From Nitrosopumilus sp. (GTDB taxonomy: Archaea; Thermoproteota; Nitrososphaeria; Nitrososphaerales; Nitrosopumilaceae): a DNA stretch of 64,000 nucleotides. The stretch lies in contig NZ_JANQTA010000003.1 in NCBI RefSeq assembly GCF_028278985.1, positions 19,295-83,294 of the forward strand. Direction: 5' to 3'. Below the pieces are notes generated by a model. It was not told the origin of the DNA. It made no database searches and saw only the letters and a list, made by a program, of their open reading frames with translations. Positions 1 to 64,000 of this stretch are shown here, piece after piece. The translations under genes and the position numbers were made by a program. Every line of letters begins with the position of its first letter. Within the stretch, counting starts at the first letter, position 1.

Positions 1-2
1 TA

Positions 3-224
3 GATAAGAAGAAACTAAAAAAAGATTTAGTCAAAATGGTAACTTCTGTAGGAATAGCTGAAGTTTTGTTTTTTACATCAAGATGGGGTTTTCATTATTA
101 TTTTTTGGAGATTGGTCAAGAGGCGTATTTGGCATCAGTAACTGCTCATGTAATTGCAGCCACAATATTTGTCGTGGCAGTCAATATTGGAGTCTATCTT
201 ACAAAATTGTACAAGAAAGATTAG
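3..224 (+). CDS. Small membrane protein, 5'-truncated by window edge
   Basis: Frame is open from base 3 (DKKKLKKDLVKMVTS...) with no upstream stop; two hydrophobic segments. Confidence 0.6.
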   Translation, partial: DKKKLKKDLVKMVTSVGIAEVLFFTSRWGFHYYFLEIGQEAYLASVTAHVIAATIFVVAVNIGVYLTKLYKKD

Positions 225-250
225 GAATAATCATTTTTTAGTTCTAAAAA

Positions 251-325
251 TGGGCCCACAGGGATTTGAACCCTGGATCTTCGCCGTGTAAGGGCGACGT
301 CATAACCGACCTGGACTATGGGCCC
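251..325 (-). tRNA. tRNA-Val(TAC)
   Basis: Reverse complement GGGCCCATAG...; anticodon arm TCGCC-CTTACAC-GGCGA; T-arm CAGGG-TTCAAAT-CCCTG; no encoded CCA. Confidence 0.97.
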
Positions 326-349
326 AGTGACCTTCGTTGTTGAAAACCA

Positions 350-355
350 TTTAAA
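350..355 (-). promoter_or_regulatory. Putative TATA box for tRNA-Val
   Basis: AAAG-TTTAAA on the minus strand, 25-30 nt upstream of the tRNA 5' end. Confidence 0.55.
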
Positions 356-404
356 CTTTGAGACATAGGAGAATCTAAAAATTTGATTAGGAATTTACAA
401 AAAT

Positions 405-1421
405 ATGACTAGATTTGATTTTTTTTCCAGTCCAATTGGGTTAGGACATGTAACAAGGGATATTGCCATTACAAATAATCTGCAAGACCTACAAGCAAAT
501 TTTGTTACAGGTAGTGGAGCTGCAAAAATTCTAAAAAAAATTAACTGGCAAGTGGATGATGTTTACAATCCACCTTCATTCATTGTAGAAAATGGTTCAC
601 TAAAAAACCCAGCAAAATGGTTATGGAATTATTACAAATATTACAAAGATTGTAAAAATATTTCAGAATCTATTTTACAAAAATCAAATTCAAATCTTGT
701 AGTTAGTGATGAAGATTTTGCATCATTAACAGTTGCACAAGAAAAAAAAATACCAACAATTTTAGTTACTGATATTTTAGAGACTCATTTTACTAAAGGG
801 CTAGCATCATTTATTGAAAAAAAGATGAATAAATCCATGAATGAAATTATCAAAAAATGTGATGTAGTGATTTTACCTGAAAATGGCGATGATTATGAAA
901 ATATCAAAAAAGTAGGACCAATTGTAAGAGAGACACAACATACAAGAGAAGAATTACGTGACAAATTTGAATTTAAGAAAAAAACAATTGTCATCTCAAT
1001 TGGAGGAACTGACGCGGGATTATTTTTGATTCAAAAAGCAATAGATGCAATTTCAAAAATAGATCAAGATTTAGAAATTATTCTAGTTTCAGGTCCTTCA
1101 GTTAGTAAAAAATTTGAAAATGTTAGAAATTTTGGTTTTGTTGAAAACCTGCATGAATTAATTTATGCTGCAGATTTAGTAATTTCACTTGCAGGAAAAT
1201 CAACTATTGATGAGGCCAAGGCATATGGAACACCAGGCATATTCATTCCTATCAAAGGACATTTTGAGCAAGAAGACAATGCCAGAGATGAAGGATATGA
1301 ATTTCAAGATGTTTTCAGACTAGAAAAAATAATTTCATCAAAACTTGAAGAGAAGAGAAATCAAGTAAATACAGAAGGAGCAAAAAAAGCAGCAGAGATT
1401 ATTCAGAAAATTATCAAATAA
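405..1421 (+). CDS. GT-B glycosyltransferase (MurG/GT28-like)
   Basis: GLGHVTR N-terminal motif; ISIGG; ADLVISLAGKSTIDEA; HFEQEDNA. Confidence 0.8.
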   Translation: MTRFDFFSSPIGLGHVTRDIAITNNLQDLQANFVTGSGAAKILKKINWQVDDVYNPPSFIVENGSLKNPAKWLWNYYKYYKDCKNISESILQKSNSNLVVSDEDFASLTVAQEKKIPTILVTDILETHFTKGLASFIEKKMNKSMNEIIKKCDVVILPENGDDYENIKKVGPIVRETQHTREELRDKFEFKKKTIVISIGGTDAGLFLIQKAIDAISKIDQDLEIILVSGPSVSKKFENVRNFGFVENLHELIYAADLVISLAGKSTIDEAKAYGTPGIFIPIKGHFEQEDNARDEGYEFQDVFRLEKIISSKLEEKRNQVNTEGAKKAAEIIQKIIK

Positions 1422-1465
1422 TATTCAAAGCTTAATAGATGGCCAATTCGATTTGAAAAAGTACC

Positions 1466-2881
1466 ATGACTAATCTTGTAGTTGCAAAATTTGGAGGAAG
1501 TGCAATTGGACCTGATGGAGTATCTATTCCTCAAATAATTCAAAGGATTGGAGATATGAAGAAAGATTCCAAAGTACTTGCTGTCTTTTCAGCTCCATTG
1601 ACTATGGTTGATGGAAAGAAAAGGTCTCTAACTGATGTGATACTAGAGCAAGGAAGAAACTCTGAAAATGGAACTTTACCAACTTTAGATGGAGTAAAAG
1701 CAACTTATGATAAAATTTTAGAATTAGTCAATGAAGAAAACAAGGAAAGTTGTAAAAATTCAATAAATTCACACTTGGAAAAAGCCAAAAAAGCCCTTGA
1801 TGAGGCATATTCAAAAAAAGAGTTTGCAGATGAAGTAAGATCTAGGGCCCTAGCATTCTCAGGTGAAATTCTAATGTCACATGTAATGAATTACATTTTA
1901 CGCAGTAATGGAATCAAATCTGATGCAGTAGAATACGAGAATTGGCCAATTATCACAGATAACAACATAGAATCCACAAATTTTCTTCCTTCTGAATCCA
2001 GGGGTAAAATGGAAAAAACTGCTCAGCTAGTTGAAGAAAATGAGGTTGTCGCAATTGGGGGATTTATTGGAAAAACAGTAGATAATGTAACTACTACCTA
2101 TGAAAGAGGGGGTTCTGATAGAACAGCTGCCGATCTTGGAATTTTATTTCATAAAAAATATGATACAAGTATAGACTTTGAAAAAGATAGTGCAGTAGTT
2201 TCAGCAGATCCTAAAATTGTCGATGACGGATTAGCAGAAGTACATCAATTATCATATAATGAAGCAAGATTAGCTGGAATGTTTGGAATGAAAATTTTAG
2301 ATCCAATTGCAATTAAAGAGATTCTAGAAAATGGTGTAGACATGCCCATCACTGTAACAAATATGAAAAATCCTGAAAAGATTACAATAATTAAAAGAGT
2401 TTTAGATGAACAAAAGGGACATCCAATCAAAATTGTTACTGGCAAAGAGAATTGTGCAATTCTAAGAATTGAAACAAGTTTGGTTCAGAAATTATTAACA
2501 TCACTTGAAAAAGACAAAAGATACAGCGAATTCGTAATTCTATCACCATTTACTAAAGACGGAATTGAATTTTCAAGAATACTATTTCTTGACGGAGATT
2601 ATGTCAAAAGAAATGAAAAATATTTCCTGGGTTTTGATTCTCTAGCTACCATCACTTACAACAGAGGTGTTATAACTTTGATTGGCGATGAAATGTGGAG
2701 AGTACAGCAAGTTGCATCAAGAACAAGTGCAAAGATTGGTGAATCTGGATTAAACATTCTAAACATGGATGCTCAAGAAGAAACTTCACGAATAATCATT
2801 GTTGTAGAAGATGCAGAAGACAACATTAGAAAAGCAATAATGGCAATACACCAAGAGATTTCTAAAATTAATTTTATTTAG
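1466..2881 (+). CDS. lysC: Aspartate kinase
   Basis: VAKFGGS, GGFIG, RGGSDRTA, SADPKIV, LSYNEA motifs; C-terminal ACT-like region. Confidence 0.9.
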   Translation: MTNLVVAKFGGSAIGPDGVSIPQIIQRIGDMKKDSKVLAVFSAPLTMVDGKKRSLTDVILEQGRNSENGTLPTLDGVKATYDKILELVNEENKESCKNSINSHLEKAKKALDEAYSKKEFADEVRSRALAFSGEILMSHVMNYILRSNGIKSDAVEYENWPIITDNNIESTNFLPSESRGKMEKTAQLVEENEVVAIGGFIGKTVDNVTTTYERGGSDRTAADLGILFHKKYDTSIDFEKDSAVVSADPKIVDDGLAEVHQLSYNEARLAGMFGMKILDPIAIKEILENGVDMPITVTNMKNPEKITIIKRVLDEQKGHPIKIVTGKENCAILRIETSLVQKLLTSLEKDKRYSEFVILSPFTKDGIEFSRILFLDGDYVKRNEKYFLGFDSLATITYNRGVITLIGDEMWRVQQVASRTSAKIGESGLNILNMDAQEETSRIIIVVEDAEDNIRKAIMAIHQEISKINFI

Positions 2882-2978
2882 TGTAAGAGTGGCGTTACGG
2901 GTTTACACCAGTAGCGCCATCATGGGTTTGTTCTTGGACCGTTATCTAGATTTAGTCCGGCGTTACCCAAAACACGCG
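2881..2978. ncRNA. Candidate structured non-coding RNA (unclassified, two hairpins)
   Basis: GC-rich intergenic tract. 2889-2898 pairs with 2911-2920 (10 bp incl. 2 G-U); TGGGT/ACCCA; GGAC/GTCC; closing GTGT/ACAC. Confidence 0.5.
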
Positions 2979-3029
2979 ATAATATAATTAGTAATTTCTA
3001 CTATTTAGAGCTGATCTATATAGATCTGA

Positions 3030-3236
3030 TCACATACGCTCGGCAGCATACCAGATTACAATTCCTACACCTAGTATAGCATACCATTTGAAATTTTTTT
3101 TATTCATGAAAATATTTGCTGAGCCTAATTCCTCATCTTTGTATGTAGTTTGACGAATCTTTCTCATCTCAAAGGCCTGCCCAACTAAGCCTATAACCAG
3201 TAAAGCAATTGCTACAAAGCCCAAAGTCCACTCCAT
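3030..3236 (-). CDS. Small two-TM hypothetical protein
   Basis: 68 aa ORF with two hydrophobic helices; fills the intergenic space. Confidence 0.75.
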   Translation of the reverse strand: MEWTLGFVAIALLVIGLVGQAFEMRKIRQTTYKDEELGSANIFMNKKNFKWYAILGVGIVIWYAAERM

Positions 3237-3321
3237 AAAGAATATTGAGATTTCTCAGATATGTAGTTTCTAATTGGAAAAAAGATAATTCTTTAAATTA
3301 GCATGTTTTTTTCTCTCTCCT

Positions 3322-4236
3322 ATGAAGGAAGTAGGAAAAATTTGGATGAATGGGAAATTGGTACCTTTCAAAGACGCCAAGGTTCATGTTCTGACTCATG
3401 CATTACATTATTCAACATCAATCTTTGAAGGAATCAGATGCTACAATACTCCAAATGGTTCAGCAATTTTTAGACTTCCAGAACATGTTGATAGATTTTA
3501 CAAATCAGCAAAGCTATATTCAATGAAAATGCAATTTAATAAAAAACAAGTTACCGAAGGTATTATCAAAACTGTAAAAGCTAGCGGTCACAAAGAGTGC
3601 TATATCAGACCATTGGCATATTACGGATATGGAACAATGGGATTAACACCTACACAAAACAAAGTTGATGTTTCTATATCATGTTGGGAATGGAAGATGG
3701 GAGAATCAAAAGCTGGAAAATTCTCTGGAGCAAAATGTAAAGTTTCAAGTTGGATAAAAATTGATTCACGATCACAACCAATGCAAGCCAAAGCTGCATC
3801 AAACTATGCAAATGCAGCATTGGCAAGAATGGAAGCATTAGAAAATGGATATGATGAAGCAATTATGTTAAATTCACATGGAAAAATTGCAGAAGGCAGT
3901 GCTGAAAATATTTTCATTGTAAAAGATGACATTATACAAACACCACCATTATCTGCCGGAGGATTAGAAGGGATCACCAGAGACAGCGTAATACAGATTA
4001 TTGAAGAAAATGGAGGATTTGTGATTGAAAGAGATTTGGATAGAGACGATCTCTATGCAGCCGATGAAATCTTTATGACGGGAACTGCTGCTGAGGTCAA
4101 ATCAGTAAGCCAAATTGACAAAGTCAAGATAGGAAATGGAAAGATGGGAAATATAACAAAAGCATTACAAAAATCATTTTCTGATGCAGTAATGGGTAAG
4201 GATGAAAGATTCCTTCCATGGTTGACATTTATCTAA
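3322..4236 (+). CDS. ilvE: Branched-chain amino acid aminotransferase (class IV PLP)
   Basis: HALHYSTSIFEGIR, YIRP, AKAASNY (PLP Lys), EGSAENIF, LEGITR, GTAAEV. Confidence 0.95.
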   Translation: MKEVGKIWMNGKLVPFKDAKVHVLTHALHYSTSIFEGIRCYNTPNGSAIFRLPEHVDRFYKSAKLYSMKMQFNKKQVTEGIIKTVKASGHKECYIRPLAYYGYGTMGLTPTQNKVDVSISCWEWKMGESKAGKFSGAKCKVSSWIKIDSRSQPMQAKAASNYANAALARMEALENGYDEAIMLNSHGKIAEGSAENIFIVKDDIIQTPPLSAGGLEGITRDSVIQIIEENGGFVIERDLDRDDLYAADEIFMTGTAAEVKSVSQIDKVKIGNGKMGNITKALQKSFSDAVMGKDERFLPWLTFI

Positions 4237-4274
4237 TTCATGAAGTTTTTTACCAACAAACTCAATAGATAATT

Positions 4275-4442
4275 ATGGATTCATGCACAACAGGAGATAC
4301 GCCTGAGATATGTTGGTTTTGTAGAAAAGGACGCTGCGAAGATTGTATGAAAGAAATTCCCACACAAGGTAAATCAGATGGACCTCATGACTGCACATTT
4401 GACACTAAATTAATTCCATGTAAATGTCAATGCAATAATTAG
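4275..4442 (+). CDS. Cys-rich 55-aa microprotein (not in ORF track)
   Basis: Hand translation MDSCTTGDTPEICWFCRKGRCEDCMKEIPTQGKSDGPHDCTFDTKLIPCKCQCNN*; 9 Cys, two CxxC and a CxCxC. Confidence 0.75.
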   Translation: MDSCTTGDTPEICWFCRKGRCEDCMKEIPTQGKSDGPHDCTFDTKLIPCKCQCNN

Positions 4443-4472
4443 TACAAATAAAGCTCTAATTTTAAAAAATTC

Positions 4473-5027
4473 ATGGCTTATGATGAAGATTTTTGGAACA
4501 AGTATACTGAAGAAAATGAAGCCAGATACAACGAAGAATTTTCAAAATTTACACGAGATTTAGCAATTTCTCTAAGGACAACTAGTGTGTTAGAAATTGG
4601 ATGTGGGACAGGAATAGATTTACGATTATTTCCAGATACGTTTGAGATTAATGGAATTGATCTTAATGAAAATGCATTAAAGATTGCAAAAGAAAAACTT
4701 CCTCAAGGAGATTTTAAGAAAGGCACTATAACAGATTTGCCATTTGAAGATTCATCAATTGATTTTGTATTTACCCATCAATTACTAAATTATCTTGATG
4801 ATGAAACATTACAAAAAGGAATTTCTGAAATGTTCAGAGTTGCAAAAAAATACATTATGAATTGTGAAAAATTTGAGCAATCTGAAAAACAGATTGATGA
4901 TCACCATAAAAATCGTAATATGCTAAAAAGATGGATGGATTACAAAATAAGAATGGTAAGTAACGTTGACATGCATGAAGAGATAGACCCAGATAAATCT
5001 AGATTTACATTACTTAGAAAACTTTAA
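4473..5027 (+). CDS. Class I SAM-dependent methyltransferase
   Basis: VLEIGCGTG motif I; GIDLN; LPFEDSSIDFV. Confidence 0.9.
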   Translation: MAYDEDFWNKYTEENEARYNEEFSKFTRDLAISLRTTSVLEIGCGTGIDLRLFPDTFEINGIDLNENALKIAKEKLPQGDFKKGTITDLPFEDSSIDFVFTHQLLNYLDDETLQKGISEMFRVAKKYIMNCEKFEQSEKQIDDHHKNRNMLKRWMDYKIRMVSNVDMHEEIDPDKSRFTLLRKL

Positions 5028-6781
5028 CCCAGATTTTTTGGTAAAATAATTCTAAATGTTGTAGGTTCATTTGAAACAGAGATTGTACCCTCATGTTGTT
5101 CTACAATATTTTTGCAGCTTGCTAATCCTAAACCAGTTCCTTTTTGTTTTGTTGTAAAGAGAGGTTCAAAAACTTTGTCAAGATCTTTTTCTGGTATTCC
5201 AATTCCAGAATCAACAAAATCTAAGATTACAGAATCATGTGATTCGGAAACTATTATTTTAATTTCCCCACCTTCGGGCATGGCTTGAATTGCGTTTACT
5301 ATAAGATTAATGAAAACAGGATCTAATTTTAGCGGATCACAATCAAGTTTAATTTCATTTTTAGGAATATTCATTTGAATATCATCAGGAATGTTAATTT
5401 TTTCTACAGAGTTTTGAATTAAATCATATACATTTACAGCGGAAATTTTTAAAGGTGAAATTCGTACGTACCCTAACACGTCATCAACTTGATGTGAAAT
5501 CCTCTCAACACTCTTTTCAATCAAACCTACTCTTTTCTCAAATGATTCATCAGGGGATTTTGATTGAGCATTACTTTGTTTTAACAAATCAACTGACATT
5601 TTGATAACAGATAGGGGATTTCTCAAATCATGGGCCAATCTTCCAGATAATTCACCTATTGCAGATAATCTTTCAGATTTTAGGAGTTCTTCGGTTTTTT
5701 CTTCTACAAGATTTTCAAGATTGTCACGTTGTTCAGTCAATTCTTTTGTTCTCATTTGGACTAGTCTAGAGAGATTTTTGTTGATAGTGATTACTATAAC
5801 TCCAAAAACTGCCAACATTCCAACAATTCCCAACATGAGGCTCTCAATGGAAAGCTCCTCTCCAGTTTGAAGCATTACAGCATCAATCAATGAGATTAAG
5901 ATTACCATACAAACAATGGCAACAGTTAGAGGAATTCCAAATTTACTAATTGTTTCAAATTTTACGTGTTCTGTAAAGAAGAAAGTTTTTTCTTCATTTG
6001 GATCGTGTTTTAATGAGGTTAATCTACTTTGGATGGCAAAAATGCATAAAAGAAAAGTGTAGATGTACATCACATCAACAGGATGGCCATCATAGTAAGA
6101 TCCATCGATTTGAGCAAGTAAGAAGAATGTGTCAGCTATAGCATATACAATAAATCCAAACAATAGCAACATCCATGAAAAGTTTGCACCTTTTTTAGCA
6201 AGGAAAAGAACTCCTACAATTGCAGGAATCAGTTGAACTGATGCCATTATTGGATACGCTAAGGCAATGGATACTGCAAACGATGATTCACCATAAATAT
6301 CATCATAAGCTGCTGCAACTGATGGAACAAGAAATGAAACTGATAAACCAATTGCAAATAGCCAAACATTTCTACTAACAGATGATAAAATTGGTTTTAA
6401 TGAAAGAAACAAAAATGCTGTAAAGAGTGGATATGAAGCGATATAGAAAATATCAGCTTCGGAAGGAAATGGTTCTCCATCCCAAAAATAATCATAAGCT
6501 TGCCAGATTTGTTCTGCAACAAACCAACATACAGTTCCTAATGTAAACATCAAAAATGCTTTTACTTGAAAATGATTTCTTCTGTAAAGTTTTATTGTAA
6601 TAAAAGATGCAAAACCTACCAATACTGCAGGAACAATGGTATATGCTGGAAAAGATACATATGAAAATTCAAAATCACTGAGGAAAGGACGTAACTGGTA
6701 TAAAGCTGTAAATCCCACAAGGGATAAAATTAAAGGAATTAAGATTTTTTTAGAATCTGTTTCATGTTTATTTTTCATCAT
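5024..6781 (-). CDS. Membrane sensor histidine kinase
   Basis: Multi-TM N-terminus; H-box AHDLRNPL; NLIVNAIQAM; DSGIGI; FEPLFTTK; GTGLGL. Confidence 0.93.
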   Translation of the reverse strand: MMKNKHETDSKKILIPLILSLVGFTALYQLRPFLSDFEFSYVSFPAYTIVPAVLVGFASFITIKLYRRNHFQVKAFLMFTLGTVCWFVAEQIWQAYDYFWDGEPFPSEADIFYIASYPLFTAFLFLSLKPILSSVSRNVWLFAIGLSVSFLVPSVAAAYDDIYGESSFAVSIALAYPIMASVQLIPAIVGVLFLAKKGANFSWMLLLFGFIVYAIADTFFLLAQIDGSYYDGHPVDVMYIYTFLLCIFAIQSRLTSLKHDPNEEKTFFFTEHVKFETISKFGIPLTVAIVCMVILISLIDAVMLQTGEELSIESLMLGIVGMLAVFGVIVITINKNLSRLVQMRTKELTEQRDNLENLVEEKTEELLKSERLSAIGELSGRLAHDLRNPLSVIKMSVDLLKQSNAQSKSPDESFEKRVGLIEKSVERISHQVDDVLGYVRISPLKISAVNVYDLIQNSVEKINIPDDIQMNIPKNEIKLDCDPLKLDPVFINLIVNAIQAMPEGGEIKIIVSESHDSVILDFVDSGIGIPEKDLDKVFEPLFTTKQKGTGLGLASCKNIVEQHEGTISVSNEPTTFRIILPKNLG

Positions 6782-6946
6782 ATTGAGAACACCTTTTCAT
6801 TAAATTTATTTTTAAAATGTATGATATACTTCTAAAAACCAATTTTACTCTAAAAAAGAGTAAAAAAAATCATAGTTATTATCAAATGTGTAACAAATTA
6901 TACTGACGGATCTTTAATAGGAAAGTATGACAATATTACCCTTGGC

Positions 6947-7330
6947 ATGGGCAATAGTATCTTAATTGTAGAAGATGATGAGGATTTGCTTGTAATCTAT
7001 AAAGAAATTTTAGAATTACATCAATTTGAAGTGATTACTGCGAGAAACGGAAAAGAAGGAGTAGAAAATTTTATGGAATCTAAACCATCTCTTGTAATTA
7101 TGGATGGGGACATGCCAATCTTAAACGGATATGAAGCATTTAAAAAAATCAAAAAAATCGATAAAGATGCAAATGTTGTGATTGTAACTGGATTTTCAGA
7201 ATTTGAGCCAAAAAATCAAGAAGTAATCAAGATGGGCTTGATTAAAGTTATCTCAAAGCCTGTTGGTATAGATGACCTTCTAGTTTTGGCTGAAAAATAT
7301 GGAAAAAACAAAATTGAAAAAGAATTGTAA
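6947..7330 (+). CDS. Stand-alone response regulator receiver (CheY-like)
   Basis: LIVEDD, VIMDGDMP (phospho-Asp), VTG, ISKP; no output domain; divergent from the kinase. Confidence 0.92.
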   Translation: MGNSILIVEDDEDLLVIYKEILELHQFEVITARNGKEGVENFMESKPSLVIMDGDMPILNGYEAFKKIKKIDKDANVVIVTGFSEFEPKNQEVIKMGLIKVISKPVGIDDLLVLAEKYGKNKIEKEL

Positions 7331-7376
7331 CTAAAGCTTACAAAAAATTCATTAACTCTGATGATTTAGTGAGAAT

Positions 7377-7607
7377 ATGCCATTTAAGATCCTATACAGT
7401 TTTGCAAACGAAGAGCACCAGTATACATGCTATGTTACATATGAGCAGTACAAAAATTTCAAAAAACTACCTAGTCTAAAAGAGTGCAAAATAATTACAG
7501 AAAATCAAGAGGATGTTGAAGAATACAAAAATGAGATGCAAGATGCTCTAAATTTAGCAGCAAAAAATGATACATCCCATATCAAAAAATTATCAGAAAT
7601 GGTTTGA
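7377..7607 (+). CDS. Hypothetical protein
   Basis: 76 aa ORF downstream of the receiver on the same strand. Confidence 0.65.
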   Translation: MPFKILYSFANEEHQYTCYVTYEQYKNFKKLPSLKECKIITENQEDVEEYKNEMQDALNLAAKNDTSHIKKLSEMV

Positions 7608-7721
7608 TCAGGTATATCCTAGTGCAAATTCCCACAAATGGAAATATTCTATTTTCGTTGACGTTTTTGTAAATTTATCAATTTTACATAAACAAAATAA
7701 TGTCTTTGTGCTCAAAATAGC

Positions 7722-7865
7722 ATGGCTGAAAGAATCACAATAATGCTGAATAGTGATATTGCAAAAAAATTACGAAATATGCAAGCCAAAAAAGTTAAAG
7801 AATCAGCATCATCTGTAAGTTTTTCAAGAATCGTAAATGAAGTACTTCAGAAAGGCTTAGAGTAA
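7722..7865 (+). CDS. Ribbon-helix-helix-like 47-aa DNA-binding microprotein (not in ORF track)
   Basis: MAERITIMLNSDIAKKLRNMQAKKVKESASSVSFSRIVNEVLQKGLE*; alternating beta-strand, helix, SxSxxVN helix. Confidence 0.75.
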   Translation: MAERITIMLNSDIAKKLRNMQAKKVKESASSVSFSRIVNEVLQKGLE

Positions 7866-7866
7866 A

Positions 7867-7974
7867 TCAGGATTTTTTGTGTATAGTCCTAATGTGCCGT
7901 TTAAGATTACCCTCACCAAAGAGTTTTTTATCACAATAAGGACATTTTATTCTAGTAGCCAAACTAATGTTCAT
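7867..7974 (-). CDS. Single C2H2 zinc-finger 35-aa microprotein (not in ORF track)
   Basis: MNISLATRIKCPYCDKKLFGEGNLKRHIRTIHKKS*; exact C-x2-C-x12-H-x4-H spacing with Leu at both hydrophobic core positions. Confidence 0.75.
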   Translation of the reverse strand: MNISLATRIKCPYCDKKLFGEGNLKRHIRTIHKKS

Positions 7975-8095
7975 ACAAAGTATGAGTATGATATATTAAT
8001 ATATTAAGAAGTCCCAATTTTGGGAATTTTTGGATACTAGATGTATCTATTCAAAATTACATGTGGATTAATATTTCCCAATTATAGGAATAACA

Positions 8096-8311
8096 TTGAA
8101 GAATTCTTTTAATGTTAATTCGTATAGTCATTTTAAAACACTAGAATCAATTCAAGAAATAATCAAATGTCCAGAATGTAATTCAAATGATAATTTGTGT
8201 GATATTCACTCAGAACTTATCAAGACATACATTGTAGATGATGTCAAAGGTTGGCTGGATGAATTGAATCGTCACAGTAACCAAAATACAACAATAAAAA
8301 ATACAGTTTGA
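8096..8311 (+). CDS. Small hypothetical protein, possible Zn-binding
   Basis: CPEC...CDIH ligand pattern; TTG start. Confidence 0.55.
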   Translation: MKNSFNVNSYSHFKTLESIQEIIKCPECNSNDNLCDIHSELIKTYIVDDVKGWLDELNRHSNQNTTIKNTV

Positions 8312-8335
8312 AAAATTTATTAAAATTTTAAACAG

Positions 8336-8409
8336 CGGGTCTAGAGGGATTCGAACCCACGACAGCAGGATTAAGAGTCCTGTGCGCTACCTGGCTGCGC
8401 CATAGACCC
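8336..8409 (-). tRNA. tRNA-Lys(CTT)
   Basis: Reverse complement GGGTCTATGG...; anticodon arm CAGGA-CTCTTAA-TCCTG; T-loop TTCGAAT. Confidence 0.97.
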
Positions 8410-8468
8410 ACCAAAATAGATATGCATGAAGTTGTTATTAATCTTGAGATTTGAAAATAAATGAAAAT

Positions 8469-9071
8469 TTAGTTTTGAGCTTTTGCTTCAATTTCATTGT
8501 ACTTTTCTAAGATTGCTGTAAGTGCAGTTGAAACTGGAACATCGTTCATCTTTTTCTTTTCGGCTAGAAGTTTTTGGTATGCATCTAAGGTGATGTAAAC
8601 CGGAATTGAACCATTTCCTTCAAGTAAACCTCTAACGTTGTAAAGTGCAGTTTCCATTCCTTTTTCAGCAGACTTTGCAAATTTTGCTTTATCCATGATG
8701 GCTCCTAATGGACCAAATGGCATTTCATAATCTACTGACATGGTTACTCTTGTGAGGTTGTTACCTAGGGCTTTGAACTCATTGGTAATTTGCCATTTCT
8801 TGAATGGACCTTCGATTTGTTTTGCAGAAATTTTCTCATTTCTGACAAACTCGATTGTCTCACAATCCCACTCTAGACGTTTGCCGCTAAAGTCACCGAT
8901 AATTCTAAAGGTTGTACCTACACCCATTCCTTCCTTGATATCCATAGGAACGACTGTCATGCCTACTGCATCAGATTTAATCTGGTCAGAAACGTGTTCT
9001 GGTCTTGCAAAGTAGGTAAAAACATTCTCTACAGGTGTTTTGATATCGATTGATTTTGTAACGAGGGTCAA
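8469..9071 (-). CDS. SRPBCC/START (CoxG/cyclase-like) domain protein
   Basis: SIDIKTPVENVF; GVGTTF; QIEGPFKKW; TRVTMSVDYEMPFGPLG. Confidence 0.85.
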   Translation of the reverse strand: MTLVTKSIDIKTPVENVFTYFARPEHVSDQIKSDAVGMTVVPMDIKEGMGVGTTFRIIGDFSGKRLEWDCETIEFVRNEKISAKQIEGPFKKWQITNEFKALGNNLTRVTMSVDYEMPFGPLGAIMDKAKFAKSAEKGMETALYNVRGLLEGNGSIPVYITLDAYQKLLAEKKKMNDVPVSTALTAILEKYNEIEAKAQN

Positions 9072-9168
9072 CGATTGAGTTTCTTGCCAATAAGGATTTA
9101 AAGGTTTTGAAGATTTCCCAACGAAATTAAATTACAATATATTCGTCTGATATCCATAATAATCCATA

Positions 9169-9687
9169 ATGTCCAAGAAGCGATCAATTTTTCTGATCTT
9201 TGCTTTATTGATGATTTTGCCGATCTTCGATGATTCGTATGCTCACTCTATGTTCAATTCTGCTGAAAAGTTTCATTCTGGATATAGAGTTCAAGTGGCT
9301 ACTGCACCAGAATTTCCGCAGATAGATGAGCCATCACAATTTTTAGTCAAAGTCACAGATAGTGATTTTGAGGAAGTAGACAGATTCACAATGGCAATAA
9401 AATTTTTCTTTAATGGCAAACAAGTAGATACAGTTCCTCCAACTTCCATTGAAGGTGGACACTGGGACTTTGATTATGTTTGGAGAACGCAAGGGAATCA
9501 TATTGTAGAGATTTACTTGTATGACATGAATCATTCAGGAGATGTAATTGCATACAAGTTTAACATGGGAACTCAGAGTCCATTTGGATATATCTTCATT
9601 ATTGCAATTACCGTTGGTGCACTTGTATTTACCGGAGTAATGGGTTACATTTACATCCCAAAGATGTTAAAAAAATCTAGATCTTAG
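9169..9687 (+). CDS. Secreted/membrane-anchored hypothetical protein with N-terminal His after signal peptide
   Basis: Signal peptide ending S-Y-A then HSMF; beta-rich core; C-terminal TM. Confidence 0.75.
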   Translation: MSKKRSIFLIFALLMILPIFDDSYAHSMFNSAEKFHSGYRVQVATAPEFPQIDEPSQFLVKVTDSDFEEVDRFTMAIKFFFNGKQVDTVPPTSIEGGHWDFDYVWRTQGNHIVEIYLYDMNHSGDVIAYKFNMGTQSPFGYIFIIAITVGALVFTGVMGYIYIPKMLKKSRS

Positions 9688-10120
9688 CGGTAAGTGAATT
9701 TCGTACCATTCTAAATGCAAATAGAGTTGTGAGTAATACCATAGAGAATAATAAAATTCCAATTCCCAAATGAATTGCAACTAAAACTGCATGAAGTTTT
9801 GTATCGATTACTAATGCGCCCAATGTAATTTGAGTAATTACAAAAACAGTTGCAAGAGAACTCGTAACTTTGATTTTGGTTTCAGAATTTTTGTTGATTA
9901 GAGCTGCAACCATTGTAGCTATTACTAGTGCACCAGTAGTTGCTGCTGCCAATCTGTGAATCCATTCAATCAAATATTCTTCAGATGGCATAATTCCGTT
10001 TGGACATAATGGCCATTCAGGACATGTTAAACCAAGTCCTGCTGCTGAAATATATCCACCTAAGAACATTAACGAATACAACACTATCATAGTTGCTAGA
10101 GCAAGATATTGGATTGCCAA
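9677..10120 (-). CDS. ctaA: Heme A synthase, short COX15/CtaA type
   Basis: GLTCPEWPLC, EWIHR, QITLG, HLGIG; last gene of the cox operon. Confidence 0.88.
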   Translation of the reverse strand: MAIQYLALATMIVLYSLMFLGGYISAAGLGLTCPEWPLCPNGIMPSEEYLIEWIHRLAAATTGALVIATMVAALINKNSETKIKVTSSLATVFVITQITLGALVIDTKLHAVLVAIHLGIGILLFSMVLLTTLFAFRMVRNSLTAKI

Positions 10121-10127
10121 AATTTTT

Positions 10128-11084
10128 CTATTCTATTGTGATGTTACCGAGCATCCAAGGATGAACAATGCAATAGTATGGGTATTCTCCTGGCTCATCT
10201 AGTGTTACAGAAAATGTAAGTCCACCAGCAAGTATACTACTGTCAAATAGTCCATCAGGGCCATCTTGAGGATTTCCACTTGTAACTGTATGAGCTGCTG
10301 TATCATCATTTGTCCAAACAATTTCGGTTCCTGCAGATGCAGTTACGTGATATGGAATATAGCATTCATTGGTTTCTTGGCATCCAGGAACTCCAGAGCC
10401 TTCTGGGAGTGAAATTGAGCCTTCATATGCAACTGGTTCAGTTGAAACTGGTTCTTTTTCTTCCATTGGTTCTGCTTCTTTCATTGGTTCAGGTGCTGCT
10501 TCCATAACTTCTTCTTCAACAGCAACATCACCTACAATGATTTTTCCAACCATTCCTTGTTCTCTGTGACCTGGAACTGTACAGATGTAATAGTATACAC
10601 CTTCTTCACCTGCGATAAATTCTGAAGTTCCGCTTTCACCAGCTTTTAGTGGCTTTGCTGGTGATGCAACTTCTGAACCTGGAATGAGTCCACCAAAGCC
10701 TTCAGTGTCTTTAGTTACACCAAATGCGTGGAATGATACTCCATCATTTACTACATTAAAGATTACTTTGTCACCAACTTCCATGTTGATAGTTGGATTA
10801 TTGTCAGGCTCACCTGGCAATGCATTAAATGCCAAAGTGATAAAGTCTGAAGATTCGATAAATGAAAGATCAGATGTGATTGTTGCACCAGTATGGACTG
10901 CTATTTCAGTTGGTCCAGAATCTCCTGCCATCATTGCTACAACTGGGGCTGGTTCTGAAATCCAGTAGTCCCATAGTCCAAAGAAGATTGCACCGCCAAC
11001 AATACAGATACCTAACATGATTGCCATCATTTTTCCAGTTCTGCCTGGAGTAGTTCTGTAAAATTCTTGATTATCGTGACTCAT
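10128..11084 (-). CDS. Membrane-anchored blue (type 1) copper protein with two cupredoxin domains
   Basis: N-terminal TM; domain 1 H(AF)...CTVPGHREQGM; acidic linker; domain 2 H(TV)...CIVHPWM. Confidence 0.9.
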   Translation of the reverse strand: MSHDNQEFYRTTPGRTGKMMAIMLGICIVGGAIFFGLWDYWISEPAPVVAMMAGDSGPTEIAVHTGATITSDLSFIESSDFITLAFNALPGEPDNNPTINMEVGDKVIFNVVNDGVSFHAFGVTKDTEGFGGLIPGSEVASPAKPLKAGESGTSEFIAGEEGVYYYICTVPGHREQGMVGKIIVGDVAVEEEVMEAAPEPMKEAEPMEEKEPVSTEPVAYEGSISLPEGSGVPGCQETNECYIPYHVTASAGTEIVWTNDDTAAHTVTSGNPQDGPDGLFDSSILAGGLTFSVTLDEPGEYPYYCIVHPWMLGNITIE

Positions 11085-11097
11085 TTTTCATTTTCTC

Positions 11098-12624
11098 CTA
11101 GTGTGATGGGTTCTTTGCCTCAAATGGATAGTAGTACTTGCCTCCAAGACCGAATGGATCGTCTGTGTCTGCAAGTTTTCCTTTGCCAGAACTGTAAATC
11201 ATGTTATACAAGAAGATGGCCATGCTGACACCAATTACCATTGCACCTACTGATGCAATTTGGTTCATAGCAATCCATTCTGGGATTGGTGGATAATCGA
11301 AAATTCTTCTTGGCATTCCGTACAAACCAAGTACGTGTTGTGTGAAGAATACCAGTATTGTTCCTATGAATGATAAGATAAAGTGAATCTTACCCATTGT
11401 CTCATTGTACATTCTACCTGTTACGTATGGGAACATGTAGTACAAGTAACCAATGGAACCAAATGCAATTGTTCCCATCACAAAGAGATGGAAGTGACCA
11501 ACTACCCAGTAAGTATCGTGTGTTGTAAAGTCTAATGGCATTGCACTGTTAACGACACCACCTGCACCTGCAGAGAAGAATAATGCAATTCCTCCAACGG
11601 CCCACATCATTGGTGTTGAGAATCTAATTCTACCATTCCACATTGTTGCAACAAAGTTGAATACGTGCATTGCAGATGCTGGAACAGCAGCCAGAGTACC
11701 TACCATGAAAACAGTTTTTTCTGTAAATGACATTCCGGTTGCATACATGTGGTGTGCCCATGATGAGAAACCGACAATAGATAATAGAACAAATGCAAAG
11801 ACACCAGAATTGTAACTAAAGATTGGTTTTCTAGAGAACCTTGGAATTATTTCATACATCATACCAATTGCAGGAATTACCAAGACATAGACTTCTGGAT
11901 GGAAAGTAAACCAGAACAAGTGTGCATATGCAATTGGATCTCCTCCCATTGCAGGATTAAAGAATCCACTTACACCAAGTCTATCAGTAAGTAACATCAA
12001 AAGTGCAGCTGCAAATGTTGGAATTGCAACAAGAATAATCAATGATGAAGACAAGAATGACCATGCAAGTAATGGGACTTGACCAATGGACATATCCGGA
12101 TGTTTACATTTTAGAATTGTAACTACAAAGTTTATCGCTCCCAGAACTGACGATATACCTAGAATCTTTAATCCAAATATCCACATGTCAGCAGCAGGAC
12201 CGGGTGCACTGATAATTGAGTACGGTGGAGTTGCATACCAAGTAAAGTCTGCAAATCCTAACCAGATTAGTGCTCCAGATGGAGGAATCATCCAAAATGC
12301 AATTGCATTAAGTTTTGGATAAGCCATATCCTTGTATCTGACCATAATTGGAACATAGTAGTTACCAACGGCAGATGCAAATGGAATGATAAACAAGAAG
12401 ATCAACGTTGTTCCGTGAACAGTAAAGATTCTGTTGAATGTCATTGCATCAGCAATTATTTGAGCTCCAGGCAAGAAGAGTTCTGCTCTAATTGCAAGTG
12501 CCAAAGCACCACCTAAGAATAAGAATCCTAATGATGAAATGAGATAAAGTAATCCAACATCAGTGTGATGTGTTGAGAACATAATTTGCCAAATTGGACG
12601 TGGTTTTTGTAATTCTAGAACCAT
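11098..12624 (-). CDS. coxA: Heme-copper oxidase subunit I
   Basis: TVHG, WFTFHPEVY, WAHHM, VVGHFH conserved heme/CuB ligands. Confidence 0.97.
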   Translation of the reverse strand: MVLELQKPRPIWQIMFSTHHTDVGLLYLISSLGFLFLGGALALAIRAELFLPGAQIIADAMTFNRIFTVHGTTLIFLFIIPFASAVGNYYVPIMVRYKDMAYPKLNAIAFWMIPPSGALIWLGFADFTWYATPPYSIISAPGPAADMWIFGLKILGISSVLGAINFVVTILKCKHPDMSIGQVPLLAWSFLSSSLIILVAIPTFAAALLMLLTDRLGVSGFFNPAMGGDPIAYAHLFWFTFHPEVYVLVIPAIGMMYEIIPRFSRKPIFSYNSGVFAFVLLSIVGFSSWAHHMYATGMSFTEKTVFMVGTLAAVPASAMHVFNFVATMWNGRIRFSTPMMWAVGGIALFFSAGAGGVVNSAMPLDFTTHDTYWVVGHFHLFVMGTIAFGSIGYLYYMFPYVTGRMYNETMGKIHFILSFIGTILVFFTQHVLGLYGMPRRIFDYPPIPEWIAMNQIASVGAMVIGVSMAIFLYNMIYSSGKGKLADTDDPFGLGGKYYYPFEAKNPSH

Positions 12625-12673
12625 TAGTTAATCTCTCCATTTAGTACATTTGGAATTTGTGATAAAAGCGTTG

Positions 12674-13105
12674 TCAAGATGATGGTTCCTCCACAATTAA
12701 TTTTCCTCTCATGTTATAATGAATTAATCCACAGTATTCTCTGCATTGGATATCGTGTTCTCCTACTTTATCTGGTGCAAACCAAACGGTATTGACTCTA
12801 CCAGGAATAGCATCTATCAAAACTACATAATCGTGAATATTGAATGAATGGTTAACATCTGTTGCCATCACTTCAAATTTGTAAGCTTTACCCTTTTCAA
12901 CATGTAGCTCACCTATTTCTTTTGTACCATCTTCATGTTCAAAAGTCCAGAACCACTGTTGTCCAGTTACTTTGATTACTTTGGCATCTTCAGGAACGTG
13001 CTCAACAAGTCTTTCTGCTTCCCATGCTTCTGCACCTACCCAAGTCATTAATGCAATTACGATTCCAACGTAAATCCATTCAGGCCAATTAGAGTGTCCA
13101 CCCAT
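12674..13105 (-). CDS. coxB: Heme-copper oxidase subunit II, CuA domain
   Basis: GQQWFW, DVNHSF, CREYCGLIHYNM CuA motif. Confidence 0.95.
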   Translation of the reverse strand: MGGHSNWPEWIYVGIVIALMTWVGAEAWEAERLVEHVPEDAKVIKVTGQQWFWTFEHEDGTKEIGELHVEKGKAYKFEVMATDVNHSFNIHDYVVLIDAIPGRVNTVWFAPDKVGEHDIQCREYCGLIHYNMRGKLIVEEPSS

Positions 13106-13107
13106 TT

Positions 13108-13368
13108 CTACCAGTCCGTACCCTCATATGGTGTTGGTTTTGCTTTTGGATGAGATTCTCTAAATCTCCAAACTAACCAAATAATTGTTCCAGATACTAC
13201 TGCACCTACTGTAAATGCAACAGTCATCATTCTAAAGAATAAGTTCCAAATAATCACTCTACGATCAAGATATTCTCCTGGTTCATCTCCAGCAGCAAAG
13301 GCTGATTCTAAAGCAGGAATTATAACTAAAACTGCCATTACTAAGAATAATCCGACCATCCACTTCAT
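13108..13368 (-). CDS. Separate N-terminal TM module of oxidase subunit II
   Basis: Signal plus TM ending VWRFRE, like the CoxII TM domain; 2 nt from coxB. Confidence 0.7.
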   Translation of the reverse strand: MKWMVGLFLVMAVLVIIPALESAFAAGDEPGEYLDRRVIIWNLFFRMMTVAFTVGAVVSGTIIWLVWRFRESHPKAKPTPYEGTDW

Positions 13369-13397
13369 AGCGATTGACTGTCGTGACCTTTGATTTC

Positions 13398-13405
13398 TAT
13401 TTAAG
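13398..13405 (-). promoter_or_regulatory. Putative TATA box of cox operon
   Basis: AAACC-CTTAAATA on the minus strand, about 30-37 nt upstream of the 13368 ATG. Confidence 0.5.
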
Positions 13406-13423
13406 GGTTTTCAAGATTACTAG

Positions 13424-14056
13424 TTACCAACCCTGATCGAATCTTGAAGGGTGCATTACATTAAGTCCGGAAATGGAAAATTTTCGATCTTTTTCTCTAA
13501 AGATATTGAGAGATGCATTTGCAATAATTAGTTCAAAGAGATTTGTCGGAGAGAGTTCTACAATTGTAGATAGCATTGCTTTGATAGGATCCATATGAGT
13601 TACAAGAACCACGTTTTCATCAGGATGTTTTTCAAGAACATGATCAACAATTCCTAGAACACGAGATTTTACTTGAGAGAAAGTCTCAACACCATTATGA
13701 GCAATTTCTAATTCTCCATTATAGAATTTCATAAAGACATTACCATGACTGTTAAAAATTTCATCATAAGCCATTCCAGTAAATTTTCCCATATCAAGTT
13801 CAATTAATCTTTCATCAATAGATACATCAATAGAATTATGTTTTCCAACAATTTCTGCAGTATGTTTTGCTCTCTGAATAGGACTTGAATAAATTGCAGA
13901 AATATTCATGTGTTCAAGTAATTCAGCAGTATGTTCTGCCTGTTTTACACCAGTATCTGTTAATGGAACACCTTCAGTTCTTCCTGCAAGAATACGTTCA
14001 GTGTTATTTTTTGCCTGACCATGTCTAAGGAAAATTATTTGTCCCATATTGCTCAA
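13424..14056 (-). CDS. Histidine phosphatase family (phosphoglycerate mutase-like)
   Basis: FLRHGQ, SSPIQRA, LVTH motifs. Confidence 0.9.
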   Translation of the reverse strand: MSNMGQIIFLRHGQAKNNTERILAGRTEGVPLTDTGVKQAEHTAELLEHMNISAIYSSPIQRAKHTAEIVGKHNSIDVSIDERLIELDMGKFTGMAYDEIFNSHGNVFMKFYNGELEIAHNGVETFSQVKSRVLGIVDHVLEKHPDENVVLVTHMDPIKAMLSTIVELSPTNLFELIIANASLNIFREKDRKFSISGLNVMHPSRFDQGW

Positions 14057-14097
14057 ATTTCAAATAGAGATAATAATAACATTATCAGAGGTATATT

Positions 14098-14769
14098 ATG
14101 AAAGTTGGAATTATTGGTGGAACAGGTGGAATGGGCAAAGGATTTGCTCTAAGATGGTCACAAAATCATGATGTAATAGTTGGCTCTAGAGATGCTGCAA
14201 GAGCAGCTGAATCTGCTTCTGAGTATACAAATCTTGCAAAAGAAGCATTTGGAGAAATTAAAGGAACAATTTCGGGAAACGATAATGTTTCAGTTGCAAA
14301 AGAAAGTGATATTTTGATTTTATCAATTCCATATGAAAATATTGATACTGTGTGTTCAGGAATTCTTTCAGAAATAAAAGATAGTTGTGTTGTTGTCTCA
14401 CCAATTGTTCCAATGACAAAAACAGATGTTGGTTTTGAATGTGTATCAATTAAAGACAATAAACCATTTTCATACAAACTTGTTTCAAATCACATGAAAG
14501 ATAAATCAAAACTAGTTTCAGCATTTCACGTAATTTCAGAGAAAAAACTTGTCAACCCAACATTGGAATTAGATTATGACATTTTTGTTTGTGGAGATGA
14601 CAAGGAAGCTGTAAATTCAGTTAATACACTAATTGATGAAATCAAAGGACTCCGTTCAATTTACTTGGGTCCAATTGAGCTTTCATATCTTGCAGAAATG
14701 TCAACACCATTGCTTCTAAATGCAATGATTCAAAACAAGATAAAAAATCCTGGAATAAAAATTATCTAA
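14098..14769 (+). CDS. npdG: NADPH-dependent F420 reductase
   Basis: IIGGTGGMGKGFA, VGSRD, VSAFHVIS. Confidence 0.88.
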   Translation: MKVGIIGGTGGMGKGFALRWSQNHDVIVGSRDAARAAESASEYTNLAKEAFGEIKGTISGNDNVSVAKESDILILSIPYENIDTVCSGILSEIKDSCVVVSPIVPMTKTDVGFECVSIKDNKPFSYKLVSNHMKDKSKLVSAFHVISEKKLVNPTLELDYDIFVCGDDKEAVNSVNTLIDEIKGLRSIYLGPIELSYLAEMSTPLLLNAMIQNKIKNPGIKII

Positions 14770-14788
14770 GTCGGAAATTCTGACTATT

Positions 14789-15022
14789 ATGAGCCACGAA
14801 TATTATAGACGAGGCAAAAATTGGTTTACTGCCATAGGCATAATGTTTTGTGTGATGGGAGGAATAGTTCTCATTCAGCAGTTACTAATTTGGGGTATTG
14901 AATTTGTCATAGATTTTATGGTAAATGGAGAAATAACAAATGAAAAAGTTTCAGTTGCAATGATTGGATTTGGAGTTTTTATGGTAGCATTAGGATTTAG
15001 AAAGCATGACCAAAAAAGATGA
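14789..15022 (+). CDS. Small two-TM hypothetical protein
   Basis: 77 aa, two hydrophobic helices; overlaps the next gene. Confidence 0.7.
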   Translation: MSHEYYRRGKNWFTAIGIMFCVMGGIVLIQQLLIWGIEFVIDFMVNGEITNEKVSVAMIGFGVFMVALGFRKHDQKR

Positions 15023-15407
15023 ATTTTTAAAATCACAAAAAATTTTGCGTTTAGCTACATTAGGAAAAAATAATTCTCCACATATTGTTCCTGTTTGGTA
15101 TTTGTACAGTGCAAAGAAATTCTATATTGGAACAAACACTAGAACACAAAAAGCAAAAAATATCAAAAAAAATAAAAAAATTTCATTTTGTATTGATACA
15201 GGAGTTAATGCACCAAATATCTATGGTGTTATGGGTCAAGGTAAAGCCAATTTGATTTTAGAAGAATCTAAAATGAAACGGATTGCAAAAAAAATTCTTT
15301 TAAGATATTTTACAACTTTGAATAAAAAATCTGCAAGAGAATTGCTTGAAGATACTGATTGTATAATTGAAATTATTCCTGAAAAGTTGACATTGTGGAG
15401 TTATTGA
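15006..15407 (+). CDS. Pyridoxamine 5'-phosphate oxidase-like (PPOX, possibly F420-binding) protein
   Basis: LATL...PHIVPVWY...KAKNI...ISFCID split-barrel signature. Confidence 0.85.
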   Translation: MTKKDEFLKSQKILRLATLGKNNSPHIVPVWYLYSAKKFYIGTNTRTQKAKNIKKNKKISFCIDTGVNAPNIYGVMGQGKANLILEESKMKRIAKKILLRYFTTLNKKSARELLEDTDCIIEIIPEKLTLWSY

Positions 15408-16576
15408 CTAACAAAATCTTCAATTTTGTTCATTGCAGAATCTAAAATTTCTAAACTTGGAAGATAAACTAATCTAAAATGCCCACTTCCATATTGTTCG
15501 CCAAATCCTGAACCATGAACAGTCAAAACACCTTTTGATTCCAATAGTTTTGTAACAAATTCTTTGTCAGAGCCAAACTTGTTGTCTTCAATTTTTGGAA
15601 ATGCGTAAAATGCTCCTTTAGGATTTGGACATGAGATTCCAGGCATTTCATTAAGTCGTTTAACTACAAGATCTCTTCTCTTTTTAATTTCAGAAACAAA
15701 ACCCTGAACATAGTCTTGTGGACCACGAAGAGATTCTAATGCAGCATGTTGAACTGGAAGACTGGTTGCAATTCTAACTCTAGCTAATTTGGGCAGATTT
15801 TCCTGAATTGCCAGTAATTTTGGTGATTGATTAAATGCAATATATCCAATTCTCCATCCTGACATTAGATGGACTTTAGAAAATCCGTTTAGAACTATAA
15901 CTGGAGAATCACCTGCAACTTTGCCAATTCCTACAAATTTTTCATCAAAGATAATTTGATCATAGATTTCATCACAGATTATGTACAGATTATGTTGATT
16001 TGCAATGTTTACTAGTTCTTTGAGTGATTTTTCATTAAAGACAACACCAGTAGGATTGTTTGGACTGATTAAACAAATTGCAACTGTTTTTGGAGTAATT
16101 TTGGATTTTATATCATCAATGTCTGGTGTTGAATTATTCAAATCAACTCCAAATTCTACAGGAATTCCTCCATGGAGTCGAACATAGGATGCATAAGGAG
16201 GATAATAAGGACCAGGTAACAGAACTTCATCACCTTCTTCAACAATAGAAGATATGACCATGTCCAAGCCTTCAGATACACCATTTGTCACTAGAATTTC
16301 ATCAGCAGAAATGGACAAGCCTTTTGCATTTTCTTTTTTAGCAATTTCTTGTCTTAGTTCTAGTAAACCTTCAGAAGTTGAATAGTAATTTTCACCTTTG
16401 TTGATTGCATCAATTAATGCTTGTTTGACATTATTTGGTGGTTGAAAACCAAATTGTACAGGATCACCTATGTTAAGATAATCTACTTGCATTCCTTTTT
16501 CTTGGACTTTACGTGCTGCAAGAACAATATCCCTAATGGCATACTCTACTCCTGCTACTTTTTTTGATACCTTCAA
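15401..16576 (-). CDS. Class I/II PLP aminotransferase (AlaA/AspC-like)
   Basis: LNIGDP, TNGVSEG, SPNNPTG, DEIYD, GFSKVHLMSGWRIG; start moved to TTG 16576 because the track start overlaps a tRNA. Confidence 0.9.
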   Translation of the reverse strand: MKVSKKVAGVEYAIRDIVLAARKVQEKGMQVDYLNIGDPVQFGFQPPNNVKQALIDAINKGENYYSTSEGLLELRQEIAKKENAKGLSISADEILVTNGVSEGLDMVISSIVEEGDEVLLPGPYYPPYASYVRLHGGIPVEFGVDLNNSTPDIDDIKSKITPKTVAICLISPNNPTGVVFNEKSLKELVNIANQHNLYIICDEIYDQIIFDEKFVGIGKVAGDSPVIVLNGFSKVHLMSGWRIGYIAFNQSPKLLAIQENLPKLARVRIATSLPVQHAALESLRGPQDYVQGFVSEIKKRRDLVVKRLNEMPGISCPNPKGAFYAFPKIEDNKFGSDKEFVTKLLESKGVLTVHGSGFGEQYGSGHFRLVYLPSLEILDSAMNKIEDFVSQ

Positions 16577-16620
16577 AGTATCTAGACAGATATTTAGGCC
16601 CGTTAAAGTCTTACTTTTTT

Positions 16621-16695
16621 GGACTCGTTGCACAGCCTGGATAGTGCGGGCGGCTTCGAACCGCCAGGTCGAGGGATCGAAGCCCTCCGAGCCCT
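16621..16695 (+). tRNA. tRNA-Arg(TCG), atypical
   Basis: D-arm GCAC/GTGC; anticodon arm GGCGG-CTTCGAA-CCGCC; T-arm GAGGG-ATCGAAG-CCCTC; A3:C70 mismatch. Confidence 0.9.
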
Positions 16696-16716
16696 TTAGA
16701 TTATCTTATTAATCAA

Positions 16717-17229
16717 GTGTTTTTCATTGTTGATGAAGTGAAACTATCATTATTCAAAATAGGATTAATTTTAGTAGTTTCAGGAAGTATTTGGATTGCA
16801 GTAATTTTTGAAAATAATGAAAGAGTTCATGATGAAGTAAGTCTTAAACAAAGTACGTCATTTGAGATTAAATCTAGTTTTATAGGAAGTGATATTGGAT
16901 TTTACAGAGTATTCATGCCTGAATTTGATGGTGAAGAGATTTTTGTTCAAACATTAGATCCAAATGAGAATATTCTTGAAGAAAAGAAAATTCAAACAAA
17001 ATTATCTGTAGGATATTTTGATTATAATACAAATGGCATACATACAATAAAAATTACAAATATTTCAAAAAATTCAGTTTACATTCAACTTGAATTAGGT
17101 GATACAAATTCTAAAGAAATGATTCCAGCAGGAATTTTGATTCTAGTAGGTTCTATTACTTTGATAATAATGTCTTACTTTAAACTAAGAAATTACAATA
17201 TGGCGCAGCCTGATGAAAATATTTCATAA
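16717..17229 (+). CDS. Hypothetical membrane protein (N- and C-terminal TM)
   Basis: Two terminal hydrophobic helices flanking a beta-rich domain. Confidence 0.75.
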   Translation: MFFIVDEVKLSLFKIGLILVVSGSIWIAVIFENNERVHDEVSLKQSTSFEIKSSFIGSDIGFYRVFMPEFDGEEIFVQTLDPNENILEEKKIQTKLSVGYFDYNTNGIHTIKITNISKNSVYIQLELGDTNSKEMIPAGILILVGSITLIIMSYFKLRNYNMAQPDENIS

Positions 17230-17786
17230 ACAGGAATACATTGGATAGTATGACCAATTATCAAAACTAGATTAAATGCCAACCAAATTGTAAAAAATAA
17301 AAATGCAATTATTGAGAATGGTAGTATAAATCGAAGTTTTGTATGCTCTCTATTTTTAATAATGAAAACAGCACCAAGTGATGCCAATACAAGTCCCAAT
17401 TCAAGAGGTTGATGAGACCAAGAGACTAGTCCGTCAATTCCAAAAAGATCATGAGACAAAGAATCACCAAATCCAGAAATAATTTGGATAATAGATCCAA
17501 TTATTACAAGTTGGATTCCAGTTTTTAGAAATCCAGAAACAGATTTTTTGTAAAGTAGAATACCTCCTAAAACTGCGCCAATTGAAGAAATTGTTACTCC
17601 TGTATAGACTACAATGTGAGGAGTACTCCAAAAGAACTCTGGCTCATTTTGAAGATGAGAAATAGCATCCCAAAATCCGGCAGAAACCACAATGATAGGA
17701 CCAATAACTGCCAAAATTGAGACAAATGATAGCAGTGTGTTAGGTTTTGTTAAAGTTGATTTTGAAATTCTTTGAATCAATTTCAT
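17193..17786 (-). CDS. Polytopic membrane protein with two DxxxH-x12-H motifs
   Basis: D40/H44/H57 (WDAISH...STPH) and D108/H112/H125 (GDSLSH...SWSH). Confidence 0.8.
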   Translation of the reverse strand: MKLIQRISKSTLTKPNTLLSFVSILAVIGPIIVVSAGFWDAISHLQNEPEFFWSTPHIVVYTGVTISSIGAVLGGILLYKKSVSGFLKTGIQLVIIGSIIQIISGFGDSLSHDLFGIDGLVSWSHQPLELGLVLASLGAVFIIKNREHTKLRFILPFSIIAFLFFTIWLAFNLVLIIGHTIQCIPVYEIFSSGCAIL

Positions 17787-17884
17787 TGTGATTGCACTTT
17801 GAATAAGGAATATTTGAAATATTGTAAGTATATCAATTTGGAAAAATACACTCCAAGCCTAATTTTATTAATTAACTATATTAC

Positions 17885-18145
17885 ATGAAGAATAGAAGAA
17901 AGATTATGAGTCCTGGAATAGGGTTAATGAAGAGAAGGCTAGAAAAAGAAAAAGATGCAATAGCTCTTGCTGTATCCGGAATTGCTAAAGAATACAATAT
18001 CAAACCTGAAGAAACAAAGACTTTGGAAACAAAATATGATGATGATGCAGGTGATTGGTATGTGGCATTGGGATGGCTAGAAAAACGAGCAATAGTAAAG
18101 ATGGATTCTGTTCAAGGAACAATTACTGAAATTAAAGAAATTTAA
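17885..18145 (+). CDS. Conserved-looking small hypothetical protein
   Basis: 86 aa ORF with normal codon usage. Confidence 0.7.
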   Translation: MKNRRKIMSPGIGLMKRRLEKEKDAIALAVSGIAKEYNIKPEETKTLETKYDDDAGDWYVALGWLEKRAIVKMDSVQGTITEIKEI

Positions 18146-18169
18146 TTATCCAAAAATTATTGATACTGT

Positions 18170-18817
18170 ATGTCAAAAGCAATTGTTTTAGGGGGTTCAA
18201 GAGGAATTGGAAGAGCCATATCTGAAGCACTTGATTCAATTGATGTAGATGTGGTTGCAACATCAAAGAATGAAATTGACACTTCAAACTTAGATAGTGT
18301 TAGAAATTTTGTGAAGGATTATAATCAAACAGATATTCTTGTCTTAAATACAGGTGGTCCAGCTCCTAAACAATTTTCAGAAATTACTGAAGAAGACTGG
18401 ATGAAATATCATAATCAATTATTTTTGGGATTTTGTACTATATTGCAAAATATCAAAATTAACGATGGAGGATATATTTTCTTGATTAGTTCAAGTGTTA
18501 TCAAAGAACCAAATGCTAAATTAATTATTTCATCAGCATATAGAACTGCATTTTCAGAAATTTTCAAGGTGTTAAGTAAGGAATATGCTCAAAATCAAAT
18601 TAGCTGTATCAACATAGCACCTGGTCCAATTAATACAGATAGAACAAAAGAATTGATAGACAATGTAGAGGAATTTATGAAAACATTACCAATGAAAAGG
18701 TTGGGTGAACCAAAAGAAATAGGAAATTTTGTAAAATCCATTGTAGAAAATAAGATTAAGTATCTTTCAGGAGTTACAATAAACTTTGATGGTGCAAATT
18801 CAAATTATGTATTTTAG
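18170..18817 (+). CDS. Short-chain dehydrogenase/reductase
   Basis: GGSRGIG, LVLNTGGP, NIAPGPINT, FDG. Confidence 0.88.
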   Translation: MSKAIVLGGSRGIGRAISEALDSIDVDVVATSKNEIDTSNLDSVRNFVKDYNQTDILVLNTGGPAPKQFSEITEEDWMKYHNQLFLGFCTILQNIKINDGGYIFLISSSVIKEPNAKLIISSAYRTAFSEIFKVLSKEYAQNQISCINIAPGPINTDRTKELIDNVEEFMKTLPMKRLGEPKEIGNFVKSIVENKIKYLSGVTINFDGANSNYVF

Positions 18818-18860
18818 TAATTACCTAAGAAGTTATTAATTAATAAAAATCACAGAAAAT

Positions 18861-19259
18861 ATGACAGATTGGAATACATTAAGAGCTAGATTTCCTGATG
18901 ATGAATTTGAGGAAATTGAGAGAATTAAAGAACAATATGGATTAAGTTATAACGAAATTATTCGTTCAGGAGTAAAATTTTACGTTGGATTAACTTTAGG
19001 TAAAGAATTGATTGCTGATGCACTTGAAGAAAAAGATATCAAAGTGGGTGGAAAAAATTTGGGTGAAATTCTAAAAAGTCCTGAATATCAAGCAAATCTT
19101 GAACAAAAAATTTCCAAATTAGTAAAGATTCTCATATGGGAATTATTTGAAAAAGGAATGGACTTTAAAGAAAAAACAAAGTCAATTAGAAAAGAACGTA
19201 AAGTTGGTAGACCAAAGACTAAGAAAAAAGTTGGTAGACCTAAACAAGGACTAGATTAA
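18861..19259 (+). CDS. CopG/RHH-type DNA-binding protein with basic tail
   Basis: TLRARFPDDEFEEIERIKEQYGLSYNEIIRSGV; duplicated KVGRPK at the C-terminus. Confidence 0.65.
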   Translation: MTDWNTLRARFPDDEFEEIERIKEQYGLSYNEIIRSGVKFYVGLTLGKELIADALEEKDIKVGGKNLGEILKSPEYQANLEQKISKLVKILIWELFEKGMDFKEKTKSIRKERKVGRPKTKKKVGRPKQGLD

Positions 19260-19898
19260 TTATTTTTTAAATTCCACATTCGGAGTATCAGGCTGACCAG
19301 CAATGGCGATTAAACCTCCATCACGAAGCTGTTGTAATAATTGCATAACTTCTTTTTCAACTTGGTTTCTTTGTAGTCCTGTTTGTTGTGCAAAGATTTC
19401 CACAAGTTCTGTAACTTTTCTTTGACCATTACATGATTTCCAGAAATCAACAATAGCTTGATTAACCATAAAACCCTGTTCATGTTCATTTGCTAAAACC
19501 ATAGAGCCATCTTCTTGTTGAACCAATTTTCCAACACCCTGAGGTAAAGCGGTTTCATAATTTATTGGAGCAGGAGTATTCATACCAGCACCCATATTTT
19601 TGATTTTTATCTTAGCCTCTTCAGACATTTTATCCATTGACCAAGGAGGATCCCAAACAATTTCGATGTTGACATTATTTACTCCAGGTACTTTTTTAAC
19701 AAATCGTGTAGCATCTGAAACAAGGGTTTCATGTAAAGGACATCCTTGGGTAGTCATAGTCATTTTAATATTTACATCATTATTTTCAGCAACATCAATA
19801 CCATAGATCAATCCCATTTCAACAATATTGAGTGGGACTTCTGGATCCATACATTGTTTTAATGAATCTTCTACTGATTGAGAAGTTACTGTACTCAT
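19260..19898 (-). CDS. Fe-S assembly factor (SufT/PaaD/MIP18) fused to PqqD-like domain
   Basis: DPEVPLNIVEMGLIY, TTQGCP, VWDPPW; C-terminal IVDFWKSCNGQRKVTELV...LLQQLRDGGLI. Confidence 0.85.
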   Translation of the reverse strand: MSTVTSQSVEDSLKQCMDPEVPLNIVEMGLIYGIDVAENNDVNIKMTMTTQGCPLHETLVSDATRFVKKVPGVNNVNIEIVWDPPWSMDKMSEEAKIKIKNMGAGMNTPAPINYETALPQGVGKLVQQEDGSMVLANEHEQGFMVNQAIVDFWKSCNGQRKVTELVEIFAQQTGLQRNQVEKEVMQLLQQLRDGGLIAIAGQPDTPNVEFKK

Positions 19899-19934
19899 AT
19901 TGTTTGAAGCAGTTTGAAAAACAATAAAAACTTT

Positions 19935-20996
19935 CTATTTATTAGCTTCAAATAATTTTTCTATGGATTCTTCAAATGGAGGCTGTGCTACTCCTTTTTC
20001 GGTAATTATTCCTGCAATTAGTTCAGGAGGAGTCATGTCAAATGCAGGATTTATGACATTGATATTATCTGGAGCTGTTTTAGTATCGCCTACACCAGTT
20101 ACTTCAGTTCCTTTTCTCATCTCGATAATAACATCTTCAGCTTTACTTTCCAAATCAATTGTCGATAAAGGAGCTGCAACATAAAATGGAATGCCATGTT
20201 GTTTTGCCATAGTAGCAACTTGATATGTTCCAATTTTATTAAAAACATGACCAGTTTTTACAATTCTATCAGCACCCACAACAACTTTGTTAACTAGACC
20301 GTTAGCCATAGAATATCCAACTGCTGTATCAGGAATTAAACTAACATCAAATCCATCATGTTTTAATTCAAATGCGGTTAACCTTGAACCCTGTTGAATT
20401 GGTCTAGTTTCTGTAGCAATAACTTTTACATTTTTTCCACTTTCTTTGGTAGCTCTAATAACCCCTAATGCAGTTCCATAAGCAACAGTAGCTAAAGCTC
20501 CGGCATTACAATGTGTCATAATTGTATCATTATCATCAAATAAAACAGAACCATTTTTACCCATGGTTTTATTAATTTCAATATCTTCTTCTGCCATTTG
20601 TTTGGCAGTAGAAATAACAAGTTCTTTTATCTCATCTATCGAATTTCCAGTTTGTGCGATTGTCATAATTTTTTCTAAACCCCATCCAAGATTAACAGCT
20701 GTAGGTCTTGTTGCAAATAAAATCTCCTTTGCTTTCTTCAAATCATTAATGAGATCGTCCTTGTTTTTAGCTTCACTCTGTAATACAGCAAGTGCCATTC
20801 CAAATGCACCAGAAACACCTATTGCAGGTGCACCTCTAACCACTAGAGTTTTAATTGCAATAGCTACTTGATTAAAATCATCATATTCAACAAATGTAAG
20901 TTCATTTGGTAACTTTGTTTGATCAATCATTATTACCTTATTATTTTTCCATTCAACTGTACGTAAAGACTTCATGTCATTAGAAATTTGACTCAT
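19935..20996 (-). CDS. mtnA: S-methyl-5-thioribose-1-phosphate isomerase
   Basis: VRGAPAIG, TRPTAVNL, THCNAGALAT, ETRP, GADRI, NKIGTY. Confidence 0.93.
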   Translation of the reverse strand: MSQISNDMKSLRTVEWKNNKVIMIDQTKLPNELTFVEYDDFNQVAIAIKTLVVRGAPAIGVSGAFGMALAVLQSEAKNKDDLINDLKKAKEILFATRPTAVNLGWGLEKIMTIAQTGNSIDEIKELVISTAKQMAEEDIEINKTMGKNGSVLFDDNDTIMTHCNAGALATVAYGTALGVIRATKESGKNVKVIATETRPIQQGSRLTAFELKHDGFDVSLIPDTAVGYSMANGLVNKVVVGADRIVKTGHVFNKIGTYQVATMAKQHGIPFYVAAPLSTIDLESKAEDVIIEMRKGTEVTGVGDTKTAPDNINVINPAFDMTPPELIAGIITEKGVAQPPFEESIEKLFEANK

Positions 20997-21082
20997 TAAA
21001 AATTAACAAAATAAAGTATATTTTAAATCAATCTCAAAAATAGACATCAAATATTTATTTTTGTAGAATTACACTTTGTTAC

Positions 21083-22099
21083 TTGTTAACAATTAATCAG
21101 TTAGAAAAATTTGATTCTAATAAAATGTACAGAGTATATGATGAATGGCCAAATATCGCCAGAAATCAATATGAAAAACAACTTGAACAAGTAGATTTTG
21201 ACAATGTTTCACACATTGTTTTTGCTGGAATGGGGGGTTCTGGAGCCATTGGAGATATTTTTGCATCTATTTTATCAAAAACAGATATTCATGTTGATGT
21301 AGTAAAAGGCTATCAATTACCTAAAACTGTAAATTCTGACACGATTGTAGTTACTACAAGTGTATCAGGAAATACTGAAGAAACATTAAGAATTTTAAAT
21401 GATTCAAATTCACTTCAAGCAAAAATTATCGCATTTTCCGATGGAGGAAAAATTCAGCAATATTGTGATCAGAATCAAATAAATCATAGAAAAATTTCTA
21501 TGATACATTCTCCTCGTGCTTCATTTCCTACCTTCCTTTATTCAATGATGCAAGTATTTGAATCAGTTTTACCAATTGATAAAATAGACATCAAAAATTC
21601 TATTAATATTTTAGAAAAACAAAAAGAGAAAATTTTTTCAGAAAATTTAGTTAATGAAAATCCGGCATTAGATTTATCACAATGGATTACAAAAATTCCA
21701 TTAATTTATTATCCATGGGGACTTGAAGCTGCAGCAATCAGATTTAAAAATTCATTACAAGAAAATGCAAAAATGCATGCAATCACTGAAGATGTGATCG
21801 AAGCTTGTCATAACGGAATTGTTGCATGGAGCAAAAAATCTGAAATTCAACCCATTTTAATCAAAGGTGCAGATGATCATTCTAAAACAAAAGAAAGATG
21901 GAATATTTTAAAGGAATTCTTTCATGAAAAAAATATTGAATTTAAAGAAATTGATTCGATAAAAGGTGGTATTTTTTCAAAATTAATTAATTTGATTTAT
22001 TTCTTAGATTATACTTCAATTTACAAAGCAATTTCATTAGAAATTGATCCATCACCTGTGGAACCAATTGATTTTGTTAAACAAAAATTAAAATCTTAA
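21083..22099 (+). CDS. Bifunctional phosphoglucose/phosphomannose isomerase (SIS)
   Basis: GMGGSG, SVSGNTEET, PRAS, ENAK, EACHN. Confidence 0.88.
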   Translation: MLTINQLEKFDSNKMYRVYDEWPNIARNQYEKQLEQVDFDNVSHIVFAGMGGSGAIGDIFASILSKTDIHVDVVKGYQLPKTVNSDTIVVTTSVSGNTEETLRILNDSNSLQAKIIAFSDGGKIQQYCDQNQINHRKISMIHSPRASFPTFLYSMMQVFESVLPIDKIDIKNSINILEKQKEKIFSENLVNENPALDLSQWITKIPLIYYPWGLEAAAIRFKNSLQENAKMHAITEDVIEACHNGIVAWSKKSEIQPILIKGADDHSKTKERWNILKEFFHEKNIEFKEIDSIKGGIFSKLINLIYFLDYTSIYKAISLEIDPSPVEPIDFVKQKLKS

Positions 22100-22905
22100 A
22101 CATCATAAGATTGTTTTTTTGATTTTGTATATTTTTTATTGATTGATTTTGCTTTAGGGGTTTTTTTAAGATAATTTTGATTTAATTGTTTAATAAGATC
22201 TAATGTTTGATGATGAATTAAATCAAGATTTGGAATAACACAATGACCTCCAATGTAGCCGGGATACATTTTTGGTCTATTACCCAAAAATTTGTGAATT
22301 TCATCTGAAAATGACCACATCTCATCATAATCAACTTTATGTTCATTTGCAATCATATTGCTAATTTGAGCATAATTTATCAGCCAACCATAATATGATG
22401 TATCACAAACAATTTTTGCCAATTCTAACGTAATTGGGGAAGATACTTTTCTTGATTTTACATTTGAAAGTTTCAGTAATTTTCTATACTCATTAGATGC
22501 CCAAGAAGATTTTGGGGCAGATTTTTCAATTGCATAAAATTTTGTATATTTTTTTAAATCAGATAACATTCTTTGATGGATTCCTCTTGTTGCGCTATAG
22601 ATTACTGGAACAGTTAGTTTTTCTTGAAGTTTTGAAGTAGTATATGGAGAAATTGTACTATGAATTACAACTATCAAAGGAGAAAATTGATCAACTAAAT
22701 TAAGAACGTTTTTTTCAAAATTTTTGCCAAATGGGATACAAATATGAAGGAATTTGGTTTGAGCATTTGCGTATTTCTCAAATTTTTTAATGTTCATTAA
22801 TTTTTTATCAATATCAAAGCCAATTGATATCGAATTTTTAGATAGTAACTTGAGAATGGGATTTCCAATTTCGCCTAATCCAGCTACAATATCTTTTTGA
22901 TTCAA
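22096..22905 (-). CDS. Short NDP-sugar dehydrogenase family protein (UDP-ManNAc/GDP-Man dehydrogenase-like)
   Basis: GLGEIG, IHSTISP, ELAK, PGYIGGHC; lacks the C-terminal domain. Confidence 0.75.
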   Translation of the reverse strand: MNQKDIVAGLGEIGNPILKLLSKNSISIGFDIDKKLMNIKKFEKYANAQTKFLHICIPFGKNFEKNVLNLVDQFSPLIVVIHSTISPYTTSKLQEKLTVPVIYSATRGIHQRMLSDLKKYTKFYAIEKSAPKSSWASNEYRKLLKLSNVKSRKVSSPITLELAKIVCDTSYYGWLINYAQISNMIANEHKVDYDEMWSFSDEIHKFLGNRPKMYPGYIGGHCVIPNLDLIHHQTLDLIKQLNQNYLKKTPKAKSINKKYTKSKKQSYDV

Positions 22906-23002
22906 TTGTACTCAGTAAAAAAATAGTCATAAATTAATCAATCTGAAATTAATTTATCTACAAAAATTGTTTTAAATAGATTAATTTGAAAGTAGGTAAG
23001 AT

Positions 23003-24844
23003 TTGGTACAATTAGAGATCTATGAACACATAGAACATATGGTTCAAAATAATGAAAAAATTTTGCTTGATTTGGATGATCTTGCAAAGTTTGCTCATTA
23101 CAAACATGGGAAAGAATTTCTCAAAATTCCATCAACCATAGTTGGTGACAAAACAATCTTAGAATGGTTTGCAGTAGATGAAATTTCATATTGGTGGTTT
23201 ATATCACCAATTATTCACTCAAAATTTAAGGAATCAACAATCTTAATTGAAAGATTATTTTTATTTTTTGATAGTTATGATATCACTAATGTAAAAATTG
23301 ATTCAAAATTAAAAAATAAAAAAATAATTGAAAATTTTTGTAAATTTAAAGAAATCCAATATGAAGTATTTTCAAACAATTTTAAAGAGAAATTAATAAG
23401 TACTTCAAAAAATTTCGTAAAAAAACAAGGTTATAAAAATATCACAAATAAAAAAATTGAAAATAGAATATCAATTTATAACAAATTCCAAAAAAATACT
23501 CAATTTAAAAAAAATTCAATAATTTTTACATCTCCTGGAATTTATAGACGAAGTAGATATAATATACAAAAACAGGAAGCAGAAAATGAAGAATTTTTCA
23601 TACAGCCTCTTGTAGATTTTTTAAAAAAAAGATTTCCTATTTTGTGTATTGATTTAGATTATACATTCAGAGGAAATACTGAAATTTTGAAAGAAAGATT
23701 AGAAACTGAAAATCATTGGATTCCCATTGAGATTTTATTAAAACAAAAGAATGTAAAAAAATCAAAAGAAAACTTAGATAGAATAAAAAATCAATATAAA
23801 AAATTCAAAGAAAATAGATTAAATGATGTTTTTAAGTATAAAGAAATTTCATTTTGGGAATTTTTAGAAGAATTTGTGGATGAAATCTTTTTTGAGCCAA
23901 ACCTACCTACATACACTAATTTACTCTTGGAAATTGAAGATTTTCTTAAAGAAATCAAGCCAAAAATGATTATTCAGGTATATGAAACTGGACCTTATGC
24001 AAAAGCATTTGAATTAAGTGCAAAAAAACTTGGAATTAAGACAGTAGGAATTCAACATGGATTAATTCCTTCAGATAGTGGAGATTATATTTTTAGAGAG
24101 ATTTTCAATGAAAAAAATAAACTTGGAAATATTATACCAGATATAACATTAGTATTTGGGAATTATTACAAAAAATTATTAACGGAGATTGGAACATATC
24201 CGAAAGACAAAGTTATAGAAATAGGAAATCCAGCATACTATAATTTAGACGAAATTAAACATAATTTGAAAAAAGAAGAATTACAAGAAAAATATTCTAT
24301 ACAAAATAAAAAAACTGTTTTAATTCCATTATCATTTAGATTTCTATATTTCAAAAATAATCCTGATAAAATATTATTGGATGAAATTTTTGAAAAATTT
24401 AAAAATAGAGATGATATTCAGTTTTTAATTAGAACACACCCTGGTGACGACTTTAACCTAGAAGAATTAAGAAAGATGTATCCTACAAACAATTTCCTTT
24501 TAAGTAAACACACATTAGTTGAAGATTTTGTTTTGTGTGATCTTGTTGCTATCTTACCAATATCAACTGTAAGTACAGAAGCTGCATTATTTGAAAAACC
24601 TATAATTATGATAGATGTGATTAATGATAAAATTCAATCAAAATTTAATGAAACATATGAAGAATTAATCAATTCAGAAATAGTTAAACTTGTTAGTATT
24701 GAAAAAATTGATGATGCAATAAATTCATTAAAAAAAGATGAAATTTGGAGAACAGATGATTCAGAAAAAAGAAAAAAATTTGTAGAAAATTATTTTAATG
24801 AAAATAAGAAAGTTGATTTTGAAAAGATCTTATTTGACAATTAA
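23003..24844 (+). CDS. GT-B-type surface carbohydrate transferase (CDP-glycerol phosphotransferase/sialyltransferase-like)
   Basis: GIQHG, VFGNYY, IGNP, RTHPGD, STVSTEAALFEKP. Confidence 0.65.
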   Translation: MVQLEIYEHIEHMVQNNEKILLDLDDLAKFAHYKHGKEFLKIPSTIVGDKTILEWFAVDEISYWWFISPIIHSKFKESTILIERLFLFFDSYDITNVKIDSKLKNKKIIENFCKFKEIQYEVFSNNFKEKLISTSKNFVKKQGYKNITNKKIENRISIYNKFQKNTQFKKNSIIFTSPGIYRRSRYNIQKQEAENEEFFIQPLVDFLKKRFPILCIDLDYTFRGNTEILKERLETENHWIPIEILLKQKNVKKSKENLDRIKNQYKKFKENRLNDVFKYKEISFWEFLEEFVDEIFFEPNLPTYTNLLLEIEDFLKEIKPKMIIQVYETGPYAKAFELSAKKLGIKTVGIQHGLIPSDSGDYIFREIFNEKNKLGNIIPDITLVFGNYYKKLLTEIGTYPKDKVIEIGNPAYYNLDEIKHNLKKEELQEKYSIQNKKTVLIPLSFRFLYFKNNPDKILLDEIFEKFKNRDDIQFLIRTHPGDDFNLEELRKMYPTNNFLLSKHTLVEDFVLCDLVAILPISTVSTEAALFEKPIIMIDVINDKIQSKFNETYEELINSEIVKLVSIEKIDDAINSLKKDEIWRTDDSEKRKKFVENYFNENKKVDFEKILFDN

Positions 24845-25764
24845 CTTTTAGGCTTTAGAACATACATATGAAAACAATTGTTTTTTGAAGGGCTGCTTAG
24901 TTCAAAATCAATGTAAGAGCGAAATAGAGGATATAATTCATTGATTAACCTATTCTTAATCCTCTTCCTTTCCAGATTATCTAATTTATTTGCCATTTCT
25001 ATTAAAAATGGACTATATGGGCGTAATCCAATACTCCAAAATTTAATTAAATTTTTGGATAGATGTGTTGAATGATGTGAAATCTCAAATCCAGAAGTAG
25101 AAAAAATCTTCTTCCATTCCTGATTTGTGTAACAGTGTTTAATATTATCATGAATGCCTCTATCTAAGATTTTAGCCCATTTGGATTTGGTTTTTAGAAA
25201 ATGATTAAAAATTAAAAAATTTTGAAATTTTTTATCTGGAACAAAAATTATAACTTGTCCATTATTTTTTAAAATTCTATTTATTTCAGATAGAGAAAAA
25301 ATAGGATCTTTTAGCCAATACAAAACATTACTAAAAACTGAATTAAATGAATTTTCTTCAAAAGGAAATTTTTTATTCATATCATGTTTTATTAATTTAT
25401 TATACAAGCCATAAGATTTTGCTTTATCAAGTAAATTTGATTTCCAATCCATTCCAACATTAATTTTTAGAGATGATTTTTTAGTAATTTTCGGTTTTAC
25501 AAATGAATTCTGATTATGAATATCTTTTCCAGAAAAAAAATCCTTAGTACTTGAAATTGTAGAATAAACATCAAATGATTTAGAAGTTTCACCTGAGAAA
25601 AGAGTAAAACTAAAACTTCCATCACCACATCCTGCATCAAGAAGGGGTTTTTGAAAAGCAATATTTTTCATTTGAATAGCATCAAGTGTTCTCCAAATTG
25701 CAGTTTCAGGTCTTAGCCAATATAGATTTAAGAAATTTTTTAAGATTTGGCCATTTGTATCCAA
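24841..25764 (-). CDS. Class I SAM-dependent methyltransferase
   Basis: LLDAGCGDG; FPFEENSFNSVFSNVLYW; EINRILK. Confidence 0.88.
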   Translation of the reverse strand: MDTNGQILKNFLNLYWLRPETAIWRTLDAIQMKNIAFQKPLLDAGCGDGSFSFTLFSGETSKSFDVYSTISSTKDFFSGKDIHNQNSFVKPKITKKSSLKINVGMDWKSNLLDKAKSYGLYNKLIKHDMNKKFPFEENSFNSVFSNVLYWLKDPIFSLSEINRILKNNGQVIIFVPDKKFQNFLIFNHFLKTKSKWAKILDRGIHDNIKHCYTNQEWKKIFSTSGFEISHHSTHLSKNLIKFWSIGLRPYSPFLIEMANKLDNLERKRIKNRLINELYPLFRSYIDFELSSPSKNNCFHMYVLKPKS

Positions 25765-25885
25765 TGCTAATCCTGATACTAAGAAGTTTAATAATCTAGT
25801 GGCATGTTTACAAAATTAAAGTTTAACAATTTGTAGACAAAATCCCACAATAAGATTATGTACTACACTAATTTCATGAAATATA

Positions 25886-26965
25886 ATGTATGCAATTACA
25901 ATTCCAACTAGTACGAATGTTGGGGATTACTTAATTTCTAAATCAGCTAAACGAATCATTAAAGAAATTAAAGGAGATGTTGAAATTATTGAATTTCCTA
26001 TGCAAAAAGATCTTCAAGATAATTTGAAAGAGATTAATGAGTGTGATGCGATGATTATTCCTCATTTTGCAATAAGAGATCCAGGCATGTATCCTGAAAC
26101 TTATAGATTAGTGAAAGATTTGAAGCAGATCAAAGTACCTATTTTTCCTTTAGGTGCAGGATGGAAAGGCTTTCCTGGTGATTATAATACCGTTAAAACA
26201 CTTGAATATTCTCCAAAAACAAGAAAATTTTTGCAATATATTGCAAATCAGGTGGAAACAGTTCTTTGTAGAGACTATTTTACATGTCAAGTTTTGAAAA
26301 ATCATAATATTTCTAATGTTGTAATGGGTGGAGATATTGCATGGTATGATTTTGACATGATGGGAAAAGAAATGAATCGAAAAAGAGAAATCAAAAAAAT
26401 TGTATTTACAACACCACATGCACCATGGTTCAATAAACAGGCTATGGAAACAATGAAGATGTTAGAAAAACTTTATCCAAATGCTACAAAAATTTGTGCA
26501 ATGCATAGTGGATTGAATTTAGAAGACGATGAAGTTGGAAAATATGGACAACAAATAGGATTTGAAGTACGAGACGTATCAAAGGATTTAGAAAAAATTG
26601 AATTTTATAAAGAATGTGATTTACATGTGGGCTATAGATTACATGCACATATTTTCTTTTTAAGAAATCGAAACCCTTCAGTTCTACTTCATGAAGATGG
26701 TAGAGGTACTGGGTTCAGTTATACAGTAGGGATTGGAGGATTTGATGCATTCAAAATAATGGAAGGATTAAAGAAGAAAATTCATTTTGCTACACATAAG
26801 GGTAGAGAACGAATAATGGCTGCAGATATGCAGATTCCTAAAAAGGTTAAAAATTTCTTAGAAGAGGAGAACCAATCATATTTTAGGAGATATGTTGGTA
26901 TCCCAAAAATGTTTGATCAAACATTTCAGCAAGTAATGAAACCTTGGATTGAATCGATTCCTTAA
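25886..26965 (+). CDS. Polysaccharide pyruvyl transferase family
   Basis: NVGDYLI, LCRDYFT, GDIAW, GYRLHAHI. Confidence 0.8.
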   Translation: MYAITIPTSTNVGDYLISKSAKRIIKEIKGDVEIIEFPMQKDLQDNLKEINECDAMIIPHFAIRDPGMYPETYRLVKDLKQIKVPIFPLGAGWKGFPGDYNTVKTLEYSPKTRKFLQYIANQVETVLCRDYFTCQVLKNHNISNVVMGGDIAWYDFDMMGKEMNRKREIKKIVFTTPHAPWFNKQAMETMKMLEKLYPNATKICAMHSGLNLEDDEVGKYGQQIGFEVRDVSKDLEKIEFYKECDLHVGYRLHAHIFFLRNRNPSVLLHEDGRGTGFSYTVGIGGFDAFKIMEGLKKKIHFATHKGRERIMAADMQIPKKVKNFLEEENQSYFRRYVGIPKMFDQTFQQVMKPWIESIP

Positions 26966-27013
26966 TTAAAATTCATAAAATAATGTTATTAATCAGAATA
27001 TGTTTGATAGTTT

Positions 27014-27196
27014 ATGGAAGATGATGATTTAGAAAAAATTCTTGAAAAACTAAATAGTAAAAAAAGAGACTGTGAATCTTTTTCAAAGAAATATGAAGTC
27101 AGAAAAATGGATGATCTCTTTCAATATTACGAAGGAGCTAAATGGGCAATAGAATTTGCAATTTCAGTAATAGAAAATAAAGATAGTAAACAATAA
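27014..27196 (+). CDS. Small hypothetical protein
   Basis: 60 aa helical ORF abutting the convergent neighbour. Confidence 0.65.
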   Translation: MEDDDLEKILEKLNSKKRDCESFSKKYEVRKMDDLFQYYEGAKWAIEFAISVIENKDSKQ

Positions 27197-28255
27197 TTAT
27201 TTTCCAACTGTTTGAGAACGATTAACATAATTATCAATCCCAATTAATCGTCCATCAACATCTGTTGTATCTCTTTTTGTTTTTCTTGGTAAATAGCATT
27301 TTTTACATGGAGAAAGATCAGTCATTCCTGTATGTTTTAAATGAATTTTTCTGGCATCAGTTAATTTTTTACCATGCCATATATTGAAAATTGAATCTTC
27401 ATTCACGTTATCTAATTTGTATTCTTCAAATTCATCATTAGAACACATCATTACAGTACCATCTGCACCAATTACAAGTCTCTCCCATAATTGAGGACAA
27501 GTGAAGTTATTTTCGTATTCAATGTCAGTATCATTTCCTAGATAATCAATTAGAGGATTTGATGCAACTTGATCAGTAATTGAGTTAAATGTGTTGTAAA
27601 AATCTTCTGGGTTTTTTGAAATAGCTGGCCATACAGTTTGAACTTTAATTACAGGTTTGACAACTCCACGTTTTTGTTTTATCTCAGAATATTTTTTAAT
27701 TTTTGAAACAGCATCATCAAATTTTAAGGGATAGCGAATTTTGTCATAAGTTTCTCCAATTCCATCAAATGAAATTGTTAACCAATCAAGATCTAAATCA
27801 ATAAGTTTTTGAAAACCTTTTTCATCTAAAAAACCACCATGAGTTAGGGTAGAGACTTCTTTAATGCCTTTATCTTTTGCATATTCAATCATTTCATAGA
27901 TATTTTCATTAAGAAATGCTTCGCCACGTAAACTAAGTCTTATTGAAAATAAATTATATTCTGAACATTCATCAATGATTTTTTTAAATAGATCAAAATC
28001 CATGTGTTTTCTGTTAATTTTCTTTTTGAACTCATCTGTTGTAGTATAACACATAGGACAACTTAGATTGCACAAGCTTGATAATTCTACATCTACATGA
28101 GACGGAAATTTAGGAACATGATGAAACCTAGGGTAAAGATGCCATTTGACTCTATTTTTTATGTAACTAAAGAGATGCCCTTGACCCCTATGTAATTCAA
28201 ATTTAAAATTCTGTGTTCTACTTGATAATCTAAATTGTCCTTTGTTAATTTTCAT
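27197..28255 (-). CDS. Radical SAM protein with SPASM/twitch domain
   Basis: CNLSCPMC; C-terminal CPQLW...DGTVMMC...CKKC. Confidence 0.92.
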   Translation of the reverse strand: MKINKGQFRLSSRTQNFKFELHRGQGHLFSYIKNRVKWHLYPRFHHVPKFPSHVDVELSSLCNLSCPMCYTTTDEFKKKINRKHMDFDLFKKIIDECSEYNLFSIRLSLRGEAFLNENIYEMIEYAKDKGIKEVSTLTHGGFLDEKGFQKLIDLDLDWLTISFDGIGETYDKIRYPLKFDDAVSKIKKYSEIKQKRGVVKPVIKVQTVWPAISKNPEDFYNTFNSITDQVASNPLIDYLGNDTDIEYENNFTCPQLWERLVIGADGTVMMCSNDEFEEYKLDNVNEDSIFNIWHGKKLTDARKIHLKHTGMTDLSPCKKCYLPRKTKRDTTDVDGRLIGIDNYVNRSQTVGK

Positions 28256-28330
28256 ATTGCTTCATCTTACTCCATTAATATTTAATATTCTCTGTTTAAA
28301 AGTTGAAAAAAAGTCTTAAACATTTCAATT

Positions 28331-29062
28331 CTAGAAAGTTAAAGTCTCAAATTTACTTGTTCTTGAATGTACGATCTCAAAAACTTCTGCAGCCTTATAG
28401 CCTGAAAGACTTCCCCAACGCTTTGCTACAGCTTCAGTCATATCTTTAGAACGTGGATGGGGAGATTTTCGAATTTCATAATGATATGCTGCAAGTGCTT
28501 TAATTTTATATTTTAATTCAGAAGTAATTTCTACATAGAGATTTGGTTTAAACTCATAAGGTTTTCTCCAATCAGTAGCTGCAGGAATTTCAAATGAGAA
28601 GATTGAAGAAATTTTTGAACCAGGAATTGGTCGTGCTGCTGTAATTGTGGCTTCATAAGCAATTCTATGATCTAAATTAAGATCATTGTAGTGATGAGTA
28701 AATATTGTTGTTATTTTATTTTCTTCAATCTCTTTTTCTATTTCTTTAATAATTTTCAATAAGGGAATTTGATCCAATTCTTGATTTGGTAAATCAAGAA
28801 AACGAATTTTGTTAATTCCTAAAAGTTTTAAAGCAGATTTTGCATGTTTTTTTCTAGTTTGAATTTCTTTTTCCATTTTTTTCATTTCATCATGAGAAAT
28901 ATCATATTGAGGAGTACTAACATATCCAGATTTTCTTCTAGCAGTTATGCCTTCAGATAAAAATAATACTTTGATATTATGATGTTTTGAAAGTTTTTTC
29001 AAAGTACCACCCATTCCTATTGTTTCATCATCTGGATGTGCACAAACCACAAGAATATTCAT
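28331..29062 (-). CDS. PIG-L/LmbE family N-deacetylase
   Basis: AHPDDE; THHYNDLNLDH. Confidence 0.92.
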   Translation of the reverse strand: MNILVVCAHPDDETIGMGGTLKKLSKHHNIKVLFLSEGITARRKSGYVSTPQYDISHDEMKKMEKEIQTRKKHAKSALKLLGINKIRFLDLPNQELDQIPLLKIIKEIEKEIEENKITTIFTHHYNDLNLDHRIAYEATITAARPIPGSKISSIFSFEIPAATDWRKPYEFKPNLYVEITSELKYKIKALAAYHYEIRKSPHPRSKDMTEAVAKRWGSLSGYKAAEVFEIVHSRTSKFETLTF

Positions 29063-29099
29063 AATTGATTTTTCACTATAGAAATTCAGTTAATAATTG

Positions 29100-30089
29100 T
29101 TATAATGATTTTTGTCTACAAAAATTTTCCAAAAGAGTCACTATACGTTTTGAACCTTTTCCATCAACTACTCTTTTTCCAAAATAATTCATTTTTAGTC
29201 TTAGATCATAATTCAGCATTAAATCACGAACAGATTTTTCAATTTGTTTTAAACTTACATCATTTCCAAAACCAAGATTTTTTCCAAAATGTTTTTTTTC
29301 CATAAGTTTGGCGGTTTCGTTTTCAAATTTCTCACCACAAACAATAATTGAAGGAATTCCAAGATATGCTAATTCCATCAGCGTATTTCCTCCAGCAGTT
29401 ATAGCCAGATCGTGTTTTTTCATTATTACAGGCATATTAGATATATCTTTCAAAATTTTGATATTTTTGTTAGATTCAGATAGAATTTTGTTCAATTTTG
29501 ACCAACATTGAAAAGATGCTCCAAGTACTATAGAAATTTTAAATTTATTATCCAAGTTATTTAGGGCAGAAAGAATTTTTGGAATAAAACAGTATGTATC
29601 AGATCCCCCTTGAAGAACAAGGATTGAGGTAACATTTTTTTTAATTTTAATTTTACTAGTGAATTTTTTATTCAAAATTACATATTCAAATCCTGAAAAT
29701 GAATTTTTCACTTTACTACTTGGATAAAGATAGTTAATTCCATAATCAATAAGTTCATAGTTTTTTCCTACATAATCAATAGACGCAACTTTTGCAAATT
29801 TTTTAAAAAATTTTAGATTAATTTTTTTTTCATTTAATTTATCAATTATTATTAAGTCGGGATTAAACGATTTAAGAATTGAAATAGATTTTAAATTATT
29901 TATTTTTGAAAGAAGAGTACATTTGTGTTTTCTACTAATTATAGTCTTTGAAATTTTTTCAGTAGTAAGAAAATGAACTTTATGCTTATTTTTTATAAGT
30001 TGATCAGCTAAATTTGTAGATCTATAAACATGGCCTAATCCAATTTTATTATTTCCATCAACAACAAAAATAAAATTGTAAGATTTCAT
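29100..30089 (-). CDS. PseG/SpsG-family NDP-sugar hydrolase/GT28-like protein
   Basis: GLGHVYRS, QGGSD, DLAITAGGNTLME, VDGKG. Confidence 0.85.
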   Translation of the reverse strand: MKSYNFIFVVDGNNKIGLGHVYRSTNLADQLIKNKHKVHFLTTEKISKTIISRKHKCTLLSKINNLKSISILKSFNPDLIIIDKLNEKKINLKFFKKFAKVASIDYVGKNYELIDYGINYLYPSSKVKNSFSGFEYVILNKKFTSKIKIKKNVTSILVLQGGSDTYCFIPKILSALNNLDNKFKISIVLGASFQCWSKLNKILSESNKNIKILKDISNMPVIMKKHDLAITAGGNTLMELAYLGIPSIIVCGEKFENETAKLMEKKHFGKNLGFGNDVSLKQIEKSVRDLMLNYDLRLKMNYFGKRVVDGKGSKRIVTLLENFCRQKSL

Positions 30090-30098
30090 ATTCTATCT

Positions 30099-30908
30099 TC
30101 ATTTGTTATTATTTAATTTATTATCTTTAAGAAGTGATTTTTTATATCCTTCATCAAATGATGTATGATTATTAATTTTAATTAATGAAGGATTCAGATC
30201 AATTATTGATACAATATCATTAATTGTAACAATTTTTCTATTTTTTGGAAATTCCTTCCAGATTTTTTTAATGAATTTAAGATCTTGAGGAAGATCTACA
30301 GTACATCTAATATGAGAAAGATTTTTTTTATTTTTAATATTAGAAATCTTAAATTTTTGCGGGTTGAATTGAATATAAGGAAAAACATGTTCTAAGTCTG
30401 ATGGTTTTTTTGCCTCTTTCCAGGCACGTTTTAATGCTTTGTAACTTGAAATTTCAACTACCATACCTTGAGGAAAATTACAAAGAGAGTTAATATTTCC
30501 AGAAATGGTAGATTCAAAATTATTTGAAACATAATCGAACGAATTTTTCAAATATTTCCTGATGACCTTGTCAATAACTGTAGGATCCAAAAATGGGCAA
30601 TCAGAACTTATTCTCACTACAGGATCTAATGAAAATTTACTTGCACATTTAAAATATCTATCAAGAACATTTGTGTTTGAACCTAAGAAATATTGAATAT
30701 TATTTTTTTTACAGAAATCTATTATTTGTTTATCATTTTTTGCATGGGTTGTTGCAACAATAACATCATCTACATATTTTGAATTTTTGGTTTGTTCAAT
30801 AACATGAAATAGCATTGAATTTTTACCAATTTTTTTGAGTGCTTTTCCAGGAAAACGTTGAGAATTCATTCGTGCTTGAATTATTGGAGTAATTTTAGTT
30901 TTCAACAT
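30099..30908 (-). CDS. SpsF/PseF-type cytidylyltransferase (CMP-nonulosonate synthetase-like)
   Basis: IIQARMNSQRFPGK, VLDRY, RISSDCP, EHV, TVDLPQD. Confidence 0.88.
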   Translation of the reverse strand: MLKTKITPIIQARMNSQRFPGKALKKIGKNSMLFHVIEQTKNSKYVDDVIVATTHAKNDKQIIDFCKKNNIQYFLGSNTNVLDRYFKCASKFSLDPVVRISSDCPFLDPTVIDKVIRKYLKNSFDYVSNNFESTISGNINSLCNFPQGMVVEISSYKALKRAWKEAKKPSDLEHVFPYIQFNPQKFKISNIKNKKNLSHIRCTVDLPQDLKFIKKIWKEFPKNRKIVTINDIVSIIDLNPSLIKINNHTSFDEGYKKSLLKDNKLNNNK

Positions 30909-31593
30909 TATTCTGAGAATTTTTTAGTATTTCAAGGCTTTTTAGTCCATGATTGAATAGAAGATCCAGAATAGAAAGATTGGGAATAAATGAATCTGAA
31001 AAATGTTGTTCATATATTGGATGAGTAAAATTTTGATATTCCAAATTAATGTTGTTACTATTGAATAATTTTTCATTCATGTATTCTTTTCCGCCAATTC
31101 CTGAGATATATGTATCAGCTCCAATAGATTTGCAAATATTGACTAGACGTTCAGTAGATTTTCCATTAATATTCAAATCGGATTCTTTATAGATTTTTAA
31201 TTTAATTCCCAGCCATTCCATTACTTTTGTTATTGTTTCATAGTTCAATTCAAATAAAAAGTTCCATTCTTTCTCATACAGATTTTTCAAATAATCTTTA
31301 TACAAATTGAAAAATTTAGAATTTGAATATGATTTTTGGATTTTGGTAAAATGATTTTTTTTCCAATCAATTTCATTATTTATTTCAACTGTTTTGTTAG
31401 GTGAAAATTTGTGTTCCTTTTTAATTGGTACAGATAGCCAAATCCAGTCATTTGGAACAATAATTCTATTTCTATTCGTAAATTTCTTATCATATTGAGT
31501 ATTATCCATTAAAACAAGTGAGTCACCTAACGTCAACTTATGAAAAAAACCAGAATATGGGAAATAGTTTGGTTGATGAATAACAACTTTCAA
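30895..31593 (-). CDS. WbqC family protein
   Basis: IHQPNYFPY, FTNRNRI, YISGIGG, NLSILDLLFN; likely start TTG 31593. Confidence 0.9.
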   Translation of the reverse strand: MKVVIHQPNYFPYSGFFHKLTLGDSLVLMDNTQYDKKFTNRNRIIVPNDWIWLSVPIKKEHKFSPNKTVEINNEIDWKKNHFTKIQKSYSNSKFFNLYKDYLKNLYEKEWNFLFELNYETITKVMEWLGIKLKIYKESDLNINGKSTERLVNICKSIGADTYISGIGGKEYMNEKLFNSNNINLEYQNFTHPIYEQHFSDSFIPNLSILDLLFNHGLKSLEILKNSQNNVEN

Positions 31594-31677
31594 TAATGTA
31601 TGACAATTTTTTTCAACAATATTAAACTTTGATGGAATGCATTTCATTTATTTACATGATACCATTTTTTTTATACA

Positions 31678-32712
31678 GTGAAGCCATTAATTTTAAATGG
31701 AAAAAAAATAGGAGATGGATTTCCATGCTATACAATTGCTGAGATTGGGGGTTTGTTTACAAATTTTACAGAAGCAAAACGATTAATTGATTCTGCTAAA
31801 GAAATTGGATTAGATTCTGTAAAGTTTCAAACATTAGAGGCTGAAACTATTACTACAAAAAATAATTTTTTTAACATGGAGGCTACTGGTCATGTTTCAC
31901 AATATGATGTTTTTAAACAATTTGAATTATCTAAAGAATTACAATTTGAAGTTGTTAATTATGCAAATAAAATTGGAATAACAATTTTTTCTGCTCCTAG
32001 TCACATTAAAGATTTAGAAATTATGAAAGAAATGAAATTACCAATTTTTAAAATAGGTTCAGATTTAGCATGCCATGTGCCGTTACTCAAAGAAGTTGCA
32101 AAATTAGATAAGCCAATAATTTTGTCAACTGGAATGTGTAATTTGGATGAAGTTCGTGAATCGGTTGATGCGATAATTTCTACTGGAAATGAAAAGTTAG
32201 CATTATTACATTGCGTTTCAGACTATCCTACAAAGCCTGAAGAAACAAATCTTAATGCAATTATTTCTTTGAAAAAAGAATTTGATATTCCAGTAGGTCT
32301 TTCAGATCATAATATTGGATCAACGATTGCATTAGGAGCTGCAAGTATTGGAGCAAATATTATTGAAAAACACTTTAACAGTTCTCTAAATTCACCCTCA
32401 CCAGATGACATTGTTGCTCTTGACAAAGAACAATATTTTGAATTAATTCAATCTATTAGATTAATAGAAAAAGCAAAAGGTTCGGGTACTAAACTTCCAA
32501 CTGAGTCAGAAAAGAAAAATTTACAAACGAATAGAGTAAGCATAGTGACTTTAAAAGAGATCAAATCAGGACAAAAAATTACTAGAGAATTAATAGATAT
32601 TAGAAGGCCAGGAACCGGACTGAAACCTAGTTTAATTGAGCAAATAATTGGAAAAACCGCCAAAGTTGACATTCCTGCTGAAGAACCTCTAAAATTTGAA
32701 ATGTTGGAGTAA
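31678..32712 (+). CDS. neuB: N-acetylneuraminate synthase family (NeuB/PseI/SpsE) with SAF domain
   Basis: IAEIG, VKFQ, FKIGS, ILSTGM, LHCVSDYP, GLSDH, IEKHF; C-terminal RRPGTG SAF domain. Confidence 0.9.
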   Translation: MKPLILNGKKIGDGFPCYTIAEIGGLFTNFTEAKRLIDSAKEIGLDSVKFQTLEAETITTKNNFFNMEATGHVSQYDVFKQFELSKELQFEVVNYANKIGITIFSAPSHIKDLEIMKEMKLPIFKIGSDLACHVPLLKEVAKLDKPIILSTGMCNLDEVRESVDAIISTGNEKLALLHCVSDYPTKPEETNLNAIISLKKEFDIPVGLSDHNIGSTIALGAASIGANIIEKHFNSSLNSPSPDDIVALDKEQYFELIQSIRLIEKAKGSGTKLPTESEKKNLQTNRVSIVTLKEIKSGQKITRELIDIRRPGTGLKPSLIEQIIGKTAKVDIPAEEPLKFEMLE

Positions 32713-32727
32713 TAACATTATTGAATT

Positions 32728-33828
32728 ATGTCATTCAAAGCAGAAATTTTTGATGATTCAAACAAGAAATGGAATACATTATTAGAAAAAAGTCAAGAAT
32801 CTACTGTTTATCAAATTGCTGAATGGGCAAAAATTTATGAAGAAGTTTATGATTCGATTCCGATTTTCATAGTTGTAAAAAATTCAGGAGAGGAAATTGT
32901 AGGTCAATTATGCGTATTAATTCATAAAAATCTATTTTGGGATGATTCAAACGCAATAACAAAAATTATTGCTTCAAAAATGAAGTTGCGTACAACACTT
33001 AGTTGGTTTTATGGTCCTATAATTCATGATAAAAGTAATCAGAATGAAATAATTCATGAAATTTTAAAAAAAATTGATGAAATTGCTATAGAAAACAAAG
33101 TAACAATAATTCGAGGTTCTACGTCACCAATGAATCAAAATATTTCAATCAAGTTATTTGAAAAACTGGGGTATAAAATTGAAAATTGGGCAACATATGT
33201 TAGCAATCTTAAAACTTCAAATGAAATTTTTTACAATTCATTAAATAAAAAAACTAGATACGATGTAAGGAAATCAGAAAAAATAGGATTAGAATTTGAA
33301 ATATCAGAAAATGTTTCATCATCAATGGAGTTTTCAAAATTAAAAGCTGAGGCAAGGGAAAGAGAAGGACGAAAATCAGATATTAATAAAAAATTTGTAG
33401 ATGCAAGATGGAAAAATCTTAATGAAAATGGATATGGAAAATTATTCATAGCAAAAAATAACGGGATTTCAGTAGGAGGTGTTTATTGTTTAATTTTCAA
33501 TGACAATATTATTCAACATAGTGTAGTTAATTCTGTAAAAAAAGACTTAGAAGCAGGAAGTTTTCTTACTTGGAACATAATTAAATGGGGCATAGAAAAT
33601 GAACTAAATACATTTGATGTTGCAGGAGTAAATCCAAATCCAAAAAATGATAAAGAAAAACAAATAGATTTTTACAAATCAAAATGGGGCGGTGAAAAAT
33701 TAAAATATTTTTGGTGTACAAAAATAGTAAGTGATCATAAAATGAAAATTTCTTCAGTATTAAAAAATCCTAAAACTTCATTCAAAAAAATTTCAAAAAA
33801 TAATGTAACTAAAAATGAGATAAAATAA
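32728..33828 (+). CDS. FemAB-like GNAT (aminoacyl/acyl transferase)
   Basis: YGPII, KKTRYDVRKS, LTWNIIKWG, FDVAG, FYKSKWGG. Confidence 0.8.
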   Translation: MSFKAEIFDDSNKKWNTLLEKSQESTVYQIAEWAKIYEEVYDSIPIFIVVKNSGEEIVGQLCVLIHKNLFWDDSNAITKIIASKMKLRTTLSWFYGPIIHDKSNQNEIIHEILKKIDEIAIENKVTIIRGSTSPMNQNISIKLFEKLGYKIENWATYVSNLKTSNEIFYNSLNKKTRYDVRKSEKIGLEFEISENVSSSMEFSKLKAEAREREGRKSDINKKFVDARWKNLNENGYGKLFIAKNNGISVGGVYCLIFNDNIIQHSVVNSVKKDLEAGSFLTWNIIKWGIENELNTFDVAGVNPNPKNDKEKQIDFYKSKWGGEKLKYFWCTKIVSDHKMKISSVLKNPKTSFKKISKNNVTKNEIK

Positions 33829-33829
33829 A

Positions 33830-36238
33830 TTGGAATACAAATTTTTATCAAAAGTAGAGACTTTAAAATTTCTAGAAAATCACATAAAAAAATCAAAAAT
33901 TGAAAAAATTTATGATTTTACAGTAAATGATTGGAAAGAAAATAAATCAAAAATAATCTCAGATATAAAAAATAAATTTAAAGCAAAAATTATTGTTCGT
34001 AGTTCTGCGGCTGGAGAGGATTCATTTGAAGAATCTAAAGCGGGGAATTATGATAGTGTTCTTAATGTAAATTCAAATTCTTCAACATCTATTCAAAAAG
34101 CAATTGATAAGGTAATTGCATCTTATGAAAATAAAAATAATGAAAATCTAAGAAACCAAATTTTTGTTCAAACTCAAAGCACAGAAATTATTACCAGTGG
34201 AGTTGTTTTGACTAGAGATCACAATAATGCATCACCATATTATGTGATTAATTTTGAAGATGGAAACAAAACAGATGGAGTTACTAAAGGAATAGCCAAT
34301 AATACAGTAAAGATTTTTAAAAAAATTGAGAGAGAAAACATTCCAAAAAAATGGAAAAAACTTATTTTAGCAATAATAGAGATAGAAAAAATTTTCAAAA
34401 TAGATTATTTAGATGTAGAATTTGGAATAAATAAAAAACAGGAAATAATAATATTTCAAGTAAGACCCATTACATCATTAGAAGAAAATAAAATAAAAAT
34501 AAACTATATACAAGTTGAAAAACTAATAGATTTCAATAAAAAAAAATTTTTGAAACAAAAACAATGTTTTGGTAAAAAAATTTTTTCAGATATGAGTGAC
34601 TGGAATCCAGCTGAAATTATTGGAAATGATCCTAATTTGCTAGATTACTCACTGTATGATTACCTGATAATGAATGATTCGTGGAGTAAAGGAAGAGAAA
34701 AAATTGGATATAAAAAACATGAAAAAAATTTGATGGTAAAATTTGGAAACAAACCATATGTAGATGTCAACAAAAGTTTCTATTCATTAACTCCAATCAA
34801 TTTTCAAAAAAAGATTTCAGAAAAATTAATAAATTTTTATTTAAAAAAATTAGAGAAAAATCCTCATTTACACGATAAAATAGAATTTGATATAGTGTTT
34901 TCATGTTATGATTTTTCTCTAAATGAAAGATTGAAAGAATTAAAAAAAGCGGGATTTTCACAAAATGAAACAGTTCTGATTAAAAAAAATCTACTGGATT
35001 TTACCAATGACATTATTAAAAATTTTAATAAAATATTGAAAGATTCAGAAAAATCATTATTGCATATGACAATTAATAGAAAAAAAATTAATGCACAAAT
35101 TAACAAAAAATCTAATTACAAGAAATTATTGGATAATGCGTTTATTTTATTAGAAGATTGTAAAAAATATGGAATTATTCCTTTTTCATCAATGGCTAGA
35201 ATATCATTTATCGCATCTGCAATGTTAAACAGCTTATCAAGGGAAGGCATTGTTAAATCAGAAATTATTGATGATGTGATGAATTCAATAAATACACCAT
35301 TATCCAGATTCAGAGAAGATTATCAAAAATTATCTATGAAAAAAATTACAAAATCTCAATTTTTAGAAGAATATGGTCATCTAAGGCCTGGAACTTATGA
35401 TATATCTGCATTAAGATATGATCATGATGATAGATTTTTACAAGATTTTGAATTTAATATTAAGAATAAAAAATCATTAAAAAAATCAAATTTAAAAATT
35501 AATAATATTTTAAAAAAACATAAAATTTTGTTAGATAGTAATGAGTTTCTCAGATTTATTGAAAAAGCGATTCAAGGTAGAGAAGAATTAAAATTTGAAT
35601 TTACCAAGAACCTTTCAGATGCATTAGAATTAATCAACAAAGCAGGAAACGAATTAGGATTTTCAAGAGATGATTTAAAAGAACTGGACATTCTAAGGAT
35701 AAAAAATACATACAAAAAATTGAAAAAATCAGATTTGCAAATGATCTGGAAAAAAGAAATTTTGAAACAAGTGAAAATAAAAACTAAAAATGAAAGCATA
35801 TTACTCCCACCAATAATAGTATCCGAAAAAGATTTTGGAATAATTACTCAGTATACAGTAAAACCAAATTTCATTACACAAAACCAGATTACATCTAAAA
35901 TTATTGATCTAAAAGATCTAAACAATATTTCAGATTTAAAAAATAAAATAATTTTAATAGAAAATGCAGACCCTGGATACGATTGGATTTTTACAAAAAA
36001 CCCATCAGGATTAATTACTAAATATGGAGGAGTTGCATCACATATGTCAATTCGCTGTGCGGAAATTGCATTACCAGCAGCAATTGGATGTGGAGAGCTA
36101 TTATTTGAGCAAATTAAATCAGCATCAAAAATTCATCTAGACTGTAAAAATAATTTAATATCTATCTTAGAGCATAACACTAATGATGAATCTGTTGAAA
36201 TCAGAAAAGCCTTGAAGTCTTTGGGATACATAAAATGA
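33830..36238 (+). CDS. L-glutamine kinase (Cj1418-like PEP-utiliser/PPDK-fold phosphohistidine kinase)
   Basis: VRSS..GED, QVRP ATP-grasp; DWNPAEIIG, HDKIEF, GHLRPGTY; ADPGYD...GGVASHMSIR with His738. Confidence 0.88.
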   Translation: MEYKFLSKVETLKFLENHIKKSKIEKIYDFTVNDWKENKSKIISDIKNKFKAKIIVRSSAAGEDSFEESKAGNYDSVLNVNSNSSTSIQKAIDKVIASYENKNNENLRNQIFVQTQSTEIITSGVVLTRDHNNASPYYVINFEDGNKTDGVTKGIANNTVKIFKKIERENIPKKWKKLILAIIEIEKIFKIDYLDVEFGINKKQEIIIFQVRPITSLEENKIKINYIQVEKLIDFNKKKFLKQKQCFGKKIFSDMSDWNPAEIIGNDPNLLDYSLYDYLIMNDSWSKGREKIGYKKHEKNLMVKFGNKPYVDVNKSFYSLTPINFQKKISEKLINFYLKKLEKNPHLHDKIEFDIVFSCYDFSLNERLKELKKAGFSQNETVLIKKNLLDFTNDIIKNFNKILKDSEKSLLHMTINRKKINAQINKKSNYKKLLDNAFILLEDCKKYGIIPFSSMARISFIASAMLNSLSREGIVKSEIIDDVMNSINTPLSRFREDYQKLSMKKITKSQFLEEYGHLRPGTYDISALRYDHDDRFLQDFEFNIKNKKSLKKSNLKINNILKKHKILLDSNEFLRFIEKAIQGREELKFEFTKNLSDALELINKAGNELGFSRDDLKELDILRIKNTYKKLKKSDLQMIWKKEILKQVKIKTKNESILLPPIIVSEKDFGIITQYTVKPNFITQNQITSKIIDLKDLNNISDLKNKIILIENADPGYDWIFTKNPSGLITKYGGVASHMSIRCAEIALPAAIGCGELLFEQIKSASKIHLDCKNNLISILEHNTNDESVEIRKALKSLGYIK

Positions 36239-36903
36239 ATTATGAAAATGTGGAAAATAAAATAATGAAAATAGGTATTTCTTCTAGAATTGTTTCTGCT
36301 CCCAATTATGATGAAAAAAGAGACGCTATTAGTCATGAATGGCCTAAATTATTAGAGAAATTAGGATTAATTCCCATCATTATCCCAAATGTTTTAGAAA
36401 ATGTGAAAGAATTTGTTGAGAATGCTCAGATAGATGGACTAATTCTATCAGGAGGAGATAATATTGGAGAATTTATTCAACGTGATAATACTGAAAAAAA
36501 TCTTTTAGAATTTGGAATAAAGAAAGAAATTCCTATTATTGGAGTGTGTAGAGGAATGCAAATAATAAATAATTATTTTGGAGGTACTGAAATTAAAAAT
36601 AATAATAATGACCATGTAAATAAATCTCATTTCATAAAAATTAAACAAAATGAATTTGTTTCACTATTGAATAAAACTGAAACTAAAGTAAATTCATTTC
36701 ATAATAACATTATTACTAAAGAGCATATAGGAAATGGATTACAAATAGTAGCATTAGATAAAAATGATGAAACAATTGAGGCATTTAGTCATTCAAAATT
36801 TCCAATCATAGGAGTAATGTGGCATCCCGAAAGAGAACAAAACGAAGATAATTTAAAAATAATTAAAACATTTTTTGAAAATAAAAAATTTTGGTCGAAT
36901 TAA
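36235..36903 (+). CDS. Class I glutamine amidotransferase-fold hydrolase (Cj1417-like gamma-glutamyl-CDP-amidate hydrolase)
   Basis: LILSGGD, GVCRGMQ (Cys nucleophile), VNSFH, WHPE; Y-E-K-R-D-A N-terminal segment; gene context. Confidence 0.85.
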   Translation: MNYENVENKIMKIGISSRIVSAPNYDEKRDAISHEWPKLLEKLGLIPIIIPNVLENVKEFVENAQIDGLILSGGDNIGEFIQRDNTEKNLLEFGIKKEIPIIGVCRGMQIINNYFGGTEIKNNNNDHVNKSHFIKIKQNEFVSLLNKTETKVNSFHNNIITKEHIGNGLQIVALDKNDETIEAFSHSKFPIIGVMWHPEREQNEDNLKIIKTFFENKKFWSN

Positions 36904-36904
36904 T

Positions 36905-37693
36905 TTGAATGTGATAATTTTAGGAGCAGGAGAAGGTAAACGATTACGTCCATTAACAGAAAATCGCCCAAAATGTTTGATCGAATTATTTGGAAAATCA
37001 TTATTACAACATCAGATTGAGATTTTTGAAGAAAATGGAATAGAAGATATTTCTATTGTTACAGGATATAAATCAGATTTGATAAATTTTCCTAATGTAA
37101 ATTATTTTAAAAATGAAAATTTTGATACTACAAATATGGTAGAAACTTTATTTTGTGCTGAAAAAAAAATCTCAAATTCAACTATAGTTTCTTACGGAGA
37201 TATCATATTTGAAAGCAAAGTTCTAAAAAAATTAATCGACTCAGAAGAAAATATTTCTGTAGTTATAGATAAAAATTGGAGGAAGTATTGGGAAATGAGA
37301 TTTGAAAATCCATTAGATGATGCAGAAAATTTAATTCTAGATAGTGAAGGATATATCAAAAAAATAGGTCAGAAAGTATCGGATTATAAGGAAATTGAAG
37401 GTCAGTATATTGGCCTGATGAAATTCCAAAATAAAGGGATAGAATATATGAAAAAATACTATCACGAGGCTAAAAATCAGTCTAAAAATGGAAAAAATAT
37501 CTTAAATCCCTCTTTAGAATTTAAGAAATCATACATGACAGATTTCATTCAAGGAATGATTAATAATAAATTTCAGATTAAGTCTGTTCCAATTTTTAAT
37601 GGATGGTTAGAAGTAGACACAGTAGATGATTATAATCTGTATAATAAATTAAGAAAAGAACAAAAATTAGATGAATTGATTTCGATTAATTAG
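36905..37693 (+). CDS. LicC-type cytidylyltransferase (Cj1416-like CTP:phosphoglutamine cytidylyltransferase)
   Basis: ILGAGEGKRL, TNMVETLFCA, SYGDI, W..RFENPLDDAE, GQYIGL, WLEVD; likely TTG start 36905. Confidence 0.85.
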   Translation: MNVIILGAGEGKRLRPLTENRPKCLIELFGKSLLQHQIEIFEENGIEDISIVTGYKSDLINFPNVNYFKNENFDTTNMVETLFCAEKKISNSTIVSYGDIIFESKVLKKLIDSEENISVVIDKNWRKYWEMRFENPLDDAENLILDSEGYIKKIGQKVSDYKEIEGQYIGLMKFQNKGIEYMKKYYHEAKNQSKNGKNILNPSLEFKKSYMTDFIQGMINNKFQIKSVPIFNGWLEVDTVDDYNLYNKLRKEQKLDELISIN

Positions 37694-37742
37694 TACACGA
37701 GATATCTTTAAGGTTAAATTAGATGTAGAATATTTTTAATTA

Positions 37743-38888
37743 ATGGGAAAAGAGGATTATAATATTATTTTAATTAATTTAGATGGATTAAGAAGAGACA
37801 GAGTAGAACTTTGCTCTACATTAAATAACCTAAAAGAGGAAAATTGTTTTTTTTCAAATATGTTTACAGTGGCACCTTATACATTTGCATCATTACATGC
37901 AATTTTTTCAGGAATGTATCCATCAAGAAATGGAATGAATGCATATTATAATATTTTTAAATTTAAAAAAGATGAGATTACTACATTACCACAATTACTA
38001 CAAAATGAAGGTTACTACACATGTTGCGACATAATAAACAAAGTAGTAATTCCAAATCAAGGATTTGATGAATTAAATATATTCGATGAAGAAACAGTTG
38101 ACTTTAAGCAACGTCATAGAGACTTAATAAAAAAATTAGCAAATAAAGATAAATTCTTTTTATTTTTACATTTCACTGAAACTCATAAACATTTAGTTAG
38201 AGAAATTGTGAAAAAATACAAACAAGAATCCAATGATGATGAGTTTTTTAATTTGAAAGATGAAAACATTGAAAGATATAATTCCTATTTACCCTCATGT
38301 GATTCCTATGTTTCAGCAATTCTAGATATTTTGAAGGAATCTAAAATTGAACATAAGACAATCTTAATTTTCTTTTCTGATCATGGAACAAGTATTGGAG
38401 AGAGAAAAGGTGAAAAATTTTATGGTGTATTTACCTATGATTATACGATTAACGTTTTCTGCATTATTAAAACTCCTGAAAAATTAAACAAAAAAATCGA
38501 AGGCCAATGCCAAACTATCGATCTTTATCCAACAATTTCAGACATGTTGGGAATAAAATTAGAAGAAAACTCGATGATTCAAGGAAAATCATTGTTTAAA
38601 ATGATTGAAAATTTGGAGAATGATGAAAGAGAAGTATTTGTTGAAACTGGTGGTCTTTATGGCCCTTGGCCTTCGTCAAAAAAACACAATGTCTTTTGTC
38701 TTAGAAGTAAAATGAAAAAAATAATTTATAATGAAACACCTAATTCTTGGGAATTTTATGATTTGAAAAAAGATCCCAATGAATTACAAAATATTTATGA
38801 TGAAGAAAATAATGATGTTTTAGAATACAAAAAAAAATTAATGAAAAAATTTGAAGATAATAATATTGATTTAGGACTAAAAATTTAA
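37743..38888 (+). CDS. Sulfatase-fold/alkaline-phosphatase-superfamily hydrolase or transferase (Thr nucleophile)
   Basis: NLDGLR, APYTFAS (no CxPxR), SDHG, DLYPT, YDLKKDPNE. Confidence 0.8.
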   Translation: MGKEDYNIILINLDGLRRDRVELCSTLNNLKEENCFFSNMFTVAPYTFASLHAIFSGMYPSRNGMNAYYNIFKFKKDEITTLPQLLQNEGYYTCCDIINKVVIPNQGFDELNIFDEETVDFKQRHRDLIKKLANKDKFFLFLHFTETHKHLVREIVKKYKQESNDDEFFNLKDENIERYNSYLPSCDSYVSAILDILKESKIEHKTILIFFSDHGTSIGERKGEKFYGVFTYDYTINVFCIIKTPEKLNKKIEGQCQTIDLYPTISDMLGIKLEENSMIQGKSLFKMIENLENDEREVFVETGGLYGPWPSSKKHNVFCLRSKMKKIIYNETPNSWEFYDLKKDPNELQNIYDEENNDVLEYKKKLMKKFEDNNIDLGLKI

Positions 38889-40135
38889 TTATCAAGAAAA
38901 TTTTTTGAAATAAGATAATTCTGAACTATTTTAGAAATTAGTTGATTTCCCTTGGTATTGGGATGTCCACCATATTCATTATCATCTGAATAAAGATTAT
39001 CAAAATTAGATTCATTCAAAAAGTCCGAAGTAATATCAATTACATGTAAGTCGGATATTTTGGAAATTTGTTTAAAAAATAAATTCATAAAATTGTAATT
39101 ATTTTTAATATAGATCAAGTCATCTTTTTGAGGAATAAGAAGGAAGATAGGCGTGAAATTATGAATTTTAGAGAAATTTACAAATTCTTTAAGAATTTCA
39201 GTGAATAACTGAAGTGAATTTTTATTTTTATACAGTGATATTCTCCATTTTAGATTTATTTCCATTATAGGTTTCATAGGATTCCATTCGATAGAAGAAA
39301 TATCAGCACTGTTTCTTTTTTTAAATTGAAGTAGCAATACCCAAAATATTATTTTGAAATTTCTTTTAGAATTTTTTAATACATGAAGTATATATGGAAA
39401 TTTAATAATTTCTTTTAAAAATTTTAATTTATAAAAATAATCTTCATTTTTAATTTCATTTAAGATTTTATTTATTGAATGAAATTTTTTTGGATCATTA
39501 ACTTTGTTAGGAAGTAATTTTAAAACATTATTTTCAATTTTAAATTTTGGTTTAAAAGCAAATGTATTTCCATATTCATAGTAATGTTTCCAATAACTCA
39601 TGATTCTACTAATTGTATCTGGAACCACTCCAATAATGACAATTTTAGTAGGATTTTTTTCATATTCTCGCTTGAGTCTTAATAGACTTTGATCAATACC
39701 ATAATTTCCTACTCCAAAATTTAGAACATTAGAATTAGTTGATTTTGAAAGATAATGTTCCCATGTTTGATCATTGTTTACTTGACGACAAAAAGTAAAA
39801 GAATCTCCATAACAAGAAATATGCGATTTTTTATTATCAAAATCTGGATTAGTTCTACTCCCCAGGGAATTGATAGTCCATTTTGAAGAAATGAATGTAT
39901 TTTGATCAACGCCAGAAGTATTAGGTTTTCGAACCCAACCGAGTTCTGAATCATAGCCATGCGGAACAAATTTGTCTAATCCTTCTTCAGAAAAATGAGG
40001 ATTTTCATCTTTTGAAGTAATCATCCATTGGAAATGTTTCCTTACAAAAGTTACTAAAACGTAAAAAATAACTTCAATTAAGATGATGAAAATTACGATT
40101 AATGATATCAAATTAAAATATTCAGTCATTTGCAT
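38885..40135 (-). CDS. Membrane-anchored SGNH/GDSL hydrolase
   Basis: GDSFT, NFGVGNYG, GGHPN; N-terminal TM. Confidence 0.8.
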   Translation of the reverse strand: MQMTEYFNLISLIVIFIILIEVIFYVLVTFVRKHFQWMITSKDENPHFSEEGLDKFVPHGYDSELGWVRKPNTSGVDQNTFISSKWTINSLGSRTNPDFDNKKSHISCYGDSFTFCRQVNNDQTWEHYLSKSTNSNVLNFGVGNYGIDQSLLRLKREYEKNPTKIVIIGVVPDTISRIMSYWKHYYEYGNTFAFKPKFKIENNVLKLLPNKVNDPKKFHSINKILNEIKNEDYFYKLKFLKEIIKFPYILHVLKNSKRNFKIIFWVLLLQFKKRNSADISSIEWNPMKPIMEINLKWRISLYKNKNSLQLFTEILKEFVNFSKIHNFTPIFLLIPQKDDLIYIKNNYNFMNLFFKQISKISDLHVIDITSDFLNESNFDNLYSDDNEYGGHPNTKGNQLISKIVQNYLISKNFLDN

Positions 40136-40317
40136 TTGAGTCTAATTCCATGTTTAGAAATTATGTAAATATTTTTTATTTAATAAAGTGATGATTAATG
40201 AACGAAATTGTTGATAAATTCAGTTTCTACTAAAACATAGACAAATTTTCTTAAATATTTTCAATATATCGTTGAATATAAGGCCAAAATTTATGGAATA
40301 TCCAATTTATGGAGCAA

Positions 40318-41457
40318 AAGATGAGTTCTAAAAAAAATGTAAAACAATTTTCGTATATTGCTATAGGAAATACTATTGGAGGAGCAATTCAAGGTATTTT
40401 TTACATTGCATTTGCATTAATTTTACAACCAGAAGACTATGGATTAATGGTTTTTATCATTGCTTTAGCTGGAACGGTTTCATTATTTTCTAGATTCGGG
40501 TTACCATTTACATCTGTAGTATATAATGGAAAAAATGAGGAATTGAGAGTTAATCAATGCCATGTCCTAACTCTGATTCTTACAGGGGTTGGTGCACTAA
40601 TTTTATTGCCAATTAATCAATATGCTGCTTTACTTTGTATTGGTCTATCATTATTCGTGATAAATTTACAGGATTTGATTGGAAGAAAAAGATACAAAAA
40701 ATATTTTATTACATATATGATTAAAACTATTTCAATAATTACAATTCCATTTTTGTTATATTATTTCTTTGATATTTATGGAATAATAATTGGAATGGCA
40801 ATAGGAAATCTTTTAGGAAGTTATAATTTTATTTTTTCGTTAAAGAGAAAAATAAATGGTTTTAGAGAATTAAAATCAGATTATAAAATTCTTGTTCACA
40901 ATTTTTCAGTAGATGCATCATCAAATCTTTCAAGATCTATTGATAAAATAGTCATTGTACCTTTTTTCGGGTTAGTTCCAGTGGCACTTTATCAATTTAA
41001 TCTCCAAATAATGTTAATTGTTGGAATTTTGCCATTTGCTCTTTATTCATTTCTGTTATCAGAGGAATCAAGTGGTAAAAAACATTCCAAGATTAGTCTA
41101 TTAGTAATTTTTTCATCAATTATTATCTCAATTGCAATTGTTCTGTTTTCACCATATGTGCTAAGTGAGTTTTTCCCAAAATTTGTAGATGGGGTATTAG
41201 GATTACAAATTATTATTTTTTCAATAATTCCAATGTCAATTAATTCTATATTAAATGCAAAATTACAGGCATCAAAATCTACCAAAGTAGGCATTGCGGC
41301 AATAGCAAAAATTGTCTCATTGATATTACTATTAATCATTCTTGGAATGCAGTTTGAACTGATAGGTTTTTCTTTAGCAGTATTATGCTCAACATGTATT
41401 GAAACAATCCTCTTATCACTTTTTTATAAACAGCAAAAAAGTGCAAGTTCTATGTGA
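40318..41457 (+). CDS. Oligosaccharide flippase (Wzx-like)
   Basis: About 11-12 TM; PEDYG early loop; SIDKIVI. Confidence 0.8.
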   Translation, partial: KMSSKKNVKQFSYIAIGNTIGGAIQGIFYIAFALILQPEDYGLMVFIIALAGTVSLFSRFGLPFTSVVYNGKNEELRVNQCHVLTLILTGVGALILLPINQYAALLCIGLSLFVINLQDLIGRKRYKKYFITYMIKTISIITIPFLLYYFFDIYGIIIGMAIGNLLGSYNFIFSLKRKINGFRELKSDYKILVHNFSVDASSNLSRSIDKIVIVPFFGLVPVALYQFNLQIMLIVGILPFALYSFLLSEESSGKKHSKISLLVIFSSIIISIAIVLFSPYVLSEFFPKFVDGVLGLQIIIFSIIPMSINSILNAKLQASKSTKVGIAAIAKIVSLILLLIILGMQFELIGFSLAVLCSTCIETILLSLFYKQQKSASSM

Positions 41458-41583
41458 AAAATCAAAGAATATGTTTGTGATGTAGAAAAATAATCTCTTT
41501 TGAAGGTGTTCTTTAGTATTATCCAAAATAATTAATTTATTTAATGTAAACTATAGATATTAGATTAGGAAAAAAGAATCAAT

Positions 41584-42351
41584 ATGAAATCAGTTATTCT
41601 TGCAGGTGGATTAGGAACAAGAATTAGTGAGGAGACACATCTAAAGCCAAAACCCATGATTGAGATTGGAGGAATGCCTATGTTGTGGCATATTATGAAA
41701 ACTTACTCTGCATATGGAATTAATGATTTTGTAATTTGTTGCGGCTATAAGGGCTACATAATTAAAGAGTATTTTGCAAATTATTTTTTACATAGATCTG
41801 ATGTTACAATAGATTTAAAAAATAATCAAATGGATGTTCACCACAAATTTGCTGAACCATGGACAATAACACTTGTTGATACTGGAATTGAAACAATGAC
41901 AGGAGGAAGACTAAAGAAAGTAAAAGAATACGTTGAACAAGAAACTTTTTGTTTTACTTATGGGGATGGATTAAGTAATATTGATATAAAAAAATTAATT
42001 GAATTTCATAAAACAAAATCAAAAATTAGTACTGTTACTGCAGTACAGCCACCTGGAAGATTTGGAATGCTTGAAATAAAAAATGATGAAATTCAAAAGT
42101 TTGTAGAAAAACCAGCTGGGGATGGAGGATGGATTAATGGGGGATTTTTCGTGTTAGAACCAAATGTATTTGATTATATCAAGGATGAAAATACAATATG
42201 GGAAAGAGAGCCATTAGAACAATTAGCTAAGGAAAATCAGTTAAGCGCCTACAAACACTATGATTTTTGGCAACCACTTGATACTTTGAGAGATAAAAAT
42301 ATCTTAGATGATTTATGGGATTCAGGAAATGCTCCTTGGAAAGTTTGGTAA
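41584..42351 (+). CDS. rfbF: Glucose-1-phosphate cytidylyltransferase
   Basis: LAGGLGTRISEETHLKPKPM, VDTG..TMTGGRL, TYGDG, WINGGFF, FWQPLDTLRDK. Confidence 0.95.
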   Translation: MKSVILAGGLGTRISEETHLKPKPMIEIGGMPMLWHIMKTYSAYGINDFVICCGYKGYIIKEYFANYFLHRSDVTIDLKNNQMDVHHKFAEPWTITLVDTGIETMTGGRLKKVKEYVEQETFCFTYGDGLSNIDIKKLIEFHKTKSKISTVTAVQPPGRFGMLEIKNDEIQKFVEKPAGDGGWINGGFFVLEPNVFDYIKDENTIWEREPLEQLAKENQLSAYKHYDFWQPLDTLRDKNILDDLWDSGNAPWKVW

Positions 42352-43433
42352 TGGATAATAATTTTTGGAAGGATAAAAGAGTTCTAATTACTGGTCATAC
42401 TGGATTTAAGGGTAGTTGGCTTACAATAATTTTAAAAAAATTTGGAGCTAATGTAATTGGTTTTTCTAAAGATATTCCCACTAAACCAAGTTTATTTGAA
42501 ATTGCAGAAGTCAAAAATAATATTCAAAATATAATAGGAAATGTAAATAATCGTGACCAGATAGAGCAAGCATTTAATGAATTTAAACCAGAAATTGTTT
42601 TTCATATGGCTGCACAATCAATTGTTAGAGAATCTTACAAAAAACCATTAGAAACATTTTCGACAAACGTGTTAGGAACTGCAAATGTTTTAGAAGCTGT
42701 TAGAAATTCAAATTATGTAAAAGTTGTAATCGTCGTAACTAGTGACAAATCATACAAAGTAAAAAAAGATCATTCAAAATATTCTGAAGATGATCCTATG
42801 GGAGGATATGATCCTTACAGTAGTAGTAAAGGATGTGCAGAATTATTAACTTCTTCATATAGAAATTCATTTTTTAATCCCAGTAAATTTGATGAACACA
42901 ATGTTGCACTAGCATCTGTTAGAGCAGGAAATGTGGTAGGTGGAGGGGATTGGGGTATGGATAGATTACTACCAGACATAATTAGGGGAATTTTAAATAA
43001 ATCTAAAGTAGCAATACGAAATCCTGGTTCAACAAGACCTTGGCAATTTGTTTTGGATCCATTATTTGGATATTTGAGATTAGCTGAAAAAATGTGGCAG
43101 AGCAAAGGAGAATTTTCAGAAGGATGGAATTTTGGGCCAACTTCTGAAGAGGAACATACTGTCAAATGGATTACTGAGAATATTAAAAAACAATTTAAAG
43201 ATAAAATAAATTTTGAAATAAATTCATCAAATCAGCCTCATGAAGAAAAATATCTCAGATTAGATTGTTCAAAAGCTGAAAAAGAGCTATTATGGACAAG
43301 TAAAATGAAATTAGAAACCACGTTAAAATGGACGTTAAATTGGTACGAAGAATATATGAAAAATAGCGATATGAGAGAATTTACTGAGAGGCAGATAGAC
43401 GAATTTATTTTAATGGAAAATGAACTCACATAA
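42351..43433 (+). CDS. rfbG: CDP-glucose 4,6-dehydratase
   Basis: TGHTGFKGSW, HMAAQ, VTSDK, YSSSK, RAGNVVGGGDW, RPWQ; ATG 42351 coupled to the rfbF stop. Confidence 0.95.
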   Translation: MDNNFWKDKRVLITGHTGFKGSWLTIILKKFGANVIGFSKDIPTKPSLFEIAEVKNNIQNIIGNVNNRDQIEQAFNEFKPEIVFHMAAQSIVRESYKKPLETFSTNVLGTANVLEAVRNSNYVKVVIVVTSDKSYKVKKDHSKYSEDDPMGGYDPYSSSKGCAELLTSSYRNSFFNPSKFDEHNVALASVRAGNVVGGGDWGMDRLLPDIIRGILNKSKVAIRNPGSTRPWQFVLDPLFGYLRLAEKMWQSKGEFSEGWNFGPTSEEEHTVKWITENIKKQFKDKINFEINSSNQPHEEKYLRLDCSKAEKELLWTSKMKLETTLKWTLNWYEEYMKNSDMREFTERQIDEFILMENELT

Positions 43434-44652
43434 ATGTAGATTTTGTAACTCATCCATCAATAATGTATTTGTGGATCTGGGGATTTCACCATTATCAAAT
43501 TCATTTTTAAAAGAAAATGATTTGTCTGAGCCTGAAAAAAAATTCCCTCTTAAAGTTCTAGTTTGTCAAAAATGCTTCCTAGTACAAATTCCTGAATTTG
43601 AAACACCAGATAATATTTTTAGTGAATATGCATATTTTTCATCATATTCTAAAAATTGGTTAAATCATATACAGAATTATGTTGAAATGATTTCAAAGAA
43701 AATTAATTTAAATCAAAATAGTCTAGTTGTGGAGTTAGCAAGTAATGATGGCTACTTATTACAATTTTTTAAAGATAAAAAAATTCCAGTGTTAGGAATT
43801 GAACCAGCTGCAAATGTTGCAAAAGTTGCACAACAGAAAGGAATTGAAACAATGGTTAATTTTTTTAGTGAAAAACTTTCAGATGGACTTGTAAAAAAAA
43901 GTATTAAGGCAGATCTCATAGTTGGAAATAATGTCTTGGCTCATGTACCAAACATTAATGATTTTATAAGAGGAATGAAAAAAATTTTAAAATCTGATGG
44001 AATGATAAATATGGAATTTCCACATGTATTAGAATTAATCAAAAATAATCAATTTGATACAATTTATCATGAACACTTTTCTTATTTGTCATTAAATACA
44101 GTAAAAATGATATTTGAATTTCATAATATGACAATTTTTGACGTGGAGGAAATATCTACTCATGGAGGTTCATTACGGATATATGTAAAACATAAAGAAA
44201 ATGAAAATATTCCAATTAAAAATTCAGTAGAACTTCTTTTAAAGAAAGAAGATGAATTTGGATTGTTAGACATATCTACATATGAGAATTTTTCTCAGAA
44301 AACAAATCATATTAAAAGAAAATTAATAGATTTTTTTAATGAAGCAAAACAAAAAGGAGATAAAATTGTATGTTATGGTGCTGCAGCAAAAGGAAACACA
44401 CTACTAAATTTTTGTAAAATTGGTAAAGAGCATATAGAATATGTAGTAGATAATAATCCCTATAAGCAAGGATTGTATCTTCCAGGAACTCATCTAGAAA
44501 TTAAGGATCCCATAGAAATAAAAAATTCTAAACCAAAGTATATTGTTATTTTACCATGGAATATCAAAGATGAGATAATGAACGATATTTCATTCATACA
44601 TGAATGGGGAGGTAAATTTGTAATTCCAATTCCAGAGGTAGAAATCATATGA
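43420..44652 (+). CDS. NDP-hexose C-methyltransferase (zinc-ribbon plus SAM domain plus C-terminal domain)
   Basis: CRFC...CQKC, YAYFSS, ELASNDG, YHEH, YGAAAKG. Confidence 0.9.
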   Translation: MNSHKCRFCNSSINNVFVDLGISPLSNSFLKENDLSEPEKKFPLKVLVCQKCFLVQIPEFETPDNIFSEYAYFSSYSKNWLNHIQNYVEMISKKINLNQNSLVVELASNDGYLLQFFKDKKIPVLGIEPAANVAKVAQQKGIETMVNFFSEKLSDGLVKKSIKADLIVGNNVLAHVPNINDFIRGMKKILKSDGMINMEFPHVLELIKNNQFDTIYHEHFSYLSLNTVKMIFEFHNMTIFDVEEISTHGGSLRIYVKHKENENIPIKNSVELLLKKEDEFGLLDISTYENFSQKTNHIKRKLIDFFNEAKQKGDKIVCYGAAAKGNTLLNFCKIGKEHIEYVVDNNPYKQGLYLPGTHLEIKDPIEIKNSKPKYIVILPWNIKDEIMNDISFIHEWGGKFVIPIPEVEII

Positions 44653-45167
44653 ATTTTGTAAAAACAGAACTGCCTGGTGCGTATATAATAGAAATTGAGA
44701 AGATTTTAGATGATAGAGGATTTTTTGCAAGAACATTGGATTTGGAAAAAAATGAGGAATTAGGCATTGAATCAAACATAGTTCAATCTAGTATTTCGTA
44801 TAATGTCAAAAAAGGAACATTAAGAGGAATGCATTTTCAGATTAAACCATTTGAAGAGGCAAAATTCGTTAGGTGTACAAAAGGTAAAATTTTTGATGTT
44901 ATCATAGATCTTAGAGAGAATTCAAGTACATTTCAAAAATGGATTTCAGTAGAATTATCTGATGAGAATCATAGAATTTTGTATGTTCCAAAAGGATTTG
45001 CTCATGGTTTTCAGACATTAGTGGATAATACGGAGGTATTTTATGAAATCACACAAGTGTTTAATCCAGAATATGCTAGAGGCTTAAGATATGATAATAA
45101 AGAAATTGGAATTGAATGGCCATTGAATGTTTCAGTTATTTCAGAAAAAGATGCAAACTATGATTGA
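44649..45167 (+). CDS. rfbC: NDP-4-keto-6-deoxyhexose 3,5-epimerase (RmlC family)
   Basis: DDRGFF, TLRGMHFQ, YVPKGFAHGFQTL, ISEKD. Confidence 0.92.
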   Translation: MNFVKTELPGAYIIEIEKILDDRGFFARTLDLEKNEELGIESNIVQSSISYNVKKGTLRGMHFQIKPFEEAKFVRCTKGKIFDVIIDLRENSSTFQKWISVELSDENHRILYVPKGFAHGFQTLVDNTEVFYEITQVFNPEYARGLRYDNKEIGIEWPLNVSVISEKDANYD

Positions 45168-45211
45168 ATTTTTAATTCCCAAGAACGTTTAATTATAAAT
45201 ACACTAAAATT

Positions 45212-45949
45212 TTGAGTGTGACCAACAAAGATTTCGAAAAAAGAAATCAGAAAAAAATTAAATCAATGGTTGATGATAAAGAAATTGAGAAAATTTCAAG
45301 AAAATGGTTCAATAGAGTTTTTAGTTATGAATATTCATATCATTTTTCCTGGTTAGGAAGGCCTATTATTCAATTTCCACAGGATATGATTGCTATTCAG
45401 GAAATTATTTGGAAAACTAAACCAGACATAATAATTGAAACTGGAATTGCCCATGGGGGGTCATTGATTTTTTCAGCTTCAATTCTAGAATTAATTGGTA
45501 AAGGAAAGGTAATTGGGATAGACATTGACATAAGAAAACATAATAGAAAAGAAATAGAAAAACATCCTCTTAAAAAAAGAATTACAATGTTAGAAGGTTC
45601 TTCATTAGATGGAGAAATTTTGAAACAAGTGAAAAAACTTGTCAAAAATAAGAAAAAAATAGTTGTGTTTTTAGACTCATATCACACTCATGAACATGTA
45701 CTAAGAGAACTCGAAATGTATTCTCCATTAGTTAAAAACGGAAGTTATGTTGTAGTTTTTGATACAATGGTAGAATTTATGCCTAAAAACTCATTTCCTA
45801 ACAGACCATGGGATAAAGGAAATAATCCACATACGGCCGTAATGGATTTCCTGAAAAAAAATAAGCGTTTCAAAATAGATAAAGAAATTGAGAATAAACT
45901 ATTGATAACATCATGTCCAGATGGATTCTTAAAATGTATAAAAAGTTGA
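45212..45949 (+). CDS. CmcI (cephalosporin hydroxylase)/rhamnosyl O-methyltransferase family
   Basis: WLGRPIIQFPQD, IIETGIAHGGS, LDSYHTHEHV. Confidence 0.88.
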   Translation: MSVTNKDFEKRNQKKIKSMVDDKEIEKISRKWFNRVFSYEYSYHFSWLGRPIIQFPQDMIAIQEIIWKTKPDIIIETGIAHGGSLIFSASILELIGKGKVIGIDIDIRKHNRKEIEKHPLKKRITMLEGSSLDGEILKQVKKLVKNKKKIVVFLDSYHTHEHVLRELEMYSPLVKNGSYVVVFDTMVEFMPKNSFPNRPWDKGNNPHTAVMDFLKKNKRFKIDKEIENKLLITSCPDGFLKCIKS

Positions 45950-45996
45950 ATAGATACAAAAATTGTGAAATAGTAATGTATGTGGAGATTTAAAAA

Positions 45997-46809
45997 ATGA
46001 ATTTCTCAATTATTGGTCCCAATAGTTTTATTGGAACACATATGGCAAGTTATCTTAGAGATCAGAATATTGAATACGAGTTTATAGATCCTAATGACGA
46101 GAAAATTTTTCAGAAAAAATTAGGACATGTAATTTTTGCCATAGGTCTTACTGGAGATTTTAGAAATAGACCTTTTGACACTGTAGAATCTCATGTATGT
46201 GTTTTAAAAAAAATTTTAGAAAAATGTAAATTTGATTCATTTTTATATTTATCATCAACTCGAATTTATTTAAATTCAGATTCCACAATTGAATCAAAAC
46301 CCATTGTAGTAAACCCTCATAATTTAGATGATTTATACAATATTTCTAAAATAATGGGAGAGTCATTATGCTTAGCATCAAATTCAAGAAATATCAAAGT
46401 TGTAAGACTTTCAAATGTGATAGGAAAAAAGAATAGTCAAAATGATTTTTTATCTTCAATCATACATGATGCGGTTATAAATAAAAAAATAATTCTTCAC
46501 ACCACTCCAGAAAGTGAAAAAGATTATCTCTATATCGATGATGTTGTTCAAATTCTAGAAAAAATTGCAATTCAAGGTAAAGAAAGATTATACAATGTTG
46601 CCTACGGGGAAAATACCAAAGTTTCTGAAATAAGTACCAAAATTCAAAAAATCACAAACTGTGAACTAGACTATGACGCTAATGCAGTAAATTACTCATT
46701 TCCAAGAATAAACATTAAGAGAATTAAGGATGAATTTGATTTTAATCCATCTCCATTTTTAGATAAATTAGATGAGTTAATTAATTATGAAATAAAAAAT
46801 AATAACTAA
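45997..46809 (+). CDS. NAD-dependent epimerase/4-ketoreductase (extended SDR)
   Basis: GPNSFIG, LSSTRIY, YNISK, RLSNV, KDY. Confidence 0.82.
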   Translation: MNFSIIGPNSFIGTHMASYLRDQNIEYEFIDPNDEKIFQKKLGHVIFAIGLTGDFRNRPFDTVESHVCVLKKILEKCKFDSFLYLSSTRIYLNSDSTIESKPIVVNPHNLDDLYNISKIMGESLCLASNSRNIKVVRLSNVIGKKNSQNDFLSSIIHDAVINKKIILHTTPESEKDYLYIDDVVQILEKIAIQGKERLYNVAYGENTKVSEISTKIQKITNCELDYDANAVNYSFPRINIKRIKDEFDFNPSPFLDKLDELINYEIKNNN

Positions 46810-46914
46810 ATCTAAAGGAAATCTTATAGGGAAGTCTTACAAGAATTTTTAAAAAAAATAATTTTTTGATTCAAAAAGTATTATAACTTGTAATAAGATG
46901 TATTTTTTGTTAAT

Positions 46915-47622
46915 TTGTCATCAATGAAAAATACTTACGATGAAAATGGATATTTAATTCTTAAAGATGTTATTCCAAGAGTAAAAATTGATGAATTAAT
47001 GCAAAAAAATCTTGAAATTGTTAATCAAGTGACCCAAAAAAAATTCTTAGATCTCAATGATAAAAATTTAATAAAATTTTATGATGAACATCCTGAAATT
47101 GAAACAAAAGTCTATGAAGCTATACAAGATCAACCATGGATCACTGAATTTACAAAACAAAAAGAGATCATTCAACATGTTAAAGAAATTTTAGGTGAAG
47201 ATGTTGGAGTATTCGGTAAAGCACCATTTAGAATGGATATGCCATTCTGGACTAAAGATATGGCACATTGGCATCAAGATTTTTTTTATGTAAAGGGCAA
47301 CACAAGAGTTGTTACTGTATGGATTCCTATGCAAGATACAAAATACATACATGGTTGCATTAGCATTATGCCAAAAACTCATCACTTAGGAATCTTAGAA
47401 CATAATGTCAGAGTAGGTAGGAAAATGATTCCTCAAAGTATTTTTGAAAATGAAATTAAGTTAGTAGAAGTGAATAAAGGAGACATTGTACTATTTTCCT
47501 CATTATTATTACATAGTTCCAATATCAATTGTTCCGAACAAATTAGATATAGCATACAACCAAGATACACACCCCTAAACGAAGAAAGTGATAAGGGGAT
47601 GAAAGGAGTTATACCTGTCTAA
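46915..47622 (+). CDS. Phytanoyl-CoA dioxygenase-family Fe(II)/2OG oxygenase
   Basis: WHQD...LLHSS facial triad and terminal R. Confidence 0.88.
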   Translation: MSSMKNTYDENGYLILKDVIPRVKIDELMQKNLEIVNQVTQKKFLDLNDKNLIKFYDEHPEIETKVYEAIQDQPWITEFTKQKEIIQHVKEILGEDVGVFGKAPFRMDMPFWTKDMAHWHQDFFYVKGNTRVVTVWIPMQDTKYIHGCISIMPKTHHLGILEHNVRVGRKMIPQSIFENEIKLVEVNKGDIVLFSSLLLHSSNINCSEQIRYSIQPRYTPLNEESDKGMKGVIPV

Positions 47623-47630
47623 ACTATCGA

Positions 47631-48383
47631 ATGACTATGATTAGAGAGCCTAAAAATCAGTCAAAAGCCGACAAAGAACAATTCAAATTTATGGAGAAAG
47701 TGTTTAATTCTTCTTCAGGCACGTTCTCAGAAAAAATTGATGCATTTCCAAAATTTGCTTCAAGACAAGCTATGGCAAAATTTCTTGCAAGATATGAAAT
47801 TTTCAAAAAAATGATGCATGTTAATGGTTCTATTATTGAATGTGGAGTATTGCATGGAGGAGGATTATTCACATGGGCTAAGCTATCTTCTATTCTTGAA
47901 CCTACAAATCATGTTAGGAAGATTATAGGGTTTGACACATTTGAAGGGTTTCCTTCAATTGATTCAAAGGATAAGAAAACAGGAGATTCGTCACATTTTA
48001 AAAAAGGTGCATTAACTGGCTCAACATTAAAAGAAATATCTCAAGCTACAAAATTATTTGATTTAAACAGACCAATTCCACACATTCCTAAAATTGAATT
48101 AATTAAAGGAGATATGGTTAAAACGGCACCCAAATATTTAGAAAAAAATCCACATCTTGTAGTAAGTTTATTGTATCTAGACGTTGATTTATACGAACCA
48201 ACAAAAGCAGCTTTGGAAACTTTTATTCCAAGAATGCCAAAAGGTTCCATTATTGTTTTTGATCAACTAAATGCTAAAATGTTTCCAGGGGAAACTATTG
48301 CAGTTGATGAAGTAGCAGGTATTGCAAATCTAAAAATTGAAAGATTTCCTTTTGATTCCTATATTTCTTACAGCATTCTTTAA
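47631..48383 (+). CDS. TylF/MycF/NovP-family O-methyltransferase
   Basis: IIECGV..GG, GFDTFEG, LYLDVDLYE, FPGE. Confidence 0.88.
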   Translation: MTMIREPKNQSKADKEQFKFMEKVFNSSSGTFSEKIDAFPKFASRQAMAKFLARYEIFKKMMHVNGSIIECGVLHGGGLFTWAKLSSILEPTNHVRKIIGFDTFEGFPSIDSKDKKTGDSSHFKKGALTGSTLKEISQATKLFDLNRPIPHIPKIELIKGDMVKTAPKYLEKNPHLVVSLLYLDVDLYEPTKAALETFIPRMPKGSIIVFDQLNAKMFPGETIAVDEVAGIANLKIERFPFDSYISYSIL

Positions 48384-49336
48384 TTTTTTTTAGAAGAATA
48401 TTTTGATATTAAAGATGAATGTTTTTTTGGATGTAAAAAGAATACGTTTGTTTCTTGAGTTTTTTCAGTAATTTGTCTAATCTTACGTAATCCTTTCTTG
48501 TTAGCCACAAAACACATGTATCCAAGTTCTTCAAAAAAGTGAATAATTTGATTAGGATGGTATGAAAACTTTTTTTGATTTATTCGAGAAATTTCTGATA
48601 GGACAATCGGTTTAAATCGTCGAATTGAATTTAATGCTCCTTCATAGACAAACAATTCTGCTCCTTCCACATCACATTTAATCAAATCAATTTTTGAAAT
48701 TTGATTTTTATGAACAAAATCATCGAATTTGATCAGCTTACATTTAATTTTTTGAAATCCTTTTTTACCAGGAAACGCAGTATTTGAAGAATAACCTGAT
48801 GCTGCAGGATAATAATAAAACGTCAAATCTTTCTTTTCATTATAAAAACCAAAATTGAAAATTTTGATATTACTTGTTTTATTTAATTTAATGTTGATTT
48901 TTAGATTTTCAAAAACTTTAGGAATTGGTTCAAAAGAAAAAATTTTTACATTTTTTTTATTTTTAGCAATTCCTATAGAAAACCATCCAATATTAGCACC
49001 TACATCAAACATTGTAGAATTATTTTTTAATAAATTGTAAAGCATTTGAGTATCATTTCTTTCATAATAATCTGAAGTTAGAGTTTCAATTGGTGCAATT
49101 CTAACATCACCTTTCATACAACTAATTTTGATATCATGTTGACGTGATGTCATAATTACGTCATTATCAATAATTTCAATTTTCTTGATATCTGTATCTT
49201 TAAGAAACTCAGAATAGTCAAACAAGATTTTGTGATAATTATACATTTGATTTCTGTAAGTTTCTTTTTCTAATTTTCCCTGGTGAAATTTTTTTTTTAA
49301 ATCATATATTTTGGATGAAGAATTTTTATTTTTCAT
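48380..49336 (-). CDS. FkbM-family methyltransferase
   Basis: DVGANIG, SFEP, IKCDVEGAE. Confidence 0.9.
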   Translation of the reverse strand: MKNKNSSSKIYDLKKKFHQGKLEKETYRNQMYNYHKILFDYSEFLKDTDIKKIEIIDNDVIMTSRQHDIKISCMKGDVRIAPIETLTSDYYERNDTQMLYNLLKNNSTMFDVGANIGWFSIGIAKNKKNVKIFSFEPIPKVFENLKINIKLNKTSNIKIFNFGFYNEKKDLTFYYYPAASGYSSNTAFPGKKGFQKIKCKLIKFDDFVHKNQISKIDLIKCDVEGAELFVYEGALNSIRRFKPIVLSEISRINQKKFSYHPNQIIHFFEELGYMCFVANKKGLRKIRQITEKTQETNVFFLHPKKHSSLISKYSSKKN

Positions 49337-49511
49337 AGAGAACTTTCCTGAGACATGTTATATCCTTTTATAAAAAAATAGTTGCATATAATTTCTATGA
49401 TAAATTAAAAATGTGAAAAATGTCATTAAAATCAAAAAGATTTAGTTTATTCTAATAAAATTTTTTATTTATACGATTATTTATTATAAGAATAACCAGA
49501 TTCTAGAATTA

Positions 49512-50432
49512 GTGAATTCAAAATCAGATTACATAGTAGTTAGCATTGGAATGCCAGTTTATAATGGTGAAAAATTAATTGAAAGAGCTATTTCATCAAT
49601 TCTTGATCAAACATATGGTAATTTTGAATTAACAATTTCAGACAATGGTTCTACAGATAAAACAGCTGAAATATGTAAAAAATATTCCTTAAAAGATGAC
49701 AGAATCAAATACATTCGTCATGAAAAAAATTCTGGTGGATTATGGAATTATAAATTCCTATTAAACAATGCAAAAAATGAATATTTTATGTGGGCACCTG
49801 TAGACGATTTATGGTCACCAGAATTTATTGAAAAAAATCTTAATTTTCTTGAAAAAAATAAGAATTTTGTAGGCAGTATCGGAAAAGTAAAAACCATTAG
49901 TCTTGATGGAGAATCAAATAAGATTGATGATACTTTTGAAAAATTTTTACGTAAAATCAGATTTCGAATTAGACCAGTAAATTATCAACCAATTTCAGGT
50001 TCATATGAAAAAAAAGTATCGGATTTTTTAAAATACGGATATGGTGATATGACATATGGGTTATTTAGGACTTCAATATTACAAAAAAGCTATTTGGATA
50101 TTAATTTTGGAATAGGGATGGCTTATGCTTCAATTCTTCATGCTTTGAAATTTGGAGATTTTAACGTAATTGATGAATATTTATTTTCAAAATCAGACAA
50201 GGGTATTTCTAAAAAGGGAATAATCTACATGGCTAGACATGTAAATTCAGGCATTGGGAAATTGTTTACACATTATCATTATACTCTATGGTGTGCAAAA
50301 AATCTAGGTGCTAAAATTTTCATTAAAAATTTAAGCTATTTTATACAACTAAATCTTTGGGCAGTATTTGCAACATTTGTTGATCTTTTTAGGATTTTAA
50401 GTAAATCAATAAATTCAAAGAAAGAAAATTAG
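49512..50432 (+). CDS. GT2 glycosyltransferase
   Basis: IGMPVYNG, SDNGSTD, FMWAPVDD. Confidence 0.88.
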   Translation: MNSKSDYIVVSIGMPVYNGEKLIERAISSILDQTYGNFELTISDNGSTDKTAEICKKYSLKDDRIKYIRHEKNSGGLWNYKFLLNNAKNEYFMWAPVDDLWSPEFIEKNLNFLEKNKNFVGSIGKVKTISLDGESNKIDDTFEKFLRKIRFRIRPVNYQPISGSYEKKVSDFLKYGYGDMTYGLFRTSILQKSYLDINFGIGMAYASILHALKFGDFNVIDEYLFSKSDKGISKKGIIYMARHVNSGIGKLFTHYHYTLWCAKNLGAKIFIKNLSYFIQLNLWAVFATFVDLFRILSKSINSKKEN

Positions 50433-50480
50433 TATTGCGTAGATTTTTTTAACTGCCATTATTATTTAGAACTAGATACA

Positions 50481-51374
50481 ATGAAAAATGTGAAAATAAA
50501 CAGAAGTTTAATGCATATATTGAAAGCTAAAATGAGGCAAAAACTTGGAACGAAGAATTGTGAGGAAATTTCATTAAAAATTATTGAAGAAGGGAATGAA
50601 GATGAGATTCCTTTTGTCAAACTAACTAATGGGCAAGTGTTTTTTCATAGATTTTTTAATTCTCCATTAACTGAAGTCTATACTAGAAATATTTTTTCAC
50701 ATTACGAAATTGAGAAAAAAGCACATCCAACTTTTGGAGTTCATTTGAATCATATAGATAATTTGTTAAATTTGAAGATAAATGATGAAGAGAGGCAAAA
50801 ACTACTAAATTTTATGCCTGTGAAAGAGGGAGACATCGTTTTAGAATTAGGTGCATTTTGTGGCTTTGGAACAATGAAACTATCAAATTTAGTTGGAGAG
50901 AATGGTAAAGTAATTGCAGTTGAAGCAGATAAGATTAATTATAAAATTTTAGAGAAAAATATCAAAAATAATAATTTAAAAAATGTAAAAATTGTGAATA
51001 AAGGGATTTGGAATGCTAATGGGGAATTATCATTGTATAAAGAATCCAATCAACGAAATTCATTAGTTGAAGAGCTTTTGGATAATGTGGAGAAATCTGA
51101 AAAAATTGAAGTTGATTCCGTAGATAATATTTTAAAAAAATTAGATATTAATCAAGTAGATTTTATTACAATGGAAATCAATGCTGCTGAAATTGAAGCA
51201 TTAAAAGGAATGAAAAATGTCCTAATGCAAGATGATATAAGGATAATTGCAGCAGGGTGGTATGAATATAATGGAAAACCTGCATGGAAAAAAATGAAAG
51301 AAATTCTTGAAGAATATGGTTTTACAGTTTACATTGGAGTACAAAATAGAGTTTATGCATTTAAGAAAAAGTAG
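50481..51374 (+). CDS. FkbM-family methyltransferase
   Basis: LELGAFCG, AVEAD, ITMEINAAE. Confidence 0.82.
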   Translation: MKNVKINRSLMHILKAKMRQKLGTKNCEEISLKIIEEGNEDEIPFVKLTNGQVFFHRFFNSPLTEVYTRNIFSHYEIEKKAHPTFGVHLNHIDNLLNLKINDEERQKLLNFMPVKEGDIVLELGAFCGFGTMKLSNLVGENGKVIAVEADKINYKILEKNIKNNNLKNVKIVNKGIWNANGELSLYKESNQRNSLVEELLDNVEKSEKIEVDSVDNILKKLDINQVDFITMEINAAEIEALKGMKNVLMQDDIRIIAAGWYEYNGKPAWKKMKEILEEYGFTVYIGVQNRVYAFKKK

Positions 51375-51385
51375 ATTATAATATT

Positions 51386-52264
51386 ATGAATAAAGAAATT
51401 TGGCCAAATTTTTTCATTGTTGGAGCGATGAGAGCAGGAACAACATCATTATATGAATATTTGAAAAAATCTAAATTTGTATATCTGCCATCAATTAAAG
51501 AACCAAATTATTTTACATCAGCAGTTGATCCAAAACAATTACTTACAAAACCAATAAAGGATGAAAAAAAGTATCTGGAACTTTTTAAAAATGTAAAAAA
51601 TGAGAAGGTCATAGGTGATTCAAGTCCTACTTATTTGTGGGATCCTAAATCAGCTGAAATGATTTATAAAAAAATTCCAAATGCCAAAATAATTATAATT
51701 TTAAGAAATCCAATTGAAAGGGCATTTTCACATTATCTAATGCTATTTGGAAGAGGAATGACAAAATTATCATTTGAGCAAGTAATTAAGGAATCCCTAA
51801 TGGTTTCAGGCGACAATTTTGAAGGTCGTGTTATTAGTGGGGGATTTTATTTCAAACAAATTAAACGATATCTAGATACTTTTCCAAAAAATCAAAATAA
51901 AATAATAATTTTTGAAGAATTTGCTAACAATACAAAAAAATCTGTTCAAGATGTTCTAAATTTTTTAGAGATAGATGATAGTCCACATGAATCAGTAAAT
52001 ACCATTTACAATCAATATACAGAACCTAGAGGAGGAATTTCTTCATCAATCATGAGAAGCAATAAAATTAAAAAATTTGGAAAAAAAATATTACCATCAA
52101 GTTTAGGTCAATCAATGATGAATGATGTATTAGGAAAAAAAGTTGAAAAACCAAAATTATCTGAAAAATTACGCACGATCCTTGAAGATATCTATAGAGA
52201 AGAAATTATTGAAATTGAAAAAATTTTAGATATTGATGTACAATGGTTAAAAAAGAAAGCATGA
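51386..52264 (+). CDS. PAPS-dependent sulfotransferase
   Basis: PNFFIVGAMRAGTTSL (5'-PSB), KEPNYF, LRNPIERAFS (3'-PB). Confidence 0.92.
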   Translation: MNKEIWPNFFIVGAMRAGTTSLYEYLKKSKFVYLPSIKEPNYFTSAVDPKQLLTKPIKDEKKYLELFKNVKNEKVIGDSSPTYLWDPKSAEMIYKKIPNAKIIIILRNPIERAFSHYLMLFGRGMTKLSFEQVIKESLMVSGDNFEGRVISGGFYFKQIKRYLDTFPKNQNKIIIFEEFANNTKKSVQDVLNFLEIDDSPHESVNTIYNQYTEPRGGISSSIMRSNKIKKFGKKILPSSLGQSMMNDVLGKKVEKPKLSEKLRTILEDIYREEIIEIEKILDIDVQWLKKKA

Positions 52265-52301
52265 GATCTAAAACAATATAAAGTAAATACATCGATTACA
52301 A

Positions 52302-53057
52302 ATGAAATTGAAAGTTAATGATGTTCATGTTCATTTGGGAAGTTCCTCAATTATTAACCAAAAACTACTAGTGAAAGATATCAAAAATTTTAGAAAAAAA
52401 TACAATATTGACAATATTATGTTATTTACTCTAGATAGAGATATTGATAAAAATAATAAAAAAGTAATTGAATTAGCCAAAAAATATGAATATGTTCATG
52501 GATTGTATTGGATTCAAAAAACTAGAATTAAAGAAGATGTAAAAATTCTTGAACAAGAATTAGGAAATGGATTAGTTGGAGTAAAATTTCATGGAGTTTT
52601 TGAAAAGGAAAAAGTTTCAGCAAAAATTTATGAACCAATAATGAAAGTGTTGGATAAAAAGAAGGCAATATTACTTATTCATTGTGGACGATTCAAAGAT
52701 GGTAGTCCATTATCAAATTCTTCATTTGTTCATGGATTAACAGTTGCAAAAAAATTCCAAAACATAAAAGTCATTTTAGCCCATATGGGAGGAAATGACA
52801 CAAGTGTAGTACGAAAAGCTTTAGAGTCTGCAAAGAACATTCCTAATGCATATTTTGATACTTCTGGCATTAGTACTCCATTTAGAGTTGAATTGGGAAT
52901 CAAAAAAGTAGGACCAAAACGGATAATTTTTGGCTCAGATTTTCCATGGTGCTCCTTTAGAGGAATGTTTTACGGAGTTGAAGATGCTTTAATCAGTAAG
53001 CATGCAAAATCCTTAATTTTAAATAAAAATTTTCTAAGATTAATCTCTAAAAATTAG
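52302..53057 (+). CDS. Amidohydrolase_2-family metallohydrolase
   Basis: DVHVH, VKFH, LIHCG, LAHMGG, FGSDFP. Confidence 0.88.
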   Translation: MKLKVNDVHVHLGSSSIINQKLLVKDIKNFRKKYNIDNIMLFTLDRDIDKNNKKVIELAKKYEYVHGLYWIQKTRIKEDVKILEQELGNGLVGVKFHGVFEKEKVSAKIYEPIMKVLDKKKAILLIHCGRFKDGSPLSNSSFVHGLTVAKKFQNIKVILAHMGGNDTSVVRKALESAKNIPNAYFDTSGISTPFRVELGIKKVGPKRIIFGSDFPWCSFRGMFYGVEDALISKHAKSLILNKNFLRLISKN

Positions 53058-53065
53058 ATATTTTT

Positions 53066-54001
53066 TTAATTTTCGTCATTTGAATCAGAAATATAATATC
53101 GTAGATTTTTTTCTGTAAAGGCTTGACGTTTGAAAACTACATTTGCAAATAATCCCAACATGAAGCTTACAATGCCCAATATGATTATTCCAGAAGACAA
53201 ATCAGTTGAAATTCCACCACCAAAAATTTTTGTTATAGTTATTATTTTTGCCAGAATTCCACCACCAAACAAAAGAATTCCCAACAAACCAAATGTAAGA
53301 ATAGGTCTATGGTAAACCATAGATTTTAAAATTATTGATAATGCTCTATATCCATAATTAAAAATATTTTTAACAACTCTAGATTTTCTTTCTTCAAAAT
53401 ATTTTACTGGTACACCTACTTCTCCAATTCTAAAACCTTTGAATTTTAAATCTAAAATAGCTTCATGAACAAATGTAAAATCATTTACGACAGAGATATT
53501 TGAAAAAGCATTTCTAGAATATGCTACAAATCCACTTTGCGTATCAGTAAATCTTTGACCAGTGACAATAGAAATTAATTTTGTACATATTTTATTTCCC
53601 AACAAATTTCTTCCAGGAATTCCTTTTACATCATGATCTAGCCACCTAGAACCAAGAACAACATCCAACTGATTATTTAAAATTGGAACAATTAATTTGG
53701 GAATATCATTAGGATCAAATTGAAGATCAGCATCAATAATTACAGAAATATCGGCATTCATAGAAATACAATTGCGAATTCCAGTCATGAATGCTGCTCC
53801 AATCCCCATGTTATTTGGATGGGATACAATTTTGTCTGCTCCAGCATTTAATGCCATATCAACAGTATTATCTTTTGAACCATCATCAACAACTAAGACG
53901 TCTACTTTCTCAATTCCAGGAATTTTCTTTGGAATAGCCTTAATTACATTAGAAATGCTTTTTCCTTCATTTAAAGCAGGAATAAATACAACTAATTTCA
54001 T
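53066..54001 (-). CDS. GT2 polyprenyl-phosphate sugar synthase (DPM1-like) with C-terminal TMs
   Basis: IPALNE, VDDGSKD, IDADLQF, DTQSGF. Confidence 0.88.
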   Translation of the reverse strand: MKLVVFIPALNEGKSISNVIKAIPKKIPGIEKVDVLVVDDGSKDNTVDMALNAGADKIVSHPNNMGIGAAFMTGIRNCISMNADISVIIDADLQFDPNDIPKLIVPILNNQLDVVLGSRWLDHDVKGIPGRNLLGNKICTKLISIVTGQRFTDTQSGFVAYSRNAFSNISVVNDFTFVHEAILDLKFKGFRIGEVGVPVKYFEERKSRVVKNIFNYGYRALSIILKSMVYHRPILTFGLLGILLFGGGILAKIITITKIFGGGISTDLSSGIIILGIVSFMLGLFANVVFKRQAFTEKNLRYYISDSNDEN

Positions 54002-54168
54002 ATTAAATTCTAAAATTTAGATTTAATTAAATTTTGTATGTTGTAACATTTTACCTTAGTTGAAAAAAATACTAGTTTTAAGGTAGAAAATTGTTTTATT
54101 TTTTTGATTTGAAACTTTCAATAGGAATAAATCTTTATCAGCATAATTAAAGCAAATTTTGATGAGTA

Positions 54169-55923
54169 ATGGAAAAAAGATACCAATTAAATCAAATCTT
54201 TGGAAGAAATCCAGATTCTTTAATTAACTTAGTCAAAATTTCAGTAATAATTATTGCTGGAATATACCTAATTGGGAATTTCACTCCATACTATGAAGCA
54301 AAAGATGCTTATCTGTATGGAATTGAAGCAATCAATTTTTCAAAAGGGATCTATTCCATGTCAAATGTTCTATTAGAAGAAACTGGCAGAATGGAGTTTG
54401 TAGGAGATAATTACAGGAAAACAATTCATGGAGATGCGGTTCCATCATCAGGTGTTGGGACTCCACTTTTAGGAGCTCTGGCTTACATGATAGGGGGATA
54501 TTATGGGCTTTTTTATTTAGGACCCATACTAGGAATTTTATTTCTAATAATTTTTGAAAGAATTTCTACAAAATTATTTGGGAAATATGTCGGATTACTA
54601 TCGTTACTTTTTTTGACAACATGTCACATAGTATTCAGAAGTGCTGTGTTACCAAATACTGACGCAATACTAACGCTTTTTTTTATTCCTGGAATCTATT
54701 ACTTGATAAAATTTTTTAAAAATAAAGATGAGAAAACAATTTTTCTTGCATCGACATTTTTTGCGATTGCTTCATTAGTAAAAATTCCAGGAATTGTATA
54801 TTTTCCTCTTGAACTAGTTTTAATTTTAGGTTATGTAGTTTATCAAAAAATAAACCAGAGAAAATTAAGTTCTGAATGGAAATGGAAAAATAAAATCAAT
54901 AAGAAAAAAATTCTTAAAATTTCAGTTTTATTATTTATTCCATGGATAATTTTCTTCGGTTTTTGGTTTAGTTACAATAATTATTACTATGGGGGTCCAA
55001 CAACAACATATCTTTCTGTCAAATATGGAGTAGAAATTTCTTCCAGTTCGCATATTGGGACATTATTTGTTATAGAACAAAGAGATTTCGATCAATTCAA
55101 AGATTATTCAAAATATCTTTTACCATATCAAATTCCAGCAACATATAACAAAGTGACAAATAATTTTGATGATGTTTTAGGAAAACATTGGCCGGGATTA
55201 ATTAGTCCATTAATTATATTGTTAGCTTTAGTGGTTTCATTTAAGCAAAAAGAAAAAAGGATAGAAATTTTAGTTATGAGTTCATTTATTGCAGGAATAA
55301 TATGGTTTTTTGCTGGACAGTCATCAGTTGAACGTGCATCTGTAGGGCTTCCAGCAAGATTTATGCTTCCAGCATTATCATTATTTTTTATTGTGTTAAG
55401 CTATTTGATTATCAAAATTTTAAAATCAGAATTCATTCATAAGAATCCTTTTGGTAATAAAAAAACAAAAATTTTCAGAAACTTTGTAATTGTAATTTTA
55501 GGAGTATTTTTTATTGGAGCGTTTTACTTTACTCCACCAATTCAGATGTTTATATCTGAAGATATACAATTTAAAGATCCTAGGATATTTGCAGAGAGAT
55601 ACCCATTAGATACATCTCAAATTCCTGAAAATAGCATTATAGTATCACATCATAATGATTGGGCTATCGATTACGGTGCAATTCCTTTTGTGTTACATTT
55701 TCAACACGGAATTAACCCAGAATCAGTCAGCTTATTGAAAAAATCAGTTTCCGAGGGATATGATGCTTTCATATTTAAGCAACCGACAGTTAAAGGGGAA
55801 AAATCCACATGGAGTAATCTTGCTGAAAATTATGATTTAGTATTCATAGAGCATTCTGAAAAATTTTGTAGAATTATAATTAGTGAAGATAAAGAATCAG
55901 ATTCAGTTTGTATGGAAGAATAA
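54169..55923 (+). CDS. GT-C polytopic glycosyltransferase (PMT/ArnT-like)
   Basis: KDAYLY early loop; multiple TMs; LVKIP; ARFMLP. Confidence 0.78.
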   Translation: MEKRYQLNQIFGRNPDSLINLVKISVIIIAGIYLIGNFTPYYEAKDAYLYGIEAINFSKGIYSMSNVLLEETGRMEFVGDNYRKTIHGDAVPSSGVGTPLLGALAYMIGGYYGLFYLGPILGILFLIIFERISTKLFGKYVGLLSLLFLTTCHIVFRSAVLPNTDAILTLFFIPGIYYLIKFFKNKDEKTIFLASTFFAIASLVKIPGIVYFPLELVLILGYVVYQKINQRKLSSEWKWKNKINKKKILKISVLLFIPWIIFFGFWFSYNNYYYGGPTTTYLSVKYGVEISSSSHIGTLFVIEQRDFDQFKDYSKYLLPYQIPATYNKVTNNFDDVLGKHWPGLISPLIILLALVVSFKQKEKRIEILVMSSFIAGIIWFFAGQSSVERASVGLPARFMLPALSLFFIVLSYLIIKILKSEFIHKNPFGNKKTKIFRNFVIVILGVFFIGAFYFTPPIQMFISEDIQFKDPRIFAERYPLDTSQIPENSIIVSHHNDWAIDYGAIPFVLHFQHGINPESVSLLKKSVSEGYDAFIFKQPTVKGEKSTWSNLAENYDLVFIEHSEKFCRIIISEDKESDSVCMEE

Positions 55924-55961
55924 TTTAATCAGCAATGAATTTTTATAATTAAATTTTGATT

Positions 55962-57380
55962 CTAAATATATCCTAATTTTTTTAATTCTTTTTCAATTAA
56001 AGCATCTTCATCCTCATTTACATCATCAGTTAATTCACGTGAAAAACTAAAATCTAGATCATTTTTAATTTTTTTTAAATGATCTTCCATTTCTAAAACT
56101 AAGTCTTGATTATCATTAGCAATATTATTTTCTTCAAATGGATCATTTTTAAGATCATATAGATTAACGTTTTTTGTTGATTCACTTCTATTTCGAAAAT
56201 ATTTGTAATTTGAAGTACGAATACCAATCGTATTTGCAGTCATAGATTTGGGTGAATTAGCAGCACTTTCAATCATTACTGGAAGTTCATCTTCTTTATC
56301 ACCTTTAATTAGTGAATATAGACTTCTTCCTCTAGCATCATTTAGAGAATTAACGCCTATAATCTCAAGGATTGTTGGAAAAATATCAATACTTCTAACT
56401 TGTTGATCGAGAATCTTATACTCACTAATTCCATATCCAGAAAATATTAGTGGTACACAAAATCGTTCATCAAAAACATCCAAAGTAGATTCTACAGAAT
56501 TTTTCATCAATCTTTCTTTATATGGACCCAAATTTTGTAAGTGAATTTTTTCTGCTTCCTCATGTCTTTGTTGTTTTATTTGTTTTCGTTTTCTATTTGA
56601 ATATGCTTTAGAAAGCATAGATCGAATAGGGGAAAATGATTTAGGAAGTTTTGAAGTTATTTTATGAGTTGATTCAAAATAAATTTTTTTGTACTGCCTA
56701 ACATTATTTCTATATTCTTCAATTTCTGGAGTGTAAACACCCACTTCAGAACCATGATCAGCTGTTAAAACAAAAATTGTGTTGTCAAGATTTATTTTTT
56801 TAAGAATTTTCCCAATCCAAACATCCATTGCTGAAACCATTCTTTCATATTGATTAGCACCAAATTTTTGATTTTGAAATTTTTTTGGTTCTGAATCTAG
56901 TTGAAATGTGGCACTTCCATGGATATCTAACAAATGAACATAATAAAACCAAGGTTCTGACAAGTTGGTTTGTAATTTCTTAATTATTTTTTCTCCTAAT
57001 CCATCGTATAATGTTGATGATGAATCATAAGTTTCATAATTTTCTTCAAAAACTTTACTTAATCCCATGTATGAGATCAATTCTGGAGTTATTGCATAAG
57101 TGGTATATCCATGTTCACGGAGAAAATCAGCATAATTAGAAATTTTTAGATTTAGTTTGAAGTGATTTTCGGTCTCTATAACTGATTCAAATGGATATTT
57201 TGAAGTAAAAATACTAGAGACCGATGGACAGGTTACAGGTGCTGAAGGAATTGTTTGAGAAAAATATGCACTATTTTTAATTATGAAATCGAGATTTGGC
57301 GTAATGGAAGTTTTATTTTTTCCATAACATTTGTCTGCTCTAAATGAATCAATTAAGAGAAAGAAAATATTTGGTTTCAA
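55962..57380 (-). CDS. Sulfatase-fold/alkaline-phosphatase-superfamily protein (Thr at the nucleophile position)
   Basis: LIDSFRAD, APVTCPSV, TADHG, DIFPT, YDLKNDPFE; C-terminal ELKKLGYI. Confidence 0.82.
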   Translation of the reverse strand: MKPNIFFLLIDSFRADKCYGKNKTSITPNLDFIIKNSAYFSQTIPSAPVTCPSVSSIFTSKYPFESVIETENHFKLNLKISNYADFLREHGYTTYAITPELISYMGLSKVFEENYETYDSSSTLYDGLGEKIIKKLQTNLSEPWFYYVHLLDIHGSATFQLDSEPKKFQNQKFGANQYERMVSAMDVWIGKILKKINLDNTIFVLTADHGSEVGVYTPEIEEYRNNVRQYKKIYFESTHKITSKLPKSFSPIRSMLSKAYSNRKRKQIKQQRHEEAEKIHLQNLGPYKERLMKNSVESTLDVFDERFCVPLIFSGYGISEYKILDQQVRSIDIFPTILEIIGVNSLNDARGRSLYSLIKGDKEDELPVMIESAANSPKSMTANTIGIRTSNYKYFRNRSESTKNVNLYDLKNDPFEENNIANDNQDLVLEMEDHLKKIKNDLDFSFSRELTDDVNEDEDALIEKELKKLGYI

Positions 57381-57563
57381 TAATCATTTTTTTGGCAAGT
57401 AAACTAAAAAGATTTGTAATTCGTTCTAATTCAGGTTTAATTTTTAATATGTAGACCAATATATTTATCAGAATTTCACATGCAAATGATTTGCATTAAG
57501 TGAAAATAAAATGATCAAAGTCAGTAAATCTTTGAAAGAAAATAGGAATGAATGGTTTAGAAA

Positions 57564-59072
57564 ATGAGTAGTATAAGAGTAACATATTCAGGTTTAATTT
57601 CTTTTGCCGTAGGGATTGGTAGTATTATTACTGGAACGGTCTTTACTTTAATCGTTACAAGACAATTATCTGTAGAAGAATTTGGAACATGGAATTTAAT
57701 TGGCAGTATTGTTGCATATATGCTACTTTTAGAATCACCAATTTTTTTCTGGATCACTAGAGAAATTGCGAGAGATGTAAAATCTGCAAAAACTGCAATT
57801 ATCACAAGTGGAACTTTTTCTTCAATTGGAATGTTAGTTTACGTAATTGTAGCGTATATGATTGGCCAACAATCAAATGCAGATATTTCTATGATGATTT
57901 TTGCATTAATTCTTGTACCAGTAAATCTATTGAATCATACTATTACAGGAATTAACGTAGGATGGAAACCTCATGTAGCAAGTTATGGTTTTATTGCAAC
58001 TGAAATTAGTAAAATTCCAATTGCATTATTATTGATTTATTATATGGATCTTGGAATACTAGGAGTCATAATTACGACTGTTTTGTCATATTTGGCCAGT
58101 ATTATCATTCAATTGTATTTTGCTAAGCCGAAATTGATGAATAGATTTGAGACAAAATTTGTTAAAAAATGGTTGAGGCTTTCTTGGATAGCATTGTTTA
58201 AAGATATTCCAGGAACACTGTATGTTTCAGATGTGGTAATATTTTCTACAATCACCGGAAATGTTGCTGGAATTGCATACATTACTGCAGGTAGAACAAT
58301 TGGTAATTTAGTAAGACATTCAGGAAGAATTTCAACAGCTATATATCCAAAAATGTTAGCTGGTGGAAAACGAGAATATCTTCAAGAAAATCTTATTAGA
58401 ACTCTATATTTTGCATTTCCAACAATTGCTTTTTCAATAACATTTGCTAAACCGGGTTTATTTGCTCTAAATCCAGAATACATGGTTGCTTCATCTATTG
58501 TAATATTTCTTGCTTTTAGAACATTTTTTTCAACATTAAATAGAATCTTTAGATCATCATTACAAGGAATTGATAAAGTAGACATTTCTGAAGAATCAAA
58601 TTTCCGAGATTATCTAAAGAGTAGTTTAGTAGTTCTTCCAACTGTTAGAATAATTCAATATTCTAGTTACGTCATCTTATTAGCTTCTGGATTATATCTA
58701 CTAGTTCAACAAAATTCATCACAATTAGAACTAATTCAATATTGGGCAATAATTGCAGTACTGATAGAAATTCCATTTACAATATATTTTTCAATATTAA
58801 TCAGAAGAAATTTTAATCTAAAATTAAACTATATAGAAATTGGAAAATATTGTTTAGCAAGTTTAATTTCATTTGCAATAGCATTTGTTCTAATGGAAAA
58901 TTTTCTAGAATATAATGAAAGCATTTTCATATTTTTGCCAAATTTACTATTATACATTATAATTGCTATCTCAATTTATTTTTCATTAACATATTGTATA
59001 GATAAAAAAACTAGGAGTTTATTCAAATCTGTAATTAACGAATTATTAAAAAGAAATAATTCTAAAAAATAG
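57564..59072 (+). CDS. Polysaccharide flippase/MOP-family exporter
   Basis: About 14 TM; LSVEEFGTW. Confidence 0.8.
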   Translation: MSSIRVTYSGLISFAVGIGSIITGTVFTLIVTRQLSVEEFGTWNLIGSIVAYMLLLESPIFFWITREIARDVKSAKTAIITSGTFSSIGMLVYVIVAYMIGQQSNADISMMIFALILVPVNLLNHTITGINVGWKPHVASYGFIATEISKIPIALLLIYYMDLGILGVIITTVLSYLASIIIQLYFAKPKLMNRFETKFVKKWLRLSWIALFKDIPGTLYVSDVVIFSTITGNVAGIAYITAGRTIGNLVRHSGRISTAIYPKMLAGGKREYLQENLIRTLYFAFPTIAFSITFAKPGLFALNPEYMVASSIVIFLAFRTFFSTLNRIFRSSLQGIDKVDISEESNFRDYLKSSLVVLPTVRIIQYSSYVILLASGLYLLVQQNSSQLELIQYWAIIAVLIEIPFTIYFSILIRRNFNLKLNYIEIGKYCLASLISFAIAFVLMENFLEYNESIFIFLPNLLLYIIIAISIYFSLTYCIDKKTRSLFKSVINELLKRNNSKK

Positions 59073-59082
59073 GCTATTTGTT

Positions 59083-59997
59083 TTAGATAAGCGTCAACAT
59101 GAAAAAACTAGGGAGTTTTTTTGCTTCTAGCATTTTTAATAAAGTATTCATATCAATATTTTTAACATCATCCATGGTTCCAATTATTGGAACGTCAAGA
59201 TCTCTTGGAACATAATTTTTAACATCATATCCATCATCTCGAAGGCCTTCCAAAAAATTTCGGGTATTTTCTTGACCCATAATACTTCGATGAACTTCAA
59301 GTTGAATGATTGGATGATACTTCCTAATTGTTTCTCTCATTCCTTGAAAAATATTAAATTCGTATCCTTCTGTATCCATACGTAGTAGATCTATTTTATC
59401 AAGATCGTAATCTTCAATAAAAGAATCAATACGTTTGACAGGAACTTCAATAACTGTTCCAGGGAACTTAGATTCTTGACCCTCTGGAATTACCATACAA
59501 CTATTTGCAGCATCTTCATAAATTAGAAATTTGAGAGTTCCATCTTTTTCTCCTGCTGCAAAATTTGAAACTTCAACATTAGTAATATTTTGTAAATCAA
59601 GATTTCTTTTAAGATATTTTACATTATCTGGTGAAGGCTCTATAGCAATAATTTTTCCTTTTTCTCCAACTAATTTACTTTCCAATAATGCATAATACCC
59701 AATATTGCTACCAATATCAAGGCATATCATTCCATCTTGTAAAAATTCTGAAATTAGTTTTGTTGTTAGAGGTTCATGACTTCTAAAAATTCTAAGTTCT
59801 GAGGAAGTTCCAAATGGATCATTTGGCATAACTCCAATTTTGTATCCATTTACATCTAAAATGTCCTCTTTAGAATAATCAATACTGTTTTTTTTAATCC
59901 CCACATATGCATAATGAGCAATTGCTCGAATAGCTTTACCAATACCATATTTTTTTTTATAATTTTTAATATTTCCAATAGCATGATTAATAGTCAT
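59083..59997 (-). CDS. FkbM-family methyltransferase
   Basis: DIGSNIG, AIEP, RMDTEGYE. Confidence 0.9.
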   Translation of the reverse strand: MTINHAIGNIKNYKKKYGIGKAIRAIAHYAYVGIKKNSIDYSKEDILDVNGYKIGVMPNDPFGTSSELRIFRSHEPLTTKLISEFLQDGMICLDIGSNIGYYALLESKLVGEKGKIIAIEPSPDNVKYLKRNLDLQNITNVEVSNFAAGEKDGTLKFLIYEDAANSCMVIPEGQESKFPGTVIEVPVKRIDSFIEDYDLDKIDLLRMDTEGYEFNIFQGMRETIRKYHPIIQLEVHRSIMGQENTRNFLEGLRDDGYDVKNYVPRDLDVPIIGTMDDVKNIDMNTLLKMLEAKKLPSFFMLTLI

Positions 59998-60144
59998 TAT
60001 ACAGGAATCGTTTTTCTTGCTATATAATATATCATTGTGTGGATGACTAAAGCAAAAAATTAACTAAATTAGCAATTCAATTAACTTGTCTACATTTAAT
60101 TTTATCAAATTAAAATAAATTTGATAATATAGTGGGATCAATAT

Positions 60145-60906
60145 TTGAAGAATACAGAATTAAAAAAAATTAGTGAGTACTATGATAGTCGTGCAAAAAA
60201 GTCTGATCAAGCTAAAGCTGCAGGACAATGGATCAATAAAGAAGAAATTCCAATAATTTGTGAAGAAATTTTCAATAAAATAAAGATCAAGAAAAATTAC
60301 AAAGTGTTAGAAGTAGGATGTGGAAGTGGGGTATTAGGAAACTTTATTCAAAAAAAAATTGAATTTTTTGCAGGATTAGATATTTCACTTCATATGTTAA
60401 AAAAATTTCAAGAGTCAAGTTCAAAAACCCTCAATTTATGTCAAGCAACCACTGATTCAATCCCATTTTCTGATAAATTTTTTGATGTCGTGATTCTAAA
60501 TGGAGTAACAATGTACCTACGAGATGAAGAAATTTTACAAAAAACATTTGCAGAAATTCAAAGAGTAGTTAAAAACGATGGAATAATTTTCCTAGGAGAA
60601 AATATTGTTCCTAGAGGATACTATTGGGAGTTAGTATGGTTTCAAAATTCATCAAAATTTATTCAACCTGGTTTAAAGATTTACATTAAATTTAGAAGAT
60701 GGCTTGCAAGTAAAAATGAAAAATATGCAGGCAAATGGAAATCAATGCATAAAGAGATTTCTCCAGAATTTATCAATCAATTTTTCTCAAATAATGCAAC
60801 TATTGAAGAAACCAATGCTGTAGCATCAACAGTAAGGAAAAAACGTCTGAAAGAAAAATACAAGGGAAATAGAAGAAGAGATTTCCTGATAAAGTTAAAC
60901 TTGTAA
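60145..60906 (+). CDS. Class I SAM-dependent methyltransferase
   Basis: VLEVGCGSG, GLDIS, IPFSDKFFD. Confidence 0.88.
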   Translation: MKNTELKKISEYYDSRAKKSDQAKAAGQWINKEEIPIICEEIFNKIKIKKNYKVLEVGCGSGVLGNFIQKKIEFFAGLDISLHMLKKFQESSSKTLNLCQATTDSIPFSDKFFDVVILNGVTMYLRDEEILQKTFAEIQRVVKNDGIIFLGENIVPRGYYWELVWFQNSSKFIQPGLKIYIKFRRWLASKNEKYAGKWKSMHKEISPEFINQFFSNNATIEETNAVASTVRKKRLKEKYKGNRRRDFLIKLNL

Positions 60907-60908
60907 CA

Positions 60909-62045
60909 ATGTTCCAATTTAAAATTTCTAAATCAGTTGATCCTTTAGAATGGAATCAAAATTTGTTAAAAAGTGAATTCTCAACTTTTTTTCAAACCTA
61001 TGAATATATCCAATCACAATCGATTGATAAGGATAATTTCCCAATATTTATTGAAATTTTTGATGGGGAAAATGAGATAAAAGGTCAATTAGGCATGATT
61101 ATTCACAAATCAGCCACTGTTTACTCATCAAAAAAATTGAAAAAAATCATAAATCTTTTTTCAGATCTTGGAAAAAGAGGAAATTGGGCAGGTGGCCCAA
61201 TTATTCATTCAAAAGATAAGAAAGATAGACTGGAAATATTAAAAATAATAATTTTAGCACTAGAGAAAGTTGGAAGAGATTATAATTTAGCAGTTGTTGA
61301 TGGTTATACGCCTCATCAAGACAATCTTATTGATGAAAATATTAGAAATGAATTTAAAAAAAGTAATTATCAAATTGAAAATTTTTTCACATTTGTTACA
61401 TCATTAGAACAGTCATTAGATGATATTTGGGAATATGTTCACAAAAGTACTAAGCGAGACGTTAATAGAGCTAAAAAACGAGAAATAAAAATTAAAGAAC
61501 TATCAGAATTTTCGGAGCTAGATAACTACTTTGATCTTAGTAAAACATGGGCAAAAACAAAAGGAATTGATGTGGAACAAATTTTAAAACGTAAAGACGG
61601 GTATTGGAAATGTATAGAGTCAAAAATTGATAAAATATTTTTAGCTTTTGAAAATGAAGAGTTAGTGTCAGCACATCTACTAGGAGTTTTTAATAATATT
61701 GCTTTTAGTCATAAGTTAACTAATTCATATTCAAAAGCAACAAGTTTAGGAGGTCCATTATTAACTTGGCATGCAATTGAATGGGCAAAAAAATCAGGTA
61801 TGAAAATATATGATTATTCTGGAGGTAAATCCCCTCCTATAGACAAAAATGAATTAGAAAAATATCACGCTCAGTGGGACAGTTTATTATCATATAAGAG
61901 AAAATGGGGTGGCAAAGAATTTCCATATTTTCATGTTTTAAAAATTAGGAGAAGTTCATCATACAAAATGTTTAGAATCTTATCAAAGATAGATTGGACA
62001 TTTAGAAATTATAAAAGAAAACAGTTTCAGAGACCAAATAAGTAA
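60909..62045 (+). CDS. FemAB-like GNAT (second copy)
   Basis: GGPII, KSTKRDVNRA, LTWHAIEWA, YDYSG, YKRKWGG. Confidence 0.8.
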   Translation: MFQFKISKSVDPLEWNQNLLKSEFSTFFQTYEYIQSQSIDKDNFPIFIEIFDGENEIKGQLGMIIHKSATVYSSKKLKKIINLFSDLGKRGNWAGGPIIHSKDKKDRLEILKIIILALEKVGRDYNLAVVDGYTPHQDNLIDENIRNEFKKSNYQIENFFTFVTSLEQSLDDIWEYVHKSTKRDVNRAKKREIKIKELSEFSELDNYFDLSKTWAKTKGIDVEQILKRKDGYWKCIESKIDKIFLAFENEELVSAHLLGVFNNIAFSHKLTNSYSKATSLGGPLLTWHAIEWAKKSGMKIYDYSGGKSPPIDKNELEKYHAQWDSLLSYKRKWGGKEFPYFHVLKIRRSSSYKMFRILSKIDWTFRNYKRKQFQRPNK

Positions 62046-62100
62046 AAAATGTACCTAGACATGATGACTAAATTGAGGAAGAAAGTATGGGTGAAATAAA

Positions 62101-63222
62101 GTGGTAATTGCTTGTATTTTTCCAAATGACCCAATAATTTCGTATTATGATAAGGGAGAGATAAAGGAGAGATATTACAATCCTGAAAATGTCTTTGATG
62201 AAATTCACATCATATCTCTTACCGAAAAAGATGTATCTGAAGATAAAGTAAAGAAATTAGTAGGTTCTGCAAAACTAAAAATTCATTCAATTGGAAAAAT
62301 AACATTAAAAAATAGAAAAAAGAATATTGAAAAAGTAATTAAATTAGTTGAAGATATCAAACCAGATATTATTAGAGCATATAATCCATTGTTAGAAGGA
62401 TGGTTAGCGGCAAAATGTTCTCAAAAATTAAAAGTTCCTTTTTTTCTATCACTCCATACACAATTTGATTATAATAGAAAATTAGCAAGAAAGAAAAATT
62501 TAAAAAAATTTTTAGCTTTAAAATATACAGAAAAATTCATAGAACCTTTTGTTTTAAAATCTGCAGATAAAATAACTATAGTTTTTAAAATTATTGAACC
62601 TTACGTTGAAAAATATGTTTCAAAAAAACCTGAAATATTATACAACAAAGTAGATTTAGAAAAATTTTCTAATGCACAATATCTATCTTTGACTGAGCCA
62701 CTAATAATTTCTGTTGGTAGATTAATTCCAGAAAAAAATCATGAATGTCTAATTAGAGCGATGGAAAGGATTGATGGGCACTGTCTGATTATAGGTAATG
62801 GAGAAATGTATTCAGAATTAATGAATCTAATAATAGAATTAAATCTACAGAATAAAGTTACAATTAAAAAATCTGTTCCAAATGAACAAATACCAGATTA
62901 TTACAAGTCAGCATCTATTTTTGCATTAGCATATGATCCAGATCAAGAAGGACTACCAATACCTGTAATAGAAGCCATTGCAGCAAAACTTCCAATAGTC
63001 ATTTCAAAATTAAAAGAAGGGTATTCTGAAAATTTAGAAAATATTGCCATATTTTCTGAACGAAATCCTGAAAAATTTGCAGAAAATATCAATGAATTAT
63101 TATCAAATTCCAAGTTAAGACAAAAATGTATTCAAAATGGTATTGAATTTATCAAGAAATTTTCTGATAAGCATATAGAAAACAGAGAATCAGAAATATA
63201 CAAAGAACTTTTATCAAAGTAA
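62101..63222 (+). CDS. GT4 glycosyltransferase
   Basis: ISVGRLIPEKN, EGLPIPVIEA. Confidence 0.9.
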   Translation: MVIACIFPNDPIISYYDKGEIKERYYNPENVFDEIHIISLTEKDVSEDKVKKLVGSAKLKIHSIGKITLKNRKKNIEKVIKLVEDIKPDIIRAYNPLLEGWLAAKCSQKLKVPFFLSLHTQFDYNRKLARKKNLKKFLALKYTEKFIEPFVLKSADKITIVFKIIEPYVEKYVSKKPEILYNKVDLEKFSNAQYLSLTEPLIISVGRLIPEKNHECLIRAMERIDGHCLIIGNGEMYSELMNLIIELNLQNKVTIKKSVPNEQIPDYYKSASIFALAYDPDQEGLPIPVIEAIAAKLPIVISKLKEGYSENLENIAIFSERNPEKFAENINELLSNSKLRQKCIQNGIEFIKKFSDKHIENRESEIYKELLSK

Positions 63223-63226
63223 ACTT

Positions 63227-64000
63227 TTACCATTCAAAATCTTTGTTTAAAAATGAATAAAGTTCTTCATTGTAAGGTTGATAAAATTCTTGTAATTTTT
63301 TTCTAAAATCTGGATCTATTTGTTTTTCTTTAAAACTTCCAGACATATGAATTCCATATTCATCCAATTCAAATTTTTTCAAACTCAGGAATTTTAGAAC
63401 TCTATTATATTCAGTCGAGGGATCAGAATAGAAATCTTCACTTTTGATGATCAAAAAATTCTTTTTAGGAAAAATATTCATCCAATGTTTTAATCGTGTA
63501 ACATAAATTCCTCTATCTAGATATGCGTATAGGTAATAATCAAAGCTAATTTTTCCAGTTTGTTTCATAAAGTCTAATTGATCCTTAATTCGTTCAGGCT
63601 CTAATTTTATTGCATCTTCAAAAGATTTTTCTTCATACTTATGTTTCAGATTCATTTTATAATGTGAGAATGCTCTATCAATGGGATTACGCAACATTAC
63701 TACAAATTTTGCATTTGGAGTTAATTTAGAAATTCTTTCAGGTACTAATGGATGATCAATATACTTTGGTGTGCAGTCGCCTGCTATCAATTTATTATTA
63801 TTTATTTTTGCAAGTGATTTTTGAAAATGAAATGGAAAACATGAACGATACCAATTTTCACCACGATAGTATAATTCTTCAAAATAGTGAATTTCTTTTC
63901 CTATTCCAGGATTAACAGAAGGGTGACGAATTAAATATTGATAAAGAGAGGTGGTTCCACTTTTAGCAGCACCAATAATATAAAAATCAGGAAGAGAATG
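63227..64000 (-). CDS. PAPS-dependent sulfotransferase (heparan-sulfate-ST-like), 5'-truncated by window edge
   Basis: Frame is open to base 64000: LPDFYIIGAAKSGTTSL, KEIHYF; LRNPIDRAFS. Confidence 0.92.
   Translation of the reverse strand, partial: HSLPDFYIIGAAKSGTTSLYQYLIRHPSVNPGIGKEIHYFEELYYRGENWYRSCFPFHFQKSLAKINNNKLIAGDCTPKYIDHPLVPERISKLTPNAKFVVMLRNPIDRAFSHYKMNLKHKYEEKSFEDAIKLEPERIKDQLDFMKQTGKISFDYYLYAYLDRGIYVTRLKHWMNIFPKKNFLIIKSEDFYSDPSTEYNRVLKFLSLKKFELDEYGIHMSGSFKEKQIDPDFRKKLQEFYQPYNEELYSFLNKDFEW

Follow-up and report, generated by a model that had tools for sequence, protein, structure and literature searches.

Can an ammonia-oxidising archaeon make a phosphoramidate (P-N) group, and, if so, which enzymes would carry it to the cell surface? 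The question is raised by a run of abutting genes in a Nitrosopumilus genome, analysed here in a contiguous 64-kb stretch (the window), to which all coordinates refer. To our knowledge, phosphoramidate glycans are chemically established in few bacteria only, and our literature search returned no report tying glutamine kinase or phosphoramidate to ammonia-oxidising archaea. In Campylobacter jejuni, Cj1415-1418 make CDP-phosphoramidate 3'-phosphate out of Gln, ATP and CTP (PMC11800397), and a trio resembling Cj1416-1418 has been predicted, by bioinformatics only, in the Borgs of Methanoperedens (bioRxiv 10.1101/2024.11.05.622173). The sequence evidence assembled below favours the view that a four-gene cassette, with a fifth gene in this genome, makes cytidine diphosphoramidate and probably puts phosphoramidate on a cell-surface glycan.

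The Locus and Its Genomic Setting

The host genome, 1.69 Mb in size and 99% complete, carries a gene for archaeal AmoA, in agreement with a preliminary description of this DNA that had named the host an ammonia-oxidising archaeon. Beyond 22 kb of the window, the GC content falls from ~0.32 to ~0.26, and the cassette lies within the resulting low-GC island, surrounded by nonulosonic-acid genes, glycosyltransferases, a Polysacc_synt flippase-type gene and deoxysugar genes, so that the glycan setting proposed for it holds. The features discussed are as follows.

21083..22099, + strand: PGI/SIS-domain gene, the left edge of the low-GC glycan island as judged from homologues and the GC drop
32728..33828, + strand: FemAB-like GNAT, 366 aa, matching Acetyltransf_6 and pepcterm_femAB, both weakly
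33830..36238, + strand: predicted L-glutamine kinase, 802 aa, TTG start, with a PPDK_N ATP-grasp domain and a phospho-His swivel domain (H738)
36235..36903, + strand: predicted gamma-glutamyl-CDP-amidate hydrolase, 222 aa, of class I GATase fold, with Cys in GVCRG and His-x-Glu in WHPE
36875..37693, + strand: predicted CTP:phosphoglutamine cytidylyltransferase, 272 aa, a LicC-like NTP_transferase with GAGEGKRLRP at residue 17
37743..38888, + strand: alkaline-phosphatase-superfamily enzyme of sulfatase fold, cytoplasmic, 381 aa; Thr47 stands where formylglycine would be; candidate transferase of phosphoramidate
38885..40135, - strand: membrane-anchored SGNH/AlgX-like protein, 416 aa (predicted model pTM 0.90; SGNH/GDSL clusters)
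55962..57380, - strand: second, larger sulfatase-fold paralogue, 472 aa (Pfam Sulfatase), with Thr at the nucleophile position (PVTCPS)

The tight coupling of the first three cassette genes was confirmed: their ORFs (802, 222 and 272 aa) share the plus strand and overlap consecutively by 4 nt and 29 nt. The FemAB-like gene stops 2 nt before the kinase start; its homologue adjoins the kinase only in metagenome locus L024, and it is local context, not a conserved member of the cassette. Methyltransferases exist in the island; none is consistently linked to the cassette, and the phosphoramidate may therefore be non-methylated.

Predicted Synthesis of Cytidine Diphosphoramidate

The 802-aa protein is a predicted L-glutamine kinase of the Cj1418 type (EC 2.7.3.13), which would use ATP to phosphorylate the amide nitrogen of L-Gln, yielding AMP and Pi. 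It scores 842.7 bits (cut-off 501, E 2.5e-253), well outside what chance would give, against NCBIfam NF004508 (PRK05849), a model that presumably includes C. jejuni Cj1418, and aligns with it end to end, residues 3-780 covering model positions 9-788 of 789. Its Pfam domains are PF01326 (PPDK_N) and PF00391 (PEP-utilizers) only, consistent with the ATP-grasp plus phosphohistidine architecture described earlier; the PEP/pyruvate TIM-barrel domain is absent, and no PEP synthase model gives more than 53 bits. The motifs DWNPAEIIG (257), HDKIEF (348), GHLRPGTY (516), ADPGYD (713) and ASHMS (736) are in place, and H738, together with the motif GG.ASHM.IRC, is invariant in 35 diverse members. Phylogenetically, a long branch separates the kinases from PpsA-like proteins, which keeps this kinase out of the PEP synthase-like group, and the ammonia-oxidiser clade is sister to other archaeal versions. 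Homologues with 51-55% identity carry the JGI label "glutamine kinase", and the named bacterial homologues compared are 32-40% identical; likeness to the C. jejuni enzymes was judged throughout from curated models, JGI names and synteny.

The 222-aa protein belongs to Peptidase_C26/GATase in Pfam, with an intact Cys/His/Glu triad and its motifs where they had been described (GVCRG at 103, WHPE at 196). Its top family is NF045546 (gamma-glutamyl-CDP-amidate hydrolase), at 124.7 bits against 70 for the runner-up and a curated cut-off of 250. Five such hydrolases encoded in other clusters (four bacterial, one of Methanosarcinales; four of the five with an APS-kinase-like gene) score just 89-134, which suggests that this cut-off is narrow and catches only close Campylobacter relatives. 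The 272-aa protein is a PF00483 NTP_transferase with an N-terminal G-x-G-x-x-R nucleotide loop, and its best PDB match is LicC (1jyk, E 1.6e-15), in keeping with the LicC-type fold assigned before; TNMVETLFCA (86) and RFENPLDDAE (142) are also present. A profile search matched no curated Cj1416 model to it or to the bacterial cluster members. It is encoded together with the kinase and hydrolase, and most of the 80 named loci have a homologue (E 1e-34 to 1e-71) close to the kinase. By homology with characterised C. jejuni enzymes, the LicC-like enzyme would join the kinase product to CTP, giving CDP-L-glutamine, from which the GATase-fold hydrolase would strip glutamate to leave CDP-amidate.

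The order kinase-hydrolase-cytidylyltransferase is repeated in most of the 80 named genomes. Natural fusions join cytidylyltransferase to kinase, APS_kinase to kinase and kinase to Peptidase_C26, this last, a hydrolase-kinase fusion, being present in many bacteria. Because the kinase passes NF004508, the hydrolase has NF045546 as its top family, the gene order recurs and such fusions exist, cytidine diphosphoramidate synthesis is the best reading of the trio. That much of the earlier proposal stands, as this is the set to which the literature assigns CDP-amidate synthesis; the trio was already predicted for an archaeal extrachromosomal element, and what is found here is an altered form of a known pathway.

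The kinase family comprises 1504 clusters of 50% identity at E<=1e-30, carried by at least 585 species, many of them archaeal. Given this breadth, and the sister relationship to other archaeal versions, the label "Campylobacter-type" is misleading. Among ammonia oxidisers the cassette is rare: the survey across relatives found it recurring in 8 of 151 genomes in the genus and 9 of 401 in the class, and the trio is not special to the lineage. Its gene order is preserved from genus to genus although identity is no higher than 50-60%, and this speaks for purifying selection.

A Missing 3'-Kinase and a Threonine-Type Sulfatase-Fold Partner

No Cj1415-type APS-kinase-fold gene occurs in the 64-kb window or in any of 10 complete ammonia-oxidiser loci. 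The genome's sole APS kinase is encoded on a different contig, next to a CysQ-like gene, and exactly one copy is present in 60 of 61 genus genomes, with or without the cassette; it is a core housekeeping enzyme, not one dedicated to the cassette. In most clusters outside the ammonia oxidisers, an APS-kinase-like gene is adjacent or fused, and the Thr sulfatase-fold enzyme is absent. The gene for the 381-aa enzyme, in turn, follows the cytidylyltransferase in all ten complete ammonia-oxidiser loci, spanning three genera. With four genes or more, the unit is no "triad", and it is without the Cj1415-type kinase on which the Campylobacter route depends.

The predicted fold of the 381-aa enzyme is S1 sulfatase-like (TM 0.71-0.76), and the nearest solved structures are hydrolases. 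Despite this fold, the CxPxR / C/S-x-P-x-R motif that S1 sulfatases have converted to formylglycine is missing, the aligned position reading T-F-A-S-L. In alignment, T47 falls on the nucleophile of three sulfatases of known structure, and D14, T47, H148, D213 and H214 are invariant (T47 in 11 homologues), so that the protein has the Thr and the conserved Asp and Asp-His metal ligands of the Thr-nucleophile EptA/NPP type. It also has a Phosphodiest match at residues 9-68 and weak EptA/MCR matches, and neither a signal peptide nor a TM segment was predicted in it. Homologues of the 472-aa paralogue occur within ~2.5 kb of the kinase in six genomes (G019, G171, G173, G233, G208 and G457), as well as inside phosphonate clusters.

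From this gene context, we infer that the 381-aa enzyme transfers phosphoramidate directly from CDP-amidate. Thr47 would attack the terminal phosphorus, releasing CMP and passing the phosphoramidate to a sugar hydroxyl, and Cj1415-type 3'-phosphorylation would play no part.

The strongest competitor, unlikely but serious, accepts that CDP-amidate is made and has the housekeeping CysC phosphorylate it at the 3' position; another transferase, either the SGNH-like protein or an unrecognised one, would then act, and the sulfatase-fold enzyme would be a hydrolase that trims, recycles or removes phospho-substituents. An APS kinase does exist in the genome, the fused or adjacent APS-kinase-like genes elsewhere fit such a route, and the solved structures closest to the 381-aa protein suit a hydrolase. 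SGNH-like homologues (E 1e-84 to 1e-125) are likewise found in or beside kinase clusters: Omnitrophota and Polynucleobacter have them inside operons with an APS-kinase-like gene, Woesearchaeota and Methanosarcinales next to the trio, and a Legionella kinase cluster has a weaker one (2e-23). Within the genus, however, the SGNH-like gene was found only in this genome and G021, and thus to two of the eight cassettes; the APS kinase is unlinked, single-copy and indifferent to the cassette; and the sulfatase-fold gene is in every complete locus, with paralogues that track a second P-headgroup pathway. The SGNH-like protein is predicted to be an accessory partner of the cassette and is the alternative candidate transferase.

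It is less probable still that the three enzymes, though homologues of the Campylobacter set, act on another substrate or another CDP-activated head group (e.g., a phospho-amino acid or an amide), so that the decoration is not phosphoramidate. Identity to characterised members is probably low, as the bacterial comparisons suggest, the hydrolase is under the NF045546 cut-off, and LicC-like enzymes activate varied phospho-compounds, CDP-L-threonine having been proposed for C. difficile CD0242. Against this, linkage or fusion of the kinase to a gamma-glutamyl hydrolase of GATase type, seen across phyla, fits only a glutamine-derived intermediate, and the kinase passes its equivalog cut-off by a wide margin over its full length. 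Finally, a cassette that rides along in a hypervariable island, silent or decaying, and makes nothing in its host is very improbable: its distribution is patchy, the island is poorer in GC than the flank and a search of public runs found no RNA run shown to hold the stretch, but all ORFs are intact, catalytic residues are conserved, gene order points to purifying selection and, in metagenomes, proteins closely related to the Thr enzyme make up at least 120 clusters at 90% identity. Among public sequencing runs, the whole stretch was found in one coral metagenome only, probably the source sample. Synthesis of CDP-amidate with direct transfer of phosphoramidate to a surface glycan is the preferred reading, with the hydrolase score, the hydrolase neighbours of the Thr enzyme and the APS-kinase-like genes of most clusters elsewhere counting against it.

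A Possible Shared Decoration Route with Methylphosphonate-Type Clusters

In kinase-less genomes, a paralogue of the Thr enzyme lies 2-3 kb from PEP mutase in 10 of 10 cases tested. These paralogues belong to methylphosphonate-type clusters of sister genomes; that of G010, for example, holds Ppm, Ppd, Fe-ADH, a HEPD/MpnS-like protein and a cytidylyltransferase paralogue, and the phosphonate-cluster cytidylyltransferases form a clade of their own, separate from the P-N cassette enzymes. Next to the phosphonate clusters of G010, G158, G063 and G173, and also next to the P-N cassette of G171, stand homologues of the PGI/SIS gene (E 1e-116 to 1e-140). Both clusters are present in G063 and G173, and no methylphosphonate-type cluster was found in the present genome. 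The two clusters share paralogues of the cytidylyltransferase, the 381-aa Thr enzyme and a ~455-aa sulfatase-fold protein, along with the PGI-like neighbour and the same chromosomal spot. They differ in that one head group derives from PEP and has a C-P bond, while the cassette's derives from glutamine and has a P-N bond; between CMP-methylphosphonate and CDP-amidate, the sole difference is CH3 versus NH2 on the transferred phosphorus.

We know of no enzyme that attaches methylphosphonate to the sugar. The Nitrosopumilus-like cluster has been predicted to esterify a CMP-activated P head group to polysaccharide, and arylsulfatase-like genes in (methyl)phosphonate neighbourhoods have been read as ester-forming (PMC9381506). 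The paralogous cytidylyltransferase and Thr-enzyme pair would serve the methylphosphonate-type cluster of sister species, and it is tempting, if speculative, to suggest that the ~375-aa cytoplasmic Thr-nucleophile sulfatase-fold proteins constitute a new transferase class that moves P head groups from CMP-linked donors to glycans, one paralogue handling methylphosphonate and another phosphoramidate.

Comparison with Known Systems and Significance

Like the C. jejuni MeOPN pathway (Cj1415-Cj1418 plus Cj1421/Cj1422), the cassette has a PPDK_N and phospho-His kinase passing NF004508, a GATase-fold hydrolase and a LicC-like cytidylyltransferase in a surface-glycan locus. Unlike it, the cassette has neither a dedicated Cj1415-type kinase nor a consistently linked methyltransferase, adds a Thr-type sulfatase-fold enzyme and resides in a host with an S-layer instead of a capsule. 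Non-methylated phosphoramidate has a precedent in the LPS of Xanthomonas and Shewanella (PMC3907429). The Borg cluster is likewise an archaeal trio known from bioinformatics, in a glycoconjugate region next to phosphonate genes; it belongs, however, to an extrachromosomal element of a methanotroph, and that work makes no mention of a Thr-type sulfatase-fold partner or a missing 3'-kinase (bioRxiv 10.1101/2024.11.05.622173). EptA/MCR-type phosphoethanolamine transferases and NPP share with the 381-aa enzyme the Sulfatase/Phosphodiest Pfam families, the position of the Thr nucleophile and the Asp and Asp-His ligands, whereas the 381-aa enzyme is soluble and cytoplasmic, lacks a membrane domain, is closest in fold to S1 sulfatases and would draw on a nucleotide donor rather than a lipid. 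An ammonia-oxidiser cassette without a dedicated 3'-kinase and with a Thr sulfatase-fold partner is a new form of the known phosphoramidate pathway, and it suggests a transfer route that dispenses with a 3'-phosphorylated donor.

Methylphosphonate has been proposed to give rise to methane in oxic seawater. Provided that the cassette does what is predicted, some populations within this abundant group of marine archaea bear a P-N coat where sister populations bear methylphosphonate, and the shared cytidylyltransferase and Thr-enzyme pair is a concrete candidate for getting either head group onto a sugar. Should the new transferase class prove true, the missing step that esterifies methylphosphonate to polysaccharide would be identified, P-N compounds would join the products of marine ammonia oxidisers, and a single surface-decoration island would have the C-P and P-N cassettes as its interchangeable alleles. 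Switching such groups from strain to strain is a change of the sort by which recognition by viruses is altered; MeOPN serves as a phage receptor in C. jejuni (PMC3907429).

Host genome and genomic island

The host assembly (1.69 Mb in 32 contigs, 99% complete) encodes an archaeal AmoA, and the organism is therefore an ammonia oxidiser. Its amoA match falls on the ends of two contigs (C8:118243-118776 and C28:44017-44130), which leaves the amo locus broken up in this assembly, and no 16S rRNA gene was found in it. An Rfam scan of the window returned two tRNAs and nothing else. The whole stretch is present in only one public sequencing run, a coral metagenome that is probably the source sample, and a search of public sequencing runs yielded no RNA evidence for it. 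The four genes referred to here as the P-N cassette are located in a low-GC island with the following content:

33830-36238, + strand: kinase, 802 aa (Pfam PPDK_N and PEP-utilizers)
36235-36903, + strand: hydrolase, 222 aa (Pfam Peptidase_C26/GATase)
36875-37693, + strand: cytidylyltransferase, 272 aa (Pfam NTP_transferase)
37743-38888: sulfatase-fold protein of the alkaline-phosphatase superfamily, 381 aa (the Thr enzyme), directly 3' of the cytidylyltransferase gene
Same island: nonulosonic-acid genes (NeuB, PseG-like hydrolase, CMP-sugar synthetase)
Same island: PIG-L deacetylase, WbqC and FemAB-like GNAT
Same island: glycosyltransferases and a Polysacc_synt flippase-type gene
Same island: a deoxysugar set and several methyltransferases

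Directly 5' of the cassette (28331-33828) lie genes for a NeuB/PseI-like synthase, a PseG-like hydrolase, a CTP_transf_3 cytidylyltransferase, a PIG-L deacetylase and WbqC, and 2 nt separate the end of the FemAB-like GNAT gene from the start of the kinase gene. This coupling of nonulosonic-acid and GNAT genes to the cassette is local, recurring only in the metagenome locus L024. Downstream in the same island (41584-48383), a deoxysugar run encodes an NTP transferase, a 4,6-dehydratase, a C-methyltransferase, a 3,5-epimerase, two O-methyltransferases (one CmcI-like, one TylF-like) and a PhyH dioxygenase.

Identity of the three core enzymes

The three core ORFs abut, all on the + strand. The preliminary description had read them as a Campylobacter-type phosphoramidate triad; the genes are real, and every motif it listed was found in place, including His738 within ASHMS. 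The kinase matches the NCBIfam equivalog NF004508 from end to end (843 bits; cut-off 501). We take this model to represent the Cj1418 family of C. jejuni, in line with the JGI name “glutamine kinase” carried by several homologues at 51-55% identity. Models for PEP synthase, PPDK and rifamycin phosphotransferase scored at most 53 bits, restricted to shared domains, and PpsA-like proteins form a distant outgroup in the tree; identification as a PEP synthase or a rifampin phosphotransferase was therefore rejected. Across 35 diverse family members that were aligned, neither His738 nor the GG.ASHM.IRC motif around it varies. At its C-terminus (36185-36235), the kinase extends some 22 residues past the family model and ends in LKSLGYIK, a tail common to it and a 472-aa sulfatase-fold protein ending in LKKLGYI (55965-56012).

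The best family for the hydrolase is the gamma-glutamyl-CDP-amidate hydrolase NF045546, at 124.7 bits against a cut-off of 250, with the next family at 70. As a control for this cut-off, five hydrolases encoded in further kinase clusters were scanned; four are bacterial, one comes from Methanosarcinales, and an APS-kinase-like gene is present in the clusters of four of them. They scored 89-134 bits, and the cut-off therefore appears to recognise close Campylobacter relatives only. After this control scan the cut-off was treated as uninformative, in which case the lower score of the host protein would not argue against its predicted membership. The best solved relative of the cytidylyltransferase is LicC (1jyk; E 1.6e-15), and curated-model scans found no Cj1416-type model for it. 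PDB searches returned no Cj1416-1418 entries, no Campylobacterota occur among the best 80 loci of the kinase scan of species-representative genomes, and no Campylobacter names are found among ten kinase-family cluster representatives of 764-787 aa.

Coupling and predicted product

In that scan of species-representative genomes, the kinase turned up in at least 585 species, and gene order was read in the best 80 named loci, most of which retain the order kinase, hydrolase, cytidylyltransferase. Natural fusions are frequent, including cytidylyltransferase-kinase, kinase-Peptidase_C26 and APS_kinase-kinase. With a glutaminase-type hydrolase tied to the kinase across phyla, an intermediate other than a glutamine-derived one is hard to explain. 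In C. jejuni, Cj1415-1418 convert Gln, ATP and CTP into CDP-phosphoramidate 3'-phosphate (PMC11800397). Because of this gene order and its fusions, the probable glutamine-derived intermediate and the published pathway, the three ORFs are predicted, with good confidence, to produce cytidine diphosphoramidate. Homology and synteny lend good support to the core interpretation of the preliminary description.

Distribution and phylogeny

The kinase family comprises 1504 clusters of 50% identity (E<=1e-30). Archaeal carriers include Woesearchaeota, Pacearchaeota, Altiarchaeales, Nanoarchaeota, Micrarchaeia and Methanosarcinales, and many bacteria also carry it. The trio has been predicted before, in Borgs of Methanoperedens (preprint, bioRxiv 10.1101/2024.11.05.622173). 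The uniqueness first claimed for it was overstated, given this prediction and the number of carriers, many of them archaeal; the trio itself is not very special. In the literature searched, no report connects ammonia-oxidising archaea with glutamine kinase or phosphoramidate.

In a FastTree tree with SH-like support only, the ammonia-oxidiser kinases fall into a single clade (support 100), with an archaeal clade as its sister (support 96). Kinases of the sister clade (L029-L039 and L074; Woesearchaeota, Altiarchaeales and Methanosarcinales) are extended at the N-terminus by about 170 aa; in the members scanned (P0129, P0131, P0135 and P0169), the added stretch is a CTP_transf_like domain. A separate LicC-like cytidylyltransferase is also kept at these loci, placing two cytidylyltransferase types in one cluster.

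Among ammonia oxidisers the cassette is rare and patchy: 8 of the 151 species genomes in the genus carry it, as do 9 of 401 genomes from a class-wide sample, the latter all belonging to a single family (4 of 81 genera). Copies within the genus share only 50-60% identity, consistent with a long stay in a hypervariable island. In metagenomes, at least 120 clusters of 90% identity consist of close relatives of the fourth gene; the cassette is therefore not scarce in the environment. In two genomes of the genus the kinase is inverted, and two small ORFs lie between it and the Thr-enzyme gene: L113:8549-9840 in G167 (a 198-aa protein without a Pfam hit and a 231-aa Formyl_trans_N protein) and L110:8462-9726 in G080 (192 and 229 aa).

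The 381-aa Thr enzyme and the methylphosphonate cluster

The 381-aa protein gene follows the cytidylyltransferase gene in 8/8 genus carriers and in two further genera. The protein carries an invariant Thr47 at the formylglycine-forming Cys/Ser position, where alignment revealed no CxPxR motif, and its homologues all keep the Asp and Asp-His metal ligands; no signal peptide or membrane segment was predicted. Lacking CxPxR, it was rejected as a true sulfatase matured by the radical SAM/SPASM gene product (27197-28255), which itself matched no sulfatase-maturase model.

Twelve genus genomes possess a homologue of the 381-aa protein without the kinase. A PEP mutase gene lies 2-3 kb from the 381-aa-type gene in all ten copies tested (eight from kinase-less genomes, and second copies in G063 and G173, which hold both P-N and C-P cassettes). 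For example, the cluster of G010 encodes PEP mutase, a two-subunit phosphonopyruvate decarboxylase, an Fe-alcohol dehydrogenase, a 453-aa HEPD/MpnS-like protein, a cytidylyltransferase paralogue, a 381-aa-type protein and a sulfatase-fold protein of about 450 aa, the same make-up as described for the methylphosphonate cluster of Nitrosopumilus maritimus. No phosphonate-type PEP mutase was found in the host assembly. A published survey noted arylsulfatase-like genes near a (methyl)phosphonate cluster and interpreted them as ester-forming (PMC9381506).

In the tree of the 381-aa family, P-N proteins fall into two clades and C-P proteins into a third, each of them separate from the larger sulfatase-fold paralogue, and the cytidylyltransferases of C-P clusters form their own clade. 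A PGI-like gene adjoins C-P clusters; its homologue marks the island edge in the host (21083-22099), and in G171 it lies about 2.5 kb from the P-N cassette. On the metagenome contig L027 (11944-18340), the 4 kb after a P-N cassette contain a cytidylyltransferase fragment and the gene for a second Thr-type protein (379 aa), which belongs with the phosphonate-cluster clade. Delivery genes of the P-N and C-P kinds can therefore be neighbours.

The missing kinase and the proposed transfer step

The ammonia-oxidiser cassette differs from the Campylobacter route in two respects: the dedicated Cj1415-type kinase is absent, and the 381-aa Thr enzyme is a feature of the ammonia oxidisers. An APS-kinase-like gene adjoins, or is fused in, most clusters outside the ammonia oxidisers and occurs in none of ten complete ammonia-oxidiser loci. 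The host’s single APS kinase gene is located on a different contig from the cassette and has an inositol-monophosphatase (CysQ-like) gene as its neighbour, and APS kinase is single-copy in 60 of 61 genus genomes, with or without the cassette. Core, single-copy and unlinked to the cassette, it was rejected as a dedicated Cj1415.

The only difference between CDP-amidate and CMP-methylphosphonate is the substituent of the phosphorus to be transferred, NH2 in the former and CH3 in the latter, and Thr is the nucleophile in the phosphoryl-transfer branch of the alkaline-phosphatase superfamily (EptA, NPP). Tentatively, the last step may be transfer of phosphoramidate from CDP-amidate to a glycan by the Thr enzyme, which would attack the transferred phosphorus, release CMP and then hand the group to a glycan hydroxyl. 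The main rival follows Campylobacter logic, with CysC as the 3'-kinase and a membrane-anchored SGNH-like protein (38885-40135) as the transferase. Homologues of the latter (E 1e-84 to 1e-125) occur in or beside kinase clusters of Woesearchaeota, Methanosarcinales, Omnitrophota and Polynucleobacter, with a weaker one in Legionella; within the genus, however, the gene accompanies only two of eight cassettes. Direct transfer by the Thr enzyme would make 3'-phosphorylation unnecessary. The value of the finding lies in this variant architecture and in its tie to the methylphosphonate cluster.

Follow-up and report, generated by a model that had tools for sequence, protein, structure and literature searches.

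Gene content of the island

The window analysed here is the whole stretch of 64,000 nucleotides, from a marine ammonia-oxidising archaeon. At 37743..38888 (+) it contains an intact open reading frame whose 381-aa product, labelled P0001, is a soluble sulfatase-fold protein of the alkaline-phosphatase superfamily with a predicted Thr nucleophile, and a candidate phosphoramidyl transferase. Upstream on the same strand lie the genes for an 802-aa Cj1418-like L-glutamine kinase (33830..36238, +; NF004508, 843 bits; PF01326, PF00391), which combines a PPDK_N ATP-grasp domain with a PEP-utiliser His domain and ends in the tail LKSLGYIK, a Cj1417-like GATase-fold hydrolase (36235..36903, +), whose top NCBIfam match is gamma-glutamyl-CDP-amidate hydrolase (NF045546, 4.7e-36, under its cut-off), and a LicC/PntC-type, Cj1416-like cytidylyltransferase (36875..37693, +; PF00483/PF12804), for which the closest solved structures are LicC (1jyk) and PntC (6pd1). 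Only 49 nt separate the last of these genes from the start of P0001, in agreement with an earlier note on this DNA, according to which P0001 directly follows a donor-making triad in the order kinase, GATase, NTP transferase. As PDB sequence searches with the triad enzymes turned up no structure from Campylobacter, orthology to Cj1416-1418 is based on NCBIfam matches and domain architecture. No Cj1415-type kinase was found in the island, and the sole APS kinase of the genome is on another contig.

Several other genes of the island deserve consideration. Convergent with P0001 is the gene for P0123 (38885..40135, -), an N-terminally membrane-anchored protein (TM at residues 10-28) with an invariant GDS (S112), G143-N144 and H391, whose AF2 model (pLDDT 93) matches SGNH folds; it could be a rival or a partner of P0001. 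A sulfotransferase-fold protein (51386..52264, +; PF00685/PF13469) would become a rival if the donor were PAPS-like, with a 3'-phospho group. P0121 (55962..57380, -; PF00884, 1.2e-29) is a second, longer Thr-type sulfatase-fold protein, with the motif APVTCPSV, and a co-candidate. It ends in LKKLGYI, and across the 1.69-Mb genome the kinase and P0121 are the only ORFs with a C-terminus of the form L..LGY[ILVMF]; P0001 lacks this tail. The shared tail favours the idea that another protein of the island (P0121, P0123 or the sulfotransferase) is the P-NH2 transferase, leaving P0001 with an accessory or parallel role, for example at a second acceptor site or in scaffolding or editing. We consider this unlikely; P0121 lies 17 kb away here and is missing from the 18-kb triad locus of another genome (L009 in G132).

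Among sequencing runs of any kind, the P0001 locus is complete in only one, a coral-metagenome DNA run, and three further runs, of unknown kind, hold it partly (share 0.22); among the runs with the locus, none is identified as RNA.

Fold and active site of P0001

P0001 matches the Pfam sulfatase family (PF00884, 1.8e-29) and SGSH_C (PF16347). Its NCBIfam matches are to sulfatases, along with a weak match to the phosphoric/sulfuric ester hydrolase PehA and weak matches to LtaS/EptA-type models (E 1e-5 to 1e-2). Relatives in the ESM Atlas carry just the label "sulfatase family protein", the sources name members of the family "sulfatase" or "hypothetical" and nothing else, and literature searches gave no published function for such "sulfatases" in phosphonate or phosphoramidate clusters. 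When the AF2 model (pLDDT 86, pTM 0.90) was searched with Foldseek, the top 50 matches were S1 sulfatases throughout (E about 1e-22, TMq 0.7-0.8). LtaS and EptA, which the earlier note had put forward for this comparison, do not appear among these 50, and a likeness of P0001 to them was not supported: the nearest folds are S1 sulfatases, the N-terminal motifs are NPP-like, and there is no TM domain, so that membership in the LtaS/EptA group is ruled out by architecture and nearest fold. Its placement of P0001 in the cytoplasm fared better. Neither a TM segment nor a signal peptide was found in P0001 (averaged over 19 residues, Kyte-Doolittle hydropathy peaks at 1.08), and in the model the D14-bearing first beta strand begins at residue 7; these predictions support a soluble, cytoplasmic protein.

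The catalytic-site motif, APYTFASL (37872-37895, +), holds the predicted nucleophile Thr47 (codon 37881..37883, +). When P0001 is aligned with solved structures by phmmer, Thr47 falls on the formylglycine Ser/Cys of S1 sulfatases (9s03, 5g2v, 9hh2/9hh3) and on the catalytic Thr in PTKTFPNH of ENPP3. The Arg position of C/S-x-P-x-R is occupied by Leu51, and the formylglycine motif is therefore absent from P0001. The predicted metal ligands are Asp14 in LINLDGLR (codon 37782..37784, +), which aligns with the Asp of DG(F)R in ENPP3, and Asp213-His214 in SDHG (codons 38379..38384, +); D14 and D213-H214-G215 are invariant across 32 P0001 homologues of 59-72% identity. In a sample of 106 full-length representatives from the 150 clusters nearest to P0001, Thr occupies position 47 in 94, Ser in 5 and Ala in 1, 6 have a gap there and none has Cys, and the other site residues are kept in 95 (D14), 94 (H148), 102 (D213) and 102 (H214). 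Judged from these alignments, conservation of the Thr/Asp/His set in the family exceeds chance. The initial reading of the motif, with APYTFASL in place of C/S-x-P-x-R and the metal ligands (the Asp of LDGLR, and DHG) retained, is thus borne out.

An ordinary sulfatase acting on sulfated glycans of the island would explain the Pfam and NCBIfam matches, the S1-like fold and the neighbouring sulfotransferase, but we regard this identity as highly improbable. Besides the missing C/S-x-P-x-R motif, the complete absence of a nucleophile Cys among the 106 relatives and the lack of a signal peptide, the single pairwise alignment examined, with 5g2v, places Val102 opposite the GKWH His that binds sulfate. 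With the FGly motif missing across the family neighbourhood, ordinary sulfatase identity was ruled out. Alternatively, P0001 could be a hydrolase, either NPP-like, with CDP-amidate or else a by-product such as pCp or PPi as its substrate, or a PMH-like trimmer of P-X esters on glycans. Its N-terminal motifs are consistent with this: the match to Phosphodiest (PF01663; 37.5 bits, above the cut-off) is confined to residues 9-68, and the ENPP3 alignment spans only DG(L)R and the Thr motif, (Y)TF. In addition, the nearest solved folds all belong to hydrolases, and the weak PehA match points the same way. However, an operon that makes a donor at the expense of ATP and CTP would gain nothing from hydrolysing it, and P0001 is cytoplasmic, whereas scavenging esterases are usually secreted, so that we find a hydrolytic role rather improbable.

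Linkage to phosphoramidate triads across genomes

We surveyed an order sample of 401 genomes and a family sample of 151 for the triad, that is, a Cj1418-like kinase, a GATase and a cytidylyltransferase. The kinase was found in 5 of the 151 family-level and 7 of the 401 order-level genomes, and in all seven kinase-bearing genomes of the order sample a P0001 homologue is located at most 4 kb from it, usually as the fourth gene, behind kinase, GATase and NTP transferase. The identical four-gene order recurs in P0045, which stands for an abundant marine population and has index entries in 359 blocks of the collection, and on a Woesearchaeota chromosome (L043), where the P0001 homologue shows 45% identity; at another locus (L003), the triad-linked homologue is in convergent orientation. 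The earlier note had made its proposal hang on linkage to triads elsewhere, and such linkage recurs in 7/7 triad genomes, on metagenome contigs and on the Woesearchaeota chromosome. The 20 P0001-family genes of the order sample comprise 7 at triads, 11 at Ppm-PpdAB-NTP transferase clusters and 2 at neither; 18 of the 20 have a LicC/PntC-type NTP transferase and a P-N- or P-C-forming enzyme no more than a few kb away. For genes in this position we use "operon partner of a CMP-activating P-X module", an operational definition coined in this analysis. The reading of neighbourhoods excludes P0125 and P0128, whose contigs are too short.

Triads outside Nitrosopumilaceae mostly lack a close P0001 homologue (n=80 loci), with at least 35% identity found only at L039, L043 and L047; 8 of the 80 loci carry an SGNH protein instead, and about 14 an APS-kinase-like gene, sometimes together with a sulfotransferase. 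The P0001 family is therefore not a universal P-N transferase, and in the tree, the triad-linked relatives are not resolved as a single clade.

These loci bear directly on whether another protein of the island could be the transferase. In 8 loci from DPANN, Methanosarcinales and Omnitrophota, a triad with no close P0001 homologue is flanked by a homologue of P0123 (39-52% identity; two of these loci, L036 and L051, hold a distant, 24%-identical sulfatase-fold gene), P0121-type genes adjoin triads at L003, L006, L007, L008, L033, L112 and L113 and also adjoin nearly all methylphosphonate (MPn) clusters, and sulfotransferase-fold genes come after the triad and an APS-kinase at L057 and L064. Against this, P0123 was found in 0 of the 150 other family genomes, among them four that are 99% complete and carry both the triad and a P0001 homologue, the SGNH gene is absent from MPn clusters, and sulfotransferases occur in such islands whether or not a triad is present. 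Serine hydrolases, moreover, are usually inactivated, not turned over, by phosphoryl-type adducts, a further point against P0123. Within Nitrosopumilaceae, P0123 is thus ruled out as a universal triad partner, but its occurrence in other phyla keeps it a rival. Triad linkage, fusions and paralogues all favour P0001 as the protein that moves P-NH2, but its designation in the earlier note as the "best candidate" goes too far, because P0121 is equally triad-linked and P0123 accompanies triads in 8 loci of other phyla, and P0001 does not stand out from either.

Relatives of P0001 were also found beside a phosphonate-binding ABC transporter (L023) and in glycan clusters (L022, L010, L020) where neither a triad nor Ppm lies closer than 10 kb, contexts which suggest that the donor range of the family extends beyond P-N and P-C groups made in situ. 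P0001 could accordingly move another group, such as the N-phospho-glutamine unit from CDP-L-glutamine or a phosphonate from outside, but this appears quite improbable to us: no PEP mutase is present among the ORFs annotated at about 23-57 kb of the window, and its only P-donor module is a complete triad with a GATase-type hydrolase, the enzyme whose product in Campylobacter is CDP-amidate (PMC11800397).

Natural fusions and a methylphosphonate sister clade

P0129 joins a P0001-type domain to an APS-kinase-like domain and is encoded in a triad cluster, where its neighbours are the kinase and a fusion of GATase with NTP transferase. In P0141 and P0143, the P0001-type domain is joined to an NTP transferase, and in P0126, P0163 and P0169 to a class I SAM methyltransferase. 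Going by their predicted domains, the fusion partners are steps just before or after the proposed P-NH2 transfer, and such partners suit a pathway step over clean-up, which counts against hydrolysis. Among the fusion proteins examined, these fusions involve the short family only, an argument against another island protein as the transferase.

Eleven of the 13 non-triad homologues in the order sample are located beside PEP mutase, Ppd and a cytidylyltransferase, most of them also beside MpnS, and by this gene content the neighbourhoods of the sister copies are phosphonate clusters, mostly for methylphosphonate. The Ppm-linked relatives form one clade (support 100/97). The sole difference between CMP-methylphosphonate and CDP-amidate is CH3 versus NH2, and sulfatase and nucleotidyltransferase genes were reportedly noted in the MPn cluster by Metcalf in 2012. 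Methylphosphonate in N. maritimus occurs esterified, and esterification requires a transferase, for which the conserved MPn core offers two Thr-type proteins only; this likewise argues against P0001 being a hydrolase. PntC produces CMP-activated phosphonates (PMC6697681). Together, the fusions and the methylphosphonate-cluster paralogues support, on comparative grounds, a role for P0001 on CMP-activated P-X groups.

Proposed reaction and its significance

Our model builds on the fold of P0001, its Thr/Asp/Asp-His/His set, its soluble cytoplasmic character, linkage, paralogy and fusions; from these we infer the donor and the acceptor, the formation of a covalent intermediate, and transfer in preference to hydrolysis. 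P0001 would be a cytoplasmic, metal-dependent enzyme of the alkaline-phosphatase superfamily with an S1-sulfatase-like fold, in which Thr47 takes the place of formylglycine. The three upstream products would make cytidine diphosphoramidate, with the Gln kinase acting first, then the cytidylyltransferase and then the gamma-glutamyl hydrolase. Metal-activated Thr47 would attack CDP-amidate, or the 3'-phospho form of this donor, at the amidate phosphorus, expelling CMP (or pCp) and becoming covalently modified as Thr-O-P(O)(O-)NH2. The intermediate would then be discharged onto a sugar hydroxyl, provided by a nucleotide-sugar or a lipid-linked glycan that the surrounding island produces. Covalent phospho-Thr intermediates are formed by other Thr-nucleophile members of the superfamily (EptA/MCR-1, LtaS, NPPs). 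In methylphosphonate clusters, the sister paralogues would perform the equivalent reaction on CMP-methylphosphonate, which is isosteric. The activity that we consider most likely for P0001, on the sequence and model evidence and with roughly even confidence, is a ping-pong reaction in which Thr47 passes on P-NH2 received from a CMP-activated donor. More tentatively, the P0001 and P0121 types may together represent generic cytoplasmic P-X tailoring of archaeal glycan islands, tied by the LGY tail to the Gln kinase or PEP mutase, in which CDP-amidate or CMP-methylphosphonate would give P-NH2 or P-CH3 esters on surface glycans via phospho-Thr.

Two attachment steps are unsolved: that of the O-methyl-phosphoramidate precursor to glycans, for which knockouts in Campylobacter are the sole knowledge, and the esterification of methylphosphonate to polysaccharide in marine ammonia-oxidising archaea. 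Phosphonate-rich dissolved organic matter, and methane in oxic seawater, are proposed to arise from this archaeal methylphosphonate polysaccharide. For both steps, the comparative evidence points to one small, soluble, readily expressed family, and P0001 is a strong candidate, by its gene linkage, for an enzyme attaching these phosphorus groups to surface sugars. Both questions are directly testable, the catalytic residue being clear and the donor accessible by enzymatic synthesis. If our model is correct, Thr-nucleophile transferases of the alkaline-phosphatase superfamily would extend from membrane-bound enzymes with lipid donors to cytoplasmic ones with nucleotide donors. The broader P-X tailoring scheme, if true, would supply the missing enzyme class for methylphosphonate in marine polysaccharide, from which methane forms in the aerobic ocean, as well as a P-N transferase unrelated to that of Campylobacter. 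In addition, many database "sulfatases" of the P0001 type cannot be sulfatases.

Comparison with known systems

P0001 was compared with S1 sulfatases and PMH (choline sulfatase 6g5z, sulfamidase 4mhx, BT sulfatases 7p24/5g2v, PMH 4upk). It shares with them the two-subdomain fold, including the SGSH_C part, and the positions of the metal Asp and Asp-His, but differs from them in its Thr nucleophile, the absence of C/S-x-P-x-R and the apparent loss of the sulfate-binding K-x-H, and in being shorter, soluble, cytoplasmic and encoded inside a biosynthetic operon. With the NPPs (ENPP1/3), it has in common the Thr in P-x-T-F-x-x-x, the metal Asp in (I/L)DG(L/F)R and SDHG; this likeness is limited to the N-terminal third of P0001, the remaining fold being sulfatase-like. 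NPPs are secreted hydrolases that attack nucleotide pyrophosphate bonds and form a nucleotidyl-Thr, whereas the reaction proposed for P0001 would need attack on the distal phosphorus.

LtaS, EptA (MCR-1), OpgB and BcsG belong to the same superfamily and Pfam family, have Thr at the nucleophile position and serve as our mechanistic working model, as they hand a covalently bound phospho-substituent to a glycan or lipid hydroxyl. They differ in having an N-terminal multi-TM domain, extracytoplasmic catalysis and lipid donors, whereas P0001 has no TM, is predicted to be cytoplasmic and is proposed to use a nucleotide-activated donor. The Nitrosopumilus methylphosphonate cluster, comprising Ppm, Ppd, Fe-ADH, MpnS, a nucleotidyltransferase and "sulfatases", holds paralogues of P0001 (35-44% identity), P0121 and the NTP transferase (31-33%) in equivalent places; its donor module, however, yields a C-P group, not P-N.

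The Campylobacter jejuni MeOPN pathway shares with the P0001 island the Cj1418-, Cj1417- and Cj1416-like triad. In that pathway, Cj1415-1418 make CDP-phosphoramidate 3'-phosphate, and the transferases (Cj1421/Cj1422) have been assigned by knockouts only (PMC11800397, PMC3907429). The island described here has no Cj1415-type gene, its host is archaeal and its candidate transferase is an alkaline-phosphatase-superfamily enzyme. A P0001-type domain joined to a Cj1415-like APS-kinase domain, as in P0129, recalls the pathway, and the methyltransferase fusions are reminiscent of its O-methyl step.

A threonine-type sulfatase-fold protein next to donor-making genes

A large island of glycan-biosynthesis genes from a Nitrosopumilaceae-like archaeon fills the window. 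Homologues bear the names Thaumarchaeota or Marine Group I, and the assembly originates from a coral metagenome. In the island, the ORF for the 381-aa protein P0001 (37743-38888, + strand) directly follows three same-strand genes that overlap or nearly abut: an 802-aa PPDK_N/PEP-utiliser kinase resembling the Gln kinase Cj1418 (33830-36238; NF004508, 843 bits), a GATase-fold protein whose top NCBIfam match is gamma-glutamyl-CDP-amidate hydrolase (36235-36903), and an NTP transferase that is LicC/PntC-like by sequence similarity (36875-37693). This matches the earlier note, which had placed P0001 immediately after a donor-making triad. In Campylobacter, CDP-phosphoramidate 3'-phosphate is produced by the counterparts Cj1418, Cj1416 and Cj1417 plus the kinase Cj1415; for the transferases Cj1421 and Cj1422, knockouts are the sole basis of assignment (PMC11800397, PMC3907429). 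The sole APS-kinase gene of the genome encoding P0001 lies on a different contig.

Further along the island, a CDP-glucose/C-methyltransferase/3,5-epimerase/CmcI cassette (41584-46809) shares 45-67% identity with one that the bacterium Cohnella yongneupensis carries right behind a triad (L071). The acceptor may be the deoxysugar of this cassette; alternatively, the cassette and triad may have been co-transferred.

P0001 matches Pfam Sulfatase (PF00884, 1.8e-29) with a C-terminal SGSH_C subdomain, and the NPP family PF01663 scores above cut-off on residues 9-68. In phmmer alignments, Thr47, within the segment APYTFASL (37872-37895, + strand, translated ORF), falls on the formylglycine-forming Ser/Cys of solved S1 sulfatases and in the same column as the catalytic Thr of ENPP3, while D14 aligns with the metal Asp of DG(F)R. 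No variation was seen at D14, T47, H143, H148 or D213-H214-G215 across 32 homologues (59-72% identity). Among 106 full-length representatives from the 150 nearest 50%-identity clusters, column 47 holds 94 T, 5 S, 1 A, 6 gaps and no C, and no family representative has C/S-x-P-x-R. Given the prevalence of T and the absence of C, Thr at this position is, as judged from sequence, a trait of the family and not a chance substitution. The alignments and conservation thus bear out the earlier reading of a Thr replacing the formylglycine residue, a missing sulfatase motif and retained metal ligands.

An AlphaFold2 model built from 32 sequences (pLDDT 86, pTM 0.90) was compared with the PDB using Foldseek; all 50 best matches were S1 sulfatases (E ~1e-22, TMq 0.7-0.8), among them choline sulfatase, sulfamidase and gut Bacteroides sulfatases. 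Based on these matches and the PF01663/ENPP3 alignment, P0001 is predicted to be a sulfatase-fold enzyme with NPP-like catalytic motifs at its N-terminus. Membership of the LtaS/EptA type was rejected, as the architecture differs and neither LtaS nor EptA is among the 50 best matches. The lack of a signal peptide or membrane anchor, noted earlier, holds: no stretch of P0001 is hydrophobic (the highest 19-residue Kyte-Doolittle mean is 1.08), and the first modeled beta strand starts at residue 7.

Linkage to the triad and to methylphosphonate clusters

The kinase is present in 5 of 151 family genomes and 7 of 401 order genomes, and a P0001 homologue lies within 4 kb of it in every kinase-bearing genome (7/7 in the order sample). 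Triad linkage elsewhere, set beforehand as a check on P0001, therefore holds, in genomes that are related and so do not represent independent events, but that span three genera and a different phylum. The homologue is directly 3' of kinase-GATase-NTP transferase in four genomes (G096, G082, G014, G132; L006-L009); in G313 the kinase is relocated, and GATase, NTP transferase and homologue remain one block. Linked but convergent homologues occur in G294, at a distance of 3.6 kb, and in L003, a closed genome of 1.76 Mb where a long Thr-type paralogue occupies the fourth place. The order kinase-GATase-NTP transferase-homologue is also found on contigs from an abundant marine population (P0045, indexed in 359 collection blocks) and on a Woesearchaeota chromosome (L043; P0001 homologue at 45% identity). 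Outside Nitrosopumilaceae and a few DPANN lineages, the short Thr-type family, to which P0001 belongs, is not the constant partner of triads.

In the marine population with P0045, a single triad is surrounded by one long and two short Thr-type paralogues, the short ones belonging to different clades (L024:919-2037 and 8001-9155) and recalling the two site-specific transferases of Campylobacter. Separately, many Lachnospiraceae/Clostridia loci (L054, L059, L061-L063, L065, L068, L069, L073-L076 and others) encode a Cj1418-like kinase of ~1,010 aa and show no recognisable GATase or NTP transferase in its vicinity; this kinase family therefore has other uses.

Counted from P0001, the order sample contains 20 family genes, 7 at triads, 11 at PEP mutase (Ppm) loci and 2 at neither. 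The 11 Ppm loci encode PEP mutase, a split phosphonopyruvate decarboxylase and an NTP transferase (31-33% identity to that of the window), and most also carry an Fe-alcohol dehydrogenase and methylphosphonate synthase (689 bits to PDB 6b9s). The Ppm-linked homologues form one clade (support 100/97), and the triad-linked ones two or three, with an unresolved backbone. The predicted products of the two NTP transferases, CMP-O-P(O)(O-)-CH3 versus CMP-O-P(O)(O-)-NH2, would be isosteres.

Gene fusions and competing transferase candidates

Among 74 representative clusters of the P0001 family (E<=1e-30), we found three kinds of natural fusion: to an APS-kinase-like domain (P0129), to an NTP transferase (P0141, P0143) and to a class I SAM methyltransferase (P0126, P0163, P0169). 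These partners would correspond to the steps flanking the proposed transfer, namely 3'-phosphorylation, activation and O-methylation. The P0129 gene converges on two others, for a Cj1418-like kinase and a GATase-NTP-transferase fusion; three genes thus contain all four Campylobacter donor activities and the P0001-type domain. This compact trio lies on a 7.2-kb JGI metagenome contig (L021), where the GATase-NTP-transferase fusion has 470 aa and the Thr-sulfatase-fold-APS-kinase fusion 558 aa. At L023:10001-14451, the P0141 fusion gene sits immediately 5' of a phosphonate-binding ABC transporter within a glycan cluster, an arrangement suggestive of glycan decoration with salvaged external phosphonate.

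Other proteins of the island could perform the transfer. P0121 (55962-57380, - strand; 472 aa), a second, longer Thr-type protein with the motif APVTCPSV, has homologues adjoining triads and nearly all methylphosphonate clusters. It also shares with the kinase a C-terminal tail, an acidic stretch followed by E-x-L-K/R-K/S-L-G-Y-I/L/V (coding ends 36185-36238 and 55962-56012); these are the only 2 of 3,727 ORFs in the genome ending in L..LGY[ILVMF]. Across related loci, the tail occurs in 28 of 431 ORFs, all of them Gln kinases, long Thr-type proteins or several methylphosphonate-cluster PEP mutases; loci with the tail include L003, L006-L009, L011, L012, L016-L019, L024, L112, L113 and L115-L117. 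Of 150 more distant relatives, 45 have an alkaline-phosphatase (AP) domain that ends in L..LGY, TPR fusions included; the motif is missing from the short family. We speculate that it is a docking peptide tying the first enzyme of either pathway to AP-family proteins.

P0123 (38885-40135, - strand), convergent with P0001, has an N-terminal TM helix, an SGNH fold without a family name and an invariant active-site set (GDS Ser, G-N, His). Its homologues (39-52% identity) flank triads in 8 DPANN (including Woesearchaeota), Methanosarcinales and Omnitrophota loci that lack a close P0001 homologue. However, P0123 was found in none of 150 other family genomes, including four complete genomes with the triad and a P0001 homologue, and methylphosphonate clusters lack it. 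A sulfotransferase-fold protein (51386-52264) is a third candidate: in a planctomycete and Ekhidna (L057:13848-15206, L064:14354-15268), the triad is followed by sulfotransferase-fold and APS-kinase-like genes, suggesting that some bacteria use a PAPS-like route to transfer phosphoramidate. In these islands, however, sulfotransferase-fold genes are present whether or not there is a triad. The pathway thus seems to be finished by several means in nature.

Proposed mechanism and relation to known enzymes

For P0001 itself, we propose that Thr47, activated by metal (predicted ligands D14, D213 and H214), would attack the amidate phosphorus of CDP-amidate or its 3'-phospho form, with CMP or pCp leaving, and that a sugar hydroxyl would resolve the Thr-phosphoramidate intermediate in the cytoplasm. 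EptA/MCR-1 and LtaS set the precedent for the transfer step, and attack on nucleotide pyrophosphates is known from NPPs. That P0001 moves P-NH2 from a CMP-activated donor via Thr47, where we infer donor, intermediate, acceptor and transfer over hydrolysis, is a proposition we regard as evenly balanced; that it acts on a CMP-activated compound carrying P-NH2 or P-CH3, or on the product thereof, is quite probable.

Our literature search found no functional assignment for these Thr-type "sulfatase" genes. P0001 lacks the defining motif of S1 sulfatases, departs from the LtaS/EptA architecture and resembles NPPs solely in its N-terminal third. It is best called a soluble, cytoplasmic, sulfatase-fold candidate transferase with a Thr nucleophile and nucleotide-activated P-N or P-C donors.
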